64,000 nt of DNA from Bacteriovoracia bacterium. GTDB taxonomy: Bacteria > Bdellovibrionota > UBA1018 > JBFWNL01. The stretch is from assembly GCA_050251055.1 (NCBI GenBank), contig JBFWNL010000007.1:32001-96000 (forward strand), written 5' to 3'. Under the pieces are notes generated by a model. It searched no databases, was not told the origin of the DNA, and worked only from the letters and a program-made list of their open reading frames with translations. Below, one piece after another: positions 1 to 64,000 of this stretch; positions within the stretch are counted from its first letter, which is position 1; every line of letters starts with the position of its first letter. Made by a program: the position numbers and the translations under genes.

Positions 1-198
1 AATAATATGAATTTTTTTTAATAATATTTAATTAAAGAATTCAATTAGTTGTGCCGTTTTTCGACCGCGTGTCCCATTTGGCGCATTTTCACCCCCTTCC
101 ACAGCCGCTAACATGAGGGGTGATCTCCAGGGAATCTAGACTGTACTGCTGCTCGTGTGTGCGTGTGGAAGTGAAACCCGCGTAGATCGCGGTCCCCC

Positions 199-1410
199 GT
201 GATGAATTTGAAGTGGCTTATGGCAGGCACAAAACCTCAAGGCAACTGGCTGCTTTCCTCTTTCGCTTTACTGAGCGTAGCGGCGCCTTCGGCGCTCGCC
301 GACGTGCAGACGCAGGCGCAGATGCTTTTCCAGCGTTTGGCAGGTCATCCCATCGCGCTTTCCGATCCGAAGCTCGCGGAGATGATGAACTACATCCGTC
401 AGGGTCAGCGCGCGGTGGCGGCCTCGTTCGCGACGAACACCCCGGGCTTCTACAATAATACGGTGCTGACGTTCGCGACGCGCATGCTCGATCCCAGCGA
501 GGACCTGTCCACGCAGTTCACCGACGCGCGGGCGATGGTCGTCGGCGTGGCACGTGATGATCTGGATGCCCGCATTCTGCTTACCGGCAATTTCAACTAT
601 CGCGCCCGTCCTGACATCAACGCCGTGCTGAACCTCACGGGCGGCAATATGATTCCCGAATGGGCGCCGGATGCGAATGACCACTACGTGATGATCGAGC
701 AAAACCAGGTCAGTCTCTACGACCATTTAGTGCGGGTGGATGAGCAGCGCCCCGGCGATGCGGACTTTTCCGACACGGCCGGTCTTCTGACATCGCGTGA
801 ATGGGGTGCTTCCTATATTTCCGCGGGCACCAACCGCCGCGGCGTGGACTTCGCGTTCCAGAAGTTCTTCTGCACCCAGCTCAATCAGATCCGAAATCCT
901 TCGGTGCCTGACTTCCGTATTCGTCGCGACGTATCGCGGGCGCCCGCGGGCGAACCGGCTACCTTCGTGAATACCTGCAAGGGCTGCCACGGCCAGGTCG
1001 ACGCATTGGCCGGCGCGTTCGCTTATTTTGAATTCAGCCAAGGCAAGCTCGTGCGCGTGCCCGGCGACGTCCAGTCGAAGATGAACAAAAACGGCGGTAT
1101 TTTTGAGGATGGATATTTCACCACGGACGATTCGTTCATGAACTACTTCAGCAGCCAGGCCGATTTCGGCTGGCGCGGTAGCCAAGAAGGCAACGGCGTC
1201 CATGACTTGGGCCAGATCGTGGCCAACGCCAAGGGCTTCTCGCAATGCATGGCCAAGCGCGCTTTTCGCGAAGTTTGCCAGCGTCCGTCGGAGGCCTCGG
1301 ACGAATCGAAAATCCGTCAGCTCGCGGATAGCTTCGAAGCGCATGGCTATAGCCTGCGCCGCCTTTTCGAGGAAACCGCAGTGCTACCTAACTGTTTGTT
1401 CACGGAGTAA
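199..1410 (+). CDS. Secreted c-type heme protein, DUF1585/PSD-like
   Basis: Signal peptide ending SALA|D, one CxxCH (CKGCH), and a C-terminal FSQCMAKRAFREVCQR...YSLRRLFEE segment resembling DUF1585 tails. Confidence 0.6.
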   Translation: MMNLKWLMAGTKPQGNWLLSSFALLSVAAPSALADVQTQAQMLFQRLAGHPIALSDPKLAEMMNYIRQGQRAVAASFATNTPGFYNNTVLTFATRMLDPSEDLSTQFTDARAMVVGVARDDLDARILLTGNFNYRARPDINAVLNLTGGNMIPEWAPDANDHYVMIEQNQVSLYDHLVRVDEQRPGDADFSDTAGLLTSREWGASYISAGTNRRGVDFAFQKFFCTQLNQIRNPSVPDFRIRRDVSRAPAGEPATFVNTCKGCHGQVDALAGAFAYFEFSQGKLVRVPGDVQSKMNKNGGIFEDGYFTTDDSFMNYFSSQADFGWRGSQEGNGVHDLGQIVANAKGFSQCMAKRAFREVCQRPSEASDESKIRQLADSFEAHGYSLRRLFEETAVLPNCLFTE

Positions 1411-1413
1411 TGT

Positions 1414-2004
1414 ATGAAGTACGACATCAATCTCATGGCGATGAGCTTCTGCTTTCTGGCGGGTTGTTCGCTCGGGGTGGATAAGCAGCTCCAGCAGCAC
1501 CCGGAACAAGGCACGGGCACGATTGGGCTTAAGAACGTGCGCCAGATGGCGGCGTCTTACTACGCGGTCACTGGCGTGAGCCGCACCAATGGCAATGTCC
1601 GCAATGCCTACAACACGGTAGCCGGCCTATTTCTTACCGATAACGACGTTCGTAAAGTCAGCGGACCGACTTTAATCGCGGCTACCGCATTGGCTGGCGC
1701 GTTCTGTGATCAGTTTTTGGTCGATGAGCAGGGTCGCACGGTCGGCAACCGCATGGCTCATAATTCGGTGAACTTCAGCGCGGGCTACGCTTCGCTTTCG
1801 GAGGCGACGCGCGCCGAGGTGATCACGCGGTACGCGGAGCTTTTTTGGCAACGCCAGCCGCTGGCCGAGGAGTTATCCATGCTTACCGGCACGTTGAGCT
1901 CGCTCTACGAAGGAATTTCCTCCACCAGCGGCACGGAGATGCGCCGAGGACTGCTCGGCGTGTGCGCCATGATGCTGAGTTCGTTTGAATCCATTAAGAA
2001 CTAA
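1414..2004 (+). CDS. Uncharacterised lipoprotein of the cytochrome/Tat operon
   Basis: Lipobox FLAG|C; starts 3 nt after the upstream stop; helical LFWQRQP..EE motif. Confidence 0.65.
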   Translation: MKYDINLMAMSFCFLAGCSLGVDKQLQQHPEQGTGTIGLKNVRQMAASYYAVTGVSRTNGNVRNAYNTVAGLFLTDNDVRKVSGPTLIAATALAGAFCDQFLVDEQGRTVGNRMAHNSVNFSAGYASLSEATRAEVITRYAELFWQRQPLAEELSMLTGTLSSLYEGISSTSGTEMRRGLLGVCAMMLSSFESIKN

Positions 2005-2014
2005 CGGAGTCCTT

Positions 2015-3439
2015 ATGATTAAGTATAAAGAAAATCACGCTAAGCCGGTCACCCGCCGCGACTTTTTGAGCCAAGGCTTCGTGCAGTTCGCGGCCATGAC
2101 GATGGCCCCGACCGTGCTGGGAACGCTGTTGCAGGAAGGGTTGGCCATAGCCGCCGATTGTCCGGTGCCGATGAACGGCATGCCGGCGTTTCTTTGCTTC
2201 GATTGCTCGGGCGGCGCTGGGCTCTCGGCTAATTGGGTGGTAGGAAACACGGGTGGCTCCCAGGATTTAATCAATTCTTACGGTCAGATGGGGGTCACGG
2301 ATGCGGTCAGGACCGCGCGAAATTTAGACACGACTTTCGGCGTGCCGTTCTGGGGCGACGTGAGCCAAACGCTCGTGGGGCTCAAGGGAGTGATGGATCC
2401 GGCCACGCAGGCGAAGACCCAGATGGGCGCGCTTTGCCACGTTGCGCTCTCCGACACGGACCAGAACGAACTCAACGCCTGCCAGCTGATCTCTAAGGCC
2501 GGCAACCTGGGGTCGCTCATCAAGACGGGCGTGGGTACGCGAAACACCAATTCGGGCGGAACTTCCAATACCGTACAGCGCTTTTACGACGCCAAGCTCA
2601 AGCCCTTGCCGGTTTCGAGCTACCTGAGCATCGAGGCGGCCGTCAGCCCGGGCGGATCGCTCAATCAGCTCACCACCGGCCAGAAACAGAAGCTGTTAAC
2701 CGCAATCAAAAATCTTTCCATGACCCAGCTCGAGCGGTTCAGCCGGATGAAAAACGGCGCGCAGCTCAAGGAGCTCGCCGAATGCGGCTATCTCAAAAAC
2801 ACCGAGTACTCGACGGTGCCGGCGGGGATTGACCCCCGCCAGAATGCCGACTGCCAAGCGGTTTACGGGATTACGCCGGCGACTTCGCCGTTTGACCAGC
2901 GAGTGGTCTTCGCTTCGATCGTTTACAACTCTTTGATGGGAAATCTCGGGCCTTCGACGCTCACCATCGGCGGCTGCGATTATCATGACAACACGCAGAC
3001 GACCGGCGACGCCAAGGATCTCGAGATTGGACAGCACGTGGGAAGGGCTTGCGAGCTCGCCCGGCGCTTGGGTAAGCGCCTGATTTTCACCGTCATCAGC
3101 GACGGATCGGTGAGTTCGACGGATCAGACCCGTAACTGGATCACCGATTCGAACTCCAAGAGCATGAGCGTGGTCGGCGTGTTCGATCCCGCCGGGCGTC
3201 CGGAGATGAAGTCGCCGGGCGGTGTGCTCATGAGCCAGGTCGGCCGCTATACCAACGGCCAGGGCGCTGACGAGTCCACGCTTATCGGTAACTCGGGCGC
3301 GCGCGTATGCTCGGCAATCTTGGCCAACTACCTGGCCGCGGCCGGTCAGCTGGGGGTCTTTTCGCAAATCATCCCGGCGGACGTGGTAGCGACCAATCAG
3401 ATCGACGGCATCACTATGTTCACGGGGAACTTCATCTAA
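2015..3439 (+). CDS. Tat-exported DUF1501-like protein
   Basis: ATG 2015 with GGAG RBS at 2006-2009; twin-arginine TRRDFL; FDCSGGAG and GGCDYHD motifs like DUF1501-type proteins. Confidence 0.65.
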   Translation: MIKYKENHAKPVTRRDFLSQGFVQFAAMTMAPTVLGTLLQEGLAIAADCPVPMNGMPAFLCFDCSGGAGLSANWVVGNTGGSQDLINSYGQMGVTDAVRTARNLDTTFGVPFWGDVSQTLVGLKGVMDPATQAKTQMGALCHVALSDTDQNELNACQLISKAGNLGSLIKTGVGTRNTNSGGTSNTVQRFYDAKLKPLPVSSYLSIEAAVSPGGSLNQLTTGQKQKLLTAIKNLSMTQLERFSRMKNGAQLKELAECGYLKNTEYSTVPAGIDPRQNADCQAVYGITPATSPFDQRVVFASIVYNSLMGNLGPSTLTIGGCDYHDNTQTTGDAKDLEIGQHVGRACELARRLGKRLIFTVISDGSVSSTDQTRNWITDSNSKSMSVVGVFDPAGRPEMKSPGGVLMSQVGRYTNGQGADESTLIGNSGARVCSAILANYLAAAGQLGVFSQIIPADVVATNQIDGITMFTGNFI

Positions 3440-4521
3440 TGAAACATTCGCGATTCGCGCTGGTGGCCGCCTTGGCTGCTGGCCTCTTCGGTTGCATGAA
3501 GAAGAAAGACGGCGCGTTCGCCTTGGAGAATTCCTCCCAGGCGCTCGCCATCGAGGCGTTTCACGCGAGTGTCTACCAGCTCGCGCGCCGTGATTGTGTC
3601 GGTTGCCATGGCATCAATCAAGCCCCGCTCTTTGTCACCAATAACGTGGCGGCGTCGTATCAGGCGGCCAAAAATTACACGAGTTTTGCCGCGATTCCCT
3701 CCTCGCGCCTGGTCGCGAAGGCGAAAGACGGGCATTGCGGACCGGCGTGCTCCACCGATGGCTCCGAGATGACGGCCAATATCCAGGCTTGGTGGGACAA
3801 CGGCGAAGGCCGGGTTAGCCAGGCGCCCACGGTGGGCCTGTACGAGACGAGCCAGCTGCCAATTCCCGCGAACCTGCCCACCGCTAGCTTTGTGAAGATG
3901 GAGTGGGCGCTCGATAACCTTCACCCCTATTTTGCGGGTATGCGCTTTGAGATTGAGATTAAGCGTTTTAGCGCGGGAGGCCCCGGTTCGGGCTCCTATC
4001 AGATTCGCAAACCCCGTTTAGCGACCCGTGATGTCGCCATTCACATCGCGGATGTGAAGCTTTTGCTCAATGGGCAATACGAACCGGTCTACAGTACTTA
4101 CACGACGATCGATCGTACGGTGAACCCGGCGCCGATCGTTCAGCCGTATAAGCATCCGGTGCTCTCTTCGAGCAACCTCATCATGATCCAAGACGCCGAC
4201 GAAGATTATCTTTCGATTGCCTTCGGGACCCTGGAGATCATGCCTAATGTGAGCTGTGTGAATCTGGCTGGGTTCGTGGCAAGCGTCAAGCCCGTCATGC
4301 AAGCGAACTGCTTCGGCTGCCACAATGCCGCTCATCGTTTCCCCATGAACGGCCAGACGGACGCCGCACTTTGCGCGAATTCAATGCAGCGGATCAATCC
4401 GGATGTGCCGATGGTTTCGCCGCTCGTGCAGTACCCGGTGAACGGGACGAACGACCATAGCGCCAATTTCAACGAGGCGCTTTTTCAGCCCTGGGTGGGC
4501 TGGATGCAATCCGAAGATTAA
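3439..4521 (+). CDS. Diheme c-type cytochrome lipoprotein
   Basis: ATG overlaps upstream TAA (TAATG); lipobox LFG|C; two CxxCH motifs (CVGCH, CFGCH). Confidence 0.7.
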   Translation: MKHSRFALVAALAAGLFGCMKKKDGAFALENSSQALAIEAFHASVYQLARRDCVGCHGINQAPLFVTNNVAASYQAAKNYTSFAAIPSSRLVAKAKDGHCGPACSTDGSEMTANIQAWWDNGEGRVSQAPTVGLYETSQLPIPANLPTASFVKMEWALDNLHPYFAGMRFEIEIKRFSAGGPGSGSYQIRKPRLATRDVAIHIADVKLLLNGQYEPVYSTYTTIDRTVNPAPIVQPYKHPVLSSSNLIMIQDADEDYLSIAFGTLEIMPNVSCVNLAGFVASVKPVMQANCFGCHNAAHRFPMNGQTDAALCANSMQRINPDVPMVSPLVQYPVNGTNDHSANFNEALFQPWVGWMQSED

Positions 4522-5597
4522 CGGGGTTCCGGAACGGGCTTCGTGTGGATCGGTGGGCGGCCCGGCGGATGCCGGGTCGGCGCTCTCGTGAGCGCGATCT
4601 TTCGCGCTTGGGGATTGAGTTCGGTCAGCACGCCATAGTTGGCCACGTCGTCGTCGCCGGCGGGGAGGCCCGTGTTAAAGAGGGCCGACACCGGGCGATG
4701 GGCGGAAATCTCCCGCGCGGCCGGGTCGGCGTCCACGCTACCTGAAAACTGCCGGTAATCGGGATCGTTCTCGTCGAACGCCTCGATCTTGGCGCCGCCG
4801 GCGTATTCGGTCGTGTAACCGGGATGGATCCAAATGTTGTCGCTCAACCCTCGCCCACGCACATCCGACTGATGGCGGTCGCTCGAGAAGAGCGGACGAT
4901 AGTCAAATGCGTGGAGCGTCCAGCCATCGTGCTGGGGGTCGGCGCCGAAATCACCTAAAAGGACGATGTCTTTCTCGTCCTGGCTCGCCTCGCGGACCGT
5001 GAAGTAAAGGTCGTTCAACATCTCTAATTGCCGCGCCCGTAGGATGTCTTGGGTACGGCTCCGGCCGTAACGGGGAAGATGGATGTTGACGAGGACGAAA
5101 TCGAATTCACCGGCGCGGAACGCCGCTACGAAAGGGGAATGCGCGAGTTTGTCCTGCGGATCGTCGATCGTAATGCCCGCGGGGCTGAGCGCCCGTACTT
5201 TCGTGGCGTTCCAGATAAACGCCAGATGCTCGTCGGGGCCGAGTCGGCGCGTGCGCTCCGAGATGAAGCTTAACCAATCGTAGCCGGTCCGCTCCTTCAG
5301 CGAATCCTGTAGGCGGGTGACGGCCGCGGGATCCCGAATTTCCTGGAGCGCCACCACGTCGAATTCGCTTTCCCAAATAATACGGGTAACTTTGTCGACG
5401 GCTCGGGAAGACCGTAGGTGGCTGAACTCGCTCAGATTCCAGCTCGCGACGCGAATGGAAGCCGCCGAAGCTGGACCTTGCGGCTGGGGGCCCGCCTGGG
5501 GGGCGATCCCGCCTGGCGCCTCACCCGTGCAGCCGGTGACGCCAAGACCTAAGGCGAGGAGTCCGACGAGGAGCTGGATTTTGGAAGCGTGCTTCAT
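4518..5597 (-). CDS. Endonuclease/exonuclease/phosphatase (DNase I-like) lipoprotein
   Basis: Lipobox VTG|C; SWNL, VALQEI, LVNIHL, LLGDF, DNIW and SAHRPV motifs. Confidence 0.8.
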   Translation of the reverse strand: MKHASKIQLLVGLLALGLGVTGCTGEAPGGIAPQAGPQPQGPASAASIRVASWNLSEFSHLRSSRAVDKVTRIIWESEFDVVALQEIRDPAAVTRLQDSLKERTGYDWLSFISERTRRLGPDEHLAFIWNATKVRALSPAGITIDDPQDKLAHSPFVAAFRAGEFDFVLVNIHLPRYGRSRTQDILRARQLEMLNDLYFTVREASQDEKDIVLLGDFGADPQHDGWTLHAFDYRPLFSSDRHQSDVRGRGLSDNIWIHPGYTTEYAGGAKIEAFDENDPDYRQFSGSVDADPAAREISAHRPVSALFNTGLPAGDDDVANYGVLTELNPQARKIALTRAPTRHPPGRPPIHTKPVPEPR

Positions 5598-5648
5598 CGC
5601 CCCTCGATTTAGCAGGCCTGACGCTATACGTCAAACTTTCGGCTGGAA

Positions 5649-6356
5649 CTAGAAATAGAGCCGCGTGCCTAGGGTAAAACCCGAACGGCCGACGTCCATG
5701 CTGTTCAAGGTATACGGGCCGCTGAAGTACTGGCCGTAGACGCGCAGGAAGCTGAAGTCGATGAAGGCGCCGCCTTCATACAGGTTTCCGTACAGCGTCG
5801 AGCCCGTCGGCGAAGGAACGTTCGTATAGTAGTGGCGAAAGTTTCCTTCGAGCCCGAAGAAGCGGCTGAGGTAAATCGTAATGCTCAGGCCTAGAAGGGC
5901 GCCCCGCAGCTGCTCGGCGGATCGGTTTCGCATTCCCAGCTGCAGGGTCATGTTCGTGCCCTGGTTGTGGAAGCCAAAGAAGCGCAGATTGAAGATGCCG
6001 TGCCATTCGTTGGGTTTGACCTCGGCCTGGAGACCAAAGATCGACGCATAAGCCGCGAACATGCCGCGGAACCCGCCAAAGCTTCCGCCGGGGGTTTCCG
6101 AACCCGCTTGGTAATCGACTCCCAAGAAAAATTCGTAGGGGCTGGGACTATGGATGGCGAGCCAAAGGTCCATGAGTCGCATCCGATCGCGCGTCTCGAG
6201 CCATTCGGCGAGCGACCATCGCGTGGCTTTCTTTTCTTCCTGTTTCTTGACAATGAACGTGAATACTTCATCGGCGTGGGCATGGCCCGAGCCGAGTGGC
6301 CCCACGTTCCCGCTAAAAAAAGTCAGAATCAAAAGCCACGCGAAGGCGCGTTTCAT
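5649..6356 (-). CDS. Outer-membrane beta-barrel protein, unknown function
   Basis: Signal peptide ending AHA|D; alternating aromatic strands; C-terminal Phe (TRLYF). Confidence 0.6.
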   Translation of the reverse strand: MKRAFAWLLILTFFSGNVGPLGSGHAHADEVFTFIVKKQEEKKATRWSLAEWLETRDRMRLMDLWLAIHSPSPYEFFLGVDYQAGSETPGGSFGGFRGMFAAYASIFGLQAEVKPNEWHGIFNLRFFGFHNQGTNMTLQLGMRNRSAEQLRGALLGLSITIYLSRFFGLEGNFRHYYTNVPSPTGSTLYGNLYEGGAFIDFSFLRVYGQYFSGPYTLNSMDVGRSGFTLGTRLYF

Positions 6357-6376
6357 TTATACGGTCTTTATCCTGA

Positions 6377-7486
6377 TTACTTCGTCGAGCCCAACTCGAT
6401 CGCGTAAGCCACGCCCAGCTCGGCGAACTTCGCGCCGAACGTGGGATCGAGGATGCCCAGCAAATCGTTCTTGGAGTGGATCTTCGAGTTCGAGTCGTCG
6501 AACAACGCTTCGAACGGAAACACGGACGCGTAGCCCGCGCGGTTCCAGCTAGCGTGATCGCTGCAGCCGTATCCGCACTTGTCTTCCTTCCATTCGATCT
6601 TCACGTATTCGTCAACCAAGGCTTCGGTGAATTTGGTGAGCTCGGGATTCACGTAGTCCACGATGAAAACCAGCGTCTTGCCGGAGCCCGGGAACATCGT
6701 CATATCGAACTGCAGGGCGCCGACCACCTTTTTGCCGGCTTTTTGGTAGGATTTCGCGATGTCTTGGCTGCCAAACAGGCCGACTTCCTCGGCCGCGTAG
6801 GTCATGAATTGGATCGTGCGTTTGGGCTTGTAGCCTGTCTTCATTAACACGCGGAAGACTTCCATCACGGTGGCCACGCCGGAAGCGTCGTCGTCGGCGC
6901 CGGGAGCCGACGGGTTGGACATGTTGATCGAGTCTTCGTGCGCGCCCAGAACCACGAGTTCGTCGGCTTGGTCCGTGCCGGGGATTTCCGCGATGACCGA
7001 AGGTTGTTTCCACTTATGTTCGAAGAACGAGACCTTCACGTCTTTGCGGCCAGCTTCGGCCGCCAAGCGGGTGAATTCGCCGTGAATCCATTCGGCGGCC
7101 TGCTTTCCGGTGTCGGTGGTGTAAAGGCGGGTGGGGTAGCTGCTGAGCTTCGTCACCGTTTTGGTCATCTCGTCGGACGACACGAGCGGGAGCGCGGCCT
7201 TCACCGTCTCCTGCTGGCTAGGGGCCCGATAGCTAAAGAAATCGAGCGGCATCAAATTGAGCGGCTGGACGTCTTGGAAGTCGGTGATGTCGACGAAGCC
7301 TGGGCACGCGCCGCCGCGTTTGTGCATGTTCAGTGTCAGCTCACGGATCTGGGCCTCGTCCATCCAGGACGATGTCTCCGGACTGGTTTGGATCAGTCGT
7401 TTGCCGCTGGGTGCTGGTAGGGCGCCTTGGGCGCTAAATCCGAAAGTCAGCGCGCAGACGAGCGCCGTGGAAATTCTCTTATTCAT
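6377..7486 (-). CDS. Secreted M28 leucyl aminopeptidase
   Basis: GAHEDS, GADDDASG, AAEEVG, QFDM and CGYGCSDH zinc-site motifs; signal peptide plus propeptide. Confidence 0.9.
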   Translation of the reverse strand: MNKRISTALVCALTFGFSAQGALPAPSGKRLIQTSPETSSWMDEAQIRELTLNMHKRGGACPGFVDITDFQDVQPLNLMPLDFFSYRAPSQQETVKAALPLVSSDEMTKTVTKLSSYPTRLYTTDTGKQAAEWIHGEFTRLAAEAGRKDVKVSFFEHKWKQPSVIAEIPGTDQADELVVLGAHEDSINMSNPSAPGADDDASGVATVMEVFRVLMKTGYKPKRTIQFMTYAAEEVGLFGSQDIAKSYQKAGKKVVGALQFDMTMFPGSGKTLVFIVDYVNPELTKFTEALVDEYVKIEWKEDKCGYGCSDHASWNRAGYASVFPFEALFDDSNSKIHSKNDLLGILDPTFGAKFAELGVAYAIELGSTK

Positions 7487-7550
7487 CTATCCCCCCGTTC
7501 AGGAACTCCGTTTCCTAAAAACCAGACGAGTGTATCGAAAGAAGCTTCGA

Positions 7551-7592
7551 TTGACAATCCATTGGTAAATATATAAACACACGTTTATATAT
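7551..7592 (+). promoter_or_regulatory. Sigma70 -35 and ArsR/SmtB-type operator
   Basis: TTGACA at 7551-7556; perfect inverted repeat ATATATAAAC-ACAC-GTTTATATAT at 7569-7592 overlapping the regulator ATG. Confidence 0.8.
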
Positions 7593-7980
7593 GAAATCTT
7601 ATCTGGATGTTAAAGATGCCAGGGAGTCCAAGGATCTCCGGGACTATTCGGGGCCGGCGGCGCTCGTACGCAAGCAGCTCGCCAATGGCCAGCGCTCGAA
7701 AAAGCTCTTCTTCCATCTGGCCGAGACATTTAATGCCTTGGGGGATTCCTCGCGTATCCAGATCGTCTGGGCGCTTTCCCATGGCGAGCTTTGCGTTGGG
7801 GATGTCGCGGAGCTTTTGGGTATGAGTCAGCCTGCAGTGAGTCATCATTTGCGAACGCTACGCAATCTGCGTCTGGTGCGGGTCCGACGGGAGGGGCGTA
7901 CCTCGTTTTATTGCCTGGACGATTTGCACATCAACCACCTGCTGAAAGAAGGGATCGAGCACGTGGAGGACTTTCTATGA
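7591..7980 (+). CDS. ArsR/SmtB/CadC metalloregulator
   Basis: FNALGDSSRIQI, ELCVGD, SQPAVSHHLRTL HTH; DLH..H....EH C-terminal metal site. Confidence 0.9.
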   Translation: MKSYLDVKDARESKDLRDYSGPAALVRKQLANGQRSKKLFFHLAETFNALGDSSRIQIVWALSHGELCVGDVAELLGMSQPAVSHHLRTLRNLRLVRVRREGRTSFYCLDDLHINHLLKEGIEHVEDFL

Positions 7981-8216
7981 AGTTAAGCGAACTAGCCTTA
8001 GGTCAACGGGGCCGGGTGATTTCGGTGCGCTCGGAGAGCCCGGTGGTCCAGCGCCTCTTGGAGCTTGGGTTCGTCGCGGGCGCGGAGGTCGAAGTGGCCC
8101 GGCAGGCCCCTTACTTCGGAGATCCAATCGCGGTGCGGGTGCGTGGCGCCCTGATCGCGCTTCGGCGGAGCGAGGCGGAGGCGGTGGAAGTAGGGGAAGT
8201 GCAGGTGCAATCATGA
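7977..8216 (+). CDS. feoA: Ferrous iron transport protein A
   Basis: ATGA overlap at 7977; RLLELGF, APYFGDPI and ALRRSEA motifs. Confidence 0.9.
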   Translation: MKLSELALGQRGRVISVRSESPVVQRLLELGFVAGAEVEVARQAPYFGDPIAVRVRGALIALRRSEAEAVEVGEVQVQS

Positions 8217-10084
8217 GCACGACCACCCTGCACTTGGCCGCTCTCGCCGGCAGCCCGAATTGTGGCAAGACGGCGCTTTTCAACGCGCTCACTGGTAGCC
8301 GCCAGAAAGTGGCCAACTACCCGGGCGTGACGGTGGAGCGCAAAGAGGGGGTGGCGAAGTCCACCGACGGTCGGTCTTTTCGTCTACTCGATTTACCCGG
8401 AGCCTATAGCCTCACTCCCAATACGCCGGACGAAGCGGTGACTCGCGACGTGCTCTTCGGAAAGCTCGCGGGTGAAGCCGCGCCCGAGGTGTTGGTCGCG
8501 GTGGCCGACGCCACGAACCTCGAGCGGCATTTGAGCTTCGTTTTGGAGTTGCGTGCGCTTAAGCAGCCCGTGGTGCTGGCGCTGAACATGATCGATTTGG
8601 CCAAGAAACGCGGTTTAGAGCTGGATCTTCCGGCGCTTTCGCGCGAATTGGGCGTGCCGGTGGTCCCCACGGCCGCGGTGAGGGGCGAAGGGGTGGCGGA
8701 CTTGATGGCCACCGTCGAAAAACTTTTTCGGGAAAAAAACCACGGAAACGAGCGGCCCGCGGAAGGGTTGCGCACTTTCCCTCAGCCCACGGAGCGATTC
8801 GCCGAAATCGACCGTATTTTGAAGGTGGTCGTGAAGCGCGCGGCGCGCCCCGAGCGGTTCACCGATCGCGTGGATCGCGTGGTGCTGCATCCGGTCTGGG
8901 GGCTGTTGGTGCTCCTGGTGACGCTGACCGTGATCTTCCAGGCCGTTTTCACGTGGGCTTCCGCTCCGGCGGACGCGATCGAAGGCGCGTTCGGTGCTTT
9001 GGGCAAGTTCGTCACTGATCACCTGGCCGAAGGCACTTTGCGAAGCCTCATCGTCGATGGCGTGATCGCGGGCGTGGGCGGCGTGCTGGTCTTTTTACCG
9101 CAAATCTTGCTGCTCTTCTTGTTTATCTTGTTTTTAGAAGACTTTGGATACATGGCTCGCGTGGCCTTCCTGCTCGACAAGCTCATGGGCGGGGTGGGGT
9201 TGCACGGCCGTGCGTTTATCCCGTTGCTCTCGTCGCACGCCTGCGCGATCCCGGGCATTATGGCGACGCGGACCATCGAGAATCGCCGCGATCGACTGGT
9301 GACCATCCTGATCGCTCCGCTCACGGCGTGCTCCGCGCGGTTGCCCGTCTACACGCTCTTGATCGGCGCGTTCATTCCCAATACCGAAGTCTTCGGGCCT
9401 TTCCGACTGCAGGGGCTCGTGATGCTCGGGCTATACTTCGCCGGCATCCTCGCCGCGCTCGCGGTGGCGACGCTTATGAAACGCACGGTATTGCAGGGTC
9501 CGAAGCCGCCGTTTTTGTTGGAAATGCCCATGTATAAGCTGCCGAGCCTGAAGAGCTTGGCGATTGGCCTATGGGAGCGCGCCCGTATTTTCGTAAAGCG
9601 CGCGGGCACGGTCATTCTTTCGCTCACCGTGATTTTGTGGTTCTTGGCGAGTTTCCCCAAGGCGCCGGAAGGAGCGACGGAGCCTGCGATTTACTATAGC
9701 TGGGCCGGACAAATCGGGCGCGCCGTGGAGCCGGTCTTCCAGCCCATTGGCTTTGACTGGCGGGTGAGCGTCGCGTTGATTCCTGGCTTCGCCGCCCGCG
9801 AGGTGATGGTGGGCGCGCTCGGTACGGTCTACGCGATTGAAGGCGAAGGGGAGGCAGCCGAAGCCGCCCTCGGTGCGCGACTGGCCACCTCCTGGTCGCT
9901 CGCGACCGCGCTCAGCTTGCTCGTGTGGTACATTTTCGCACCCCAATGTCTTTCGACGCTCGCGGTGACGAGACGGGAAACGAACTCTTGGCGCTGGCCG
10001 GTGTTCATGCTGGTTTACTTGACGGCGCTCGCCTACTTGGGCTCGTTCATCACGTACCGGTTGGCCTTGATGGTGTTCTCGTGA
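8213..10084 (+). CDS. feoB: Ferrous iron transporter B
   Basis: GSPNCGKT, NYPGVTVE, DLPG and NMID GTPase motifs; polytopic domain with EDFGYMAR and CSARLP. Confidence 0.95.
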   Translation: MSTTTLHLAALAGSPNCGKTALFNALTGSRQKVANYPGVTVERKEGVAKSTDGRSFRLLDLPGAYSLTPNTPDEAVTRDVLFGKLAGEAAPEVLVAVADATNLERHLSFVLELRALKQPVVLALNMIDLAKKRGLELDLPALSRELGVPVVPTAAVRGEGVADLMATVEKLFREKNHGNERPAEGLRTFPQPTERFAEIDRILKVVVKRAARPERFTDRVDRVVLHPVWGLLVLLVTLTVIFQAVFTWASAPADAIEGAFGALGKFVTDHLAEGTLRSLIVDGVIAGVGGVLVFLPQILLLFLFILFLEDFGYMARVAFLLDKLMGGVGLHGRAFIPLLSSHACAIPGIMATRTIENRRDRLVTILIAPLTACSARLPVYTLLIGAFIPNTEVFGPFRLQGLVMLGLYFAGILAALAVATLMKRTVLQGPKPPFLLEMPMYKLPSLKSLAIGLWERARIFVKRAGTVILSLTVILWFLASFPKAPEGATEPAIYYSWAGQIGRAVEPVFQPIGFDWRVSVALIPGFAAREVMVGALGTVYAIEGEGEAAEAALGARLATSWSLATALSLLVWYIFAPQCLSTLAVTRRETNSWRWPVFMLVYLTALAYLGSFITYRLALMVFS

Positions 10085-10254
10085 CGGACTGGCAAACTCC
10101 CGTGGCCTACGGGCTGGTGGCCCTGGCCGCCGGCATCCCGTTGTGGCGGCTGGTTCGTCGTCCACTCCTTGCGCGTCTCTCGGATCGGCTGCTGCGCTCC
10201 GGTAGGATCGGCTGGGCGATGCGCGTACGGGGTTGGCTCCTCACCAAGCGTTGA
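10081..10254 (+). CDS. Small FeoB-associated membrane protein
   Basis: GTGA overlap with the feoB stop; DWQT...single TM...basic tail. Confidence 0.5.
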   Translation: MTDWQTPVAYGLVALAAGIPLWRLVRRPLLARLSDRLLRSGRIGWAMRVRGWLLTKR

Positions 10255-10334
10255 TTCTTTGACGCCTAGGCGTGCCCAGGCATGCCGAGATCAGGGCTTA
10301 GTTCCAATCATTATAATGCCGAAAAGCTGGGTGG

Positions 10335-11534
10335 ATGAATCACCGTCGGCTCTGGCTGAAGTGCGGCCTAATCACGATCTTTCTGGGTGCTTCCTGTGTC
10401 GCTTATGCAAACGACACGGTGAAGAGCTGCGTGTGGCGCGCGATGGCGGCGGCGCCCACCGTGTGGGAGATTGGGAAAATCCCTGCGAGCTTTGTCTGGG
10501 ATCACCTTTCCGCGCCGTTCAAAGAGCTGTTTTCAAAGCAGGGACCCATTCGGTACGCGCTCGATCTGAAACAATACGAGGCGGCCCAGAAAGCCGTGCG
10601 GGAGTTGGTCGACGCAAAGGATTGGCGGGGTTTACAGGCTTGGCGGCCCAAGACCCATAGCGAGTTGATCGGACTGGTGGATTTGGTGGAGGCGGACGCT
10701 CGCGGCGGAAAAAGCATCATTCGGTCCACGATCGAATCTGGAAGTTATTCGCGCCGGCGCGAGCTCGTTTCGATTTTCAATAAGCCTAAGCTTCAGAACG
10801 GAAAACTCACCGACGCCGAAGCCCGGCAGCTGGGCCAGGATCTACGGGATTTTTCGGAAGCGGACCCGCGATCCCCGATGAATATCCTCTTTCGTGGCGC
10901 CAAAGTCTCGCGTGATCGGATCCGCCAGGAGTTCGACCCCAGCTGGTCGGGTGAGGAATTCGCGCGCCGCATGCGCTTGGCCGGGTTTGTCGAAGGCGAT
11001 GCCCAGGAGCGCGAATTCGCGTCCCTGTGGGAGATGAACCGCGAACGCCTGATTCGCAACGCCGTGATGAACGCCATTCCGGCCGCGGCTTTTCAAAATC
11101 CCGTCCCCATCGCGTTGCCCCATGGCTTGCGTTTCTTTCCGACCGCGCCACCGTCGGATGAGGCGGTGCGGCTGCTGGCGCAGCGGAAATTCTCCGAAGC
11201 GCTACCGTTACTGCAACAGCAGTATGGGCGACGCGCGAACTTGGAAATCACCGAGGAGTTGTTGGCGCGCAATTACGACGTAGCCGTGTGGGCATTTATC
11301 GGTACGTTGCTCTATAAATATCAAGCCAGTGTCGGCGAGCAACGCGTGCAGGACGGAGAGCAGAAATTTGAAGAAGACACCGGGCTCTTTCGGGGCGTGC
11401 AATCCGGCCAGGAGAGGTTGGACGAGCTACGGGAGATGCACAAAGACGACCCCGAATACCTGAAGATGCTCGAAGAGCTGTATCAGAAATTCAAGGCGAA
11501 CCGGGAATCTGCCGGCGCCGTGCCGGAACCTTAG
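10335..11534 (+). CDS. Secreted hypothetical protein with a C-terminal hydrophobic helix
   Basis: Signal peptide ending AYA|N; long ORF; no family recognised. Confidence 0.6.
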   Translation: MNHRRLWLKCGLITIFLGASCVAYANDTVKSCVWRAMAAAPTVWEIGKIPASFVWDHLSAPFKELFSKQGPIRYALDLKQYEAAQKAVRELVDAKDWRGLQAWRPKTHSELIGLVDLVEADARGGKSIIRSTIESGSYSRRRELVSIFNKPKLQNGKLTDAEARQLGQDLRDFSEADPRSPMNILFRGAKVSRDRIRQEFDPSWSGEEFARRMRLAGFVEGDAQEREFASLWEMNRERLIRNAVMNAIPAAAFQNPVPIALPHGLRFFPTAPPSDEAVRLLAQRKFSEALPLLQQQYGRRANLEITEELLARNYDVAVWAFIGTLLYKYQASVGEQRVQDGEQKFEEDTGLFRGVQSGQERLDELREMHKDDPEYLKMLEELYQKFKANRESAGAVPEP

Positions 11535-11537
11535 CCT

Positions 11538-11592
11538 AAAAACGCCAACGGCCCGCCTCCGATTTCTCGAAAGCGGGCCGATGGATTTCTTC
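11538..11592. terminator. Probable bidirectional intrinsic terminator
   Basis: CGGCCCGC (11549-11556) / GCGGGCCG (11573-11580) stem between convergent genes, A-run on the left, T-rich on the right. Confidence 0.7.
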
Positions 11593-11618
11593 AAATGAAT
11601 TCTACGAAGTGAATTCGA

Positions 11619-12767
11619 TTAGGCAGCCGGTTGTTGGGCGGCTTTCTTCTTTTCGACTTCCTTGCGCAGGTATTCCACCATTTGCGTGCTTTCCGTGTGG
11701 CGTACTTGAGCGGCAGCCAGCTCTTCGCGGTAGACCTTGATTTGGCCTTCGGACATGACGGCCAGGTACCCGCTGTGTCCGGAGACCACGACGCCGACGG
11801 CGACGAGGCCACCCACCAGGAGGATGCCTTGCAGCTTCGCTTCCTTGCCGGCGATCTTGAGCGCTTCGCCGATCTGACGGTTGAAGTAGCGTTCCGCAGC
11901 TACACGCGTCGTGGCGTCGGTGCCCATCTTCAGGGCGGCCTTCACGTGCGTGGATTGTTCCGCTTTATCCAGAGCGGTTTTGAGTTCTCCGATGGAGAGC
12001 TCGAAGTGCCGCAAGGCTTTCGGGTCCGTCGCGTTCTTCCACAACGCCATCTTGCGCTGGGCGTACTTTTCCGCGGCGCCACGGTACTTAGCGATCATTT
12101 CCGAGCGGACCGCTTGAAAGCGGGTTAGGTAGCCGGGTTCGTTCGCCAACTTGTAAGCGTGATCCTTCAGCATGCGAGCCCGATAGGTCTTGTCCGTCTC
12201 CATGATTTCGATCAAGCGAGCTTCGCCCACGTTCTGGGCTTCGGCTTGCATTTGGAGAGTGGCTTTTTCTTCAGCCTTCTTGACCATGCCTTGGACGTAG
12301 TCGATACCGAATCCGACACCGCCGGAAAGGGTCGTAATGCCCGCAGCTAAGCTCGTGAAAGTATAGAGGCCTTTATTGAACTTCGCGCTGTCCAAGTCCG
12401 CTTGGGCTTGAGCCAAGTGCACTTCTTCACCCGCCAGGATCGCTTCCTGGGCCAAGAGGTCTTCTTCCAGTTGAGCGAGCGTCGAGTTGTCGGCGCTAGG
12501 CTTCGGTTCCACCGCGACTGGAGTTTCTTCGCCCGGGGCCGGAGCCGGGGCGGGGTTCGTCGCGACGGGAGGTTCCTCGGGGTTGGCTGGAACGCCAGCC
12601 GGGGCTTCTTCCTTCTTCGCCGGGTCGGTGCCCGGAGCCGGGGCCGGAGTTTCTTCCGACTTCTTCACTGGCTGGGGAACGCCCGCCTTCTTGTTGATGC
12701 TTGATCCGCAGCTCGACAAAGCGAACACGACGATCAGGGAGTAGACGAGTTGGTTGCGCATTTTCAT
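11619..12767 (-). CDS. Lipoprotein with Pro/Ala/Glu linker, coiled coils and two hydrophobic helices
   Basis: Lipobox LSS|C; PAPAP linker; codon usage suggests strong expression. Confidence 0.7.
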   Translation of the reverse strand: MKMRNQLVYSLIVVFALSSCGSSINKKAGVPQPVKKSEETPAPAPGTDPAKKEEAPAGVPANPEEPPVATNPAPAPAPGEETPVAVEPKPSADNSTLAQLEEDLLAQEAILAGEEVHLAQAQADLDSAKFNKGLYTFTSLAAGITTLSGGVGFGIDYVQGMVKKAEEKATLQMQAEAQNVGEARLIEIMETDKTYRARMLKDHAYKLANEPGYLTRFQAVRSEMIAKYRGAAEKYAQRKMALWKNATDPKALRHFELSIGELKTALDKAEQSTHVKAALKMGTDATTRVAAERYFNRQIGEALKIAGKEAKLQGILLVGGLVAVGVVVSGHSGYLAVMSEGQIKVYREELAAAQVRHTESTQMVEYLRKEVEKKKAAQQPAA

Positions 12768-12986
12768 TCAATGCCCTTTCTATTCAAAAGGTGCGGGACC
12801 CACATCCGCATCTATTTTTAGTTATGACGCATGACGGTAGTTGAAATGACGCTTTTAGTCAATTCTACTCCACGTCACGTGAAATCAATTGTGTGCGGGA
12901 AAATACAGAAGTTGTCTTATTCTGTCAACTAATAGAATAACGCGTTGCGCGGAATTTGAATCATCTTAATTATTTGAAATTATTAA

Positions 12987-13400
12987 CTATTTTCCGGTCT
13001 TCTTCACATTCAAGGCGAAGCGAGTGAGGCCCGCTTGCTGCAAAGTATCCATTAGGCGTACGACCACCCCGTGCGGAGTCGCTTGATCCGCACTGATCAT
13101 GGCGGGTTCTTCCTTCTTGCCCGCGTCCAAGGTCTTGAGCTTCGCTTCGAGCGCCGGCCAGTCCATCTCCACCTGATCCCAATACACTTTCCCCTCCTTA
13201 TCCAACGTAAATTGGATAGGGGACTTCTGGGATTGGGCGCCGGAATGCGCCGACGGAAGCTGAACCTTGATAGCGGATTGGTAAATGACGGGCGCGGTGA
13301 TCATGAAGACCACGAGCAAGACGAGCACGATGTCGACGAGCGGGGTGACGTTGATACCGGAAATGACGTCGTCGTCGTTTGAGGAGAGGGTACCGGCCAC
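12987..13400 (-). CDS. exbD: ExbD/TolR biopolymer transport protein
   Basis: INVTPLVDIVLVLLVVFMITAP; ISADQATPHGVVVRLMD. Confidence 0.9.
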   Translation of the reverse strand: MAGTLSSNDDDVISGINVTPLVDIVLVLLVVFMITAPVIYQSAIKVQLPSAHSGAQSQKSPIQFTLDKEGKVYWDQVEMDWPALEAKLKTLDAGKKEEPAMISADQATPHGVVVRLMDTLQQAGLTRFALNVKKTGK

Positions 13401-13403
13401 GGC

Positions 13404-14048
13404 TTAGCTCCCACCCATGCGGCCGATGAGGTAGCTCTTGAGCGCTTCGGCTTCGGCAATCGCCGATCGCACGCGCTTTTGGTACAGATTGAACGCCACG
13501 ACGGCGGGAATGGCGACCAAGATGCCGACGGCGGTCGCGATGAGCGCGTCGGAAATGCCGGCCGTCACCGAGGTGGTGACCCCGCTGTCGGCTTGCTGCG
13601 AAAGATGGTGGAACGCCTGGATAATCCCCAAAACCGTGCCGAAAAGGCCGACAAACGGCGCGTTGTTGCCGATCGTGGCCAAGATTGCGAGATTCTTTTC
13701 CCAGGCTTGGCGTTTGCGCAAAATCGAATCGGTGGCCATCTCGTGCAGCGTGGTTTCGCCCGCTTTGCGGTTTTCGATCAAAATCTGCGAGAGCTCGGAT
13801 TCGAAGTCGCCGATCATGGCGCTTGATTTCGCGCGCGTTTCGCTCGCTTTCAGGGCTTGTTCCCACTTGCCGGCTCGGGCGGCTTCGCGAACTTCCGCGC
13901 GGAACGCGGCTAGATCACGGGTCGCTTGCTTATAGAAGAAAAACCGCTCCAAAATGAGGGTGATCGAAAAAACCGAGATCAGCACCAATAACCAAAGCAC
14001 CCACTCCGAACCCACCAACGCCATTCCGAGAAAAATTTTTGAGAGCAT
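13404..14048 (-). CDS. exbB: MotA/TolQ/ExbB proton channel protein
   Basis: LATIGNNAPFVGLFGTVLGI; ALIATAVGILVAIPAVVAFN. Confidence 0.9.
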   Translation of the reverse strand: MLSKIFLGMALVGSEWVLWLLVLISVFSITLILERFFFYKQATRDLAAFRAEVREAARAGKWEQALKASETRAKSSAMIGDFESELSQILIENRKAGETTLHEMATDSILRKRQAWEKNLAILATIGNNAPFVGLFGTVLGIIQAFHHLSQQADSGVTTSVTAGISDALIATAVGILVAIPAVVAFNLYQKRVRSAIAEAEALKSYLIGRMGGS

Positions 14049-14241
14049 ATATCGCTAAAAGTAACCCACTTCCTCGAGGGTGGGAAGTCGCTGGTTCTAT
14101 GTCTTTATGCGTCATTCGTCGCCTTCGCCGGTCGGGGGGAAACGGGCCGATTTGACGAAAAAATGCCCGCATCCCCCGCATTCACTAGGGTTGCTTTTTC
14201 TTTTTAGATGGGCATACTCACGCCAAAGAACGAGGTGAGTC

Positions 14242-15393
14242 ATGGCCCAAAATATCGTTACCATCAACACTGTCCGCGATCGCTTCAAGAGTGCGCCCCG
14301 TCCTGACATCTGGAAGGACGCGACCGACAAGGATTGGAACAGTTGGGTATGGCAGCAGCAGAAGCGCATCAAGAACATGGAAGTCCTCGAAAAGGTCCTG
14401 AATGTCACCGCCGGCGAGCGCGAAGCGTTCGTAAAGTCGGATGAGATGTTCCACATGGGCATCACGCCTTATTACGCGTCGCTCATGGACAAGGACGATC
14501 CGAATTGCCCGATTCGCCTGCAATCCGTGCCGACGATGGGCGAGCTCAACATCGGCCCCTACGACATGGAAGACCCGCTGGCCGAAGAGCGCGACATGCC
14601 GGTGCCGGCCATCACGCACCGCTATCCCGACCGCGTGCTTTTTTACACGACCCACAACTGCCCCGTGTATTGCCGCCACTGCACGCGCAAGCGTAAGGTT
14701 TCCGACCCATCGTCTTCGACCCAAACCAAGGCGATCGACATGGGTTTGGAATACATCGCGGCCCATAAGGAAATCCGCGACGTGGTCATCTCCGGCGGGG
14801 ATCCCCTGTCGAACTCCGACGATCGCCTCGAGTATATTTTGTCTCGGCTGCGCGCGATGGATCACATCGAAGTCTTCCGCTTGGGCACGCGCAATCTGGT
14901 CACGCTCCCGCAGCGCGTGACCCAGGATTTTGCGAACATGCTCAAGAAGTACCACCCCGTTTTCGTGCACACGCATTTCAACCATCCGAAAGAGTGCACG
15001 CAGGAGGCCTTTGACGCCTGCGCGCGTTTGGCGGACGCCGGCTGCGTGATCAACAACCAGATGGTGCTACTCAAGGGTGTGAACGACGACCCGCAGGTCG
15101 TGAAAAAACTGAATCACCTCCTGCTCATGATGCGCGTGCGGCCTTATTACATTTTTCAGTGCGACATGTCCCAAGGGATCTCGCATTTCCGTACCCCAAT
15201 CGAAACGGGGATCAACATCATCGAGAACCTGCGCGGTTGGACGAGTGGTATGGCCGTACCCCAGTTCGTGGTCGACGCGCCCGGCGGTGGCGGCAAGATC
15301 CCGATGCTGCCGAACTACGTCGTGAGCCACGAAGGCAAGAAGTGGGTGCTGCGGAATTTCAAGAAGCAGCAGTTCACTTATAATGAGCCTTGA
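14242..15393 (+). CDS. kamA: KamA-family radical SAM lysine 2,3-aminomutase
   Basis: THRYPDRVL, CPVYCRHCTR, SGGDPL, HFNHPKE and DAPGGGGKIP motifs. Confidence 0.9.
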   Translation: MAQNIVTINTVRDRFKSAPRPDIWKDATDKDWNSWVWQQQKRIKNMEVLEKVLNVTAGEREAFVKSDEMFHMGITPYYASLMDKDDPNCPIRLQSVPTMGELNIGPYDMEDPLAEERDMPVPAITHRYPDRVLFYTTHNCPVYCRHCTRKRKVSDPSSSTQTKAIDMGLEYIAAHKEIRDVVISGGDPLSNSDDRLEYILSRLRAMDHIEVFRLGTRNLVTLPQRVTQDFANMLKKYHPVFVHTHFNHPKECTQEAFDACARLADAGCVINNQMVLLKGVNDDPQVVKKLNHLLLMMRVRPYYIFQCDMSQGISHFRTPIETGINIIENLRGWTSGMAVPQFVVDAPGGGGKIPMLPNYVVSHEGKKWVLRNFKKQQFTYNEP

Positions 15394-15492
15394 GTGACGG
15401 CATTGGTCGCCATCCGATTCTTAATTTATAACGTAAGTCTTTGTAATTAATCAATAATTACCCCTAGGTGTCACTCCTGTCGTCATGAGATA

Positions 15493-18015
15493 ATGAAGGT
15501 AGGAAGTAGTACGTCCGTGGAAAAGATAAGTCGCAGCCCTCATTTCCGAATCCGTTTAGCGGGAGTATGTCTCGCGGTCGCCCTTTTGCCGGGATGTCTG
15601 AAGTACGCGCTCGTGGCTCCGAAGACATCCGGCGTGGAAACCCCGGGCGAAGAGGGCGAGGCTCCGGTCGTGCTGAGTCTCACCGTGGATCCCCGATACG
15701 CGAACGCCGCCAAGTGGAATGATTACGTCAGGACCGCGAACTACGTTTCCGCATGTACGGGAGCCGAGGCGCCCACTCGTCCGTCTCCTTGCATGCATGG
15801 CGGGGACAAACGCAAAGTCGTGATCACGGGCCAGACGAGCTGCACGGGATTAACCCTCACGGATAGCGTGGGCGCGTTTGATTGGACCTGCGACGAAAGC
15901 GGCGGGACCGCTACGTTCTATTCTACCTTAAAAGATTCCATAAGATTGGCTGACTTGATCGACATCAGCGTTCCGGCCACTCCGGCGTGGAAGACGATGT
16001 CGGTGAGTCTCGTAGGGCCGAATGGATTGACTGGGGCAAGCACCGCGACCGTGTGGTGGACAAACACGGTGACGCGCATCCAGACGGACGTGGCGGTACA
16101 GGATCTGAACGTCGCGTCCACGATCTACGTGGCTACGGGAAATATCACCACATATGGGCTGAGTCTCAACGCCGATAAGGCGGCGCTCGTGATTCCTTCG
16201 TCGTATACGGCTACGTTCGCCGATACGACCACGGACAACACCAATACTGTAAACGGCGAGAGCGGGGCTAACTGGCGAAGCATCGTCCTGGCGGGCGCGC
16301 AGAATTTTTTGTGGATCGAAGGTTCGTTTTCGGGCGGCGTGGGCGCCACGAACTTGCCCGATGCCGGGATCTTCTTTTTTACCGTCGGTTTTTCCAGCGT
16401 GAGACACGCACAGGTTTCCCGTATTCGTGGCAAGCACGGCACTACTGGTTCGGCTCGGACGGGATTGGGCATCACCCATCGGGGTACGTCGATTTGCAAC
16501 GTATTCGATCAAATCAGCATCAGTAACGTGGCGGGCGGCGATTCCGGCGCCGTCATGTTTAGCTCCGCCTCTGCGTTGGGGTTGCACGTGACGGGTGGAT
16601 CCCACGATGTCTTTCGGCGTTTCACCATTAACAACATTCGCGGAGGATCGGGCTTGGATATGTCCACTCCGAATACCTCGAACTACGGGACCAATGGCGG
16701 GGCGGCGACCGGCGCTTCCATTCCGGCCACCGTTTCCACCATGACGCTCTCCGAATTTGTAATTTCGAACGTTTCCGGAGGAAAGGGCGGTTTCGGGTCG
16801 ACGAGCACGAGTGGCTCGCTCGCAAATTATGGAGGAAATGGGGGAATTGCGACCGGTCTTGCGTTTGGTGCGTCGAGCCACTCGGTCGCAAGCGGCGGCA
16901 CGATCGTCAATGTGGTAGGGGGTTCGGCCGGCAAGGGAGGAAACTGTGTCGGTTGTACGAATGGAAATGGCGGCCTGGGTGGGTACGGTGGTGCGGGTCG
17001 TGGGATCTACAACAATGGATCCTCTAGCCTGAATACGGTCCTTCAGAACTTGGTAGTGGCGAATGTTTATTCGGGGGATGGTGGAGACGGCGGAGATACG
17101 GATCAAATGGCCGGCGCCGGTGGCGACGCAGGTGAGGCTGGCTTATCCACGGGATTTTATATCAATACCACCGGCACTTCTGAGTATAGTTTTGCCCAGA
17201 TTGCGGTAGGTCAGATGGCGTCAGGGGGCGGGGGCAAGGAAGGAAACAATACCGGCGGCGGTTCGGCTGGCTTCCCTGGTGTGGCCTACAATCCTCAAAA
17301 CTTTTCTTTCAACACCAGCCAGAATAATCGATTCACCGGCAACGTACTCATGGATGTGGTCGCTTGTGACGGCACTGGGCAGCAGGGTTTAGATAATACC
17401 TGTAGTAACACCCCGGCGACTTCGGACGCGGTAATCGACAAGAGCGTGTTTTTCGGCTCGGCTTTTGTGGGCTATCTCAATGCCGACGATTCCGTGAACA
17501 CAACGGATACCGCCGGCGTCGCGGCGTCTCCAGCCGCGGTGGACTGGGTGAGGTTCGCCAATCCGATGCGCAACTGGATGCCATCCTCCGTGAACAAATT
17601 TGATTTGTCGGCCGCGGTTCATTGGGACTCGGGCGCGGGGCAGATCGTGGATTGGAGTTTGCTTGCCGTTGATACGTGGCTATTGCGGACGGCTTGGAAT
17701 GGCCCTACGGGATCGCGCAACGGCGTGTTCGCTGCCGATACCGCCTGCCCCGTGGACGCCAATGGGGATGAGACGCTCAGCCACTCTTCGGGCGAAACGG
17801 TGCTGATGAATGCGGTCGAGATCGTGGGCGCGGTAGATGTCGACGGAACCTGGTCGGGCGATCACGACGGACTTTGCGAAGCCGGCGAAGTCTGTCTTTA
17901 TTCCCCGAACTTTGGCGCTTACCAAGGTCATGGCTCGATTGGCACCTGCACCTTTAGCGATCAGGGTGGCTTGGCCGGAATCACTCTGCGTGGTTATGCA
18001 TCCAACGGTCGCTAG
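15493..18015 (+). CDS. Large Gly-rich surface lipoprotein, probable beta-helix adhesin
   Basis: Lipobox LPG|C; repeated I-S-N-V-x-GG / GGxGG units; Cys-rich N- and C-terminal caps. Confidence 0.7.
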   Translation: MKVGSSTSVEKISRSPHFRIRLAGVCLAVALLPGCLKYALVAPKTSGVETPGEEGEAPVVLSLTVDPRYANAAKWNDYVRTANYVSACTGAEAPTRPSPCMHGGDKRKVVITGQTSCTGLTLTDSVGAFDWTCDESGGTATFYSTLKDSIRLADLIDISVPATPAWKTMSVSLVGPNGLTGASTATVWWTNTVTRIQTDVAVQDLNVASTIYVATGNITTYGLSLNADKAALVIPSSYTATFADTTTDNTNTVNGESGANWRSIVLAGAQNFLWIEGSFSGGVGATNLPDAGIFFFTVGFSSVRHAQVSRIRGKHGTTGSARTGLGITHRGTSICNVFDQISISNVAGGDSGAVMFSSASALGLHVTGGSHDVFRRFTINNIRGGSGLDMSTPNTSNYGTNGGAATGASIPATVSTMTLSEFVISNVSGGKGGFGSTSTSGSLANYGGNGGIATGLAFGASSHSVASGGTIVNVVGGSAGKGGNCVGCTNGNGGLGGYGGAGRGIYNNGSSSLNTVLQNLVVANVYSGDGGDGGDTDQMAGAGGDAGEAGLSTGFYINTTGTSEYSFAQIAVGQMASGGGGKEGNNTGGGSAGFPGVAYNPQNFSFNTSQNNRFTGNVLMDVVACDGTGQQGLDNTCSNTPATSDAVIDKSVFFGSAFVGYLNADDSVNTTDTAGVAASPAAVDWVRFANPMRNWMPSSVNKFDLSAAVHWDSGAGQIVDWSLLAVDTWLLRTAWNGPTGSRNGVFAADTACPVDANGDETLSHSSGETVLMNAVEIVGAVDVDGTWSGDHDGLCEAGEVCLYSPNFGAYQGHGSIGTCTFSDQGGLAGITLRGYASNGR

Positions 18016-18082
18016 ACCGCAGCGATCAATCGAGTATTCGTGGCAATTAGCAAATTCCGTCACATCGTGCGAGAATCGGGGG

Positions 18083-18517
18083 ATGCGATGGCGACCCTGG
18101 CTGGGCGCGGGTTGGGCATTGAGTCTACTCGCCTGCGCTTCCACCGCGAATATTCCCAAACCGAAGCATGAGAAACACCGCTTCCCCAAGGAAGCGATGA
18201 TTGGCGTGCCACCGCCCGACGTCAATCGTCCCTACGAAGTGTTGGGCGAGGTACGGGCCCGTGCCAATTTCATGTCGATCGACGCCGAAGACGACGAAGA
18301 GAAGATGTGTCAAAACTACTTCAACCAGGCCGTTCAGAAACTCGTGAGTTTGGCCAAGGCCAAGGGCGCGGACGCGGTCATCGACGTGAAATCCGTGGTC
18401 TTTTTGGTCGACGGACGCTCCGAGCTCTTCCCCCGGGCCGAATGTGCCGATGAGGGGGGAGAAGGCCAGGCCCTCGCCCGCGGCGTGGCTATCCGCTGGA
18501 AACCTCAGCCAAAATAA
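18083..18517 (+). CDS. YbjQ/heavy-metal-binding-fold lipoprotein
   Basis: ATG 18083; lipobox LLA|C; RPYEVLGEV, AKAKGADAVIDV and GVAIRW motifs. Confidence 0.65.
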   Translation: MRWRPWLGAGWALSLLACASTANIPKPKHEKHRFPKEAMIGVPPPDVNRPYEVLGEVRARANFMSIDAEDDEEKMCQNYFNQAVQKLVSLAKAKGADAVIDVKSVVFLVDGRSELFPRAECADEGGEGQALARGVAIRWKPQPK

Positions 18518-18521
18518 CCGT

Positions 18522-18548
18522 TCAATTTTAAAGCGTTTCTTCCGATAA
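18522..18548 (+). promoter_or_regulatory. Sigma28-like promoter of the kinase gene
   Basis: TCAA-N15-TCCGATAA. Confidence 0.55.
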
Positions 18549-18571
18549 GAACCCTGAAGGAATCTGTCCTG

Positions 18572-20521
18572 ATGGGCCAGGAAGTACTCAAACGTTTCGA
18601 CCGCTACTACTTGCTCGACTCGATCGCGCAAGGGGGGATGGCCGAAATCTATCGCGCGCGACCCGCATCCTTGGATGGGGGAGGCCGTCTTGTCATCATC
18701 AAGCGCATCCTGGCGGGCTACGGCAAGAACAAAGACTTCCGCCAGATGTTCAAATCCGAAATCAAGGTCATGATGGGGTTCAATCATCCCAACGTGATTC
18801 AGCTGCATGACTTCGGCGAAGTGGAAAATCAGCCGTTCATCGCGATGGAGTACATGGACGGCAAAAATCTGCGCCAGTTCATCTCGCGTTTCGGCAAGAA
18901 AAATGAAACCCTGCCCGTCGAGCTTGCCGTGTACATCATCGAGCAGGTCGCGGCCGGCCTGCATTATGCCCACACCTTCAAAGATAAAATTTCCGGCGAA
19001 TCTCTGCGTATCGTCCACCGCGACATCAGCCCGCAGAACATTCTCATTTCCTACGAAGGCAGCGTCAAGATCATCGACTTCGGCATCGCGAAGGCCTCCA
19101 CAAACCAGGATTCCACGCGGGTGGGAATTATCAAGGGCAAGCCGAGTTATCTTTCGCCCGAACAAATCACCGCGCAGCCGCTCGATGCGCGTAGTGACAT
19201 TTTCTCGTTGGGCACGGTGCTGTGGGAAGCGCTCACCGGCAAGAAGCTTTTCGCTGTAACCAACGGCGAAAATGAGTTTGCGGTCCTGAAGCTGATTGAA
19301 AGCTCGGACAGCTACGTGAAGCCACCGTCGACCCAGAATCCGGAAATTCCCCGTGAGCTCGACGATATCGTCATGCGTGCGCTCGCTAAAAGCCGCGAGA
19401 AGCGCTTCCAGAGCTGCGAGGAGCTGCAGCGCGCGTTATCGCGATTCCTGCGCACGGCTTACCCAGATTTCAGCCCGTCGGATCTTTCGCATTCGGCCAA
19501 GAACCTCTTTAGCGAAGATATCGTGGAAGACCGCAAGCAGCTGCAGCGGTTGAGCGCGCGAGTGGATCAGCTGCTGCAAGAGGCCCGCCCGGCCGATGAG
19601 ATTTCCAAGACCTTCGGCTCCGAAAAGCCCGCGGATTTGCCTCCTCCCCGGCATGATTTCGATCCCCCCAGCACGGTCCCGCCGGACATGAAAACTTCCA
19701 TCAGCGGAAGATTGGGGCGTCTGGGCTCCATCAATAAGATTGAAATCGAATCGTCCTCGGTACGCCCCGATACTTTCCAGGGTAAAGCACCCACGAAGCG
19801 GCCCGAACCGAAGTCCCGTTCCAAGTCCGATCGAAGGGGAGGAACTCCCTATCGGTATACGCCAAAACAGGACATGCGCCTCGAACCCGGCCGCTCGCGC
19901 GGGGGTACGTTCCGCTTCGTAGCCGTGGTGCTTGCCGCGGTCGCCGGTTACGTTTACGTGACCCAGCCGACTGGCCCGGTCCCCGACCGTGGTCCGGGAT
20001 CGGAGAGGACCCCGCGCCCGACGGAAACGCGCGCGACCACGGGTAAGACCGTGCTCCGCCTGGTGGTGAACCCCGGCCTTTGGGGCAAGGCGACGTTGAA
20101 TGAGCGCGTGCTCGACAACAGTCACCCGATCATGGAAGTGCCGCTGGACCGCCCGCTTGAGCTAGTCATCCAGCAGGACCGGTTTAAGCCGTTCAAGCGC
20201 GAGTTCGTGATCAATTCGCGCGAGGCGGGAAATCAGGCGGAGTGGGTGATGAATATCACCCTCGATCCGGTGGAGTTCGGCTATCTCTCGATCACCACCA
20301 CTCCGAGCGCGGAGGCGATCATCCGCGCGGTGGATCGGGGCGTTGCCTCCGAGTCCAAACCCTGGATTCTGACCACTCCGTTCGAGAACGAGAAGCTTCC
20401 CGCGGGGACTTACCGCATCCACCTCGAGAATAAGGTCTTGGGGATGGAGAAGAATATCGTCGTCGATATCAAGGATGGGAAGACCATCCGCATGGTCGAA
20501 AAACTCAACCTCACGCCTTAG
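18572..20521 (+). CDS. Hanks-type Ser/Thr protein kinase with TM helix and PEGA-like periplasmic domains
   Basis: GGMAEIY, IKRIL, HRDISPQN, DFGIAK, YLSPEQ and SDIFSLG motifs. Confidence 0.92.
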   Translation: MGQEVLKRFDRYYLLDSIAQGGMAEIYRARPASLDGGGRLVIIKRILAGYGKNKDFRQMFKSEIKVMMGFNHPNVIQLHDFGEVENQPFIAMEYMDGKNLRQFISRFGKKNETLPVELAVYIIEQVAAGLHYAHTFKDKISGESLRIVHRDISPQNILISYEGSVKIIDFGIAKASTNQDSTRVGIIKGKPSYLSPEQITAQPLDARSDIFSLGTVLWEALTGKKLFAVTNGENEFAVLKLIESSDSYVKPPSTQNPEIPRELDDIVMRALAKSREKRFQSCEELQRALSRFLRTAYPDFSPSDLSHSAKNLFSEDIVEDRKQLQRLSARVDQLLQEARPADEISKTFGSEKPADLPPPRHDFDPPSTVPPDMKTSISGRLGRLGSINKIEIESSSVRPDTFQGKAPTKRPEPKSRSKSDRRGGTPYRYTPKQDMRLEPGRSRGGTFRFVAVVLAAVAGYVYVTQPTGPVPDRGPGSERTPRPTETRATTGKTVLRLVVNPGLWGKATLNERVLDNSHPIMEVPLDRPLELVIQQDRFKPFKREFVINSREAGNQAEWVMNITLDPVEFGYLSITTTPSAEAIIRAVDRGVASESKPWILTTPFENEKLPAGTYRIHLENKVLGMEKNIVVDIKDGKTIRMVEKLNLTP

Positions 20522-21195
20522 ACTTCGTACTTATATCCGACCCCATAAATCGAAATGATGTGCTTCGTAAGCGCCGGGATCTTCCGGCGCAGGGCGCGGA
20601 TGTGCACGTCGATCGTGCGATCGTTCGTTTTGCTCGACTGGTCCTTCCAGATTTCCTTCAGGATGTCCTCACGCGATACGATTGCGCCGGCTTTGGAGGC
20701 CAGGAAGCGGAGGATATCGAACTCGGTAAGCGTCAGCTGGATGCGCTTGCCGCCGTAAGTAATGTCGCGGCTGGCGGGATCGATCTTGAGATCGCCCAAC
20801 TGAATCGGCTGGGCCGCGCCTTCTTGCGCTTTACGCAACCGGGCGCGAATACGTGCCTGCAGTTCCTTATAGTCGAATGGCTTCGGGATATAGTCGTCGG
20901 CGCCGTTGCTCAGGCCGTGCGTGATATCCGTCACCGTGTTCTTGGCCGAGAGGAAGATGATCGGGATATGCTTCGTCTTCTCGTCTTTCTTGAGCAGGCT
21001 GCAGGTATCGTAACCGCTCAGGATCGGGAGCATGATGTCGAGCAAGATGATGTCCGGTGATTTATTGCGTGCGTAGTCGATGCCGATCACGCCGTTTTCC
21101 GCCGAGACGACCTCGAATTCTTTTCCCAGCATCACTTCCAAAAAACGTCGGGTGTCGGCGTTATCCTCAATGATCAGGATTCTATGCTTTTCCAT
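20518..21195 (-). CDS. OmpR/PhoB-family response regulator
   Basis: IIEDN, LLDIMLP, DYIPKPF, RTIDVHIRALRRK and GVGYKY motifs. Confidence 0.92.
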   Translation of the reverse strand: MEKHRILIIEDNADTRRFLEVMLGKEFEVVSAENGVIGIDYARNKSPDIILLDIMLPILSGYDTCSLLKKDEKTKHIPIIFLSAKNTVTDITHGLSNGADDYIPKPFDYKELQARIRARLRKAQEGAAQPIQLGDLKIDPASRDITYGGKRIQLTLTEFDILRFLASKAGAIVSREDILKEIWKDQSSKTNDRTIDVHIRALRRKIPALTKHIISIYGVGYKYEV

Positions 21196-21524
21196 ATGTC
21201 CGAATTGATCTCCGCTGATTTAAAGAAACGCAGCGATAACGCGCGCAGCGCTTCGAAGTGTTGATTTGACTCATCCAACGAACGGCACTTGATGGCATCC
21301 GCCAACAGGCCGTGCAATACTTTCTGCAGTTTTTCCACGCGCGCCTTCAAAAGCGCATTCTCGGCCTCAATGTCCTTGGCCAAATCAGGATTCTTGTTTT
21401 TCACCGCACCGGTGAGGCTGCGGCAGGCGCGCTCGATGTTGGAAATCTCATCCTTCATGCCTTGAATGCGGGCCGCGAGCTGCTGGTCCCGGGAGTCTGG
21501 CGAGTCTGTTTTGACTTCGCTCAT
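21174..21524 (-). CDS. Small coiled-coil hypothetical protein
   Basis: ATG 21524 overlaps the upstream TAA; in an apparent operon between the STAS gene and the regulator. Confidence 0.6.
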   Translation of the reverse strand: MSEVKTDSPDSRDQQLAARIQGMKDEISNIERACRSLTGAVKNKNPDLAKDIEAENALLKARVEKLQKVLHGLLADAIKCRSLDESNQHFEALRALSLRFFKSAEINSDIWKSIES

Positions 21525-22126
21525 TAGGGCACCCACTTCAGGTCTTGAAGGACCTTATTTAAAATTCCGTCGAGTTCGGTCCGCTTGGCATCCAGCGGGC
21601 TCGCCCCCGTGAATGGCTCCGCGGTCCGCTGCGTGCGCAGCTGGGAAATTTCTTGCTCTAGTTCACGAATCGCCCGTTTGAGCGTGGAGTTCTCTTTGCG
21701 GGCTTTTTGCAGGCCTTCCGCGGCGGCGCTCATCGCTTGGATTTTTGCTTCGAGTTCGGCCTTTAACTTCGTCGCCGTTTCGAGGCGGGCTTTCCAGCGG
21801 GCCTCATCCTCGAGCAGCCCTGCCACCGGCGAAGCCGCGAGCGTGAGAGCCGCTTCTTCCGTCGGCGCGTCGCCGATGCCGGCGGCAGCACTCACAAGAA
21901 TCAAACGCGCACTCATCGTGGCGGCGGTATCTTTCAGGCCACGAATTTTCTGAAGGGATTCTGCGTCAATTTGGCTCACTGCGGCGAGATTTACGATCAG
22001 GACTGGAACGCTTGACTGTAAAATTTTTGTAACCCCGGCGCAGAGCACCGCAGCATCCTGAGGGGAAACCCCTTCGAGGACTTGAAGAACCTTCATTCCT
22101 TGCTTTTCTTCGAGTTTGAGCTTCAT
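21524..22126 (-). CDS. STAS (anti-anti-sigma-like) domain plus coiled coil
   Basis: MKLKLEE...LIVNLAAVSQIDAESL STAS pattern; start 22126 preferred over 22183. Confidence 0.55.
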   Translation of the reverse strand: MKLKLEEKQGMKVLQVLEGVSPQDAAVLCAGVTKILQSSVPVLIVNLAAVSQIDAESLQKIRGLKDTAATMSARLILVSAAAGIGDAPTEEAALTLAASPVAGLLEDEARWKARLETATKLKAELEAKIQAMSAAAEGLQKARKENSTLKRAIRELEQEISQLRTQRTAEPFTGASPLDAKRTELDGILNKVLQDLKWVP

Positions 22127-22220
22127 TATTTCAGAAAATTCACAATCTGTTTCTAATATAACTCTGTGAACTCGACTTTTCATCTCATTTCGAAAAATTT
22201 CCAGTTACTATTAAAAGAAG

Positions 22221-23324
22221 ATGGCACAGCCCACTGCGCCAAAGATCTCGGATCCTGGCATTGAGAGCGAACTGCTCCAGCTTCCTTGGTTGCAGGGAGT
22301 CGAGTTCGTTCCCCTCACTCAGAAGTTTTTTGCCGACATCGCCCCCAAGCTGCGTCTGCCGCGCACGAGCCACCAGATTCTTCACGCGTTCGCCCGCCCG
22401 GATGTTTCCGCGGATGATATCGCCCAGGCGCTGCGGGAAAATCCTTACTATGAGTTTCAGTTCCTAAAGATGATCGATTCGCTGTCCAAGCGTGAAGATC
22501 AACCCAGCGTCGAAGCCGCGGTTCCACTTTTGGGCATGACGAACTCGCGCAATCTGATTCTCGCGATGCAGCTGTTACGCACCGTGCAGGGTGTGCACCC
22601 CCCTTGGGATGACAACGGCAAGCTGCAAATGGCGCCGAAAGATACCATTCAGCTGACGTTGAAGTTGGAAGAGTCGCTCGGGCAGAAGAAAGAGGTTCAT
22701 GCCGAGACGACCTACGGCGCGGCCCTGATATACGATTATCTCGCCCAGATCTCGGGCGTGATTGGAGCGGACGCCAAGGCGCCCGAGGTGATCAAGGAGT
22801 TTTTCTCCGCGAGCTTGCGAGTGGCGAACGTGAGCCGGGGACTCGGGGACGTGCTGCCCGACATCACCTACAAAAAGTATCTTTTTGGAACTTGCCTCGC
22901 GGCGGGGGTGGGGCAGGCGATCTTCGCTCTGCTGGATCCGGCCTATCCGGCGTTCGTCGAGGAATTCAAAGAAAAGGGTGGGCCACCCCAGCTTCGGAGT
23001 CACCTTGAGCAGAAGAAGTACAAGGTTTCGCACCCACTCTTCGCGGCGCTTGCTTGCCATCACTTCGGCGTGTTGAAGCCCGTGGCCGCCGCGATTCTTT
23101 TCCAAGACGTGCCTTATTATTTAAAGGAGCGGAACAAAAACGCGTATCAGCTCGCCTGCGCCGTCAATCTCTGTCTCAATGTCGCCGCCAATTTCAAAAA
23201 GCCGACCGGCTTGCAAGACGTGCTGCTCGGGCTATGGAAGAGCCCAGAAACCGTGGGCATTCAGGTGGATTCCGCCAAGCTGACGGCGGCGGTCGAAAAG
23301 CTTGTGCAAAAAGGATTGAATTAG
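22221..23324 (+). CDS. HDOD-domain signalling protein (degenerate)
   Basis: LPRTSHQIL, VSADDIAQAL, SVEAAVPLLG and KYKVSHPLF HDOD patterns. Confidence 0.7.
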   Translation: MAQPTAPKISDPGIESELLQLPWLQGVEFVPLTQKFFADIAPKLRLPRTSHQILHAFARPDVSADDIAQALRENPYYEFQFLKMIDSLSKREDQPSVEAAVPLLGMTNSRNLILAMQLLRTVQGVHPPWDDNGKLQMAPKDTIQLTLKLEESLGQKKEVHAETTYGAALIYDYLAQISGVIGADAKAPEVIKEFFSASLRVANVSRGLGDVLPDITYKKYLFGTCLAAGVGQAIFALLDPAYPAFVEEFKEKGGPPQLRSHLEQKKYKVSHPLFAALACHHFGVLKPVAAAILFQDVPYYLKERNKNAYQLACAVNLCLNVAANFKKPTGLQDVLLGLWKSPETVGIQVDSAKLTAAVEKLVQKGLN

Positions 23325-23336
23325 CCGGTCCCGCGT

Positions 23337-23984
23337 TCAGGCGGCCTTGCGGTACTGCGCGAAGAGGAACTCTTCGGTGATTTCCTCTTCGTGCTCGCCC
23401 CACTTCGGGTGCGCTTGCATGAAGATCTTCACCAACTGCGGGTCGAACTGGCGTCCAGCGAAGGTCATGAGTTCCTTGTAAGCCACTTCGAACGGCAAGC
23501 CCTTGCGGTAGGGGCGAGTCGTGGTCATCGCGTCGAACGTGTCGGCGATCACGATGATGCGCGCGGCGAGCGGGATCTGATCCTGCTTGATGCCGTAAGG
23601 ATAGCCGCGGCCGTCCACGCGTTCGTGATGATGACGAATTCCTGGCAGCGTTGCGCGGAAGAAAGGAAGCGAGGTGAGCGGCGAGATGATCTCGGCGCTT
23701 TTCACGGGGTGTGCCTTTACGAGCTCGATTTCTTCAGGCGTCAGTTTTCCGGGCTTCAAAAGCACGGTGTCCGGAATGCCCATCTTGCCCAGATCGTGAA
23801 ACACGCTGGCGAACTCGATCACGCGTTGCTCGTAGTCACTGAGTCCGGCCGCCTTGGCGAGTAGCCGCGCGTTGCGCGCGACCCGACGGCAGTGACCGTA
23901 GGTGTAGGGGTCTTTTTCTTTGACGGCTCGAAGTAGAGCTTGCGCGACACTTTGAGCCCAGTCTGGGATATCATCCCAAGCCAT
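23337..23984 (-). CDS. Stand-alone HD-GYP cyclic-dinucleotide phosphodiesterase
   Basis: KDPYTYGH, FHDLGK, HHERVDGRGYP and IADTFDAMTTTRPY motifs. Confidence 0.92.
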   Translation of the reverse strand: MAWDDIPDWAQSVAQALLRAVKEKDPYTYGHCRRVARNARLLAKAAGLSDYEQRVIEFASVFHDLGKMGIPDTVLLKPGKLTPEEIELVKAHPVKSAEIISPLTSLPFFRATLPGIRHHHERVDGRGYPYGIKQDQIPLAARIIVIADTFDAMTTTRPYRKGLPFEVAYKELMTFAGRQFDPQLVKIFMQAHPKWGEHEEEITEEFLFAQYRKAA

Positions 23985-24052
23985 TCCATTTACCTCAAGT
24001 ATAGGATCGGAAAAGCCTTACTAATTCTGTAGATAATTGTTATCAAGTGATT

Positions 24053-24079
24053 TCAATAAGATAACTGCTTCCCCGATAC
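24053..24079 (+). promoter_or_regulatory. Sigma28-like promoter
   Basis: TCAA-N15-CCCGATAC upstream of the barrel-PP2C pair. Confidence 0.45.
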
Positions 24080-24187
24080 GCTCTTCTCTCTGTAACTGCT
24101 CTAAAATGGTACCCATAACAACGCACTGTGTCAAATAGGCAAACCTTACCCATTCTGCTTTTTGAGGGGGATACCGAAGAGAAGGCT

Positions 24188-25291
24188 ATGAAGTGCCTAA
24201 GCCCTCTTCATTATTGGTTTTTTTTAGTCGGAGGGATTTCTCTCGGCGGCCTGAATTACGCTCATGCGCGGCTCGACTACATTCCGGGTTCCCGCTATAC
24301 GTCGGCGCGCGCGGCCGCACTCGGTGACGCTTTCATTCCGCTCGCCGAGGACGGCGCCTCGGCGCTTTTCTACAATCCGGCGATGATCGCGGGTTTGCGT
24401 AAGCCCCACTTCGAACCCCTGAATTTCCAGCTGCAGGCCAACACAGATCTCATGCGCATGCTGCGCCTCGATTTCTACAAAGCGATGAGCTTGAGTGGCT
24501 ATTTGCCCAACTTGCAGGGAAACGAAGACAAGTTTCCCGGCTTCGGCTACGCGCTTTTCCCCAACTTCTTCCTGAAGGGGATTTCCTTCGGCGTGCTTTA
24601 TCAAGGTCAGGTCGCGGGTCAGGTGACCGGCAGTAACGTACGTTACCGCAGCAAATATCAGTTGATCCCTACCTTCGGTTTCGGCGTGCCGCTCGCGCAC
24701 GGGATCGTGAAGCTGGGCTACTCGTTGCAGTGGGTGAATCAGGCTTCCGGCGATCTAACGGTGCCGGTCAGCAACGATCCGCTGGGTTACAACCAAGGGC
24801 TCGCGCAGGGTACGGGCATTTCCCACAATCTGGGTTTTACCATTACGTTTCCGGTGCGCCTCTTGCCGACGTTTAGCTTGGTCGCGCGCAATCTCGGGGG
24901 CCTGCACTGGTACAGCAACTCAACGCTTCTAGGGCTTTCGAAAAACCCCGCGGGCGCGCTCGAGGACGAGGCGATGAGCTTGGACGCCGCTTTCAGCTTC
25001 CGCGCGAACATGGGCAAAGGCTCGTACTCGAATATCGCGCTTCAACTTCGGGATGCTTTAGGATCTTCGGGGGCGTCGATGATTCGACGCCTGGCGGCCG
25101 GTTGGGAAATGGTTTTCGGATCGTTTCGCGTGCGCCTCGGCGTCAACAGCTTGTATCCGAGCGCGGGCTTGGGCTTTTCGCGGGAAACCGCCGACTTTGG
25201 CTTAACTTGGCACAGTGAGGATATCGGGACCGCCGCCGCTCCGAACCGGGACGTCCGATTCATCCTTCACTATCAGATACGCGCATTTTAA
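24188..25291 (+). CDS. Outer-membrane barrel, FadL/TraF/PorV-like
   Basis: Signal peptide ending AHA|R; SARAAALGDAF...ALFYNPA plug motif; C-terminal Phe. Confidence 0.7.
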   Translation: MKCLSPLHYWFFLVGGISLGGLNYAHARLDYIPGSRYTSARAAALGDAFIPLAEDGASALFYNPAMIAGLRKPHFEPLNFQLQANTDLMRMLRLDFYKAMSLSGYLPNLQGNEDKFPGFGYALFPNFFLKGISFGVLYQGQVAGQVTGSNVRYRSKYQLIPTFGFGVPLAHGIVKLGYSLQWVNQASGDLTVPVSNDPLGYNQGLAQGTGISHNLGFTITFPVRLLPTFSLVARNLGGLHWYSNSTLLGLSKNPAGALEDEAMSLDAAFSFRANMGKGSYSNIALQLRDALGSSGASMIRRLAAGWEMVFGSFRVRLGVNSLYPSAGLGFSRETADFGLTWHSEDIGTAAAPNRDVRFILHYQIRAF

Positions 25292-25309
25292 CGGGAGAGG
25301 TCGCAAAGC

Positions 25310-26452
25310 ATGGTCCTAAGCATGACGGCATTGGTGAAGAACCCTACGGGCGATGGGCAGCCGAGCTGGGTCGCGGAACTTCAGCGGGCGCTGGCGCGCT
25401 TCCCGGGGTTCGAGTCCGTGATCTCTTTCCAGGCCGATCAACCTGGCCAAGTAATTTTTGTCGATGCAAAGTTACCGGACCTGGCCGATGTTCTCGCGCG
25501 TCTGGATCGGCGCGGTCGCGCGGTTTTCTTGGTGGTGGGCGACGTCGAAACCGTTCCTGCCGAATGGGTGGCGGGGCAGGTGGACGACGTACTGGTATAT
25601 CCGTTTCGCGACCTCGAGGTTTTGGGCAAGCTCAAGCATTTCCAGCGGATCTTGATGTGGGACGAAGTGGAGCAGATTAACCGCTCTTTCACCGACCTGG
25701 TGGAAAGCCTGCGCGGCGACCTTCAGCTCGCCGAACGACTGCAGAAGAAGAAGTTTCCTACTCGCTTCGCTAACCTGAAGGGGTTTTCGGTGAAGAGCCG
25801 CTATCTGGCGGGTGGCCGTTCCGGCGGCGATTATTTCGATTTATCGGAGGCTAGCCCAGGCGGACCCCTAAGTTTCGTGCTCACGGATTCGTCGACTTAC
25901 GGCCTGTCGAGCGCCGTGCTTTCCGTGCTGATGAGCACGGCCGTGAAACTCGGTGCCGGCGAGAACCGCTCCTGCGCCGAGACCGTGCGCCGTATTCATG
26001 AGCACCTGGCCGCGACTCTAGGCCCGAAGGATCAGCTCTCGCTCGCGTACGGCACTATTCAGCGGAAGGACCTTTCATTGAGCTTGCTGTGCCTAGGCAG
26101 CGTGGGCGTGTTTCACTCGGCGAACGGAACCGCCTTCACGCGCGTGCCCGCCCAGGCGGCGGCGCTTTCCCAGACGAATGTTTTTAAGGTGACGGAAGAT
26201 TATCGGGTGAATTTGAAACCCCTGGACCGCATCGTACTTTTCTCCGACGGTTTTATCGAAGGAGTCGGCGGCGAGCAAAAAGCCCTGGGGATGCTCAATA
26301 CGTTCCGTAAAAAGGAATCGACCGAGCTGTTGAATGAGTTTCTATTTAAAATAAAGAGTGGGCTCGAATCGTCCGACGACCTGCCCGAACAGGATTGCAC
26401 CGGAGTCGTGCTCGACGTTGAGAGCAACGTCTTGAGCCTGGCCCGGGGTTAA
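25310..26452 (+). CDS. SpoIIE/RsbU-type PP2C phosphatase with degenerate receiver-like N-terminus
   Basis: SGGDYFD, LTDSSTYG, LFSDGFIE and QDCTGVVLD motifs. Confidence 0.8.
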   Translation: MVLSMTALVKNPTGDGQPSWVAELQRALARFPGFESVISFQADQPGQVIFVDAKLPDLADVLARLDRRGRAVFLVVGDVETVPAEWVAGQVDDVLVYPFRDLEVLGKLKHFQRILMWDEVEQINRSFTDLVESLRGDLQLAERLQKKKFPTRFANLKGFSVKSRYLAGGRSGGDYFDLSEASPGGPLSFVLTDSSTYGLSSAVLSVLMSTAVKLGAGENRSCAETVRRIHEHLAATLGPKDQLSLAYGTIQRKDLSLSLLCLGSVGVFHSANGTAFTRVPAQAAALSQTNVFKVTEDYRVNLKPLDRIVLFSDGFIEGVGGEQKALGMLNTFRKKESTELLNEFLFKIKSGLESSDDLPEQDCTGVVLDVESNVLSLARG

Positions 26453-26514
26453 GCCAACGCGAGACGCGAGTTGGTCTTGAGCAGCTTCTTGATAAACTCT
26501 CTCAGCTTTTTCAT
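26449..26514 (-). CDS. Putative 21-aa cationic amphipathic peptide MKKLREFIKKLLKTNSRLALA
   Basis: Translated by hand; AAGGA RBS 4 nt before the ATG; stop overlaps the PP2C stop. Confidence 0.45.
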   Translation of the reverse strand: MKKLREFIKKLLKTNSRLALA

Positions 26515-26793
26515 TAGTTCCTTTTCTAGCGAACAACCGACTAAAAATCAACGGTTTCATTCGAGCTCCTACTGACGCTACGGGTTAAGTCGCTACTCGG
26601 AAATCAAATGGGATTTTGGGGGTGGAGGGGTAGTCAGATGACCCGACCGACCCCTCCGAGCAGATGATGAACACGTTATACACGAGACCCCTCATGACTA
26701 CGAATGAGTAGTTCTGGGGTGAGTTCATCAGAAAAACTGATGATAACTAATGCCGAGCTTTCGCGGGGTTACGTCCCGGGGAGACGGTAGCGG

Positions 26794-27954
26794 CTAGCCC
26801 AGGGCCTGCGCTAGGTCCGCTTTGAGGTCGGCTAGGTCCTCGATGCCCACGCTGATCCGCACGAGGTTATCGAGGATTCCAAGCTTTTTGCGATTCTCGG
26901 CCGGGACGCTCGCATGGGTCATGATCGCCGGGTGTTCGATCAACGATTCCACGCCGCCTAAGCTCTCGGCTAAGGTGAAAATCTTCACCTTTTCTAAAAA
27001 TGCCCGCGCCTCTGGGAGGCCGCCTTTGATCAAGAACGTGATCATCCCGCCGAAGCCCGACATCTGTTCGCGAGCAAGCTGGTGTTGGGGGTGCGAGGTT
27101 AGGCCCGGGTAGATCACGCGCTCGACTTTGGCGTGGCTTTCCAGGTACTTCGCTATTTCCATCGCGTTCTGGGCGTGGCGCTCCATGCGGACGTGCAGCG
27201 TTTTCAGCCCGCGCATCACGAGGAAGCAGTCCTGCGGTCCGGGTACGGCCCCGATTGCTAACTGCAAGAATTTGAGGCGATCATGTACCGACGAGTCGTT
27301 GGTAATGAGCACGCCGCCGATCACGTCGCTGTGGCCGTTCATGTACTTGGTTACGCTGTGCATGACGATGTCGGCGCCCAGCGCGAGCGGTTTCTGGAAG
27401 TACGGACTCATGAAGGTGTTATCGACTACGCAAAGCGCGCCCTTTTTCCGGCCAAGTTCGCACAGCGCCCGGAGGTCGAGCAGCTTGAGCATGGGGTTGG
27501 TGGGGCTTTCCATCCACAAAAGCTTGGTGCTCGGCTTGAACGCGGCCTCGGCTTTTTTCAAGTCCGAGAGATCGGCCAGCGTAAATTCGATCCCCAGGTG
27601 CTTGAACACCTTATCGAAGATGCGGAAGGTCCCACCGTAGACGTCATCGCAAAGCACGACGTGGTCGCCGGCCTTTAGGAGATGGATCACGGCATCGATC
27701 GCGCCCAGGCCCGATGAATAAGCGAGTCCGAACTTACCGCCCTCGAGCGCGGCCACGCAGTCTTGGTAGGCTTTGCGCGTCGGATTGTCGGCGCGCGAAT
27801 AGTCATAGCCCTGGTGCTCGCCCGGCGACTTCTGGGCGTAAGTGCTGGTTTGGTAGATCGGGGTCATCACCGCGCCGGTGACCGGGCAGGGGGGCTGTCC
27901 TGCGTGAATGGCAAGTGTGCCGAATCCCAGTTTTTCCAATTTTTCGCTCTTCAT
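26794..27954 (-). CDS. Cystathionine gamma-lyase/synthase
   Basis: PIYQTSTY, YSRADNPT, ESPTNP, DNTF, HSVTKY (PLP Lys) and AESLGGVES motifs. Confidence 0.92.
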   Translation of the reverse strand: MKSEKLEKLGFGTLAIHAGQPPCPVTGAVMTPIYQTSTYAQKSPGEHQGYDYSRADNPTRKAYQDCVAALEGGKFGLAYSSGLGAIDAVIHLLKAGDHVVLCDDVYGGTFRIFDKVFKHLGIEFTLADLSDLKKAEAAFKPSTKLLWMESPTNPMLKLLDLRALCELGRKKGALCVVDNTFMSPYFQKPLALGADIVMHSVTKYMNGHSDVIGGVLITNDSSVHDRLKFLQLAIGAVPGPQDCFLVMRGLKTLHVRMERHAQNAMEIAKYLESHAKVERVIYPGLTSHPQHQLAREQMSGFGGMITFLIKGGLPEARAFLEKVKIFTLAESLGGVESLIEHPAIMTHASVPAENRKKLGILDNLVRISVGIEDLADLKADLAQALG

Positions 27955-29378
27955 TTGCGGCTGCTCAAATAGGTAACGAGGTCGATCTTGGTCAGGATCG
28001 CGATCAGCTGGTTCGATTTGTTTGGATCCGTCACGAGCGGCGTCTTGCCCGCCGTCACGAGCTGCGAAATACGCTCGACGCTGTCGGTGGGCTTCACGAA
28101 CTCGATCGAGGATTCCATGAGCGTCTCGACGTTGTCGTTGCTCTTGGCCTTGCCGCTATAGAGCGCACGCAGCAGATTCCCCTCGGTGACGATGCCCTTG
28201 ATCCAGCCGTCTCCGTCGGAGATGGGGAGCTGGCTGATGCCCTTGTCCTTCATCATCTGGACAATGGCCGAAACTTTATCCGTGGGTTTTCCCATCACGA
28301 TGGAGCCCCCCGCCGCCGGCTGGCCGGCCGGCAATGCCACGCGGAGGATGTCGGCCACCGTGCCGAGCGAGGGCGCATCGAGAAAGCCCGCTTCGCGCAT
28401 CCAATCGTCATTATACAGCTTCGACAGGTAACGGTTGCCGCTGTCCGGCAGGATGACGAGCACGTTCTTGCCCTTCATCTTTTCGCCCTGAGCCTGAACC
28501 CACTTCAAAGCGCCCACCACGGCCGAGCCGCTGGAGATCCCCGAGTAGATGCCCTCCTTGAGTAGCAGCTCGCGCGCCATCAGGAAGGATTCCTTGTCTT
28601 CCACCTGGACCATGTCGTGCACGACCGAAAGGTCGTAATTCTTAGGGATGAAATCTTCGCCGATACCTTCGATCTTGTACGAGAACGCCGGCGTCATCTT
28701 GCCGGTTTTGAAATAATTGTAAACGAGCGATCCGACCGGATCGACGGCGACTACTTTGGCTTTCGATTTCGCGTCCCGGAAATGCATTCCGATCCCGCAC
28801 ACGGTGCCGCCGGTGCCGATGCCGGCCACCATATAATCGAGATCCGGCATTTGGCGCAGGATCTCCGGGCCAGTGGTATTCAGGTGGCAGTCGCGGTTCG
28901 CGAGGTTGTCGTACTGATTGACGTAGATCGCGTTCGGGGTTTCTTTCGCGAGCCGGCGCGAGACTTGATAATAGCTACGGGGGTCTTCGAATTCCACGTC
29001 CGTCGGCGTGACCACGACCTTTGCGCCGAACGCGCGCAGGGCGCGGATTTTTTCTTCCGACATTTTGTCGGGCAGCACGAATACGCACTGGTATCCTTTA
29101 ATCGCGGACGCGATGGCCAGGCCCACGCCCGTGTTACCGCTGGTGCCTTCAACGATGGTGCCGCCGGGTTTCAGCACGCCGCGCTTTTCGGCGTCTTCGA
29201 TGAGCCAGTAGCCGATGCGGTCTTTGATAGATCCGCCGGGATTCATGTATTCCAATTTCGCGTACACGTTCGCGACGCAGCCCTTGGCGACCTTATTGAG
29301 CTTCACGATCGGAGTATTGCCGATCGTCTGAATGATGTTGTCGAACACGCTTTTTTGCACCGCGCTTTTTTCTAACAT
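27951..29378 (-). CDS. cbs: Cystathionine beta-synthase with C-terminal CBS domains
   Basis: KLEYMNPGGSIKDRI, TSGNTG, GTGGT, IEGIG and PDSGNRYLSK motifs; CBS pair. Confidence 0.88.
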   Translation of the reverse strand: MLEKSAVQKSVFDNIIQTIGNTPIVKLNKVAKGCVANVYAKLEYMNPGGSIKDRIGYWLIEDAEKRGVLKPGGTIVEGTSGNTGVGLAIASAIKGYQCVFVLPDKMSEEKIRALRAFGAKVVVTPTDVEFEDPRSYYQVSRRLAKETPNAIYVNQYDNLANRDCHLNTTGPEILRQMPDLDYMVAGIGTGGTVCGIGMHFRDAKSKAKVVAVDPVGSLVYNYFKTGKMTPAFSYKIEGIGEDFIPKNYDLSVVHDMVQVEDKESFLMARELLLKEGIYSGISSGSAVVGALKWVQAQGEKMKGKNVLVILPDSGNRYLSKLYNDDWMREAGFLDAPSLGTVADILRVALPAGQPAAGGSIVMGKPTDKVSAIVQMMKDKGISQLPISDGDGWIKGIVTEGNLLRALYSGKAKSNDNVETLMESSIEFVKPTDSVERISQLVTAGKTPLVTDPNKSNQLIAILTKIDLVTYLSSRK

Positions 29379-29495
29379 GCGCCGACTATCGCTGATTTGG
29401 TACTTCAGGACAAGGAGGCATTCGGACCTTGACCGTTACGGATTCTTTGGCATATTGAACTGGATAAAAACAGACGGTTAAAGGGGAAGGGGATT

Positions 29496-30038
29496 TTGGG
29501 AATGAAGCTTATTTTAGCGATGGTCATTGGTATCCTTTGTGCCGTGACGCTTCAAGCTTGGGGCGCCGAGATACCGGCTACCTCCCTGGTCTCTGCAGAT
29601 TCCTTATCCAATATTCACTCCGGCAACTGGAACGTGGGAGGGTCGATCGATTTCGCGAAGAATTCTGGTCGCCGCAACGATTCCTCAGAATTCAACACGG
29701 TGTTTACCGCGAAGTACTTTCTTGTCGATCGCTTCGCATTGGGGTTGGCGGGCGGGGTGGACGTAGAAACCGGTGAAGATACGGTTGCGACGGTCGGTCC
29801 GGCGGTAAGCTACGTGTTTTGGACCAACGAGAAGTTAGCCGCTTCTATAGGTTCGTCGATACGCGTCGGACTCACCGACGCCACCGTTAGCTCGGTCGTG
29901 GGCTTTGATTTGGGTTTCAACTATTTCATTACGCCATCGGTCGCACTTGGACCATCGCTGTTCTACAACCATTATAACTCCCGTTCTCGTGACTATTCCC
30001 GTTACGGGATGTCGATGGGGCTGGGGATTTACCTCTAA
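29496..30038 (+). CDS. Small outer-membrane beta-barrel protein
   Basis: Signal peptide; YFLVDRFALG, NYFITPSVALG and GLGIYL strands. Confidence 0.75.
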   Translation: MGMKLILAMVIGILCAVTLQAWGAEIPATSLVSADSLSNIHSGNWNVGGSIDFAKNSGRRNDSSEFNTVFTAKYFLVDRFALGLAGGVDVETGEDTVATVGPAVSYVFWTNEKLAASIGSSIRVGLTDATVSSVVGFDLGFNYFITPSVALGPSLFYNHYNSRSRDYSRYGMSMGLGIYL

Positions 30039-30042
30039 AGTT

Positions 30043-31155
30043 TCACAGCGGGGTCACGGTCCGCACCGTGAACAGCGATTTAATTTGAGCAGAAGTCGAG
30101 ATCGTTCCCTGGGACGTCAATTTCGGGGGATCTGAACTCAAGAGAAAAAGCTCCAGCCCCGAACCCGATCCATCCGCGGCCATGACCCATTGTTCGGTGG
30201 GATCCACCACCAAGGCGCCTGCCTGGGCGAGCGCTGAGTCCACGATACTTGTTCCGATATAGACGCGGGAGACCCCGGTTTCGGCCCGTGAATAAACGTA
30301 ACTCGATAGGGAGGAAACCCAAACGGGGCCATAAAACTCGCCCGCCGCGGAAGACGTGAAGGTCCGACCTTGGCCGGCCGAGGTGAGCGTGGCGTTCGCG
30401 GCGTCTAAAGTCATCGTGTCGAAGAACTTACCGAGTACACCGGAAAAATATTCGCCGGCCACCGCGAATTCGCTGCGATCCGGATTGAAGCCGACGGCGA
30501 CGGGTAAGGTCGCCACGGCGAGGGTGGGGTAAATGGTGAATGGCGATCCGGCGACCGTTTCGAAGCTGCGGCTCGTGTCGTTCCATTGGTAAGTGACCAG
30601 GTGTCCGGTTCCATAACGTACGACGGTTAAGATACCCGCGCTCGGAGCCAAGGCGGCGGGGTGCCGGCGGCCGGGGTTGATCGTGAAGCCAAGGGCTTTG
30701 GTTCCCAGGTGGGCGAGGATTCCCGAACCCGAGTCGAGTGAATAGACGGCGAAAGCGGTGTTACAGATTTGAATGAGTAGATCCCGAACTGGATCGACGA
30801 TCAGCTGCAGGGTCGGGGTACAGGCCATGGGAACGGATGCGGTGGCGGTTTCCTCCATCGAGAACACGTTGCGAGTATCCCGGTATCGGTAGGTTTCGAA
30901 CGAGGTCGGGCGTTGCAGCACCAAAAAATCCCCCAAGGCGGTGCCAAAATTAAATATCTCGCTGATCGAGCCCGCGGACTGAGTGGTGAGCTGGCCCGTG
31001 GTGGGGTTCCACTCGTGCAGTTCGGCGCCTGCCGAGCTAACGAGGGCAAGGTAGGTTTTTTGCCGGACCGGGAACTTGAAATTCGCGCTGCATTGGGAAA
31101 GCGCGGGCGCGAGCAGAAGCAAGCAAGCGAACTGTAAGAAGCGAGAGATCCTCAG
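30043..31155 (-). CDS. Beta-propeller (lactonase-like) lipoprotein
   Basis: Repeated blade patterns (VDP, VAGSPFT); lipobox LSQ|C; start uncertain (TTG 31122 or CTG 31155). Confidence 0.55.
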   Translation of the reverse strand: MRISRFLQFACLLLLAPALSQCSANFKFPVRQKTYLALVSSAGAELHEWNPTTGQLTTQSAGSISEIFNFGTALGDFLVLQRPTSFETYRYRDTRNVFSMEETATASVPMACTPTLQLIVDPVRDLLIQICNTAFAVYSLDSGSGILAHLGTKALGFTINPGRRHPAALAPSAGILTVVRYGTGHLVTYQWNDTSRSFETVAGSPFTIYPTLAVATLPVAVGFNPDRSEFAVAGEYFSGVLGKFFDTMTLDAANATLTSAGQGRTFTSSAAGEFYGPVWVSSLSSYVYSRAETGVSRVYIGTSIVDSALAQAGALVVDPTEQWVMAADGSGSGLELFLLSSDPPKLTSQGTISTSAQIKSLFTVRTVTPL

Positions 31156-32459
31156 GCTAAACCCGCCTTACCCCCGCGGGCTTGGGCAACCTCGAGTCCG
31201 GCGGCCAAGGCGGAGAGGCGGGCAATCGAGCCGTACACGAGCTGCATATGGCACTTAGGAAGGCCTTCGGCTTTGCCGACCGTACTTTCCGGTAGGTACT
31301 TCTCGAGATCCTGCATGCAAAGCTTGCGGAAGATCATGCCGGCGGAGTTTAGATTGTCCTCGCTGCCGCGTTCCGTGTTCATGCGGATAAACCCCCCGAG
31401 CAGATCGCAGCCCATCAGATAGACCACGGGTTCGGCGGCGTTGTTATCCAGGCTCAGGGCGGTGGGAATTCCCTCTTGTACGACCAGGCTATCTACGCGG
31501 GATCGGTTCTTGCCTACGCTCATCTTGTTCTTTTCCCGGCGGTTCAGGCGATTCAGCTCGTCGGCGGAGCGCACGACCATGATGCCCATTCCGTAGGTGC
31601 CCATGTTGTTCTTGATAAACGCGAACGGCTCGCCCTTCACTTCGTACTTGGCGTAAGCCTGCCGCGCCCGGGAGAGAACGCCTTCGACGGCTTTTACCAC
31701 GCGGTCGGTTCCTTCGCCCTCGTTGAGATTCACGTCCAAGACCACTTCCGTGTCGACTTGGATCAGCCAGGGATCGATGTCGACGAGGCCGGCGAACTCC
31801 GCGGCTAGTTCATTGTAGAAGCGGAAGTGATCGCTCTTCTTGCGAGAATGCCAGCCGAGCGCGTGGGTGGGCTGGATCGGCTGCTTCACCTCGTCCAGAG
31901 GTTGGGGATACCCCCCGGAAAAGTCGTTATTCAGAACCACGAAGTCCGGTGTGAAGCCGCCCGCGGAAAGCACGCCGTCTTGGATCTCGATTGGGAAAGC
32001 TTGCAAGGTCTTGTTCGTCGCGGAAACAAGCTGGATCGGCAGCGAGTTGGGAGGTAGTGGGTCGGAAGTGTACCAGCCCAGGCGTACCTCGTATCCCGCT
32101 TTTTCGATGAAGCGCGAGAGGTAGTCCAGGTTTTCGATGTAATAGGCGTTCTGCGTGTGGTTTTCCGGTATGATGAGAACCTTCTTCACCGAGCTCAGGT
32201 TCAAGCGCTTCATCCAGAGTTCCACGTTGCGCTGAAAGGTTCCACTCGCGGCCTTCAGGTCCTCCGAGCAGATGTTGTTGAAACCGGCGGGGTAAAGATT
32301 GCAATCCACCGGCGCGATTTTGTAGCCGGAGTCCCGTAAGTCGGTGGAGCAGTAAAACGGCGGCGGGGCTATGCGCGCCTTCTCTTGGTACCACTGCTTG
32401 ATCTTGGCGTGGTGCTGGTGAAATTTTTCCGCCAATACTTCCCGGGCCGGTTTTGCCAT
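31152..32459 (-). CDS. gshA: Glutamate--cysteine ligase (GshA, ATP-grasp-like type)
   Basis: PPFYCSTDLRDSGYKIAPVDCNLYPAGFNN, ENHTQNAYY, LNNDFSGG, GTYGMGIM and QEGIPT motifs. Confidence 0.88.
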   Translation of the reverse strand: MAKPAREVLAEKFHQHHAKIKQWYQEKARIAPPPFYCSTDLRDSGYKIAPVDCNLYPAGFNNICSEDLKAASGTFQRNVELWMKRLNLSSVKKVLIIPENHTQNAYYIENLDYLSRFIEKAGYEVRLGWYTSDPLPPNSLPIQLVSATNKTLQAFPIEIQDGVLSAGGFTPDFVVLNNDFSGGYPQPLDEVKQPIQPTHALGWHSRKKSDHFRFYNELAAEFAGLVDIDPWLIQVDTEVVLDVNLNEGEGTDRVVKAVEGVLSRARQAYAKYEVKGEPFAFIKNNMGTYGMGIMVVRSADELNRLNRREKNKMSVGKNRSRVDSLVVQEGIPTALSLDNNAAEPVVYLMGCDLLGGFIRMNTERGSEDNLNSAGMIFRKLCMQDLEKYLPESTVGKAEGLPKCHMQLVYGSIARLSALAAGLEVAQARGGKAGLA

Positions 32460-32468
32460 GGCGATCCC

Positions 32469-33545
32469 TTATTGGAGTTCTTTAAGTGACTTCTCGAGCG
32501 ACTGGACGGCCTCCAGTATAGCGGCGGGGCCGGTTTTTTTCCAGGTTTCCAGTAGGTCGAAAACCTTGCCGCGAAACTCGTTGAAATCGGCCACGAGAAC
32601 CTGGCGGAGCTCGTCACGATATCGCTGTAACTCGATCGCGCTACGCTTTCCGGGGGGCTTCGGCGGGGTCTGCACGAGTCGCGCATAGGCGGCGTAGTCT
32701 TGGGCGAGCGTTTTCTGCGAGTCCTCCACCCATTGCGCGCGTTCTGTAGCGACCGGCGATTCCGCCGCTTTTAAGAGAAAAACGGTGCCTTCCAGTAGGC
32801 AGGTCGCGCGACGCTTCAGCGCGGCTCTGAGGTCTCCTTCTTCTACGCCGTTCTTTTGCACGGCAGGGGAAGGAAGTAACCGACAGGTGCGCAACTTAAA
32901 TTCTTGCTCCAGGCGTACGGCCTCTGCCGTCACGGCGTATTTTTCCGAGCTGGAGTGGGCGAGCTGAGCTTCACTATCCTTATCGAGCGCGAGCAGGGCC
33001 CAGGCCTTCAGCAACAACGCGTTCGCTGGCAGGGAGTGGTCGTTCTGATGCTTGCCCAGCCCGTTGAGCACGTCGAGGGCCGTGAGCAAAGCTTCCTTGG
33101 GCTTGCCGGTTTTTAGCTGGGCGCGGCCCAGCCGGAGGCGGGCGGCATGCCCGGGGTTCGATTTACCCGTCGCGCCGATAAAATATTTCAGGGGTTTCTT
33201 CGCTTCCTCGTACTTGCGCTGCTGCATCAGCACGTCGGCAAGCGTCCAGTGGGCTTCCAGGAAGTGGGGGCTGGCCGGAAATTTCGCGATCAGGCGCTGC
33301 AAGCGAAAGGCGGATTCGCCAAGCTTCCCGCCGCGGATGAGGGTCTGCGCCTCATCCCAGAGTAGCGTCGCCTCGTCGAGAGCGGGTTTTGGCTCCACGA
33401 TGATCGCGCCTTTGTGAGGCGCGGTTACGTCGCGGTTCGTATCTTCCTTCGTGCCGGGGACCGGATTGCGCGGGTCTTCAGCGAACGCCGGCCGTGCCAG
33501 CAGCAGCGCCATCAGAAGGGTCGGGGCCAAATGCCAGTGCAACAT
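32469..33545 (-). CDS. Periplasmic TPR protein (BamD/YfiO-like repeats)
   Basis: Signal peptide ending AFA|E; LIAKFPASP and ARLRLGRAQL TPR patterns. Confidence 0.7.
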   Translation of the reverse strand: MLHWHLAPTLLMALLLARPAFAEDPRNPVPGTKEDTNRDVTAPHKGAIIVEPKPALDEATLLWDEAQTLIRGGKLGESAFRLQRLIAKFPASPHFLEAHWTLADVLMQQRKYEEAKKPLKYFIGATGKSNPGHAARLRLGRAQLKTGKPKEALLTALDVLNGLGKHQNDHSLPANALLLKAWALLALDKDSEAQLAHSSSEKYAVTAEAVRLEQEFKLRTCRLLPSPAVQKNGVEEGDLRAALKRRATCLLEGTVFLLKAAESPVATERAQWVEDSQKTLAQDYAAYARLVQTPPKPPGKRSAIELQRYRDELRQVLVADFNEFRGKVFDLLETWKKTGPAAILEAVQSLEKSLKELQ

Positions 33546-34641
33546 GGAATAAGTCCTCTATGGAATGCACGTCTCTTACGAGCTCGGGCAGCTTATGGAT
33601 TTTTGGCACCGCGTGGGCGCCCTTCAGTTTCGCCAGACGGTTCTGCAGCTCGTCGGTTACCACGCGTTCGCGGTCCTGCAGGGTCCCCACGATTTGGAGG
33701 CCTTGCTGCAAGGGGTCTTCGCCGTGATGGTCTGCACTCTTACTCGGTTCCGCCACCGCGGGCGGGAAGAACCCCAGGGTACGGTTCAGGACCACGCCAT
33801 CGAAGTTGAAGCGCTTTTCGTAAAAAGCGTCGATCAGATGCGTGAACTCGGGAATCGTATCCGGAGTCGCGGTCGTCACCGAGACGAAGCCCACGTCCTC
33901 GGACTCGAGCAGGGCGGTCACGCGATAGAGCTTTTCCATGAAGCGGTCCTGCACTTCAAACAGGGCATTGGCGAATTCGATCAGGTAGCCAATGAAGCCC
34001 GATCCCGTGAAGCTTTCGAGCACGCCGAGCGCTTTCTTCATCGCTACCGACACCAGGCGGTTCGCCGGTACGATGAGCCAACGGATGAATTTTTCCTCGA
34101 AAAGGCGCGTGAGCGTCTGCGAGGCATTCAGAAAGGTGAGGGTGCTTCGATTCGGTGGCGTATCCAGGATGATGCAGTCGTATTCGGAGTCGTGCGCCAT
34201 GGCGTCGAGTTTTTGTAGCGCCATGTATTCGTTCGCCCCGGAAAACTCACTGGCGACCGTTTTGAAAAGCGGGTTGTTGAGCACCATCTCCGCGGTCTTG
34301 GGCGTGGGCGAGAGCGAATGCATGAAGGTTTCAAAGGTTTTACGCGTATCGGGGATCACGGCGAAAAATTTCCCTTCGCCCTCGGCTCCCGCGGGCGGGT
34401 TCCAGCCGAGTTTCGCGCGCGCGGCGGCGAACTGCGCGGTAAGGTCCGTGGGGTGGTCGCTCAAGGCGTCGAGTCCGAGCGAGGTGGCGAGGCGCTTGGC
34501 GGGGTCGATCGTAATCACAAGCGCTCGCTTGCCCAGCATCGCGGCGCGAAGCGCGATCGCCGCGCTGACCGTGGTCTTGCCGACGCCTCCGGTGCCGCAG
34601 GTGATGATGATTCTCCGCCGGGCAATGATATCATCGATCAT
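33478..34641 (-). CDS. ArsA/Get3-family ATPase, second subunit
   Basis: CGTGGVGKTT, TIDPAKRLATSLG and LDTPP motifs; ATGA coupling at 34641. Confidence 0.85.
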   Translation of the reverse strand: MIDDIIARRRIIITCGTGGVGKTTVSAAIALRAAMLGKRALVITIDPAKRLATSLGLDALSDHPTDLTAQFAAARAKLGWNPPAGAEGEGKFFAVIPDTRKTFETFMHSLSPTPKTAEMVLNNPLFKTVASEFSGANEYMALQKLDAMAHDSEYDCIILDTPPNRSTLTFLNASQTLTRLFEEKFIRWLIVPANRLVSVAMKKALGVLESFTGSGFIGYLIEFANALFEVQDRFMEKLYRVTALLESEDVGFVSVTTATPDTIPEFTHLIDAFYEKRFNFDGVVLNRTLGFFPPAVAEPSKSADHHGEDPLQQGLQIVGTLQDRERVVTDELQNRLAKLKGAHAVPKIHKLPELVRDVHSIEDLFHVALAFGPDPSDGAAAGTAGVR

Positions 34642-35516
34642 GCGGAACCCCCCGTGGGTTTCAGTAGCCCGCCGCACACGTCGCGCACGATGCCCCCGTG
34701 GTCGCGCTTAAGCGAGAACGACAGCGACTGATATGGGATCTTGCGCTCCTGCCAGAGCAGCAGGTTGAACTTCTCCAGCTGCGCGCGTTTTTCCACGTAA
34801 TCCCGCGCGGACGCGGCCACCGGGCTTTTCCAGTCGTCCGGATCCTTCACGGCATCGGCAGGGGCCGGCACGTCGGGGAAGCGGCGATTGACTATGTAAT
34901 GGGGCACGCTATCCGGAAACAGCCTTTGCCAGATCTCGGCAAGTTCGAGGCTTTCGCGCAGGGGCATTTCTTCGGCGAGCGCCACGATGAGCGTACCGCT
35001 TTCCTTCGGGTCGCCGAAGGTGCGAAGCATCGCTTCGGCATCTTCGCGGGCCGCCCCGCCGCGGAAGAGTTTGGAGAAATTGTCGGTGCTCTGGAACATT
35101 GCCAGCCCGTGGCCGGTGGAGGGCATGTCGACGACGACGTGGTCGTAGTTCTTGCGCTCCCACCACACCTTGCCCAGCAGCACGAGCTCGTGCACGCCTG
35201 GAGCCGCCTGGGTGATGTACTGGATCAAGGAATTGTTCACGAAGAGCTTGGCGAGCGTCTTCACCTTGATCTTCTGGGTCATGTACTCTTCGAAGGCGGT
35301 GGCGGTGGTGACGTTCACGTGCCAAAGGTTCGGTCCGTGTTGGGTGCGCTCGCCCGGGGTGCGAAACGGATCATCGAAGGTGATCCAGAGCGTGCGCTTG
35401 CCTTGTTCGGAGAGGCCGAGCGCGACCGCCTGCGAAACCGTGGTCTTACCGACGCCGCCCTTGCCGCTGACGAAAAGGATTTTCCGCCGCCAAAAATTGG
35501 AAACAAAATCACTCAT
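34638..35516 (-). CDS. ArsA/Get3-family ATPase, first subunit
   Basis: SGKGGVGKTT, APGVHEL, VDMPSTGH and EEMPLRES motifs; ATGA coupling at 35516. Confidence 0.85.
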   Translation of the reverse strand: MSDFVSNFWRRKILFVSGKGGVGKTTVSQAVALGLSEQGKRTLWITFDDPFRTPGERTQHGPNLWHVNVTTATAFEEYMTQKIKVKTLAKLFVNNSLIQYITQAAPGVHELVLLGKVWWERKNYDHVVVDMPSTGHGLAMFQSTDNFSKLFRGGAAREDAEAMLRTFGDPKESGTLIVALAEEMPLRESLELAEIWQRLFPDSVPHYIVNRRFPDVPAPADAVKDPDDWKSPVAASARDYVEKRAQLEKFNLLLWQERKIPYQSLSFSLKRDHGGIVRDVCGGLLKPTGGSA

Positions 35517-36430
35517 TTCGAGTGGATCCACTCCACGGGGATGCCAGCGCCTTCCAGTCGCGCACGCTCCGCGTTAGTCAAGCCGCCGTCCAAGTTGAGT
35601 ACGAAGCGGCGCGTGCCATCCGATGCGTCCTGGCTAAATCCACTCAGCGCTTTGGCCGAAGGGACGCGTTCCTTGGAGATCCAAGCCAAGCGGGGGATTT
35701 GAGCGGGGGGAAACTGCGGCCAGAGCGAAGGCGAAACGTCGAAATCTGTTTCCATCGCGACTTCTTCGAGATTTTTGATGTTCGCCAGGTATTCGAGGTT
35801 TTGCGCCGACGGCGTCGCGCCCCGGACGCGGATGCGTTTGGGGTGGGGCGTGAGATTCATCACGTCCATGTGGGAATACCAGGGCCAGTAGTCGGTCACG
35901 AAAAGCAGGCGCGTTTTCGCCGGCAGGGCGTTGAGCATATCCCGGTGCTCGTAGGCGGGGAACTTCGCGGTGTTGAAGCTGACGGAAAACTCGGACTTCA
36001 AATCGCGCAGGGACGCGACCTCTTCGGTCCGCGGGAATTCGGTAAACGAGAATACGATCCGTGGAAATGAGATTTCATTGAGCGCCTTTACTTGTTTGGC
36101 GTTCGGGGCTAGGGCGCCCAGGTAGACGAATTCGGCGCCGGCTTCCGCGAGTTCGCGCCACGCGCGGCCGGTTTCCCCCGAAGCAGGATAGAAAGCCGAC
36201 TCCATTCGCAGTCGTCCCGCTGCCGCGAGTTTCTTCAAGCTTAAGACTTGGCCAGCCGTTGGGTTTTCCACCTCGATCAGAAAGGACGGGCTTCCGCCCT
36301 GGGCCACCCACTCGTCGATTTGTCGCGGCGTGGGCACACCTTTGTAATAGAAAGTTTCGCTCAGCGGGTTTGGGGATAGGTTTACGGCGAGGAAAAGCCC
36401 GTAAAACACGGGCATAAGGGATGGCGTCAT
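35513..36430 (-). CDS. Exported hypothetical protein, possibly repeat/solenoid
   Basis: N-terminal hydrophobic segment; recurring P-x-x-x-x-x-x-x-L-x-x-L units; coupled to the ATPase pair. Confidence 0.55.
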   Translation of the reverse strand: MTPSLMPVFYGLFLAVNLSPNPLSETFYYKGVPTPRQIDEWVAQGGSPSFLIEVENPTAGQVLSLKKLAAAGRLRMESAFYPASGETGRAWRELAEAGAEFVYLGALAPNAKQVKALNEISFPRIVFSFTEFPRTEEVASLRDLKSEFSVSFNTAKFPAYEHRDMLNALPAKTRLLFVTDYWPWYSHMDVMNLTPHPKRIRVRGATPSAQNLEYLANIKNLEEVAMETDFDVSPSLWPQFPPAQIPRLAWISKERVPSAKALSGFSQDASDGTRRFVLNLDGGLTNAERARLEGAGIPVEWIHSK

Positions 36431-36531
36431 GTTCTGGTCAGGGAACCATAACCCCCCTTTCGTTTCAATTATAAACTATGGTAAATACAGAAGTCTGAAG
36501 ACGTCTGAATCAGATTCGAAAGGATAACGCA

Positions 36532-37143
36532 ATGCGCTCAAAATCTGCAAAACTCTCGCTCGTCCTAGCGGTCACCACGCTGCTCTCGTTCGCGACGGCC
36601 TGTGGCCCGAAGGCTTTCACCAAGGGAGAGTACGATGATCCGACGCGCGTCGAGCTGCTTGATGACCGCTTTAACGAAGCCGACATGCAGCAAATGGCCG
36701 ACACGATCGTGAAAGCGATGGTCGCATGCGGTTATATCGCCAACGCGAAGACCCCGCCGATCGTGATCGTGGAGCGCGTGCAGAACCGCACCGAGGAGCA
36801 CATCGATACTGTTTCCATGACGGACAAAATCCGCACGGCGTTGATCAAAACGAACAAAGTTCGTTTCGTGAACAAGCAGCAACGCGAGACCCTGGAAGAC
36901 GAATACAAGTACAACGAAGGCGGCAACGTCTCGGAAGTTTCCCAGAAGAAGCGCGGCAGGCAGATCGGCGCCGATTATATCTTCGAGGGCGCGCTGGCGA
37001 CGAACATCCAGGAAGTGGGCGGCGATAAGCTGATCTACTACAAGCTGACGATGAATCTCACGAACCTGGAGACTTCCACGATTGACTGCACGGAAGAACG
37101 CGAGATCCGTAAGAAGTTCAAGAAGCAACATGTAGGGTTGTGA
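36532..37143 (+). CDS. lpoB: Penicillin-binding protein activator LpoB-like lipoprotein
   Basis: Lipobox ATA|C; VQNRTEEHIDT, IGADY and YYKLTMNLTNLET motifs. Confidence 0.8.
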   Translation: MRSKSAKLSLVLAVTTLLSFATACGPKAFTKGEYDDPTRVELLDDRFNEADMQQMADTIVKAMVACGYIANAKTPPIVIVERVQNRTEEHIDTVSMTDKIRTALIKTNKVRFVNKQQRETLEDEYKYNEGGNVSEVSQKKRGRQIGADYIFEGALATNIQEVGGDKLIYYKLTMNLTNLETSTIDCTEEREIRKKFKKQHVGL

Positions 37144-38402
37144 TCGCGCGAGGATTCCCGCTATTTTTCTTTGCGGCGCTGGCGGCTTCCATGCTCGCTG
37201 GTTGCGCCTCTTCGCGCATGTCGGATCGCACGACCGACCGGCTCTTTCGCGAGGGCAAGTACGACCAAGCCGTCGAGCGCCTGAAGGACGGGCTGGAGAA
37301 GGAAGGCGACGGTAACGACCAGTTGTTGTGGCTGATGGATTTGGGGTTGGCGCTCCACGCGGCGGGCCGTTACGACGAGAGCACGAAGTATTTCCTGCAG
37401 GCCGACAAGATCGCCGAGATCAAGGACTATACTTCGCTGGCGGCCGAGGCCACGACGCTGCTGACGAGCGAGAACATCAAGCACTATCAGGGCGAGGACT
37501 TCGAAAAGGTCATGATCAACGTGTACCTCGCCATGAACTACGCGATCCAAGGCAACACGGAAGAGGCGCTCGTCGAGGCGAGGCGAGTAAACCGCAAGCT
37601 CTACCTCATGATCACGGACGGGCAGCGCAAGTACAAGCTCAACGAGTTCGCGCGCTATCTGTCGGCGATCCTGTACGAATCGAATGGCGATTATAACGAC
37701 GCCTATATCGATTACAAAGAGACGCTGAAGTTGCGCCCGACCTTCAAGACGGTAGGACGCGATCTGTGGCGGACGGCGTGGCTGCAGCGAATGAATGACG
37801 AGGCGGATGGTTGGCGCCGTCAGTTTGGGCTCTCGTCCACCGACATCGAGCTCGCCAAGGAGACCGGTCCGCGCTCAGCCAAAGGCGAGGTGGTGATCCT
37901 GTACGAGAATGGCATCTCGCCCATCAAACAGCCCAATCCCCAGTTCACGAGCCTGCCGAAGTTTTTCGCGCGTCGAAACCCGTCGCACGGGGCAAGTATC
38001 CTGGTGAATGATCAGATGATTCCCCAGGGCACGGAGATTTTGCATGACATCGAGGCGACGGCTATCCAGAACTTAGACGAAAAGTACGGCGCGCTCGTCG
38101 CTAAGAAGATCGCGGGCGTGGTGGCGAAGGAAGTCGTCGCGAATCAGGTGGAGAAGCGCACGGACAGTCCCATTCTGGGCGCTCTCACGCGGCTCTTTTT
38201 TTACGCCAGTGACACCGCCGACGTTCGTTCGTGGAGCCTGCTGCCGAAGGACCTGCAAGTCGCGCGCGTGACCCTGCCCCCCGGCGAGTACCGCATTCAG
38301 GTGCAGCCGCAGGGGGTGGGGGAGCGCCTCCCGGAAAAAACCGTGAAGGTCGTGGCTGGGCGTAAGACCTTCGTCGCTTTCCGTTACACGCCTAGCTTCT
38401 AG
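37140..38402 (+). CDS. COG3014-family TPR lipoprotein
   Basis: Lipobox LAG|C; YQGEDFEKVMIN, ALVEARR and ADVRSWSLLP motifs. Confidence 0.8.
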   Translation: MIARGFPLFFFAALAASMLAGCASSRMSDRTTDRLFREGKYDQAVERLKDGLEKEGDGNDQLLWLMDLGLALHAAGRYDESTKYFLQADKIAEIKDYTSLAAEATTLLTSENIKHYQGEDFEKVMINVYLAMNYAIQGNTEEALVEARRVNRKLYLMITDGQRKYKLNEFARYLSAILYESNGDYNDAYIDYKETLKLRPTFKTVGRDLWRTAWLQRMNDEADGWRRQFGLSSTDIELAKETGPRSAKGEVVILYENGISPIKQPNPQFTSLPKFFARRNPSHGASILVNDQMIPQGTEILHDIEATAIQNLDEKYGALVAKKIAGVVAKEVVANQVEKRTDSPILGALTRLFFYASDTADVRSWSLLPKDLQVARVTLPPGEYRIQVQPQGVGERLPEKTVKVVAGRKTFVAFRYTPSF

Positions 38403-39523
38403 GGCGCACCCAGCGCTTGTCTCAACTGCCTGGGTACGCAGGGAAGCCCGCGAAGATCGCGACGGTGGGCCACATGACCGACCATGAATTCCATCATGCG
38501 GCGGGCTTGGTCGGGATCGACCTTGGCGTGGGATTCTTCCGGATGGAATTGCAGGAGGAAAAACATTCCGTCGCGACTCTCCATCGCTTCGATGATCTTG
38601 CCATGCCGTCCCGTCTCGATCAGGTCGCTTCCAGGCCGGGATTCGACGGCTTCGTGATGGCGGCTGACCCAAACTAGGGGCTGGCCTCCGGTGTTTCCGC
38701 TCGCTTGACTCAAAAGCGACGGTTTTCCGTCGGGGCGGCCAATCAGGTCGACGGGGTGGGGATTCTGATGCAAGTTCTTGGGCAGCCCGGTTTCGATTGG
38801 GATGTCTTGGGTGAGCGTATGGCCATGCAGCACTCCGCAAAGCTGCATCCCACGGCAAACGCCGAGCACGGTGCCTTCGCCTCGGTCGCGATAAGCGCGC
38901 AGTACGCGAAGTTCCAAATCGTCACGGAGGATGTTGAGCTCTTTGCGGTTAGCGTACATTTTCGGCTCTCCATATAGGGGCGGCGCGATGTCGTCGCCAC
39001 CCATGGCGAAGAGTGCGTCCACTTGCTCGGACAGCTGGCGATCGAAGTCGTCGCGATACTTCGCGTACGCGAGATCCGAAAAGAGGAGGTCGGTGCCGAG
39101 CGGTAGTGTGAGCACCTCCGCGCCCGCGGCCTCGAGTTGCTTGGCGAGGTTATTTACGCGCGTGCTATTCGGCAGGGTGTCGTCGAACTCGTTCGCCAGC
39201 AGTACGATCCGGCTCCGACCGCGCGGTTTGCGTTCGGGGGGAGGGAGTCGGGTGAGTTCCCCGGGCGGCATTTTCTCGGTCCACTGCTTGGGGTCGTCGA
39301 GCGCGCGAAGCAGGAGCGGCTTCAATTCAATACGGTCTTCGATGGCGGCGACGTAGCGGCGAGCCGCTTCCGCGGGCGACTCTCCGGCGGTCACGGGTAA
39401 GAGTAGCGGAGGACTCTCGGCGGTGGGGCGCCAGCGATAGAACGTGATCGGGTCCTCGGCCCGGGCTTGGGGAATCTGCGCCGGAGCCAGCAGGGCGACA
39501 AATATCAAGAAGATCGAGATCAT
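38399..39523 (-). CDS. Secreted peptidase C26 (gamma-glutamyl hydrolase, class I GATase)
   Basis: Signal peptide ending ARA|E; GGDDI, LGVCRGMQL, SRHHEAV and LQFHPE motifs. Confidence 0.8.
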   Translation of the reverse strand: MISIFLIFVALLAPAQIPQARAEDPITFYRWRPTAESPPLLLPVTAGESPAEAARRYVAAIEDRIELKPLLLRALDDPKQWTEKMPPGELTRLPPPERKPRGRSRIVLLANEFDDTLPNSTRVNNLAKQLEAAGAEVLTLPLGTDLLFSDLAYAKYRDDFDRQLSEQVDALFAMGGDDIAPPLYGEPKMYANRKELNILRDDLELRVLRAYRDRGEGTVLGVCRGMQLCGVLHGHTLTQDIPIETGLPKNLHQNPHPVDLIGRPDGKPSLLSQASGNTGGQPLVWVSRHHEAVESRPGSDLIETGRHGKIIEAMESRDGMFFLLQFHPEESHAKVDPDQARRMMEFMVGHVAHRRDLRGLPCVPRQLRQALGAP

Positions 39524-39559
39524 ACCTCGATTGCTTATCGGTATGCCGGGACTGTGAGC

Positions 39560-40348
39560 TTACTTTTCCGTTAAGCCCGCTCGACGCAGCACCATCTTCT
39601 GGATGGGAATACCGTCTTTGATAAAGAGGCGCTCGAAGAGCGTCACTTCGGGCATCGTCAAAGAACCGGCGTCTGCCCGGTTGGCGTGGCGATCCCGCGT
39701 GAATTCGACGACTTCCCAGGTGTCGGCCGCGCCTTGGGCCGCCCCGATCATCGCTTCGAAATAGCCTGGGTGATCGGTCCGGAGTTCAAAGGTTCCCTTT
39801 GCGCGTACCGAAGGCGCGATCGCCCGTAGCCAATCCGCCGTTACCAGGCGTTTATGCAACTGCGCCTTTTTCTCCCAAGGATCCGGAAAGAACAAATACA
39901 GGCGATCGATCTCGCCCTCGCCGAAGATGAAGGGCAGGCGCTCCGCGTGGCTGCGCATGACCGCCACGTTTTTCAGCCCGCGGCGTTCGGCCTTCTGGTG
40001 GGCCATGAAGATCTGTTTGAATTTCCAATCCAGGCCTACATAAATATTGGCGGGATCGCGCGTCGCCCACTCGAGCAGCACGTGACCCCCGTTGCATCCC
40101 ATCTCGACGTGAACTTCGGGGCGGCGGCCCAGGGCTTCCGCGCGCGCGCAGGTCTCGGGGAAGAGCTCGCGCCACTTCCCGCGCCGGGCTTCGGCCGTGT
40201 TTTCGATGAAGACCTTATCCGATAGGCCCTTCAGCTTGTTGAAGTAAGGGTTTTTGGAAGGGTAATAGCGATACGCCGGGTCGGCCACCGATGGGTTGGC
40301 GGCGCGTAGGGGTTTGAAGGGATCGGGCGTACGCTCTTTGGATTCCAC
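39560..40348 (-). CDS. trmB: tRNA (guanine-N7)-methyltransferase
   Basis: EMGCNGG, LFFPDPW, LRTD and TLFE motifs. Confidence 0.85.
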   Translation of the reverse strand: MESKERTPDPFKPLRAANPSVADPAYRYYPSKNPYFNKLKGLSDKVFIENTAEARRGKWRELFPETCARAEALGRRPEVHVEMGCNGGHVLLEWATRDPANIYVGLDWKFKQIFMAHQKAERRGLKNVAVMRSHAERLPFIFGEGEIDRLYLFFPDPWEKKAQLHKRLVTADWLRAIAPSVRAKGTFELRTDHPGYFEAMIGAAQGAADTWEVVEFTRDRHANRADAGSLTMPEVTLFERLFIKDGIPIQKMVLRRAGLTEK

Positions 40349-40499
40349 AAAGGGCTTCTAACGAAATTGAGGGGAGGTGTCCAGTAATGGCCGCGCGAAT
40401 GCGCAAGGGTTTATCTACTGGAAGGCAGGGAACTTTTATCGTCGCCCGGGGGACTCTCTGCTGGGCGATTACGGACGAATGAAAACCGCGCAATTTATG

Positions 40500-40548
40500 G
40501 AGGGGGGCCGCCCTTCGTGTCCGTCCGTGTATCCGGGCGGCCCCTCGA
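40500..40548 (-). terminator. Hairpin downstream of flagellin
   Basis: GGGGCCGCCC/GGGCGGCCCC stem about 30 nt after the stop; weak U-tail. Confidence 0.55.
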
Positions 40549-40578
40549 AATTGCGTATTTAACCTAAGTCGCTAACTA

Positions 40579-41412
40579 CTAGCCGAGCAGCTTGAGGGCT
40601 TGCATCGGGTTCGCGTTGGCTTGGCCCAACATCGCGATGTTGGACTGGGTCAAGATATTCTGCTTCGTCAGAATGCTCGACTCTTCGGCCATATCCGTGT
40701 CGCGGATACGCGAGTTAGCGGCAGACAGGTTTTCCACGTAGATGTTCAAGTTGTTGATCGTGGATTGCAACCGGTTCTGGAGCGCGCCCAGGCCGGAGCG
40801 GTTTTCGCTGATGCGCTTGATCGCGGTGTCGAGCATCGACAGGTTGTTCTGCGCGCCTTCCTTGCTCATGGTGTTGGCGGATTCCAAGCCCAGGGCCTGG
40901 AGCGTCGCGACCTGTTCTTGCGAGTCGAAGCGCAGGCGATCTTGCGTCGGATCGTTACCCATGCCGATCTGGACTTCCAGGGGCGGGGACGTTCCGTTCA
41001 AAAGTTTGGTGCCGTTGAATTCCGTGCTTTGGGCGATGCGGTCGATTTCGGACTTCAGGTGCTGAACTTCCTTATCGACGAAGCCGCGTTCCGTGTCACC
41101 GATGGTGTCGGAAGCCGCTTGGATCGACAGTTCGCGCAGACGGATGAGCACGTTGCCGATTTCGTTCATGGCGCCTTCGGCCACTTGCACCAAGCTGATC
41201 CCGTCGTTGGCGTTACGGTTGGCTTGTTGCAAGGAACGGGTTTGAGCCTTCAACTTCTCGCTGATGGCCAAGCCCGCGGCGTCGTCGCCGGAGCGGTTGA
41301 TACGTGACCCCGAAGCCATGTGCTCCAGGGAGGTGTCTTGCATTCTCTTATTAATTCCCAAGTACCGCTGACTGGCGAGTGCTTGAGTGTTTGTGGCTAT
41401 ACGCAATCCCAT
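40579..41412 (-). CDS. fliC: Flagellin
   Basis: MGLRIATN, SGSRINRSGDDAAGLAISE, LGALQNRL and SRIRDTDMAEE motifs. Confidence 0.97.
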   Translation of the reverse strand: MGLRIATNTQALASQRYLGINKRMQDTSLEHMASGSRINRSGDDAAGLAISEKLKAQTRSLQQANRNANDGISLVQVAEGAMNEIGNVLIRLRELSIQAASDTIGDTERGFVDKEVQHLKSEIDRIAQSTEFNGTKLLNGTSPPLEVQIGMGNDPTQDRLRFDSQEQVATLQALGLESANTMSKEGAQNNLSMLDTAIKRISENRSGLGALQNRLQSTINNLNIYVENLSAANSRIRDTDMAEESSILTKQNILTQSNIAMLGQANANPMQALKLLG

Positions 41413-41535
41413 ACTATCCTCCTCGTGTTGTCGTCATAAGCCCTCCGTGAATGTCTGTTTTACAGTCCGAACCATTCGATCTCAGCCTGAGTCTCACGGT
41501 TGCGAACTGGGCAATCCCTGCCGGTTACATGCAAC

Positions 41536-41562
41536 TCATCGGTGCGGGCGTTCGCGGCTTTA
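41536..41562 (-). promoter_or_regulatory. Sigma28 (FliA) promoter of flagellin
   Basis: TAAA-N15-ACCGATGA on the minus strand. Confidence 0.8.
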
Positions 41563-41778
41563 GGGGAAACTTGATTGATTTCGGCTACTTATAGTTGATT
41601 GAGTTAGTCGGATTTAAGACTGACTAAAATAGTTTAGACTGCGTTTTCAGGAAATTACCGCATTTTTCCGGAGCAAGCTCGACCTTTTTTCGGACGGGAA
41701 AATCGGAAAAAATATTTCTCTCGGATGTTTTTAGGCTCGGGGTGCGGAATTGGGCAAATCCTGCCGATGGGTAGGGGC

Positions 41779-42222
41779 ATGTCGAGAGGTTTTGCCTTAG
41801 TCGTGATTTTCGCCGGATTGAGCCTCGTTTCTTGCCATAGCGAGAAGCTCGAGGAAGTTTGCGCGCGCGAGTTCGTACAGTTCAAGCGTGGCGTGGACGC
41901 GGCGAAGGTCGCGTTCGTTGCCGAACCCTCTCGTGCGATCGCGTCGGTGCCTTCACCGCCTTCATTACTGGGCGAGGACGACTGGGATCGATGGAAAGAC
42001 TGGAGTGTCGACGCCCTTCGTGACGTGCAGGCCTACCTCGACGTCATGGAAAACTACCCGGAACGTCGGGACCTCAAACGCGAGCTTTCCCAGCTGGCGA
42101 ATGAACTCGTGGCCTTCTATGGGTTTGCCGAAAGGCGGGACCGCCAGGCGATTTCGCGTACGGCCTTGGACATTCACCGGCAAATGCAAAGCGTGGAACG
42201 AGGAATCTGCGCCAAGCCTTAG
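41779..42222 (+). CDS. Small helical lipoprotein
   Basis: Lipobox LVS|C; RAIAS linker; start chosen from the RBS. Confidence 0.6.
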   Translation: MSRGFALVVIFAGLSLVSCHSEKLEEVCAREFVQFKRGVDAAKVAFVAEPSRAIASVPSPPSLLGEDDWDRWKDWSVDALRDVQAYLDVMENYPERRDLKRELSQLANELVAFYGFAERRDRQAISRTALDIHRQMQSVERGICAKP

Positions 42223-42279
42223 CCTGGTTTTGACAATCCTGTGGATTTTCCTGACAAATCCAATTAAGTAAAGCGCACT

Positions 42280-42912
42280 GTGGATGTACTTTTATTAGCG
42301 GGGTCCGCGGCCTTCGTGGGCTTCATTCACTCCCTGTCTCCAGCGCATTGGTTGCCGCTGGTTTTGATCGCCAAATCGCGCAAGTGGAACCGTCAGGTCA
42401 CTTTCCTGGGCGCGCTCACGGCGGCGGCCGGGCATATTCTCGTTTCGCTCCTGGTGGCGGGAGCGGTCGTGGGATTTGGGACCTACTCGTGGGTGAATTA
42501 CGAAGAGGAAGTGGAACGTTACGGCGGATTGCTCCTCGTGGTCTTTGGTTTGCTCTATGCGATCCTAAACTACCGACGTCATCACGCATGTCATGGGCAT
42601 GGTCATCACGGCCCCAATCCTAAAAACACCCAAAAGCCGTTCGCCTTCCTTTTCATGCTGGGCTTCTCTCCTTGTTTTGCCGTGCTGCCGATCTTCATCG
42701 CCGCTGCGCCGCATGGGCCGCACGGGCTATTTACCTCCGCGGTGGCTTTTGCGGTGGGGGTGATTGCCGCGCTCGGCGGAGCGGGGTGGCTCGTATCCTC
42801 GGGCAAACTCGAGCTCGACCATCCGCTGCTGGAGCACTACGCCGACGTGATCGCCGGTGGCGCGATCGCCATCGTCGGCGTGATCTTGTACTTTACCTCC
42901 CACGGTCACTAG
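42280..42912 (+). CDS. Ni/Co transporter-like membrane protein (NiCoT/RcnA/UreH-like)
   Basis: HSLSPAHW, AAGH, His-rich loop HHACHGHGHH and FSPC motifs; about 6 TM. Confidence 0.75.
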   Translation: MDVLLLAGSAAFVGFIHSLSPAHWLPLVLIAKSRKWNRQVTFLGALTAAAGHILVSLLVAGAVVGFGTYSWVNYEEEVERYGGLLLVVFGLLYAILNYRRHHACHGHGHHGPNPKNTQKPFAFLFMLGFSPCFAVLPIFIAAAPHGPHGLFTSAVAFAVGVIAALGGAGWLVSSGKLELDHPLLEHYADVIAGGAIAIVGVILYFTSHGH

Positions 42913-42946
42913 TCCGGTCACCTCAAGATTTTCTGACATTTGCCTC

Positions 42947-43663
42947 GTGGCATTTTCTGAATTCGGTTACACTTTTCCCATGCGATACCAGAATGGGCTG
43001 CACTTGCTCATCGTCGTGACGAGCTTCGGGGTAATAGGCCTCGGCGCGGACCCGGCTTTCGCCGCGCGCGGGGGTGCCCGCGTCGGCGCGCCGCCAGCCT
43101 CGGACGCGACCGCGACGGCCACCGCCACCCCGTCCCCCGAACGTCCGCTCGAGGATGGGGAAGAGGATTACGAGCAAAACCTTTCAGCCGGTCTCGGGGT
43201 CGGGATGGCGTTTCCCACCGGCAGCGACAAAAAAATCCGCCTTAATCTCGGCTTCAACCTGGGGATCGACCTCACGGAAAAAACCCAGTTCGCGCTCTAT
43301 TTCTACTCTTCGAGCCAAGCTCTGAATGCTGGCAACAACTTGGCCCAGACCAGCCAGTCGGGTGCGAGCATTTCGCTCGTGGGCGCGCAGTATAGTTACA
43401 TCTTCGACGGTAAGCTCTCGGGGCTGATGGCCGGGCCGATGCTGGGATTGGCCGTGGTCTCGGTCGACAACAACGGCACGACCGGCGCGACCATTCCGCT
43501 CTCGGCCGGCTTGCACCTGGGCTACGATCACTTCATTAGCGAGACCTTCTCCGTGGGCGGGGACTTGAGCTTTCTTTACGTGCTGGGCAAGGACTCGGGC
43601 TCGTTCGCTTCCGAGTCTTTCCGAATCATAAACTTCCTTGTGATGATCAAATATTGGGAGTAG
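42947..43663 (+). CDS. Outer-membrane beta-barrel protein
   Basis: Signal peptide ending AFA|A; AT linker; amphipathic strands; ends IKYWE. Confidence 0.65.
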   Translation: MAFSEFGYTFPMRYQNGLHLLIVVTSFGVIGLGADPAFAARGGARVGAPPASDATATATATPSPERPLEDGEEDYEQNLSAGLGVGMAFPTGSDKKIRLNLGFNLGIDLTEKTQFALYFYSSSQALNAGNNLAQTSQSGASISLVGAQYSYIFDGKLSGLMAGPMLGLAVVSVDNNGTTGATIPLSAGLHLGYDHFISETFSVGGDLSFLYVLGKDSGSFASESFRIINFLVMIKYWE

Positions 43664-43696
43664 CGAGCCAGGCTTCGGCCTGATCGATGACGAAGC

Positions 43697-44677
43697 TTAT
43701 AACTCCTTCAGCCCCGATACCGCCTCTCGGTACTCTTTCGCCAGGTTCTGCATGATTTCGGCCGCCGGCAACACTTCGTCGATGAGACCCACGCCCTGGC
43801 CGGCACTCCAGACTTCCTTCCAGGTTGGCATGGCTACGGCTTTTTCTAGCGCCTTCGTGCCGAGGTAGTAGCGCAGCATGCGCGCGTATTTTTTAGTGCG
43901 AGCATTTGAAATCAACAGCTTCTCGAGGGGGTTGAGACCCAGGCCAATTTTCTGGATGTAAGGTGTGTTGATGACCGAGCACGGAGTACCGGAGACTTTG
44001 AGCGTGAGCACGATGTCCTCGGGTTCGGCATCCAGAATGGCTTTTTTGTAGTTCTCTTTTACTTTGGCTTCGCGGCACGCAATGAAGCGCGTGCCGATCT
44101 GTACGGCCGAGGCGCCGAGCGCGAGGGCGGCGGCGATCTGCGAGCCGTGCGCGATGCCGCCGGCCGCGACGATGGGAATCTTGAGGTGCTTTTTGAGGTA
44201 GGGGATCAGCACGAGCGGGGAGGTGGGACCCGCGTGGCCGCCCGCGCCGGCGCTCACGGCGATCACGCCATCGGCGCCGAGGTCTTCAACCTTGCGGGCG
44301 TAGTCGAGCGTCGTGATGTCGCAGTATACCTTGCTGCCTACGGCGTGCATTTCACGAATCACATCCTTGGGCGTACCGAGCGAAGTGATCACGAGCGGCA
44401 CGCGCTCTTCCGCGCAAACCTGAAGGTCGGCCGCTTGACGTGGATTGCTTTGGTTCACGATGAGGTTCACGGCGAAGGGTTTCTGCGTGCGCGCCTTCGT
44501 CGCCCGCACCGCTTGCCGGAACTCTTCGGTCGTGCGCCAATTCAGCGAGGGCATCCCCCCCACGCCGCCCGCGTTGCTGACGGCCGAGACGAGCTCTTCA
44601 TCACTGACGAGAAACATCGGCCCCGCGATGATGGGCAGTTCGCAACCTAGCTGTTCGGTAAAAGGGGTGTGTAGCAT
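43697..44677 (-). CDS. Nitronate monooxygenase/FabK-like flavoenzyme
   Basis: PIIAGPM, AGGHAG, AAGGI, QIGTRF and SAGQGVG motifs. Confidence 0.88.
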   Translation of the reverse strand: MLHTPFTEQLGCELPIIAGPMFLVSDEELVSAVSNAGGVGGMPSLNWRTTEEFRQAVRATKARTQKPFAVNLIVNQSNPRQAADLQVCAEERVPLVITSLGTPKDVIREMHAVGSKVYCDITTLDYARKVEDLGADGVIAVSAGAGGHAGPTSPLVLIPYLKKHLKIPIVAAGGIAHGSQIAAALALGASAVQIGTRFIACREAKVKENYKKAILDAEPEDIVLTLKVSGTPCSVINTPYIQKIGLGLNPLEKLLISNARTKKYARMLRYYLGTKALEKAVAMPTWKEVWSAGQGVGLIDEVLPAAEIMQNLAKEYREAVSGLKEL

Positions 44678-44757
44678 CCCCTCATCCTACCAGAAAGGTG
44701 GCCGCCTACCCGGGGGGATTCTTGACAAAATCACCGAGAATCCCCTAAATAGCGCCC

Positions 44758-45084
44758 ATGCCTGTCTACGAATACAAATGCGCCAAGTGCGAAAAGATTC
44801 ATGAAATGATTCAGAAATTTTCGGACGCGCCCATCCGCGACTGCCCTGACTGCGGAGCGCCGGTGGAGAAGCTCATGAGCCTGACTTCGTTTTCCCTCAA
44901 GGGAACGGGTTGGTACTCTACCGACTACGGTCGCGCTGGCGGTGGTAAGAAGGCCGGCAATTCCTCGGGCTCGTCAGGCTCGGGCGGCTTCGAAGCCAGC
45001 GCGGCGGCGGAAAAACCCGCCGCCGTTTGCCAACCCACCCCGGGTGGTGCCTGTGGTGCCCCCGCCTGTGGACAAAGTGAATAA
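44758..45084 (+). CDS. FmdB-family zinc-ribbon protein
   Basis: MPVYEYKCAKC...CPDCG...FSLKGTGWYSTDY; TTGACA-17-TAAAT-like promoter upstream. Confidence 0.88.
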   Translation: MPVYEYKCAKCEKIHEMIQKFSDAPIRDCPDCGAPVEKLMSLTSFSLKGTGWYSTDYGRAGGGKKAGNSSGSSGSGGFEASAAAEKPAAVCQPTPGGACGAPACGQSE

Positions 45085-45087
45085 CGC

Positions 45088-47076
45088 TTAGTTGCCGCTG
45101 ATTCGGAAGCAAGTCGGCCGACAGTTCACGCAGTTCTGGCCCCAGACGCTGGCCAGAATTTTCCAGTTCCCAGCGTTGTCTTTGAATACGCGGCAGGAGC
45201 CGCCCCCGTTGCCGCCAGCGTGGGAGTCGTGCGGTCCGTCGATGTTATTGGCGTTGGCCTGGTTTTCCAGATGCCCGCCCGTACCGTTCGTCGCGTGCGG
45301 GCCGGTGTCGTGGCGGTACTCGCCTACGGAACAAAAATCCCAGTTTCTGCCGGTGCCCAAAGCCGACGGCGTGCTCAGGTTCCATGTCTTGATGACGGCT
45401 GGCCCGGCGTTGCCGGAGCCATCCATCGGGAAATAGGCCAACTCACTGAATACTCCGGGCGATACCTGATCCCGCGAGCAGGACCAAGAGTTAGAAGCGG
45501 TAAAGGCATTGCCGTTCGGGACAACGGGGCGAGCCGCGTGCTGGACGGAAAGGTTGGTCGGTACCGAAATGGGTACCCCGCTCGGATGGACGAAGTTCGA
45601 CATGCCCGTTAGGTCCAGGCCCAGCTCGACGACTTCGATTCTTTGCCAGCTGGCTTGCCCATTCGCGTTGGCCGCGAGCACGCGTCCCGGCGTGGCCGCG
45701 CCCACGGTTTCCGCGTCGACCTCGAACTTCGAGTTCGCGGCTGCCGGATCATACACGCCCAGTTTTCCCACCGTGCGTGGGGTTCCCGTCGTGGTCGCGT
45801 GTTTAGTGAGGGTGAGCGTGTTGGCGCCTCCACTATCTTTCACGTAGAGGCCGTCCCAGCGGACGGTCACGGCCGCGGGAGTGCTGGAGCTGAGAGCGCC
45901 TTGGTTCGGTCCCATCGCTCGCAGCTCGATGCGCGAGGGAAGGGAGGCGGGATTGGATCCGCTGGCCGCCGCCCATCCGGGCTCGGCCACGAAATCCACG
46001 CTGGTCGACGCGGCGTCGTTCGTCCAGCTGGGGCCCTGTAAGCCGCGGGCCCGGATCGAACCGAGCACGATTCGGCTCGATTGGTTCAAGAGGGAGCCGG
46101 GCGAGTTCCGCGTTCCCAGCGCACGAGAGAAAAGTTGGTAGGCGCCATTGTCGGGTTGGGTAGCGGGCAGCGAATAATATCCGACGATTTCCTGGGAGCT
46201 TACCCCGAGACTATCGGAGATCGCCTTGAAGCCCAGTTCGCTTTCCACCGCGCGTCTCGCGTGGATCACGCCTTCGGTGAAAATCCCAGGGCGATCCGCC
46301 GCCGGAAGGTTCGCGAGATAGGCCAGGCCTTGATCGCGGTTGGGTACGTCGTCGGCGATCGAGAGCGCCGAGACCATGCATTTGGGATTGGCGTTCGGAT
46401 TCCAGGTTCCTCCCATGGCCAAGCAGCCCGCTTGACCTTGCTCGATGTCCGAGCCGCGGCAGCCGACGATCGGCACGTTGGTGCCGTTACCGGTCGCGGT
46501 CTGGACGATCACGCCGAATTGTTTGGACATCGTGGGTGCGCCCACGCCCGTGTTCCCGGCACCCGCAGGCATACGGTTCCGATATTCGATTTTTAAAACG
46601 ACGGCGGTTTCGTGAAGATTCGGACCCATCTGCACGGGATCGCTCACGCGGGCGATACTAATCGTTTGCGGCCGGTAGCCGGTGCCCGCCTGGTTGTTTT
46701 GGGCGATGATTGTATTGCCAGGGGGAAGCACGATGCGGTCGATGCCGGCCGTTTGTGCCGTTCCCATTGAAGCTTGCAGGTTAATACGGACGGGATTGGC
46801 CCCTAGGCGCAATGAGCCCATGCACGTATCCGGTTTCGCCAACGTCATGTTGATGAGCCCCGAGTCGTTCGTTGCTTCGCCGATGCTCGCGAAGCTGCGC
46901 ACGCTCTTGGACGTGTTGTGCAGGAACGTACTCGACGTCACGGCGATGATGCCCATGAGCAAAGCCGCGATGCTTACTTCGAGCAACGCTCCGCCTGCGT
47001 TTGATTTGAGTCCTAAATCAGTCCCATTGCCTAAGGCAGGCGTGTTGCCTACCCGACGAGCCCTCAGAGTCCCCAT
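45088..47076 (-). CDS. Large pilin-like protein with fibre/adhesin C-terminus
   Basis: Prepilin-type site G|ALLEVSIAALLMGII; GRVLAANANGQASW fibre motif; Cys-rich tip. Confidence 0.65.
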   Translation of the reverse strand: MGTLRARRVGNTPALGNGTDLGLKSNAGGALLEVSIAALLMGIIAVTSSTFLHNTSKSVRSFASIGEATNDSGLINMTLAKPDTCMGSLRLGANPVRINLQASMGTAQTAGIDRIVLPPGNTIIAQNNQAGTGYRPQTISIARVSDPVQMGPNLHETAVVLKIEYRNRMPAGAGNTGVGAPTMSKQFGVIVQTATGNGTNVPIVGCRGSDIEQGQAGCLAMGGTWNPNANPKCMVSALSIADDVPNRDQGLAYLANLPAADRPGIFTEGVIHARRAVESELGFKAISDSLGVSSQEIVGYYSLPATQPDNGAYQLFSRALGTRNSPGSLLNQSSRIVLGSIRARGLQGPSWTNDAASTSVDFVAEPGWAAASGSNPASLPSRIELRAMGPNQGALSSSTPAAVTVRWDGLYVKDSGGANTLTLTKHATTTGTPRTVGKLGVYDPAAANSKFEVDAETVGAATPGRVLAANANGQASWQRIEVVELGLDLTGMSNFVHPSGVPISVPTNLSVQHAARPVVPNGNAFTASNSWSCSRDQVSPGVFSELAYFPMDGSGNAGPAVIKTWNLSTPSALGTGRNWDFCSVGEYRHDTGPHATNGTGGHLENQANANNIDGPHDSHAGGNGGGSCRVFKDNAGNWKILASVWGQNCVNCRPTCFRISGN

Positions 47077-47231
47077 TTCACTTGCCCCTGAGAGTCTTCC
47101 GGCCCCGAATACGCGAAAAACCCTAACGAAACATCAGTCTAATTAAATTGATTGAAATAGTCAATTATAAATTACTCAATAAATACATTATGTTGTGCTG
47201 GCATCAAAGAGGTACTCAGGTACGGGGGAGG

Positions 47232-47735
47232 CTAAATTCCCGTGATTTTCACCAAGATTCGCTTCTCCCGGCGCCCATCGAACTCGGCGTAAAATACCTG
47301 CTGCCAGGTTCCGAAGTCGAGTTTTCCGCTGGTCACGGGAATCGTGAGGGCGTGATTGGTGAGGTAGGACTTCAGATGGGCGTCACCGTTATCTTCGCCG
47401 GTTTGGTGGTGCTCGTAGTCTTCGCCATAGGGGGCGAGATTTTCAATCCAGCGGGAGATGTCCCGCAAAAGGCCGCCTTCGGCATCGTTGATGTAGACGC
47501 CGGCGGTGATGTGCATGGCGCTGACGAAGCAGAAGCCGTCGGTGACTTTCGAGCGAGCGAGCACTTCTTCCACGTGGTCGGTGACATTTACGAGCGCGTA
47601 GCGCTTGGGGATGTTCACATACAGGTGTTCGGTATGATGAATCGCGGGCGATTTTTCCACGTGGGCGACGGGTTTTGCCCGCAGAAAACCCGGGCACTTA
47701 CCGGGGTCGAGCAGCCAGTCGGAATCTTTCAGCAC
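47232..47735 (-). CDS. yjbQ: YjbQ/UPF0047 protein
   Basis: MHITAGVYIND, YEHH, NGDAHLK and GTWQQVFYAEFDG motifs; true start may be downstream. Confidence 0.85.
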   Translation of the reverse strand: MLKDSDWLLDPGKCPGFLRAKPVAHVEKSPAIHHTEHLYVNIPKRYALVNVTDHVEEVLARSKVTDGFCFVSAMHITAGVYINDAEGGLLRDISRWIENLAPYGEDYEHHQTGEDNGDAHLKSYLTNHALTIPVTSGKLDFGTWQQVFYAEFDGRREKRILVKITGI

Positions 47736-47751
47736 CCGTTCCTCCGCGTTG

Positions 47752-48084
47752 CTAGTTATCGATGCGTTGACCTGTCTTCATGCAGAGCTCGAAGAGCTTG
47801 TCGAAGGGGTACATCCCGGTGTTGTGTAGGTCGCTCCAGTTCACCCGGATGGCGTAGCGTCCGACCAGCTCCACCGCCGTGGGCTTCACGGTTGCCACGA
47901 TCGACTCCCGTTTCAGCGTCCGCACGCCGGTCATCTCATCCACGCAGTTGGCGCAGGGGCAGTGGAAGCGCAGCTCGAAGTAGGGGAGCAAGAAGCGTTC
48001 TCCAGTGTTCCACTCCATGAGCATTTCACGGTCGCTGTGCTTTTCGATGCGGTTGGGGATGAGGTCAGCCATGAACTCAAACAA
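47752..48084 (-). CDS. DUF971/GBBH-like N-terminal domain protein
   Basis: LRFHCPCANC, VGRYAI and WSDLHNTGMY motifs. Confidence 0.85.
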   Translation of the reverse strand: MFEFMADLIPNRIEKHSDREMLMEWNTGERFLLPYFELRFHCPCANCVDEMTGVRTLKRESIVATVKPTAVELVGRYAIRVNWSDLHNTGMYPFDKLFELCMKTGQRIDN

Positions 48085-48221
48085 ACACAGCGTTCGGGGT
48101 CTGTCTATATGGGGGTTATTTCAGGTGAAAAATCACACACATCAGTAATTGACTAAATAAGTAATGAATTATATAAGAGGTGCGCTTTAGCTAGGTGTAC
48201 GGAGCCAGGAAGGAAATCTTC

Positions 48222-49055
48222 ATGAAGGCGACCGCGCATCTGATCTTATTGGCAACGGTGTTCACCGCCACGGCCTGTAGCAACTCCATTCCCGCTCCCA
48301 TTTCGTCGGCGAATTCTCCCGGGCCCACAAATCCCGGGGGCGAAGAAGAATCCACGATCAACAAACCTATTTTCGAAGGGTCGGTGCCGCTCTCCGCGCC
48401 TTCGACGACCGAAAGCTTTGCGATCGAAGGGCTTTCTCCGGGGTTTGCCGAAATGATCGGGGACTGCGCATTTCACCAAACAAAATCCACTCTAGAAGGG
48501 TTCGGTCATGAAATCGCCGATCAAGCGAATCTGTACGATCGTCACTATTTGAATCAGCACTCGACAAAACTGACTCGTGCGGGTGACCAGTATCGCCTTT
48601 ATTTAGACATGAAATCCTTCGGCTATTCCCGGGAAGTCTATTTTCAGCGCGAGGTTGGGAGCGGCCACCATACCGTGTTCTTGGTCGGGGTAAACGTAGA
48701 TGGGGAAGGCAGGGTGAAGTGGGAAGCCGTTGGCGAGACGCCGGCAAAGGAAATCAGGTTTGCCTTTTATGCGCAAGATTCGCTTCCTTACCTTCAATTC
48801 GATACCTTCCACTCAAAACACGGTTCGGGAGTCCTGACCGATACTGGCCGTAAAGCGATCACTTTTCGGAATACCACTGACTTTGAGTTAAAGGGTGCGA
48901 ACCTCGTCGTTTCCCGGGCCATGCCGGATAGAATACCGCTCCATTGGATCTCGCACCCGGTCCACGGCGAAAAATCGTTTGGCCAGCGGTCGGACTATTT
49001 TATCGATGCCAAGGCGTATTTGCAGTGCATCCGGCAGGCCGTGGGCTTGAACTAA
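48222..49055 (+). CDS. Hypothetical lipoprotein
   Basis: AGGA RBS, ATG 48222; lipobox ATA|C. Confidence 0.65.
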   Translation: MKATAHLILLATVFTATACSNSIPAPISSANSPGPTNPGGEEESTINKPIFEGSVPLSAPSTTESFAIEGLSPGFAEMIGDCAFHQTKSTLEGFGHEIADQANLYDRHYLNQHSTKLTRAGDQYRLYLDMKSFGYSREVYFQREVGSGHHTVFLVGVNVDGEGRVKWEAVGETPAKEIRFAFYAQDSLPYLQFDTFHSKHGSGVLTDTGRKAITFRNTTDFELKGANLVVSRAMPDRIPLHWISHPVHGEKSFGQRSDYFIDAKAYLQCIRQAVGLN

Positions 49056-49107
49056 GTCCAAATAGAACCCGATTGAGCCGCCGCCCCGCCTGCGGTATGA
49101 CCGGAGC

Positions 49108-50223
49108 ATGAGCTCATCGCAAAAAACGCTTCGCGGCGCGGTTATCGGCTACGGTTTCATCTCAGGCAAAGGCCATATCCCGGCCTACCTCGAGCGTGCT
49201 CAAAAGCAGCAGGATGTCCAGATCACGGCGGTGGCCGACATCTGCGAGGGCCGGCGCAAGATCGCGGCCGAAACCCTGCCTGGCGTGCGCGTTTACAGTG
49301 ACTACGAATCGCTGCTCGCCGGCGAAACCGGCAAGCTTGATTTCGTCGATATCTCCACGCCTCCTTGTGACCACGCGAAGATCGCGCACGCGGCGTTTGA
49401 TCGCGGCTTACACGTGCTTTGCGAAAAGCCCCTGACCACTTCCTTGGAAGACGCCCGTGCGCTTTTGAAACATGCTCAGGACGCCCAGCGCGTGCTTTTC
49501 CCTTGTCACAACTACAAGCATGCGCCCGTGGTGAAAGCTATTCGCGAGATCATCGACAGCGGCAAGATCGGCCGCGTGAAGTCGGTGGCGCTCAGCACCT
49601 ACCGCAACACGCACGCCAAGGGCGTGACCGAATGGAACACGCACTGGCGCCGCGAAAACCGCTACAGTGGCGGCGGCATCGCGATGGACCACGGTAGCCA
49701 TAGCTTTTATTTGATGTTCGATTGGCTGGGATCGTATCCCACCGCGGTCACGGCGAAGATGTCGACCCAAGGCACGAAGCCCGATGGTTCGCCCATGGAC
49801 ACGGAAGATAATTTCACCGCGACGCTCACGTTCCCTACGGGCTCGGCCCACGCCTACCTGACTTGGACGGCGGGCGTGCGCAAGGTCATTTACAGCATTC
49901 AAGGCGAGCGCGGCGCGGTCACCGTCGATGACGACGATCTCCAGCTGGCGACTATCGAAAAAACCTCCGGCCCCGACGTCGCCCAAGGCGCCGTGAAATG
50001 GAACGTCGAGAAGCGCTCGATCGCTTCGCATTGGATGGATGCGAGCCACGTAAGCTGGTTTAACTCGCTTTTTGATCAATTCAAGGGCGCCATCGCGCGC
50101 GGCGAATTCGTGGGAAAAGAAGCCCGCGAGTCGTATCTCTGCATCGAGCTCATCATGGCCGCTTACGCTTCGGCCGCCGATCGGTGCCAGGAACAGCCTC
50201 TTTTGGGCTTGCCCACCGCGTAA
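49108..50223 (+). CDS. Gfo/Idh/MocA NAD(P)-dependent oxidoreductase (inositol dehydrogenase-like)
   Basis: IGYGFIS, STPPCDH, CEKPL and GGGIAMDHGSH motifs. Confidence 0.88.
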   Translation: MSSSQKTLRGAVIGYGFISGKGHIPAYLERAQKQQDVQITAVADICEGRRKIAAETLPGVRVYSDYESLLAGETGKLDFVDISTPPCDHAKIAHAAFDRGLHVLCEKPLTTSLEDARALLKHAQDAQRVLFPCHNYKHAPVVKAIREIIDSGKIGRVKSVALSTYRNTHAKGVTEWNTHWRRENRYSGGGIAMDHGSHSFYLMFDWLGSYPTAVTAKMSTQGTKPDGSPMDTEDNFTATLTFPTGSAHAYLTWTAGVRKVIYSIQGERGAVTVDDDDLQLATIEKTSGPDVAQGAVKWNVEKRSIASHWMDASHVSWFNSLFDQFKGAIARGEFVGKEARESYLCIELIMAAYASAADRCQEQPLLGLPTA

Positions 50224-50355
50224 TTTTGGGTGGATTGCCCAAAACGGGGTTTTGCCGCCTTTTCTGATCAAAATGCTGGGTGATTATGGCCTTGCGCTCT
50301 GGGGCTCCGTGGACTAATTCACTTAGGTTTCAAATCCATAAGGAGCATTCATAGC

Positions 50356-51723
50356 ATGGCTCAGCCAACGACCCAGTCGAGTACAAAGAAAAGCACGGCC
50401 CGCAACATTACACCCGCCAAAGGGAAGCTCGCGGTTCTCACTCCCGGCATGGGGGCGGTGGCCACTACTTTTTACGCCGGCGTCGAAGCCGTCAAGAAAG
50501 GCATCTCGCAGCCAATCGGTTCGTACACTCAGCTCGGCAAGATTCGTTTGGGCAAGCGTACGGAGAATCGTCATAAGCTGGTGAAGGATCTCGTACCGCT
50601 CGCTTCGCTCGATCAGCTGGTGTTCGGTGGCTGGGACATTTTCCCCGAGAACGCTTACGAAGCCGCGAAGAACGCGCAAGTGCTCGAAAAAGAATTGCTG
50701 GAAGCCGTGAAGGAACCGCTCTCGAAGATCAAGCCAATGGCGGCTGTTTTCGATCACGAGTTCGTGAAGCGCATCGACGGCCCGAACGTCAAGAAGGGCG
50801 CCAACAAGATGGAGCTCGCCGAACAGCTCCGCGCCGACATCCGTAATTTCATGAAAGACAACGGCTGCGATCGCGCCGTGATGGTTTGGTGCGCGTCCAC
50901 CGAAGTGTATACGCCGCCTACGGCCGTGCACCAGTCGGTGAAGGCTTTCGAAGAAGGCCTGCGTAACAACGATCCTTCGATCTCGCCCGCGCAGATCTAC
51001 ACGTACGCCGCGCTGAAAGAGCGGGTGCCCTACGCCAACGGATCGCCGAACGTGTCGGTCGAAATGCCCTGCCTGCAGGAGCTGGCCAACGAAATGGCTA
51101 CCCCGATCTCGGGTTCGGATTTCAAGACGGGTCAAACGTTGTTGAAGACCGTCATCGCTCCCGGCCTGCGCAACCGCCAGTTGGGCGTCGCTGGCTGGTA
51201 CAGCACCAACATCCTCGGTAACCGCGATGGCGAAGTGCTCGATGATCCGGGCTCGTTCAAGTCGAAGGAAGTCACCAAGAGCGGCGTGCTCACGGACATC
51301 TTCTCGGCGGAAATGTACCCCGAGCTCTACAAAGACATCCACCACGTGGTCCGCATCAATTACTACCCACCACGCGGCGATAATAAAGAAGGCTGGGACA
51401 ACATCGACATCTTCGGTTGGCTGGGCTACCCGATGCAGATCAAGGTGAACTTCCTCTGCCGCGACTCCATTTTGGCCGCCCCGATCGTGCTCGATCTGGC
51501 GCTGTTCATGGATCTCGCGTCGCGCGCCGAAATGCGCGGCATTCAAGAGTGGCTTTCGTTCTACTTCAAATCGCCGGTCGTGAAACCGGGCCTGCGCGCC
51601 GAGCATGATCTGTCGACGCAGCTCCTGAAGCTCGAGAACACGTTGCGCTTCTTCACCAACGAAGAGCTCATCAATCACTTGGGCCTCACGCATTACGGCA
51701 TCGACGAAGGCGAAAACGCCTAA
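50356..51723 (+). CDS. ino1: Myo-inositol-1(3)-phosphate synthase
   Basis: GGWDI, WCASTE, NGSPN, DFKTGQT, STNILGNRDG, GDNKE, RDSILAAP and SFYFKSP motifs. Confidence 0.93.
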   Translation: MAQPTTQSSTKKSTARNITPAKGKLAVLTPGMGAVATTFYAGVEAVKKGISQPIGSYTQLGKIRLGKRTENRHKLVKDLVPLASLDQLVFGGWDIFPENAYEAAKNAQVLEKELLEAVKEPLSKIKPMAAVFDHEFVKRIDGPNVKKGANKMELAEQLRADIRNFMKDNGCDRAVMVWCASTEVYTPPTAVHQSVKAFEEGLRNNDPSISPAQIYTYAALKERVPYANGSPNVSVEMPCLQELANEMATPISGSDFKTGQTLLKTVIAPGLRNRQLGVAGWYSTNILGNRDGEVLDDPGSFKSKEVTKSGVLTDIFSAEMYPELYKDIHHVVRINYYPPRGDNKEGWDNIDIFGWLGYPMQIKVNFLCRDSILAAPIVLDLALFMDLASRAEMRGIQEWLSFYFKSPVVKPGLRAEHDLSTQLLKLENTLRFFTNEELINHLGLTHYGIDEGENA

Positions 51724-51745
51724 TAACGAAGGCGAAAACGCTTAA
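51704..51745 (+). repeat. Tandem duplication of the last 20 nt of ino1
   Basis: ACGAAGGCGAAAACGCCTAA (51704-51723) and ACGAAGGCGAAAACGCTTAA (51726-51745). Confidence 0.85.
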
Positions 51746-51749
51746 GGTG

Positions 51750-52685
51750 CTAGCGACCCGAGTTCTTTAGGTATCGAATCACGTGTTCGACATCCATTCC
51801 TTTCGGCGGAGGGTTGCGTTCGAATAGGTTTCTAACGACCTCCTCTAGACGTCGTCCGTCCAGGAGACGGATAAAGTGGTATATGTAGGGGTCTTTCTTC
51901 GCTGCTAGTTCTTGGAGAGCTTCCACAATTTTGGGTTCTTGCGCTTTCGAGAAGTGAGATGCGTGCCCGGCTGCGACGTCATACACGGCTCGGAAAATAT
52001 CCGTAGGGGATGCTGTGTCGACGTTCATCAACCACGCTTCTCCGGCAAGAAACTTTTCGAGTGCTCCAGGGACAGCCTCTTCGATGACTACGGTTCCTTT
52101 GGGCTGGGTCTTGAATCGGAGTAAGCTCCGCGGGGTCATGGGTGCCTGGTTAGCAGACGCTTTGAATTCTCGGGCGCCGATGACGCCAAGAATTAGACTG
52201 GGAGCTTGGTCGATCACGAATGGGCTATCAAGTTCTGTCGCGATCGCGGTCGCCCGTTGTAAGATTGCAGACTCGGGGGTTCCGTCCCCCCTAAATGAAA
52301 AGGCGTGCACGACGTCGACGTCACCGCCAGCTCGGAAAGTGCCCGAACTGGACGAACCCACGATTTGTATACCGATGCCCTCTGACTCCAATCTGTCTAA
52401 GTAGGCCACGAAGGAGGGGTCGTAGACTTCGTGTGCATCTTGCCGTGATAAAATAACCGCCGAGCGCCCATTTTTCCCATAGGGAGCCAGCCGCTGCCTG
52501 GAGCGGGTAATCAGTTTCTCGGTTGAAGCGTTTAGGGGAAACAGGGAGTCGGCGGCACCATGGTCCAGGACTCTGCGGATTTTTTCTTCTGGGCAGCTTC
52601 CTAGGGCAGCGCTGTTTTGTAGGCAGAAATAGGCAAGCAGGAAAAGGCTAGGTAGGTTTCTTACGTTGATTGTAAATCGAGCCAT
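51750..52685 (-). CDS. Secreted protein with Pol-beta-type nucleotidyltransferase motif
   Basis: Signal peptide; IVGSSSSGTFRAGGDVDVV (hGS-x10-DxD) and a later FVID. Confidence 0.5.
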   Translation of the reverse strand: MARFTINVRNLPSLFLLAYFCLQNSAALGSCPEEKIRRVLDHGAADSLFPLNASTEKLITRSRQRLAPYGKNGRSAVILSRQDAHEVYDPSFVAYLDRLESEGIGIQIVGSSSSGTFRAGGDVDVVHAFSFRGDGTPESAILQRATAIATELDSPFVIDQAPSLILGVIGAREFKASANQAPMTPRSLLRFKTQPKGTVVIEEAVPGALEKFLAGEAWLMNVDTASPTDIFRAVYDVAAGHASHFSKAQEPKIVEALQELAAKKDPYIYHFIRLLDGRRLEEVVRNLFERNPPPKGMDVEHVIRYLKNSGR

Positions 52686-52694
52686 TCTAGTAAC

Positions 52695-52721
52695 TTATCG
52701 GTGGGAAGCCCCGCATACCTA
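52695..52721 (-). promoter_or_regulatory. Sigma28-like promoter
   Basis: TAGG-N15-ACCGATAA, 9 nt upstream of the ATG. Confidence 0.5.
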
Positions 52722-52846
52722 AAGAATGACGGTAAAGTGACGGTAGCATCTGCGGTAGGCAGGTTGTGCCAGGTAAGGCTATGAGATCTTAGAGGTTTTT
52801 CGCTGTTTTTTAAATGGCAGACGGGGTTTGTCGTGCTATGTTCTGA

Positions 52847-53779
52847 ATGATGCACATCGACGGAACCTTCTTTGAGTTAACCGGGGACTTGATCAACACG
52901 ATCATTTTGTTCGGTCTGCTCTTCGCCCTCATCATCGCTTACGTGATTCGTTTGGTCGTGGTGGGGCGCGCGCGCTTTGATCGCGTGGATCGGGAGGGCA
53001 CGGGTTTGCTTTTGAAGAAGGGCCCCATGGAGATGGTCTACTGGAGTTTGCAGCCTTTCGCCCGTTTGGCGGTGTTCTTTCGGGTGACGCCAAACATGCT
53101 TTCTTGGGCTTGTTTGGTTTTGGGGCTGGCGGCGGGGACTTGCTTGGCCTTCGGTCACTTTGGTTTCGGAGCGGCCTTCGCTACCGTGTCGGCGCTGCTC
53201 GACGCACTGGATGGCATGGTCGCGCGTATGACCGGACGGGCTTCCGACGCGGGCGAAGTGCTCGATGCCACCGTTGATCGCTACAGCGAATTTTTCTTTC
53301 TGGGTGGGCTTTGCGTTTATTATCGCGATATGTCCGAGCTGGTCGTGCTGACGCTGCTCGCGCTCATGGGCTCGTTCATGGTGAGCTACTCCACCGCCAA
53401 AGCGGAAGCGCTGCAGGTGAAGCCACCGCGCGGAAACATGCGGCGTACGGAGCGCGCGATTTTCATGACCGTGGGCGCCGCGCTCGCACCCATCAGCATT
53501 CCTTGGTTTGAGACGCCGGCGTACCTCAACGTGCCGGTCCCCGTGGGTTATCCCATGGTGCTTGCGGTGGGGATCATCGCCGTGCTGGCGAACTTCTCGG
53601 CGATCGAGCGCCTAGTGGCGATCGCGAAAGCCGTGCGCGCACGGGAAAACCAGGCACGTGAGCAGCTCAAGCAAGCGGAAGCGCTCACGGAAGCCCGGCA
53701 GGAGCTTGAGCAGATTGCCGGCTCTGACGACGCCGAAGCCGCGCCCGCGAACGCCACCAGCCGGTCGCCCAAGGTCTAG
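52847..53779 (+). CDS. CDP-alcohol phosphatidyltransferase (PI/PIP synthase-like)
   Basis: TPNML, DALDGMVARMTGRASDAGEVLDATVDR, MVSYSTAKAE and MRRTER motifs. Confidence 0.9.
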   Translation: MMHIDGTFFELTGDLINTIILFGLLFALIIAYVIRLVVVGRARFDRVDREGTGLLLKKGPMEMVYWSLQPFARLAVFFRVTPNMLSWACLVLGLAAGTCLAFGHFGFGAAFATVSALLDALDGMVARMTGRASDAGEVLDATVDRYSEFFFLGGLCVYYRDMSELVVLTLLALMGSFMVSYSTAKAEALQVKPPRGNMRRTERAIFMTVGAALAPISIPWFETPAYLNVPVPVGYPMVLAVGIIAVLANFSAIERLVAIAKAVRARENQAREQLKQAEALTEARQELEQIAGSDDAEAAPANATSRSPKV

Positions 53780-53846
53780 GTCCACCAAAACCCCTATTTT
53801 ATCGGGCTATTTTTCCCGCCATGAAGTATATCCGGGCGGTTAGCCT

Positions 53847-55214
53847 ATGGAAATCCAGCAGCCGAAAAATCAAAAGCCCGTCTTGAAAACCCCCGTGCCT
53901 GGACCGAAGAGCCAAGCGATTCGTGCCCGTGAGGAGCAAGCGCTTGCCCCCGGCTTACAAGGCTTTGCGCTCATGGCGGGCATCGTGGTCGACGAGGCTC
54001 GCGGCAGCGCCGTGACGGATGTCGACGGCAACACTTTTCTCGACATCATTGGCGGTATCGGCGTGAACGGACTGGGCCACTCACACCCTAAGTTCGTCGA
54101 AGCGATCCAGAAGCAGGTGGCGAAGGCTTCGGTGGGGAGCTTCACTTCGGAAGCGCGCGTGCGCTTGTTCGAGCAGCTTTCGAAAAATCGCCCGACCCCC
54201 TCGGTGTATCGCACGCAACTTTATTCCGGAGGCGCGGAAGCGGTGGAGAGCGCGCTGAGGCTCGCGAAGTGCCATACCGGCAAGTACGAGTTCATCAGTT
54301 TTTGGGGCGGGTTCCACGGCAAAACCATGGGTGTGCTATCGCTCATGGGCTCGGACTTTAAAAATGGCCTCGGCCCGATGGTGCCGGGTTCGCACATTGT
54401 CCCATACGCGAACTGTTATCGCTGTCCCTTTCAGTTAAAGAATCCAAGCTGCGGCATGGCCTGCGTGGAGCATCTGCGCAAACACGTTAAGCTGGGGACC
54501 GCGGGCGCGGTCGCGGGCATCATCGCCGAGCCTATGCAGGGCACGGCCGGAAATGTGATTCCGCCGAATGACTTCTTGCCCGCCGTGGCGGAAGTGGCGA
54601 AGGAGATCGGCGCGCTCATGATCATCGACGAAATGATCACGGGCTTTGGTCGCACGGGTAAGTACTGGGGCGCCCACCATTCGGGTGTGCAGGCCGATAT
54701 CGTCACGCTCGGTAAGCAATTCGGAGGTGGTTTTCCGATGTCGGCCGTGATGACTACGGATGACATCTCAAAGGCGCAGCCCTGGAGCGTTCCCTCGGGG
54801 TCTTCTTCCAGCTACGGCGGAAACCCGTTGGGCGCGGCGGCCGGCGCGGCGGCGCTCACAATCATCGAGGAAGAGGGATTGGTCGAGAACTCCCGTAAAA
54901 TGGGGGATTATTTCCTGGGCAAGCTCAAGCCCTTCGAGGAAAAATACTCCTTTATCGGCGAGGCGCGGGGAGCGGGACTTTTCCTGGCGCTCGAGATGGT
55001 TCGCGACAAGGTGACGAAGGAGCCGCTCAGCAAAAAGGCGTGTCAGCGTGTTTTCACCGAGTGCCTCAAGCGTGGATTGCTCACCATGGCTTACGCGCCA
55101 AGTTTCCGCATTCAACCCGCGATGTCCATCGATACCGGCACCATCGATGCCGCCGTGGGCGTGCTGGAAGAAGTTTTCGACTTAATGGAAAAAGAAAAAC
55201 TTTGGCAGGCGTAG
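53847..55214 (+). CDS. Class III PLP aminotransferase
   Basis: FHGKT, EPMQGTAG, DEMITGFGRTG, TLGKQFGGG and YGGNP motifs. Confidence 0.9.
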   Translation: MEIQQPKNQKPVLKTPVPGPKSQAIRAREEQALAPGLQGFALMAGIVVDEARGSAVTDVDGNTFLDIIGGIGVNGLGHSHPKFVEAIQKQVAKASVGSFTSEARVRLFEQLSKNRPTPSVYRTQLYSGGAEAVESALRLAKCHTGKYEFISFWGGFHGKTMGVLSLMGSDFKNGLGPMVPGSHIVPYANCYRCPFQLKNPSCGMACVEHLRKHVKLGTAGAVAGIIAEPMQGTAGNVIPPNDFLPAVAEVAKEIGALMIIDEMITGFGRTGKYWGAHHSGVQADIVTLGKQFGGGFPMSAVMTTDDISKAQPWSVPSGSSSSYGGNPLGAAAGAAALTIIEEEGLVENSRKMGDYFLGKLKPFEEKYSFIGEARGAGLFLALEMVRDKVTKEPLSKKACQRVFTECLKRGLLTMAYAPSFRIQPAMSIDTGTIDAAVGVLEEVFDLMEKEKLWQA

Positions 55215-55256
55215 GCGCCTGCCTTTGGGGGTCCTGATCGGGTCCCCAAGGGAGCG

Positions 55257-58200
55257 CTAGTGCGCGTTCACTTCGCGCTCGTGCCCGGCCTCGAGGTAAG
55301 CTTCGGAACCGTGGCGATGGGTGCGCTCCCGGTATTCGCCGACGGTTTCCACGACCAAGTAGATCAGAATCGCGTAGGCCGAACCCCACATCAGATCCAG
55401 GATGTAGTGGTGGTTGAGGTACACGGCCGAAAAGCACATCAGCAAGTAGAAGAAGACGCAGAAACGCCGCAGGGATCCAAATTTGTATGCGTAAAGCACC
55501 GAGATCAGCGGATAAGCCACATGCAAAGATGGGATGGCGCCGAAGACGTCGGCTGCACGCCCGTACATCTCGCTAAAAAAGTGGGTGCCGAGGATCTGAT
55601 CGAAGCGCGCGGCGCCCGCCGAACTCGCGGGCACGTCGAGACGGGCGGGGCCTAATCCGTACTGAGCCACGTACCAGGGCGGCGCGGCCGCGTACCAGTA
55701 GTAGGTCGAGTAGCCCAGGCAGTTGGTCCAAAAGAACGTCCACATCATGCGGGGAGCCTTGCGCACGATCTCCCGCGCGGAATATTTATGCGTCCCGTGG
55801 AAGCCCAGCCAGAACATGAAGTAGGCGGCGCTGAAGACGAAGAGCGCGACGAAAACCAGGTAGGCGAAGCCGGTAACGAGGTCGAGCGCCGGATGCGTAT
55901 GTAGCTGCCACCACTCGTTAGGGGTAAGCACGCCCTTCGCGGTTTGGATGCCAAAGAAACGCTTATCGAAGAGATACGGCTCCTTCACGTGGATCGGCCC
56001 CCGCAGCCAGTCGGCATAAAAACGCTGGCTGTCGTAGACGATGCCCACGAGGAATACGGGTAGCAGGAACTTCAAGAACTCCCGGGTCGGTTTGCCGAGG
56101 TAAGCTAGCGCCAGCATCAATCCCGAAATGAGCAGGTGATCGGAGCGCAGGCCTCCGAGCGCAAGGAGGGAAAGCACGTACCCCGCGATCAGCCCCAGCG
56201 GCATCCAGCGCTCGCGCGGCGAAAGCGATCGCCACCACGCGGGCCAGCGGAAGATCCAGTCCCAGCCGCGGTAACGTAGCAAACGGCCCCAAACCTGGAG
56301 CGGCTCCATGATCCGGAAGCGAACTTTTGGGCGGGCATTTTCGATCTGCAGCTTTTCGGAGTCGCGATAGTAAAGGTAAGCCGGTAAGGCGATCATCGCC
56401 GCGAGCAGGGTGGTGATTTCACCCAAGACCGCGAGCTTACCGAAGCTAACGAAAGCCTGGTTGCCGGCGATGAGGAGCGATCCGTAACCGACGACCGTCG
56501 TGAGGCTCGCCATGCCGACGGCGCTGCCGGTGCTGCGGATTACCCCCAAGATGCTGCCCCGGCCATCGAGGCGGTAACGCTGGAAGATATTTACGCCGTA
56601 GTCGACGCCGATACCGAAGGTGATGGGGAGCGCGATGAAGTTCAGGAAATTGATCTTGAAATCGAAACCCAGGATCACGCCCGCCATCCAGGTTACCCCC
56701 AGGATCAGTGAGAAGAGGCAGAGCGAGATCAAGCGCGCGCTCCGGAAAAGCGCGATCACGAGCAGGATCACGGCGCCGAAGGCGAAGAGCGTGGCCCGAG
56801 GTCCGTCACGCTTAATGGCGTCGATCATGTCGGCGGTCACGGGGAATTGACCGGCTACCGGGATGCCGGGCGTGACCTTGTCCGCCACCGCGCGCAGGTC
56901 GCGGACGAACTGCAGGAGCTTGTTGCTGTCCTTCGTGGGGTTGGTCACCGGCGGTTCCACCAACACGAGATTGCCCACGGCCCCGCTTTTTTCCGTGAAC
57001 TTGCGCAATACCATCGGCGGCAGATCCTGGACGGACACCGGTACGTAGCTTTCCTCGTTCAGAAACTCGGACGCGAGTTTCTTTTCCTCGGGCGAGAGCG
57101 CGGACAGAATGCGCGGCGTGAGCTGCGACTTGATTTGGCGCAGGACCCGGATCTTTTCCGGCTGGCCCAAGGGCACGAAATCGTCGATTGAGTAAACGGA
57201 AGCGATCAGGCTCTGGCTGCCCTGAGACCTCTGCAGTTTCTTGGCTTCTTCCGCCACGCGCACGGCCTCCGCCTTGGTGTGCGGCATGATTACGGTGGGC
57301 GAGAGCCAGCGCTGGAAGACCTCGTCGATGCGTTTGGAGAGAAACGCCGAGCCCTGCTCGATGCTGCGTTTATCACGCAGTTTTTCCAGGTTGGTTTCCA
57401 GGATGGCGTCGCTGTAGCTAAAGAAGGTGATGAGCGAGACGACGGTCAGCGCGAAAGTCAGGCCCCAGATCGGGCGGGAAAACTTACGAATGAGCCAGAT
57501 GATGGGCTCGGCGAAAAACTGGAATGGCTTGGGGTCGCCAGGAAGCTCGCGCTTTACTCGGATCGGCAGGATGCGGTGCCAGACCGTGAGAAGGGCCGGC
57601 AGCAGCGTGTAGGCCGAAATCCAGCAGATCACCATGCCGATGAGGCCGATCACGCCGAATTGCTTGAAGCCGCGGAAGCTGGTGAGCATGAGCGATCCGT
57701 AGGAAAGCCCTGCCGCCAGCGCGGCGACCAGGGTCGCGGTATAGGTCTGAGTCAGGGCGAGGTGCACGCCGCGAATGTTTCCATTGCCCTTGCGGCGCTC
57801 CTCCATGTAGCGCGCGAGGTAGATAATGCCGAAGTTGATGCCGTTGCCGATGACGATCGAGCCCAGGAACGCGGAGTTGGCGTTAAGGTAGCCCACCGCG
57901 AAGAACGAAACGCCGAAGGTCGCCAGGGTGCCGATGAATAGGCTCACCATGAGCGCGAAGACCCCGCCGATCGTTCGGTAGTAAACGAGCATGAAAACCG
58001 TGCACAGGATTACTACGATGATCGTAGAGAGCTCGAGATCCTCCATGAGCGAATGATGCTCTTCGATGAGGTTCTGGACGCTGCCGGAAAACTTCACGTC
58101 CAGCCCCGCCCCGTATTTGGCTTCGTTGCCCTTCGGGTCGAGACCGGCGATAGCTTGATCGACGGCGTGACGAAGGCGTTCGGCCCCATCGATGCCTGAG

Positions 58201-58805
58201 GCGGCCCCCGGTAGATCGACGAGTAGAATACGGATCGTCTCGTCTTGATTGGCGTAATAGCCGTTCGGGAAGTGGGAGTAAGACGATGTCTTCTGGTTGT
58301 ATTTCGCCCGCATGGCGTCGAAATCGAGCTTGGGCTCCGGAATCTCGGTGGTCCGGAAAATATTCAAGGGGTTGTAGAGTTCTTTTTCGTAGCTGATGCG
58401 GTCGCGGATGTAGGTTCGGATGGAGGTGAGATCATCGATCTCCATGTAAAGTGCCTTGCGCGAATCAAAGAACTTCAGCTCATCGGTGATCTTATACTCG
58501 GTACCGGCGACGATGGACTTTGGGACTTGCTTCAGGCGGTCGACCAGATCGTGCAGGAATCGGAGACTGCCCTTGGGGTTGGGCGAAAAAATCAGCACCG
58601 CGAGATTCTCGGTGGACTCGAGCCGTTCGGTCACTTCCTTGAGATCGATGACGCTGCGAGCGTCCGTGGGCAAAAGCTCTTCGATGTTTGTCCGGAGATT
58701 CTTGTAAAGCTGGATCGAGTAATAGCCACCCCAGATAGCGATGAGCAACCCGATGATGCAGATCAGCCCGGCTCGTTTGAGCACTAGGCGGGAGTAGAAA
58801 TTCAC
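55257..58805 (-). CDS. MMPL/RND transporter fused to Aur1-like inositol-phosphoceramide synthase (PAP2) domain
   Basis: Two MMPL halves (GNGINFGI, GIGVDYGVNI); C-terminal AAAPPWY, AGAARFD, FGAIPSLH and YLNHHYILD motifs. Confidence 0.82.
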   Translation of the reverse strand: MNFYSRLVLKRAGLICIIGLLIAIWGGYYSIQLYKNLRTNIEELLPTDARSVIDLKEVTERLESTENLAVLIFSPNPKGSLRFLHDLVDRLKQVPKSIVAGTEYKITDELKFFDSRKALYMEIDDLTSIRTYIRDRISYEKELYNPLNIFRTTEIPEPKLDFDAMRAKYNQKTSSYSHFPNGYYANQDETIRILLVDLPGAASGIDGAERLRHAVDQAIAGLDPKGNEAKYGAGLDVKFSGSVQNLIEEHHSLMEDLELSTIIVVILCTVFMLVYYRTIGGVFALMVSLFIGTLATFGVSFFAVGYLNANSAFLGSIVIGNGINFGIIYLARYMEERRKGNGNIRGVHLALTQTYTATLVAALAAGLSYGSLMLTSFRGFKQFGVIGLIGMVICWISAYTLLPALLTVWHRILPIRVKRELPGDPKPFQFFAEPIIWLIRKFSRPIWGLTFALTVVSLITFFSYSDAILETNLEKLRDKRSIEQGSAFLSKRIDEVFQRWLSPTVIMPHTKAEAVRVAEEAKKLQRSQGSQSLIASVYSIDDFVPLGQPEKIRVLRQIKSQLTPRILSALSPEEKKLASEFLNEESYVPVSVQDLPPMVLRKFTEKSGAVGNLVLVEPPVTNPTKDSNKLLQFVRDLRAVADKVTPGIPVAGQFPVTADMIDAIKRDGPRATLFAFGAVILLVIALFRSARLISLCLFSLILGVTWMAGVILGFDFKINFLNFIALPITFGIGVDYGVNIFQRYRLDGRGSILGVIRSTGSAVGMASLTTVVGYGSLLIAGNQAFVSFGKLAVLGEITTLLAAMIALPAYLYYRDSEKLQIENARPKVRFRIMEPLQVWGRLLRYRGWDWIFRWPAWWRSLSPRERWMPLGLIAGYVLSLLALGGLRSDHLLISGLMLALAYLGKPTREFLKFLLPVFLVGIVYDSQRFYADWLRGPIHVKEPYLFDKRFFGIQTAKGVLTPNEWWQLHTHPALDLVTGFAYLVFVALFVFSAAYFMFWLGFHGTHKYSAREIVRKAPRMMWTFFWTNCLGYSTYYWYAAAPPWYVAQYGLGPARLDVPASSAGAARFDQILGTHFFSEMYGRAADVFGAIPSLHVAYPLISVLYAYKFGSLRRFCVFFYLLMCFSAVYLNHHYILDLMWGSAYAILIYLVVETVGEYRERTHRHGSEAYLEAGHEREVNAH

Positions 58806-58823
58806 CCTCGAGAGTTAACCTGA

Positions 58824-59678
58824 GTGACGGCGTCCGCAAAGCAGTTTCAGCAATTAGCGTTGTGTTTCCGCCTATTTTGGTCTTTACTATTGGTCGTGAA
58901 TCTCTGTCAGTTACTCGTGCGCTGGACCAAGCGATTGGGCGAATTTATGCTCTTCGTCAACGAGACGATCAAAGTCTTTCCGGGTCTGTGGAAGCGCCGC
59001 GACTTGTTCTTCCGTCAGTGTGAATTTATCGGAGTGACTTCGACAGGTATTATTCTCGTGGCGGCGCTCTTTATGGGTGCTGTTTTAGGTTATCAACTTT
59101 ACGTGTCATTTCATTACTTTGGTGCCGAGGCTTTACTCGGCGGAAGCGTCGGGGTGGCACTCTTCCGGGAGCTGGCTCCCGTCATGGGCGCGGTGATGGT
59201 GACCGGGCGGGCGGGCGCGGCGATGGCCGCTGAGATCGCCAGTATGCGAATCTCCGAACAGATCGACGCGCTCGAGGTCATGGCGATCGATCCGATGGAA
59301 TACCTCGTGGCTCCGCGGGTGGTGGCGGGCGTTTGCATGATGCCGCTTCTGTCCGTCCTTTTCGCGGGCATCGCTTCGCTTGCGGCCGCGGGCGTGGCCT
59401 GCGGAGTGATGGGATTGAGCACGCCGGTCTATTGGAGTCAGTTTTCCAAAGTGGTCGATCCGATCGAGCTCACCCATTGCGTGACCAAGGGAGCGATGTT
59501 CGGGTTGGTGCTGACCTGGGTGGGTTGTTTCTATGGGTTTCGTGCGCACGGGGGCGCCTACGCGGTAGGCAAGGCCACACGTACGACGGTGGTGGTGAGC
59601 TGTCTCACGATTCTGCTCTCGGATTACGTGCTGACGTCGCTACTTCCATTTGGATTTGCCAGACTGATTGCCGAATGA
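58824..59678 (+). CDS. mlaE: MlaE-family ABC permease
   Basis: RELAPVMGAVMVTGRAGAAMAAEIASMRISEQIDALEVMAIDP; true start possibly GTG 58896. Confidence 0.9.
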   Translation: MTASAKQFQQLALCFRLFWSLLLVVNLCQLLVRWTKRLGEFMLFVNETIKVFPGLWKRRDLFFRQCEFIGVTSTGIILVAALFMGAVLGYQLYVSFHYFGAEALLGGSVGVALFRELAPVMGAVMVTGRAGAAMAAEIASMRISEQIDALEVMAIDPMEYLVAPRVVAGVCMMPLLSVLFAGIASLAAAGVACGVMGLSTPVYWSQFSKVVDPIELTHCVTKGAMFGLVLTWVGCFYGFRAHGGAYAVGKATRTTVVVSCLTILLSDYVLTSLLPFGFARLIAE

Positions 59679-59706
59679 CCGATTGCAGAATAGAAAGAGT
59701 ACGACT

Positions 59707-61197
59707 ATGGCAGGCGAAAACATCCGAACCGTAAAAATCAAAGTGGGCCTCTTCTCCTTGGCCGGACTGGCGCTGATCGGCGTGATCACCGTCTTCGTGA
59801 ACGATCGCCCCTTCTGGTGGCGGGGGTGCGAGTTGGTGCACGTGAACATCGAGGATGCCACGGGCCTAAAGACGAAATCCCCCATCCGTTCGCTCGGGTT
59901 GCAGATCGGGTACCTTCATTCGGTCGAGCTCTTTCAGCAGCAGGTCCGTTTGGGGATTTGCATCACCGCGCCGGTGGAAGTGCTGCCGGACACGCGCGCC
60001 TATGTGAAGGGCGAAGGTTTCTTGGGCGACAAATTCGTGGAGCTAAAGCCCGTGAAGTACGTTGGGCAATCGCGCGATGAGACGTTGAACGACGCAGCTC
60101 CCTCGCAGACCTCGACTCCCGCGCCGGCGCAAACCTGGGCACCCAGCCGGCCGATCCACCCATTGCTTTGGGCGATGGGGTGGGGCGTGGACGCGGCTTG
60201 GGCGGCCAAAACCAACGTGAACGTGGCCGAGGCGAAGGATAGCCGCAAGGAGATCCCGGTCGGTGAAAAGAGCCAAGACGTGCAGGAGTTGGTGAACGAG
60301 GTCAACGGCCTCGTGGGCGAACTCTCCGTGCTCACGAACAATCTCAAAACGTCGCTCAACCCGGTCGACATGCAGCGCACGATGCAGAAGTTGAATCGTA
60401 CGCTTGAGAACGCGGCGAAAACGCTTTCGCCGGAAGGCAATCTCACCACTACGGCCCAACGCGCGCTCGCGAAACTCGAAGACGCCATCGAGCAGATGCG
60501 CGACATGGTGACGCGAATCAACCAGGGCGAAGGCTCGGTGGGCATGGTGATCAACGACCCCAGCTATGCCGAGGAGCTGCGCGATGCCCTCCGGAATTTG
60601 AATTCGCTGCTTTCGAAGGTGAGCGGCGTACGTTTCCAGGTGGATGTCGGAGCGGAAGCTTTGCCGGCTTACAGCGATGCGCGGGGCTGGTTCCGGTTGG
60701 GCATCTGGCCGTCGGCCGACCGCTACTATCTGCTCGGTTTGTCGGTCGATCCGCGCGGGAAAACCAATGTGCTGGACGTCACCACCACGGCGGGCACGGC
60801 TAGCACCACGACTCGTTCGGTAACCACTGAGCAAGGAGGCATCCTGCTCACCGCGATGTTGGGTAAGGTGTTTTGGCACCGGCTTGATTTTTCGGCCGGC
60901 ATCTATCACGGGGACGCCACGCTGGGCGTGGCTTTCAATCTGGGACCGCAGACCAATGAGGAGCTGCTCCGGGTGGAGGCGCAGGGGTTTAGCGGCGCGG
61001 ATGGAAGGGGCGGCCACCAGTTCGACGGCCGCGCGAACGCCATCTGGTTTCCGTCGCAGAGCCCTTACCTGAAGACGATTTACATCCGCGGCGGGGTGGA
61101 TTCGGTTCGCCAGGTAAACGGAAAGTTTTCGTATTCGGTGGGCGCCGGCATCTCGTTCAACGACCGGGACATCAAGATGCTCTTCGCGCTCCGCTAG
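59707..61197 (+). CDS. mlaD: MlaD/MCE protein with helical stalk and C-terminal beta-rich domain
   Basis: KVGLF TM; DATGLKTKSPIRSLGLQIG, GFLGDKFVEL and GEGSVGMVIND motifs. Confidence 0.85.
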   Translation: MAGENIRTVKIKVGLFSLAGLALIGVITVFVNDRPFWWRGCELVHVNIEDATGLKTKSPIRSLGLQIGYLHSVELFQQQVRLGICITAPVEVLPDTRAYVKGEGFLGDKFVELKPVKYVGQSRDETLNDAAPSQTSTPAPAQTWAPSRPIHPLLWAMGWGVDAAWAAKTNVNVAEAKDSRKEIPVGEKSQDVQELVNEVNGLVGELSVLTNNLKTSLNPVDMQRTMQKLNRTLENAAKTLSPEGNLTTTAQRALAKLEDAIEQMRDMVTRINQGEGSVGMVINDPSYAEELRDALRNLNSLLSKVSGVRFQVDVGAEALPAYSDARGWFRLGIWPSADRYYLLGLSVDPRGKTNVLDVTTTAGTASTTTRSVTTEQGGILLTAMLGKVFWHRLDFSAGIYHGDATLGVAFNLGPQTNEELLRVEAQGFSGADGRGGHQFDGRANAIWFPSQSPYLKTIYIRGGVDSVRQVNGKFSYSVGAGISFNDRDIKMLFALR

Positions 61198-61368
61198 CCT
61201 GCGTAGGTCTTCCCGGACCTCCCCCGCGCGAATTGTTGTAGGGAAGTTCGACAGCTGAAAACAAAGTAGTCACTCGGCTCGGCCTTTTACACCCCAGCGC
61301 GGTTTAAAGCCCTTCGGCTTCCGATTTGCAATAGTCCAGGGTAGGGGTCAGTAAGGGTAGAGAGTGGT

Positions 61369-62517
61369 ATGAGTCAAAATTTAATTTCCGTCCGTGCGCT
61401 CAGCGCTTGGTCGTTTGCCGCCTTTTTGCTGGCGGGTTGCACGCAACCGATTCCCGCGTATATCGCGCCTCAGTTGCGGGGCCCGAGTTCTCCGGGAGAG
61501 CAGAGCTTTCACCGCGAAGGGCGCAGTGAATCCTATAACGTCGCGGCCGCGCAGGCGAAAATCGATATCTTGTTCATGGTGGACAACTCCGGCTCGATGG
61601 AAAACGAACAAAACATATTGGCCACGTCGTTCGGCCAATTCATCAATCAGTTCATTACGCGCAATTTGGATTTTCACGTGGGTGTGGTCACGACCGACGT
61701 GACTCCTTTAAGTGGCAATTCCAATTACTGGAGCGGGACGAACGCCAACAGCGCCTTTTACGGGTACCAAAGTCCGGGGCCGGGCCGACTGTTGTCCCGT
61801 ACCGCTGAACGCTATCTGCAAAATACATCGCAGAACCTGGTTTCCCAGTTCCAGGCCAACGTTAACGTCGGAACTCGGGGAAGCGGCAATGAGCAGGGGT
61901 TGGAGTCCATCTATGAAACCTTGGACCCGCTGCTATCGGTGCCGACCGCGCCCAACGCCGGTTTCGTGCGTAATGATGCTTTGTTATCGCTGGTGATTGT
62001 TTCGGATGAAGACGAGTGCCTGAACGCGGCGGCCCATTCGATGCCGCCGGTGGAAACGGCCCAACAACGGATCGACCGCACTTTGGCCCGGATTCAGGCG
62101 GCGAAGGGCAACGTGGCGAACATGCATCGGCTCGATTACATCATTAACCTGGATACCCCGCCCACGAACCAAACTTATCCGGCGGGGCTGCTTTACTATC
62201 CGCAGATTTATCTGATGGCGGCGGCTCAAACCATGGCCACGCCGATCAACATCGGAGCCAACTTCTCGGCGCCGCTCGTGGCGCTGGGAGATGAATTGGC
62301 CGTCCAGGCCGAGCGGCAGTTCCAGCTCTCGGCGATTCCGATCGTGGATACGATCGATGTCCTGATTGACGGTGCCATCGAGATCCCGCACAGCGCGGAC
62401 AACGGCTGGAGTTACCTGCCGGCGCCCGCGAACCGGGTTCAGCTCAACGGCAACGCCCTCTTGCAGGCGCGCGGGCACGTGTTGACGATCTCGTACGAGA
62501 CGCTGGTGGCGGACTAA
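61369..62517 (+). CDS. VWA-domain lipoprotein
   Basis: Lipobox LAG|C; DILFMVDNSGSM MIDAS, GVVTTD and IVSDEDE motifs. Confidence 0.8.
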   Translation: MSQNLISVRALSAWSFAAFLLAGCTQPIPAYIAPQLRGPSSPGEQSFHREGRSESYNVAAAQAKIDILFMVDNSGSMENEQNILATSFGQFINQFITRNLDFHVGVVTTDVTPLSGNSNYWSGTNANSAFYGYQSPGPGRLLSRTAERYLQNTSQNLVSQFQANVNVGTRGSGNEQGLESIYETLDPLLSVPTAPNAGFVRNDALLSLVIVSDEDECLNAAAHSMPPVETAQQRIDRTLARIQAAKGNVANMHRLDYIINLDTPPTNQTYPAGLLYYPQIYLMAAAQTMATPINIGANFSAPLVALGDELAVQAERQFQLSAIPIVDTIDVLIDGAIEIPHSADNGWSYLPAPANRVQLNGNALLQARGHVLTISYETLVAD

Positions 62518-62529
62518 TCCTTTTGAGAG

Positions 62530-63222
62530 CTAGGCGACGATCGCGCCTTTGAGGCTGTCGAAGATGAATTTGCCAATCTTCGATAGCTCTTCCGGTTCGA
62601 GCTGATTAAATCTCAAGCCCAAGCCGTTATTCCCCTTCCAGACGACGGTGCTCATGGTGTTGAGTCCGCCCAGATCGGGGATCTGGGTATGCAAGGTTTC
62701 GTTCACCGACCCGAGGTCCTCGGTGGTTTCCACGAAGGCCCCTCCCACGGATAGGTTCGAAATAGTCGCTTCCTTGCCGTTGCCGAGGCGGATCGGGATC
62801 CGCGTTTTAATCCGGCGAAACTTGCGCTTTTCGTTGCCATCGTACTTGGATTGCGTGTTGAGCACGTACTGAATGGCGAGCGTTAGGCTCTGCTCGTTCG
62901 TTGGCAGCTTGAGAATCACTAGCTGTTCGTATTTGATCATGTTGACCAAAACCTCATTCGTGGTCTGGCCAGCCAGGAAAACCACCGGCAAGTTGGCTTG
63001 CGAGTTTTTCAGCTGGTCGACCAGGCGGTCTCCGTTGAGATCTGGCAACTGGTATTCGGTGATCAGTATGTCGGGGCGATTTTTTTCAAATAAGGACAGC
63101 GCGGCTTGCCCATTGGAAGCCATGATGGCGTTGAAGCCATGCTTGATTAGAATTCGGCAGACGTCGACTTTAACGCCGGTGTCCGGGCTCACCACGAGCA
63201 CTTTCGTCTGTTTTGCTGTCAT
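62530..63222 (-). CDS. Pseudo-receiver plus PilZ domain protein
   Basis: REC fold with Glu at the phospho-Asp position (LITEYQLP); RKFRR and NLSVGG PilZ motifs. Confidence 0.8.
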   Translation of the reverse strand: MTAKQTKVLVVSPDTGVKVDVCRILIKHGFNAIMASNGQAALSLFEKNRPDILITEYQLPDLNGDRLVDQLKNSQANLPVVFLAGQTTNEVLVNMIKYEQLVILKLPTNEQSLTLAIQYVLNTQSKYDGNEKRKFRRIKTRIPIRLGNGKEATISNLSVGGAFVETTEDLGSVNETLHTQIPDLGGLNTMSTVVWKGNNGLGLRFNQLEPEELSKIGKFIFDSLKGAIVA

Positions 63223-63351
63223 CTTCCCCTCGTACTAGTATATCCCAACGGTCGGGTTCCTGAATGTGTCGGACTTAAATGAGTCAGATAAGACCCGAGG
63301 GCGCACTTCTAAAGATTAATCGAGCTTAAGCGATGCATCAATAGGCGGATT

Positions 63352-63894
63352 TTAACCGGCTTTTCCGCCTTCCGGTGAGGCTTTGCTGCGCGGCAGGGGT
63401 GGATGCGTCAGTCGCCACCAGAACCAAGATTGGTAGGCGATTAATAGCGCGATAGCGCTCAGGTATCCGAGACACAGGGGGCGGAGCATCTTTACGCTGA
63501 AGGGAAGGACGATTTTCAGGAGAAAGTTCACGCCGTCAATAAACGGCCAGAGTATGCCTAGGAAAGTCAGCAGCAGTGGGTAGTAGAGGTAGCGGAGGGA
63601 GTGCAGCCAGAGTTCCGCCCGCGAACAGCCGTGGTGGTGGTTCAGCTCGTCGCGGGTAACGGCTAGGGCCGTGGCCAACGCCAGAAGGACGTAGATCAGG
63701 CGCCGGCTCGCGGAATACTCCACGAAATAAACAAAAATCACGCATATCCCGAGCGCGAGGGAGTCGAAAACGTGCTGACGGGCTTCCAGCGCGGTAAGGG
63801 TGCCCACGCGCGCCCGCGGGCGATGGAACTTGATCTCGTCAACCCAGGCGAGCGCGAGGGATCCGCCGAATACAATGACGCCGAGAAAGAACAT
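63352..63894 (-). CDS. Membrane protein with paired DE..H / E..H motifs
   Basis: About 5 TM; VDEIKFH..EARQH and RDELNHH..ELWLH internal duplication. Confidence 0.6.
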   Translation of the reverse strand: MFFLGVIVFGGSLALAWVDEIKFHRPRARVGTLTALEARQHVFDSLALGICVIFVYFVEYSASRRLIYVLLALATALAVTRDELNHHHGCSRAELWLHSLRYLYYPLLLTFLGILWPFIDGVNFLLKIVLPFSVKMLRPLCLGYLSAIALLIAYQSWFWWRLTHPPLPRSKASPEGGKAG

Positions 63895-64000
63895 GGACCT
63901 ATTCTATGCGGGCGCGTCGGGTTGTCCATGCCCGGGTGGGGGGTGGTTTATTTTTCGTCGCCCGGCTCGCTTCCGGTTTCGGATGAAGACTCGATGCCTC

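Follow-up and report, generated by a model that had tools for sequence, protein, structure and literature searches.

Inositol lipids were considered rare in bacteria, and it was not until 2022 that the genes behind them were established, in gut Bacteroidetes alone. Inosamine formation is known from streptomycin and rhizopine synthesis, in which scyllo-inosamine is made by an inositol dehydrogenase and an L-glutamine:scyllo-inosose aminotransferase; the inosose aminotransferases of the known inosamine pathways are of the DegT/StsC type. In hopanoid synthesis, the class III aminotransferase HpnO puts an amine on the lipid head group and the MMPL/RND protein HpnN exports the lipid.

The closest described gene set is BT_1522-BT_1526 of B. 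thetaiotaomicron. In the parts of the source used here, it consists of the myo-inositol-1-phosphate synthase (MIPS) BT_1526, the PIP synthase BT_1523 with the signature DxxDGxxAR...GxxxDxxxD, the GtrA-motif protein BT_1524, the PgpA-like BT_1525, which is the PIP phosphatase, and the PAP2-type synthase BT_1522, which is the phosphoinositol-dihydroceramide synthase (PMC9246714). The same parts of that source describe a putative alternative inositol-lipid cluster of the B. vulgatus-like kind, with an NTP transferase, a CDP-alcohol phosphatidyltransferase, a HAD hydrolase and an LPG-synthase-like neighbour (PMC9246714). Class III (GabT-like) aminotransferases are described for a three-gene azasugar cluster (GabT1) and for validamycin synthesis (ValM); their substrate is a keto sugar phosphate (at C2 of fructose-6-phosphate) or they belong to an aminocyclitol pathway (PMC8382821).

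Here we analysed a 64,000-nucleotide stretch of Bacteriovoracia DNA (the window). The original prediction had placed a Gfo/Idh/MocA dehydrogenase (GFO), MIPS, a CDP-alcohol phosphotransferase (PIPS), a class III aminotransferase (AT3) and an MMPL-Aur1 protein within 49108-58805, and the ORFs lie exactly there, with families assigned by Pfam and NCBIfam searches (Table 1). Judged from these families, the region would be a gene cluster for an inositol-containing membrane lipid with a conserved dehydrogenase/aminotransferase pair. The NCBIfam matches of the cluster proteins all score under the equivalog cut-offs. The relatives of MIPS are 65-87% identical to it. The genes had been described as co-oriented and converging on MMPL-Aur1; strands and convergence are right, but the run of four plus-strand genes is interrupted by a minus-strand ORF.

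Table 1. Features of the inositol-lipid region and its flank (positions in the window)
Feature	Position	Strand	Evidence or context
GFO: Gfo/Idh/MocA dehydrogenase, 371 aa	49108-50223	+	GFO_IDH_MocA N and C domains, E 5e-24, 7e-21
MIPS (ino1): myo-inositol-1-phosphate synthase, 455 aa	50356-51723	+	PF07994 E 2e-98; PF01658 E 6e-33
ORF of 311 aa, no known family	51750-52685	-	between MIPS and PIPS
PIPS: PIP-synthase-type class I CDP-alcohol phosphotransferase, 310 aa	52847-53779	+	CDP-OH_P_transf E 2e-12
AT3: class III PLP aminotransferase, distinct subfamily, 455 aa	53847-55214	+	Aminotran_3 E 2e-92
GC-rich hairpin, terminator-like	55204-55223		between convergent AT3 and MMPL::Aur1 stop codons
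MMPL::Aur1-like fusion, single ORF, 1182 aa	55257-58805	-	MMPL E 2e-33, then PAP2_3 E 6e-13
Aur1-like/BT_1522-like PAP2_3 domain, fusion residues 869-1182	55257-56201	-	PF14378 E 6e-13; NF052609 E 1e-55
MMPL/RND (HpnN-like) lipid exporter domain, fusion residues 1-868	56202-58805	-	PF03176 E 2e-33
MlaE permease	58824-59678	+	Pfam; divergent from MMPL gene
MlaD-domain protein	59668-61197	+	Pfam; divergent from MMPL gene

The combination of MIPS, a PI(P) synthase and an Aur1-like enzyme had been taken as the core of Bacteroides inositol-lipid synthesis, which agrees with the sections of PMC9246714 used here. Compared with the gene set as given there, all five parts have homologues in a Polyangiaceae operon (locus L099) and three in the present region. 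The present cluster differs from that set by adding the Gfo/Idh/MocA dehydrogenase, the class III aminotransferase and an MMPL exporter fused to the synthase. It also differs in lacking two parts: GtrA (PF04138) was not found in the genome (93.5% complete), and the phosphatase is outside the cluster. The original prediction was correct that the window holds no PIP phosphatase; PgpA is found on contig C3 of the genome. With moderate confidence, we regard the cluster as a variant of the Bacteroides type that carries a two-gene module for head-group modification. On balance, we favour the reading that this accessory module, GFO plus AT3, would oxidise and transaminate the inositol head group to give an amino-inositol phospholipid or phosphosphingolipid.

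The two genes are tightly coupled to each other and to inositol-lipid genes. Among 401 genomes of the phylum, orthologues of both AT3 and GFO were present in 74, AT3 only in 3, GFO only in 2 and neither in 322; kinship among these genomes makes the counts look more independent than they are. The co-occurrence also holds in genomes that carry AT3 and GFO on separate contigs. Five genomes kept MIPS-PIPS-GtrA while both GFO and AT3 were absent, and Aur1-like or MMPL neighbours were found in the four of them whose loci reach that far. Gains and losses of GFO and AT3 go together.

Synteny across Bdellovibrionota and Myxococcota, which the original prediction had suggested as a check, gave the same picture. 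We used 80 loci centred on AT3 orthologues, taken from Bdellovibrionota and Myxococcota, with a small number of records from Gemmatimonas or Acidobacteriota. Other genes of the set were carried by 75 of them and none by 5: PIPS was present in 64, GFO in 58, GtrA in 53, MMPL in 36, the Aur1-like gene in 36, PgpA in 18 and MIPS in 15, all of which are lower bounds because many loci are short. Within the order, MIPS and PIPS were found in 10/14 loci with an AT3 orthologue and the Aur1-like gene in 5/14. The Polyangiaceae locus is an eight-gene operon, MIPS-GFO-PIPS-GtrA-AT3-PAP2_3-PgpA-MMPL, with overlapping stops and starts; PgpA is inside the cluster there, in locus L111 and in the 18 loci counted above. 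Because of the recurrence in AT3 loci and the phyletic pattern in the 401 genomes, the gene grouping is far beyond chance. The original prediction was to be refuted if the pair did not go with ino1 in relatives; the loci and the genome counts do not refute it.

AT3 belongs to a distinct subfamily of class III aminotransferases. It has K290, D261 and R421, without exception in 90/90 orthologues, at the aligned positions of K268, D239 and R398 in E. coli GabT, which are the PLP lysine, the aspartate at the pyridine nitrogen and the carboxylate-binding arginine. The positions of GabT R141, E211 and Q242 are occupied by K159 (90/90 orthologues), T233 (85/90) and I264 (87/90). Among 15 paralogues of AT3 in the same genomes, R141 was kept in 11, E211 in 11 and Q242 in 15. 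The subfamily has 22 invariant positions of its own, and no TM segment was found in AT3.

These residues bear on a rival explanation, in which GFO and AT3 are housekeeping enzymes, a sugar dehydrogenase and a transaminase for GABA, ornithine or acetylornithine, that are adjacent by chance. The top NCBIfam names of AT3 are indeed acetylornithine or GABA aminotransferase families, all under their cut-offs, and the solved structures nearest to it are of the GABA and ornithine types (E 1e-68 to 1e-60). But AT3 lacks the equivalents of R141 and E211 that most of the paralogues keep, which argues that its substrate is neither GABA nor ornithine. Moreover, it occurs in only 77/401 genomes, each of those followed up has an inositol-lipid transferase, and the synteny is kept across two phyla. 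We consider the housekeeping explanation highly improbable; the residues also speak against activity on GABA or ornithine, which had been named as a possible refutation.

We propose instead that AT3 aminates a keto-inositol intermediate. The original prediction called a dehydrogenase plus a PLP aminotransferase the standard inosamine chemistry. Both enzymes are present, but AT3 is of class III and not of the DegT/StsC type: Pfam gives Aminotran_3 alone, with no assignment to DegT_DnrJ_EryC1. The logic is like that of the streptomycin and rhizopine pathways, in which a Gfo/Idh/MocA-type dehydrogenase yields a keto-inositol that is then aminated by a PLP enzyme, whereas the products there are soluble antibiotics or signals rather than lipid head groups. 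GabT1 and ValM resemble AT3 in being of class III and in standing alongside a dehydrogenase, and also a phosphatase; judged by their published description, their dehydrogenase is of another family and their products are not the one proposed here (PMC8382821).

The partner GFO has the family domains, with a Rossmann N domain, and carries E106-K107-P108 (EKP) and D194xxxH198 (DxxxH), which are invariant in 69 unique orthologues, and no TM segment was found in it. It reaches 60 bits against the IolG model TIGR04380 (cut-off 355). Its nearest solved relatives are varied sugar enzymes, including a scyllo-inositol dehydrogenase and several sugar 3-dehydrogenases. We propose that GFO is an NAD-dependent sugar or cyclitol dehydrogenase that would act on inositol (phosphate), turning one of its ring hydroxyls into a ketone.

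PIPS is predicted to link CDP-diacylglycerol to a phosphorylated cyclitol. Among NCBIfam models it matches those of archaetidylinositol-phosphate and PIP synthases best (E 2e-33 to 3e-27, under the equivalog cut-offs), and it reaches 101 bits against NF052561 of the BT1523 type (cut-off 350). The CDP-AP signature (D119, D122, G123, A126, R127, G136, D140, D144) is near-invariant in 77 sequences and is also common to M. tuberculosis PgsA1 and the Renibacterium PIP synthase. The phosphate-pocket residues R145, S180, R200, R203 and R255 are present as well and correspond to R94, S132, R152, R155 and R195 of PgsA1; R145 and R203 were placed by alignment to 6h5a, and R255 by motif position. [quoted passage not shown] All residues with such a role are kept in PIPS. 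R145, R203 and R255 are arginine in 91/91 unique AT3-linked sequences or near-invariant. PIPS differs from PgsA1 in its low similarity (only about E 1e-13), in an N-terminal extension of ~65 residues that adds a further hydrophobic segment, and at position 137, where Ala86 of PgsA1 is replaced by Glu.

Position 137 is acidic in 90/91 unique AT3-linked copies (89 E, 1 D, 1 A). Glu is also found in 4/14 copies from AT3-negative genomes and in 2/5 second copies in AT3-positive genomes. Glu137 was rejected as a clean separator of AT3-linked from AT3-less PIPS on account of those 4 unlinked copies, and is kept as a lead: residue 137 is a candidate specificity residue.

AT3 is also found with another type of inositol-lipid gene set. 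Of the 77 AT3-positive genomes, 64 have PIPS and 13 have no BT-like PIPS match. Ten of these 13 were examined, and all ten have a cluster of NTP-transferase, ATP-grasp, CDP-alcohol transferase, HpnL-like and HAD genes. The families match those of the B. vulgatus-like cluster, as far as it is given in the sections of PMC9246714 used here, and stand beside AT3/GFO in one genome (G006), in locus L109, in four genomes of family f22 and in five of family f13. That cluster is absent from the window; unlike the described version, those seen elsewhere always add ATP-grasp, AT3 and GFO, and often MMPL. The AT3/GFO pair accompanies two non-homologous inositol-lipid clusters.

The f13 genomes are relevant to a further explanation, that the product of MIPS, GFO and AT3 is a soluble aminocyclitol, which could serve as osmolyte, signal or precursor of another envelope glycan, and that these genes are beside lipid genes only through the common inositol phosphate. 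In this family, a MIPS-AT3 pair lies away from the transferases and beside LPS-core glycosyltransferase genes, with GFO elsewhere, as such a product would predict. But elsewhere in the same genomes there is a copy of the alternative lipid cluster. The usual place of AT3 in the loci is between GtrA on one side and the Aur1-like or MMPL gene on the other, with GFO directly upstream of PIPS, and in the Polyangiaceae operon the frames overlap. Together with the lipid transferases in the AT3-positive genomes, this makes a soluble product improbable.

The ATP-grasp gene, which has weak RimK-like and inositol-kinase-like matches, raises another question. Because it is always present in the alternative clusters, the chemistry may exceed oxidation and amination. 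The pair could act in the inositol-lipid pathway with an outcome other than a simple amino-inositol, such as ring epimerisation (myo to scyllo or other), further derivatisation of the amine or head-group turnover. A RimK-type enzyme could ligate a carboxylate to the amine, and the scyllo-inositol and sugar 3-dehydrogenases among the relatives of GFO would also fit. Against this, the BT-like clusters, including the present one, have neither a ligase nor a second reductase, and a ketone-to-amine couple is the simplest reading of a dehydrogenase and an aminotransferase that are gained and lost together. We consider a more complex outcome unlikely, although it deserves more weight than a soluble product.

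The original prediction saw no serine palmitoyltransferase in the window and suggested searching the genome for spt. That search found an Spt-like gene elsewhere (G000:C6:128572-129891). Its best match is NF047600 (502 bits, under the cut-off of 640), and orthologues are present in 38/41 genomes of the order. Kbl is encoded by a separate gene. Assignment of the Spt-like gene as BioF was rejected: no BioB passes the cut-off in the genome, and the bioF score is lower than the Spt score.

From these data, we propose the following pathway. MIPS would convert glucose-6-phosphate to L-myo-inositol-1-phosphate. GFO, with NAD+, would oxidise one ring hydroxyl to a ketone, which AT3, with PLP and an amino-acid donor, would convert to an amine. 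Our preferred timing for oxidation and amination is before the PIPS step. The PIPS-like transferase would then join the phosphorylated amino-cyclitol to CDP-diacylglycerol, and a PgpA-type phosphatase, whose gene is in the cluster in Polyangia and elsewhere in the present genome, would remove the extra phosphate. The Aur1-like domain would transfer the phospho-amino-inositol head group to ceramide, and the fused MMPL domain with its MlaE/MlaD neighbours would move the lipid towards the outer membrane. The pathway would end in a zwitterionic lipid, an amino-inositol phosphoglycerolipid and/or phosphoceramide. We infer this product from gene context alone; the keto/amino chemistry, its timing and its place on the ring are presumed, as is the final transfer to ceramide. 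An oxidised and aminated head group had already been suggested in the original prediction; the synteny, the Spt-like gene and the loss of GabT residues now support it, with the aminated product itself still inferred.

In a literature search covering titles and abstract openings (published carrier lipidomes were outside its scope), we found no description of an amino-inositol or inosamine natural lipid, and within that scope such a head group is not yet described in bacteria. The present data extend the inositol-lipid cluster to predatory and soil phyla. If the proposal is true, an anionic phosphoinositol head group would become zwitterionic, membrane charge would change and with it the way cells respond to cationic peptides, and in predators the change might bear on the distinction between self and prey membranes. 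The swap of OH for NH2 would make the lipid 0.984 Da lighter. A broader proposal, to which we give a little less than even credence, is that an undescribed class of zwitterionic lipids, phosphatidyl-amino-inositol and amino-inositol phosphoceramide, occurs in many Bdellovibrionota and Myxococcota and in a small number of further lineages. Inositol-1-phosphate would be oxidised by GFO and aminated by AT3 ahead of its attachment to lipid by a PIPS variant, whose acidic residue 137 would pair with the ammonium, the lipids would be exported to the outer membrane by MMPL/Mla, and the module would be combined with two non-homologous routes.

The last gene of the region encodes the proposed synthase and exporter in one protein. 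The C-terminal part of the fusion matches NF052609, the phosphoinositol dihydroceramide synthase model, with 189 bits (cut-off 480), and PF14378 scores above its cut-off. This Aur1-like domain is proposed to move the phospho-(amino)inositol head group from glycerolipid to ceramide. The best NCBIfam match of the MMPL domain is HpnN TIGR03480 (265 bits, cut-off 752), and NF052374 gives 152 bits (cut-off 1100). The pairing of a class III aminotransferase with an MMPL protein is like that of HpnO and HpnN; the proposed substrate here is instead an inositol lipid, and the MMPL domain falls far short of the HpnN cut-off. No hopanoid genes were seen in the locus, where the neighbours are inositol-lipid and Mla genes.

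In relatives, the two parts of the fusion are separate: the Aur1-like protein has its own gene in 40/40 relatives searched, and MMPL is a separate gene adjoining the cluster. Among 11 other matches in the protein collection, 8 further proteins were fused MMPL::PAP2_3. An assembly artefact was rejected in view of these other fused proteins, which make the fusion a recurring form. The adjacency of MMPL, MlaE and MlaD was also found in ten other loci, and the MlaE/MlaD pair is probably a lipid-trafficking partner. An MMPL/Mla export route would thereby be linked to the traffic of sphingolipid or inositol lipid to the outer membrane.

Promoter and terminator scans of the region gave sites no commoner than in shuffled sequence, except for the hairpin between the convergent genes. 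It has an 8-bp stem with 7 GC pairs and a T-rich tail on the minus strand (a consensus match only).

The original prediction had placed a candidate pathway for an amino-inositol (inosamine) phospho(sphingo)lipid at 49108..58805, and the ORF table, Pfam and NCBIfam located all of its genes there. The gene identities held, with two corrections: a 311-aa ORF on the opposite strand separates the genes of myo-inositol-1-phosphate synthase (MIPS) and the PIP-synthase-type CDP-alcohol phosphotransferase (PIPS), and the aminotransferase (AT3) is of class III, not of the DegT type. The top NCBIfam matches of PIPS were inositol-phosphate-using enzymes throughout (archaetidylinositol-phosphate synthase, E 2e-33; BT1523-type PIP synthase, E 8e-29; bacterial PIP synthase, E 3e-27), every one under the equivalog cut-off. 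MMPL::Aur1 consists of an MMPL/RND transporter (residues 1-868) and a PAP2_3 domain (residues 869-1182) that matched phosphoinositol-dihydroceramide synthase NF052609 with E 1e-55 (189 bits, cut-off 480).

Table. Features of the locus, in window positions
Feature	Position	Strand	Assignment
GFO (Gfo/Idh/MocA dehydrogenase)	49108-50223	+	all three Gfo/Idh/MocA domains (Pfam)
MIPS	50356-51723	+	PF07994, E 2e-98
ORF of 311 aa	51750-52685	-	no known family (Pfam/NCBIfam)
PIPS	52847-53779	+	CDP-alcohol phosphotransferase (Pfam/NCBIfam)
AT3	53847-55214	+	class III aminotransferase, E 2e-92
MMPL::Aur1	55257-58805	-	single ORF, 1182 aa
Protein of 382 aa	61369-62517	+	sub-threshold matches to Bdellovibrio MIDAS-family adhesin and gliding-motility lipoprotein CglD

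The GC3 of the 311-aa ORF was 0.57, versus 0.73-0.80 in the pathway genes. No counterpart was found in the related loci compared, where the MIPS-PIPS spacing is usually 10-150 bp, and the ORF may be a recent insertion or no gene at all. Its N-terminus resembles a lipoprotein signal. Downstream, Pfam identified genes for MlaE and an MlaD-domain protein, divergent from the MMPL gene. Since only 18 bp lie between the GTG start of MMPL::Aur1 (58805) and the MlaE start (58824) on opposite strands, both promoters would lie inside the neighbouring coding regions. This divergent layout is kept in relatives.

Clear AT3 orthologues (52-76% identity) occur in 15 of the 41 genomes of the order, the source genome included, and the remaining matches were paralogues (31-36% identical). 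MIPS and PIPS adjoin AT3 in 10/14 loci of the order, and an Aur1-like gene is present in 5/14. According to Pfam, a small gene of the GtrA family lies between PIPS and AT3 in these loci, and MMPL and PAP2_3 are encoded by two separate genes, in that order. In the cross-phylum scan, with one genome per species, AT3 orthologues (54-78% identity) yielded 80 loci; the record titles are Bdellovibrionota, Oligoflexia, Myxococcales or Polyangia, with a few Gemmatimonas and Acidobacteriota. Because many loci span just 2-6 kb, the counts beside AT3 are lower bounds: PIPS in at least 64, GFO in at least 58, GtrA in at least 53, MMPL and the Aur1-like gene in at least 36 each, PgpA in at least 18 and MIPS in at least 15. 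Only five loci had none of them, and the synteny expected across Bdellovibrionota and Myxococcota was thus borne out. A few genomes have, next to the orthologue and in divergent orientation, a further AT3-like gene of 43-45% identity (L071:2356, L102:8592, G376:C89:2356-3657).

A Polyangiaceae locus (L099) holds an operon in which Pfam identified eight same-strand genes, MIPS-GFO-PIPS-GtrA-AT3-PAP2_3-PgpA-MMPL, with overlapping stops and starts. In Bacteroides thetaiotaomicron, PMC9246714 describes BT_1526 as MIPS, BT_1523 as PIPS, BT_1524 as a GtrA-motif protein, BT_1522 as PI-dihydroceramide synthase and BT_1525 as a PgpA-like PIP phosphatase. L099 holds this full set plus GFO, AT3 and an MMPL exporter. 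The backbone of the cluster is the known Bacteroides type. GtrA was not found in the source genome (3.77 Mb, 93.5% complete; the window is on contig C7), which has one PgpA, on contig C3. In G021, an Alg9-like GT22 mannosyltransferase-family gene follows the cluster MMPL gene (L040:2659-4116), a hint that this lineage glycosylates the inositol lipid in the periplasm.

Each protein was searched for in 401 genomes sampled evenly from the phylum. AT3 orthologues were present in 77 genomes and GFO orthologues in 76; 74 had both, 3 only AT3, 2 only GFO and 322 neither, figures in which kinship among the genomes inflates any statistic on the pairing. The AT3-only genomes were G038 and G169 (in both, the cluster is truncated by a contig end) and G292 (86% complete), and the GFO-only genomes were G153 (a 41%-identity match) and G207 (77% complete, with GFO-PIPS located where a contig ends). 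The GFO-AT3 pairing extends over at least 9 families and three gene arrangements, and is kept across separate contigs, e.g. in families f2, f8 and f13. The behaviour of GFO and AT3 is that of a single accessory module; that they are unrelated housekeeping enzymes is very improbable. The inositol-lipid cluster also occurs without the pair: MIPS-PIPS-GtrA, Aur1-like-MMPL and MlaE-MlaD are present in G037 (94% complete) and G019 (97% complete), where GFO and AT3 were found nowhere in the genome, and G192, G367 and G323 are similar.

Thirteen AT3-positive genomes of the sample had no match to the Bacteroides thetaiotaomicron-type PIPS. All ten examined carry an alternative cluster of an NTP transferase, an ATP-grasp protein, a different CDP-alcohol transferase, an HpnL/LPG-synthase-like membrane protein and a HAD hydrolase. 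For Bacteroides vulgatus and Prevotella, PMC9246714 puts forward these genes as an alternative, Kennedy-like way of making inositol lipids. AT3, GFO and MMPL adjoin it in G006 (L039/L120); four f22 genomes have GFO-MIPS-ATPgrasp-CDP-OH transferase-HpnL-like-HAD-NTP transferase-AT3 at one locus, followed by MMPL in G172; and L109 is a further example. In five f13 genomes, MIPS and AT3 form a pair, and GFO and the transferase cluster lie elsewhere. One such pair (L192:11958-14278, G133) lies a few genes from GT9 heptosyltransferase-like and Kdo-transferase-like genes. Because the pair also accompanies the alternative cluster, GFO and AT3 follow inositol lipids as such, not one transferase. The ATP-grasp gene is constant in the AT3/GFO-linked clusters (L039:11466-12356 in G006, L109, L195-L198, L201-L205), with weak matches to RimK-type glutamate ligases and an inositol-trisphosphate kinase ATP-grasp domain. 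Its product could be a cyclitol kinase re-phosphorylating a free aminocyclitol, or an amine-carboxylate ligase derivatising the amine further.

AT3 was aligned with E. coli GabT together with 90 orthologues and with 15 paralogues that these genomes also encode. K290 (PLP lysine), D261 and R421 (carboxylate-binding arginine) are kept in 90/90 orthologues. The position of the GABA-carboxylate arginine is K159, a lysine in 90/90; that of the glutamate switch is T233, a threonine in 85/90; and that of Gln242 is isoleucine in 87/90. AT3 thus lacks the GabT substrate residues that most paralogues keep (arginine 11/15, glutamate 11/15, glutamine 15/15), which speaks against GABA or ornithine as substrate. 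Another 22 positions are invariant in orthologues and differ in paralogues, including an extra R104 and a serine-rich loop (317-322). The closest solved structures are archaeal/bacterial GABA/ornithine-type enzymes and omega-transaminases (E 1e-68 or weaker). GFO keeps EKP (106-108) and DxxxH (194-198) in 69 unique orthologues, and its solved relatives include scyllo-inositol dehydrogenase and sugar 3-dehydrogenases (E 1e-17 to 1e-19). GFO and AT3 both lack hydrophobic segments.

PIPS keeps the CDP-AP signature. By alignment and conservation, its R145, S180, R200, R203 and R255 correspond to mycobacterial R94, S132, R152, R155 and R195, which bind the phosphate of inositol phosphate (PMC4634129, PMC6506517), so the predicted acceptor is a phosphorylated cyclitol. 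A soluble aminocyclitol as the product of the pathway is improbable in our estimate. Residue 137 aligns with PgsA1 Ala86, one helical turn from Ala90, which was mutated to obstruct the inositol-phosphate pocket (PMC6506517). Among 91 unique AT3-linked copies it is Glu in 89, Asp in one and Ala in one (the second copy in L116), which is suggestive of an acceptor with a positive charge. Fourteen copies from 12 AT3-negative genomes have 4 Glu, 5 Lys, 4 Ala and 1 Val, and the residue is not a clean discriminator.

The simplest reading, and in our view a fairly probable one, is that of the original prediction, an amino-inositol lipid. GFO would oxidise a ring hydroxyl to a ketone and AT3 would aminate it, giving an amino-deoxy-inositol head group and a zwitterionic lipid. 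There is a smaller, though real, chance that the same module makes another head-group modification. For the amino-inositol lipid, action on soluble inositol-1-phosphate before PIPS would be preferred, short of proof, because GFO and AT3 are both soluble, the GFO gene lies between those of MIPS and PIPS, the pocket of PIPS retains the phosphate site and gains an acidic residue, and class III precedents exist: PMC8382821 describes one such enzyme that aminates a keto sugar phosphate and one that belongs to an aminocyclitol pathway. The literature searched, which did not extend to myxobacterial lipidome papers, held neither such a conserved dehydrogenase/aminotransferase module nor such lipids, and neither its pairing with two lipid routes, its spread in Bdellovibrionota/Myxococcota nor the MMPL/Mla linkage; the word "aminotransferase" is absent from PMC9246714. 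Confirmation of the predicted lipid would add a new class of head group.

The fusion of MMPL with the Aur1-like domain is unique to the source genome among the 41 of the order. Eight other fused MMPL+PAP2_3 proteins occur in the protein collection (Aur1-like part 33-65% identical), and this recurrence speaks for a genuine functional link between head-group transfer and export. PAP2_3 is also fused with a CDP-alcohol transferase (P0015, 663 aa), a fatty-acid desaturase domain (P0013, 654 aa) and FAD-dependent oxidoreductase domains (P0007, 843 aa). A second, shorter PAP2_3 protein of the source genome (G000:C6:58411-58845, L002; open frame 233 aa) had no NCBIfam match. As for the acceptor lipid, the search for a serine palmitoyltransferase gene found an alpha-oxoamine synthase on contig C6 that scores best as this enzyme, at 502 bits below the cut-off of 640. 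Kbl is a separate gene, BioB had no match above cut-off in the source genome, and orthologues of the Spt-like gene occur in 38/41 genomes of the order. Just upstream of it lies a carotenoid gene set (G000:C6:121700-126700; L135:2773-7670) of lycopene cyclase, polyprenyl synthase, phytoene desaturase-like and phytoene/squalene synthase genes.

What the first reader, a model, noticed from the sequence alone, without database searches (positions are those of the whole stretch)
55257..58805. MMPL/RND lipid exporter fused to an Aur1-type inositol-phosphoceramide synthase
Seen: one uninterrupted 1182-aa ORF. About 810 aa form a two-repeat MMPL transporter. The last about 320 aa carry AAAPPWY, AGAARFD, FGAIPSLH (nt 55521-55544) and YLNHHYILD (nt 55395-55421). 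Established: these match the His/His/Asp catalytic motifs of yeast Aur1 and of the Bacteroides inositol-sphingolipid synthase, which move phosphoinositol from PI(P) onto ceramide; MMPL proteins export lipids. Inference: head-group transfer and export are physically coupled in one protein. I know of no described fusion of this kind.
Basis: partly seen in the sequence, partly recalled or inferred. Interest (0 to 1): 0.88.

Follow-up and report, generated by a model that had tools for sequence, protein, structure and literature searches.

The report
Lipid exporter fused to inositol-ceramide synthase
One gene of a predatory-type soil bacterium joins a membrane lipid pump to an enzyme that looks like the yeast and gut-bacterial inositol-sphingolipid synthase; in its relatives the same two genes sit side by side, which points to a candidate for the still unknown transporter of bacterial sphingolipids.

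Summary
Window 55257-58805 (-) is one stop-free 1182-aa frame. Residues 1-825 are an HpnN-like MMPL transporter. Residues 835-1182 are an Aur1-type PAP2_3 domain whose His/His/Asp triad aligns with yeast Aur1.

The fusion is the rare form of a common two-gene module.
- Of 69 genomes of the same class with a strong synthase match, 68 have it as a separate gene. In 20 of those 68 the orthologous MMPL gene lies directly upstream on the same strand, often with overlapping stop and start.
- Fused relatives exist in two deeply separated lineages.
- Two runs, each assembled on its own, give the same junction.

The gene sits in a conserved cluster: myo-inositol-phosphate synthase, a PIP-synthase-like transferase, a Gfo/Idh/MocA oxidoreductase, a class III aminotransferase, and MlaE plus a long MlaD. 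The genome also has a serine palmitoyltransferase-like gene.

Best reading: phosphoinositol is transferred to ceramide at the periplasmic face, tethered to a pump that moves the lipid outward. Activity, substrate and direction are untested. I rate it a new variant of known kinds, interest 0.64.

The parts
55257..58805 (-). Whole fused ORF, 1182 aa plus stop, GTG start
   Evidence: The N-terminus is conserved in P0003 from residue 1.
56331..58805 (-). MMPL/RND part, aa 1-825: 12 predicted membrane helices and two large loops after helices 1 and 7
   Evidence: Pfam MMPL E 2.2e-33. TIGR03480 HpnN E 9.5e-79, 265 bits, below its cut-off of 752. PDB HpnN 5khn E 2.1e-28. AF2 model pLDDT 91.5; Foldseek top hit HpnN, E 6.8e-27, TMt 0.69.
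56304..56330 (-). Junction, aa 826-834: the only internal segment with pLDDT below 50. It lies where the MMPL stop and the synthase start sit in split relatives
55260..56303 (-). Aur1-type PAP2_3 phosphoinositol-transferase-like domain, aa 835-1182: one amphipathic helix followed by about 8 membrane helices
   Evidence: NF052609 PhinosDhcerSyn E 1.2e-55, 189 bits, cut-off 480. Aur1 9ivc/9vj3 E 1.3e-16. AF2 pLDDT 92.8, pTM 0.89. Foldseek finds Aur1 at E 1.5e-10, TM 0.62/0.65; the next best is a PAP2 phosphatase at E 0.03.
55521..55544 (-). FGAIPSLH motif; H1095 aligns with Aur1 His255
   Evidence: P, S and H are invariant in 63 aligned homologues.
55395..55421 (-). YLNHHYILD motif; H1133 and D1137 align with Aur1 His294 and Asp298
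   Evidence: H, H and D are invariant in 63 aligned homologues.
50356..51723 (+). myo-inositol-1-phosphate synthase
   Evidence: PF07994 E 1.8e-98 and PF01658 E 5.7e-33.
52847..53779 (+). CDP-alcohol phosphatidyltransferase whose best matches are (archaetidyl/phosphatidyl)inositol-phosphate synthases
   Evidence: PF01066 E 2.3e-12. NF040950 E 1.7e-33, NF052561 (BT1523 type) E 8.2e-29, NF045883 E 2.6e-27, all below their cut-offs.
53847..55214 (+). Class III aminotransferase, conserved in the cluster
   Evidence: PF00202 E 2.1e-92. No specific equivalog. 66-75% identical copies lie beside the synthase genes of relatives.
49108..50223 (+). Gfo/Idh/MocA oxidoreductase, conserved in the cluster
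   Evidence: Copies 61-75% identical in relatives.
58824..59678 (+). MlaE-type lipid ABC permease, divergent from the fused gene
   Evidence: PF02405 E 2.1e-69 and TIGR00056 above its cut-off. Found next to the MMPL orthologue in 10 of 15 sampled loci.
59668..61197 (+). Long (509 aa) MlaD/MCE protein with a weak PqiB-like stretch
   Evidence: PF02470 E 1.7e-09. TIGR00996 and NF008070 (PqiB, residues 203-287) below their cut-offs.

Best explanation
The ORF is a real fusion of two genes that in related Bdellovibrionota lie head to tail.

Parts. The N-terminal 825 residues are an HpnN-like MMPL (RND superfamily) lipid transporter. The C-terminal 348 residues are an Aur1/BT_1522-like phosphoinositol transferase.

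Inferred mechanism, in steps:
1. The neighbouring synthase makes inositol phosphate.
2. The CDP-alcohol transferase builds phosphatidylinositol phosphate, which yields PI.
3. Ceramide comes from the genome's serine palmitoyltransferase and the adjacent GNAT-type acyltransferase.
4. The C-terminal domain has its His/His/Asp triad at the periplasmic face of the inner membrane. It moves the phosphoinositol head group, possibly an aminated derivative, from the glycerolipid to ceramide.
5. The tethered MMPL part takes the product from the outer leaflet and passes it towards the outer membrane, perhaps together with the divergently encoded MlaE and long MlaD system.

Shown here: the continuous frame, the two families, the intact triad, the fold, the gene neighbourhood, and the conserved pairing.

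Inferred: the enzyme activity, the acceptor lipid, which side the active site faces, and the direction and cargo of transport.
For: Frame and families.

Triad: aligned with Aur1 His255/His294/Asp298 (PMC12122681 passages) and invariant in 63 homologues.

Fold: Aur1 is the only strong structural match (E 1.5e-10 and 3.3e-10). Lipid phosphatases and SMSr score E 0.03 or worse.

Substrates:
- MIPS and a PIP-synthase-like gene lie within 5 kb.
- A serine palmitoyltransferase-like gene (NF047600, 502 bits, the best of its matches) with an adjacent GNAT-like ORF lies on contig C6.
- The Spt-like gene is present in 112 of 127 genomes of the class.
- 65 of 69 genomes with the synthase also have MIPS.

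Coupling to the transporter:
- In 21 of 69 synthase-bearing genomes (G000 included) the MMPL orthologue is directly upstream on the same strand. In 8 more one gene lies between them.
- Stop and start overlap or nearly touch in 6 inspected pairs.
- 68 of 69 synthase genomes have the MMPL orthologue.
- The MMPL orthologue lies within 12 kb of MIPS in 35 genomes.
- Fused forms occur at 58% identity (P0003), 48% (P0137) and 37% (the high-GC P0009 group), each aligned end to end.

Topology:
- 12 helices in the MMPL part put the junction on the same side as the N-terminus.
- The junction loop, aa 810-867, holds 13 K+R against 6 D+E.
- Aur1 has both ends in the cytosol and its triad near the luminal surface.
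- In the model H1095 begins helix 1094-1109, and H1133/D1137 lie between helices 1113-1129 and 1135-1181.

No squalene-hopene cyclase was found in the 93.5%-complete genome, so hopanoids are an unlikely cargo.
Against: - No activity, lipid or localisation data exist for this protein or any close relative.
- The synthase domain scores 189 bits against a curated equivalog cut-off of 480, and the MMPL part 265 against 752. Neither is a certified orthologue of the characterised protein.
- 33 of 69 synthase genomes show no MMPL orthologue within 12 kb on the same contig. Many of those contigs are short.
- In a second class of the phylum the synthase clusters with the oxidoreductase, transferase and aminotransferase, but an MMPL lies near it in only 1 of 8 loci.
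- 41 genomes have the MMPL orthologue without the synthase, so its cargo cannot be only this enzyme's product.
- No PgpA-type PIP phosphatase lies in the cluster; one PgpA homologue lies elsewhere.
- The conserved oxidoreductase and aminotransferase have no role in a plain IPC pathway.
- The relative placement of the two parts in the model could not be inspected; only pTM 0.70 is given.
Confidence: 0.6

Rival explanations
1. The coupling is real but runs the other way. The MMPL part supplies or clears substrates for the enzyme rather than exporting its product. It could bring ceramide or PI to the periplasmic leaflet, or remove the diacylglycerol left behind. Alternatively it is a general sphingolipid or ceramide transporter to which the synthase is merely docked.
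For: The MMPL orthologue occurs in 109 of 127 genomes of the class, 41 of them without the synthase. The Spt-like gene is in 112 of 127. One MMPL orthologue (P0138, 51% identical) is fused to an SRPBCC/Polyketide_cyc2 lipid-binding domain instead. Transporters for bacterial sphingolipids are reported as unidentified (PMC11087976 passages).
Against: The characterised relative HpnN is described as moving hopanoids for the outer membrane (PMC11713862 passage). MmpL3's outward role is recalled, not checked here. The gene order, MMPL then synthase with overlapping stop and start, says nothing about direction either way.
Confidence: 0.17
2. The C-terminal domain is not a ceramide phosphoinositol transferase. 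It could transfer another head group or use another acceptor (a glycerolipid, a phosphono- or amino-lipid), or act as a lipid phosphate phosphatase such as the missing PIP phosphatase.
For: The score is well below the NCBIfam equivalog cut-off (189 against 480). PAP2 enzymes include many phosphatases, and weak fold matches to them are listed. No PgpA-type phosphatase lies in the cluster. The oxidoreductase and aminotransferase are conserved beside the synthase in two classes. Related PAP2_3 domains are fused to a fatty-acid desaturase, an FAD oxidoreductase and PF03706. Sphingophosphonolipids in Bacteriovorax are recalled from memory, not from a call.
Against: Aur1 is by far the best sequence and fold match. 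Outside the triad the domain shares the Aur1 stretch around PAAPPWY...GLARxD. The synthase co-occurs with MIPS in 65 of 69 genomes. Public annotation pipelines call some close homologues inositol phosphorylceramide synthase (names listed; these are not tested functions).
Confidence: 0.15
3. The fusion has no meaning of its own. It is a neutral read-through, or a sequence error, that joined two overlapping genes of an operon. The protein may be misfolded, cleaved, or accompanied by internal initiation at Met833.
For: 68 of 69 class genomes, and every other synthase-bearing genome in the phylum sample, keep the genes apart. In split relatives stop and start overlap by 4 to 13 nt or lie 14 to 66 nt apart, so a small indel or a lost stop would fuse them. 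The internal Met is retained.
Against: Two separately assembled runs give the same junction, though both come from one study and may be the source. There is no homopolymer at the junction. Fused forms persist at 58%, 48% and 37% identity over the full length, which implies long survival under selection. The topology is compatible: an even helix count before the junction and a positively charged linker.
Confidence: 0.08

Closest known systems
Saccharomyces cerevisiae Aur1, catalytic subunit of inositol phosphorylceramide synthase (PDB 9ivc, 9vj3/9vj4)
   Same: PAP2_3 fold with about 8 membrane helices. The His/His/Asp triad aligns residue for residue. Aur1 is the best sequence match (E 1.3e-16) and fold match (TM 0.60-0.74) among solved structures.
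   Different: About 25% identity. Aur1 needs the Kei1 subunit (PMC12122681), and no Kei1 was looked for here. Aur1 is a Golgi enzyme, not fused to a transporter. Aureobasidin sensitivity is unknown.
Bacteroides thetaiotaomicron BT_1522 PI-dihydroceramide synthase and its cluster BT_1522-BT_1526 (Heaver et al. 2022, PMC9246714)
   Same: A bacterial Aur1 homologue clustered with MIPS and a PIP synthase. NCBIfam's BT_1522-based model is the best specific match for the C-terminal domain (E 1.2e-55), and the BT_1523-based model is among the best for the transferase.
   Different: Scores are below the equivalog cut-offs. There is no PgpA-type phosphatase and no GtrA-like gene in the cluster. The present cluster adds an MMPL transporter, MlaE/MlaD, a Gfo/Idh/MocA oxidoreductase and a class III aminotransferase. 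The passages I read mention no MMPL or fusion (0 occurrences of either word); the supplements were not seen.
Burkholderia HpnN hopanoid transporter (PDB 5khn, 6wu0), MMPL family of the RND superfamily
   Same: Best sequence and fold match for residues 1-825, with 12 helices and two periplasmic domains.
   Different: 17-19% identity in the structural alignment, and below the TIGR03480 cut-off. The genome shows no squalene-hopene cyclase. The gene context is inositol and sphingolipid, not hopanoid.
Other MMPL lipid exporters (MmpL3, MmpL4/5, sterol transporter BstA)
   Same: Same family and fold. Each is a dedicated exporter encoded beside the biosynthetic genes of its lipid (BstA: PMC11713862 passage; the others recalled).
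   Different: None of these is described as covalently fused to the enzyme that makes its cargo, in the papers I could search.
Mla/MCE lipid trafficking systems (MlaFEDB, PqiB)
   Same: MlaE and an MCE-domain protein are encoded divergently from the fused gene, and next to its orthologues in 10 of 15 sampled loci.
   Different: No MlaF ATPase, MlaB or MlaC gene is adjacent in the window. The MCE protein is 509 aa, far longer than the 146-position NCBIfam MlaD model (TIGR04430) that it matches only at residues 21-128. Any link to the MMPL part is inference.

Membership tests
Aur1-type inositol phosphorylceramide synthase (PAP2_3) | Pfam PAP2_3 match above the gathering score | tested here: met
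   49.6 bits against 27, residues 966-1150.
Aur1-type inositol phosphorylceramide synthase (PAP2_3) | Catalytic triad His255/His294/Asp298 (Aur1 numbering) | tested here: met
   H1095, H1133 and D1137 align with them (my count; triad from PMC12122681). All three are invariant in 63 homologues.
Aur1-type inositol phosphorylceramide synthase (PAP2_3) | Fold: eight membrane helices with a six-helix catalytic core, closer to Aur1 than to lipid phosphatases | tested here: met
   AF2 pLDDT 92.8. Foldseek gives Aur1 E 1.5e-10 and 3.3e-10, TM 0.60-0.74; PAP2 phosphatase 5jki E 0.03; SMSr E 0.11.
Aur1-type inositol phosphorylceramide synthase (PAP2_3) | Transfers phosphoinositol from PI to ceramide | not testable with these tools
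   Context only: MIPS, PIP-synthase-like and Spt-like genes are present.
Aur1-type inositol phosphorylceramide synthase (PAP2_3) | Requires a Kei1-like regulatory subunit (fungal complex) | not tested
   The requirement is stated in PMC12122681. No search for Kei1 was made.
NCBIfam NF052609 phosphoinositol dihydroceramide synthase (BT_1522 equivalog) | Score at or above the curated cut-off of 480 bits | tested here: not met
   189.1 bits, E 1.2e-55. None of the 127 class genomes reaches the cut-off either.
HpnN hopanoid transporter (TIGR03480 / NF052374) | Score at or above the curated cut-offs (751.85 and 1100 bits) | tested here: not met
   265.4 and 151.5 bits.
HpnN hopanoid transporter (TIGR03480 / NF052374) | Hopanoid biosynthesis in the same genome | tested here: not met
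   No PF13243 match in G000, which is 93.5% complete.
MMPL family, RND superfamily | Two MMPL repeats, 12 membrane helices, two periplasmic loops | tested here: met
   Pfam MMPL with 2 stretches. The AF2 helices and Foldseek matches to HpnN and MmpL3/4/5 have TMt 0.56-0.76.
MMPL family, RND superfamily | Proton-driven lipid export | not testable with these tools
   The stretch PITFGIGVDYGVN in helix 10 is identical in the 37%-identical P0009. Its role as a proton relay is recalled from MmpL3 work and was not checked.
Bacteroides-type inositol lipid cluster (BT_1522-BT_1526) | MIPS, PIP synthase, PgpA-type PIP phosphatase and synthase encoded together | tested here: inconclusive
   MIPS is present. 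The transferase's best matches are PIP synthases but fall below their cut-offs. There is no PgpA in the window, and one PgpA homologue at G000:C3:343421-343846.

The most novel reading that the evidence does not exclude
The HpnN-like MMPL of this cluster is the missing exporter of bacterial sphingolipids. It would take a phosphosphingolipid, made at the periplasmic face by its tethered (here) or co-translated (elsewhere) Aur1-like synthase, and hand it to the divergently encoded MlaE and long-MCE system for passage to the outer membrane. In addition, the head group may not be plain inositol. The cluster's conserved Gfo/Idh/MocA oxidoreductase and class III aminotransferase could turn it into an amino-inositol (inosamine), giving a zwitterionic sphingolipid not yet described.
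Probability: 0.3. Interest if true: 0.85.

Novelty: new variant of a known kind. Interest (0 to 1): 0.64.

Why it matters
Bacterial sphingolipids end up in the outer membrane. The laboratory that mapped their synthesis states that no flippase or transporter for them has been identified (PMC11087976, passage).

A covalent fusion acts as a Rosetta-stone clue. Here it is backed by a head-to-tail gene pair in 20 further genomes and by a second, distant fused lineage. Together these nominate a specific MMPL transporter family as the partner of sphingolipid head-group synthesis, which makes the question testable by knock-out and membrane fractionation.

It also extends inositol-lipid clusters, so far characterised in Bacteroidota, to Bdellovibrionota: about half of one class (69 of 127 genomes) and a second family elsewhere in the phylum. 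It further flags two conserved extra enzymes that may alter the head group.

If the active site faces the periplasm as inferred, the protein would show lipid synthesis and extraction joined on the outer face of the inner membrane.

Tried and rejected
1. I first read the tblastn table as showing fused genes in L011, L016 and L019. Frame-by-frame inspection showed two separate frames in each, so none of the 10 genome-contig loci is fused.

2. I guessed that the roughly 1.4-kb gene between MMPL and synthase in 8 genomes was the aminotransferase. tblastn found no cluster protein in that gap in L033 and L040, so the guess is rejected and the gap gene is unidentified.

3. Complex prediction on residues 440-832 against 833-1182 returned 'no answer', score 0.00. 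This is neither support nor evidence against.

4. Trees of the synthase domain, meant to decide whether the close fused forms share one origin:
- FastTree on 130 rows placed the window beside the standalone P0019 (support 94, not starred), with P0003 and P0004 in an unresolved basal position.
- A 45-row IQ-TREE quick tree was mostly unresolved (30 of 42 forks open). My slice of P0137 gave a branch of length 10, so its placement is meaningless.
- The AU test did not finish in 288 s.
- Rows in those trees were C-terminal slices of fused proteins plus 120 or 38 of the 120 listed standalone hits. P0053, among others, was left out of the alignments by my choice.
- The number of fusion events within the close group is therefore open. 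Only the separation from the high-GC group is supported (100*).

5. A Kyte-Doolittle scan was too crude to count helices in the synthase part. I used the AF2 secondary structure instead.

7. PDB and NCBIfam comparisons gave the aminotransferase and the oxidoreductase no specific function.

8. Literature. I found no paper on an MMPL-PAP2 fusion, on HpnN or RND proteins with sphingolipids, on inositol sphingolipids in Bdellovibrionota or Bacteriovorax, or on inosamine lipids. Only the held library was searched, and supplements are closed. Supplementary Table 5 of PMC9246714 (distribution of the cluster) was not seen and might list non-Bacteroidota homologues.

9. The KBL-like gene on contig C5 was never scanned against NCBIfam, because my reference for it was wrong.

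Full report
**What is in the sequence.**
Window 55257-58805 on the minus strand is one 1182-aa frame with a GTG start and no internal stop.
- Pfam finds MMPL (E 2.2e-33, two stretches) and PAP2_3 (E 5.6e-13, residues 966-1150, above the gathering score).
- For the first 800 or so residues, NCBIfam's best matches are HpnN-type RND transporters (TIGR03480, E 9.5e-79).
- For residues 881-1155 the best match is the Bacteroides phosphoinositol-dihydroceramide synthase model NF052609 (E 1.2e-55).
- Both scores are far below the curated equivalog cut-offs: 265 against 752 bits and 189 against 480.

**The C-terminal domain.**
Among all solved structures, only yeast Aur1 matches it by sequence (E 1.3e-16). 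By my count along the printed alignment, H1095, H1133 and D1137 align with Aur1 His255, His294 and Asp298. That is the catalytic triad described in PMC12122681 (passages). The three residues are invariant in an alignment of 63 homologues.

An AlphaFold2 model of residues 833-1182 is confident (pLDDT 92.8, pTM 0.89). Its only strong Foldseek matches in the PDB are two Aur1 entries (E 1.5e-10 and 3.3e-10, TM 0.60-0.74). PAP2 lipid phosphatases and the sphingomyelin-synthase-related protein follow at E 0.03 and worse. So 'Aur1-type' describes the fold and active site fairly. Whether it is an orthologue of BT_1522 in function was not shown.

**The N-terminal part.**
The full-length model (pLDDT 91.5, pTM 0.70) has 12 long helices in residues 12-824, with large loops after helices 1 and 7. 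Its best structural matches are the HpnN hopanoid transporters (E 6.8e-27, TMt about 0.69), followed by MmpL4/5/3. The genome (3.77 Mb, 93.5% complete) shows no squalene-hopene cyclase, so hopanoids are an unlikely cargo. This is the only strong MMPL-family gene in the genome; the other Pfam hits lie in frames of about 1050-1100 aa and are weaker.

**Is the fusion real?**
- The only internal low-confidence stretch of the model is residues 826-834, exactly at the junction.
- Logan contigs of two runs cover 55900-56800 without any difference, at depths 6.85 and 14.6. The runs come from one study of a landfill metagenome, and both may be the source of this DNA. This shows the frame is reproducible across two assemblies. 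It is not independent biological replication.
- The junction DNA has no homopolymer.
- In the 5.8-billion-protein collection, a search with the C-terminal region restricted to proteins of 650-2069 aa gave 13 hits among 4751 candidates. Eight carry MMPL plus PAP2_3: P0002 (the window's own protein), P0003 and P0004 (65% and 60% identical in the domain) and P0006-P0010 (41-46%, high GC).
- P0003 aligns with the window protein end to end at 58% identity, and P0009 at 37%.
- In the 1.84-billion representative library, only two of the best 150 hits cover both parts: P0137 (1149 aa, 48%, MMPL plus PAP2_3 by Pfam) and P0009.

The architecture therefore exists in at least two deeply separated lineages, but it is rare.

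**The usual state is a split gene pair.**
- The same C-terminal query found 2550 shorter proteins at E 1e-20 or better among 8000 scored candidates. The best 120 are 290-391 aa long and 56-69% identical.
- In the 127 genomes held for the window's class, 75 have some NF052609 match and 69 have one below E 1e-30 (G000 included). All lie in frames of 145-634 aa except G000's 1185.
- In a 401-genome sample of the phylum, 69 genomes have a match at E 1e-35 or better. Again only G000 has a long frame.
- The MMPL part has 42-58% identical orthologues in 109 of 127 class genomes, as frames of about 815-900 aa.
- Combining the coordinates for the 69 synthase-bearing genomes: in 21 (G000 included) the MMPL orthologue lies directly upstream on the same strand, with 27-225 nt between the matched regions; in 8 a gap of about 1.4 kb separates them; in 7 they lie within 12 kb in another arrangement; in 33 no MMPL orthologue is on the same contig within 12 kb. 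Many of those contigs are only a few kb long, so this last figure is an upper bound.
- Six adjacent pairs were inspected frame by frame. The synthase start overlaps the MMPL stop by 4 nt (L019, L025) or 13 nt (L024), or follows it by 14-66 nt (L016, L011, L023).
- The window's fusion keeps the synthase's own Met at residue 833. A small change at such a junction is enough to join the frames.
- Titles of related loci name Bacteriovoracaceae, Oligoflexia and Bdellovibrionia MAGs (lineage).

**Neighbourhood.**
In order, the window carries:
- a Gfo/Idh/MocA oxidoreductase (49108-50223);
- myo-inositol-1-phosphate synthase (50356-51723, PF07994 E 1.8e-98);
- an unassigned 311-aa ORF on the other strand;
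- a CDP-alcohol phosphatidyltransferase (52847-53779) whose three best NCBIfam matches are all inositol-phosphate transferases, including the BT_1523 type, all below their cut-offs;
- a class III aminotransferase (53847-55214);
- the fused gene;
- divergently, MlaE (58824-59678) and a 509-aa MlaD/MCE protein (59668-61197).

I fetched 15 loci of relatives because MMPL and MIPS or the synthase shared a contig there. They are therefore not a random sample, and at least L038 and L043 duplicate contigs. The order MlaD-MlaE, then divergently MMPL-synthase, then convergently aminotransferase-transferase-MIPS-oxidoreductase recurs. Counts out of 15: MIPS 15, the transferase 12, the synthase 11, MlaE/MlaD 10, the oxidoreductase 9, the aminotransferase 8.

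In 8 loci around the synthase in another family of the phylum, the oxidoreductase, transferase and aminotransferase accompany it in 6. MIPS does so in 1 and an MMPL orthologue in 1.

Across the class, 65 of 69 synthase genomes have MIPS; 12 genomes have MIPS without the synthase.

**Ceramide supply.**
G000 has an alpha-oxoamine synthase whose best NCBIfam match is serine palmitoyltransferase (NF047600, E 8.6e-151, 502 bits against a cut-off of 640). That is ahead of BioF and Kbl models. It is followed by an ORF with weak GNAT-type matches, the family type I recall for bacterial ceramide synthase; this was not verified here. The Spt-like gene occurs in 112 of 127 class genomes at E 1e-110 or better.

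**How it most likely works.**
Shown: the two families, the intact triad, the Aur1-like fold, the inositol-lipid gene context, the widespread head-to-tail pairing, and the repeated fusion.

Inferred, topology:
- Twelve helices place the end of the MMPL part on the same side as its N-terminus.
- The linker region 810-867 is rich in Lys and Arg (13 against 6 acidic residues), as expected for a cytoplasmic loop.
- Aur1 has both termini in the cytosol and its triad near the opposite surface.
- In the model H1095 opens helix 1094-1109, and H1133/D1137 lie between helices 1113-1129 and 1135-1181, five and seven helices after the linker.
- The triad should therefore face the periplasm, the same side as the transporter's two large loops.

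[quoted passage not shown] The product would be picked up by the MMPL part for delivery outward. This fits the report that the last ceramide-forming step in Caulobacter is periplasmic, that sphingolipids are trafficked to the outer membrane, and that their transporters are unknown (PMC11087976, passages).

**What speaks against this, or stays open.**
- The MMPL orthologue is present in 41 class genomes without the synthase, so its cargo is probably broader than this enzyme's product.
- In the second family the synthase is usually not near an MMPL.
- There is no PIP phosphatase in the cluster; one PgpA homologue lies on contig C3.
- The aminotransferase is 66-75% identical across loci and the oxidoreductase 61-75%. 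The aminotransferase is thus better conserved than the synthase itself (50-64%). Neither has a place in the Bacteroides pathway. They may modify the inositol, but PDB and NCBIfam comparisons give them no specific function.
- The trees could not decide whether the window, P0003 and P0004 share one fusion event.

**Comparison with what is known.**
The enzyme resembles Aur1 and BT_1522. The transporter resembles HpnN and MmpL proteins. The cluster resembles the Bacteroides inositol-lipid cluster described by Heaver et al. (PMC9246714, passages), but adds a transporter, an MCE system and two further enzymes. I found no paper that describes an MMPL-PAP2 fusion, an MMPL linked to sphingolipids, or inositol sphingolipids in Bdellovibrionota. 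These searches cover only the held library.

**Verdict.**
It is a new variant of known kinds. It matters mainly because it nominates a candidate sphingolipid exporter.

Noticed in passing
window 49108-50223 (+) and 53847-55214 (+); L033-L047, L057-L063: A Gfo/Idh/MocA oxidoreductase and a class III aminotransferase are conserved parts of the inositol-lipid cluster in two classes of the phylum. The aminotransferase is 66-75% identical across loci, more conserved than the synthase. They have no counterpart in the Bacteroides cluster and might aminate the inositol head group.
   Followed up: partly
window 58824-61197 (+): MlaE and a 509-aa MCE protein (MlaD domain plus a weak PqiB-like stretch) are encoded divergently from the fused gene, with no MlaF, MlaB or MlaC beside them. 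The same pair flanks the MMPL orthologue in 10 of 15 sampled loci. Only 18 nt separate the two annotated starts, so one of the starts may be wrong.
   Followed up: partly
window 51750-52685 (-): A 311-aa ORF with an N-terminal hydrophobic stretch and no Pfam or NCBIfam match sits between MIPS and the transferase. In relatives those two genes are directly adjacent, so this looks like an insertion specific to this genome.
   Followed up: no
G000:C6:128554-129891 and downstream (L009 9573-12018): The serine palmitoyltransferase-like gene is followed by a GNAT-like ORF, a candidate bacterial ceramide synthase. Phytoene desaturase and synthase genes (CrtI, CrtB) lie about 3-4.5 kb upstream.
   Followed up: partly
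P0005, P0011, P0012-P0014; P0138: The same PAP2_3 domain occurs fused to an FAD/NAD oxidoreductase, to a fatty-acid desaturase and to PF03706. A 51%-identical MMPL orthologue is fused to an SRPBCC/Polyketide_cyc2 lipid-binding domain instead of the synthase.
   Followed up: no
P0006-P0010 C-termini: The high-GC fused proteins carry about 150-200 extra C-terminal residues of odd, charged, low-complexity sequence. These look like gene calls running on in a stop-poor frame rather than a real domain.
   Followed up: no
L033 2537-3905; L040 6482-7856: In one genus (8 genomes) a gene of about 1.4 kb lies between the MMPL gene and the synthase gene. It matches none of the window's cluster proteins.
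   Followed up: no
window 40579-41412 (-), 61369-62517 (+), 62530-63222 (-): A flagellin gene, a MIDAS/vWA adhesin-like gene with weak matches to Bdellovibrio adhesin and CglD models, and a response-regulator-PilZ protein lie nearby. This is in keeping with a motile member of the Bdellovibrionota.
   Followed up: no
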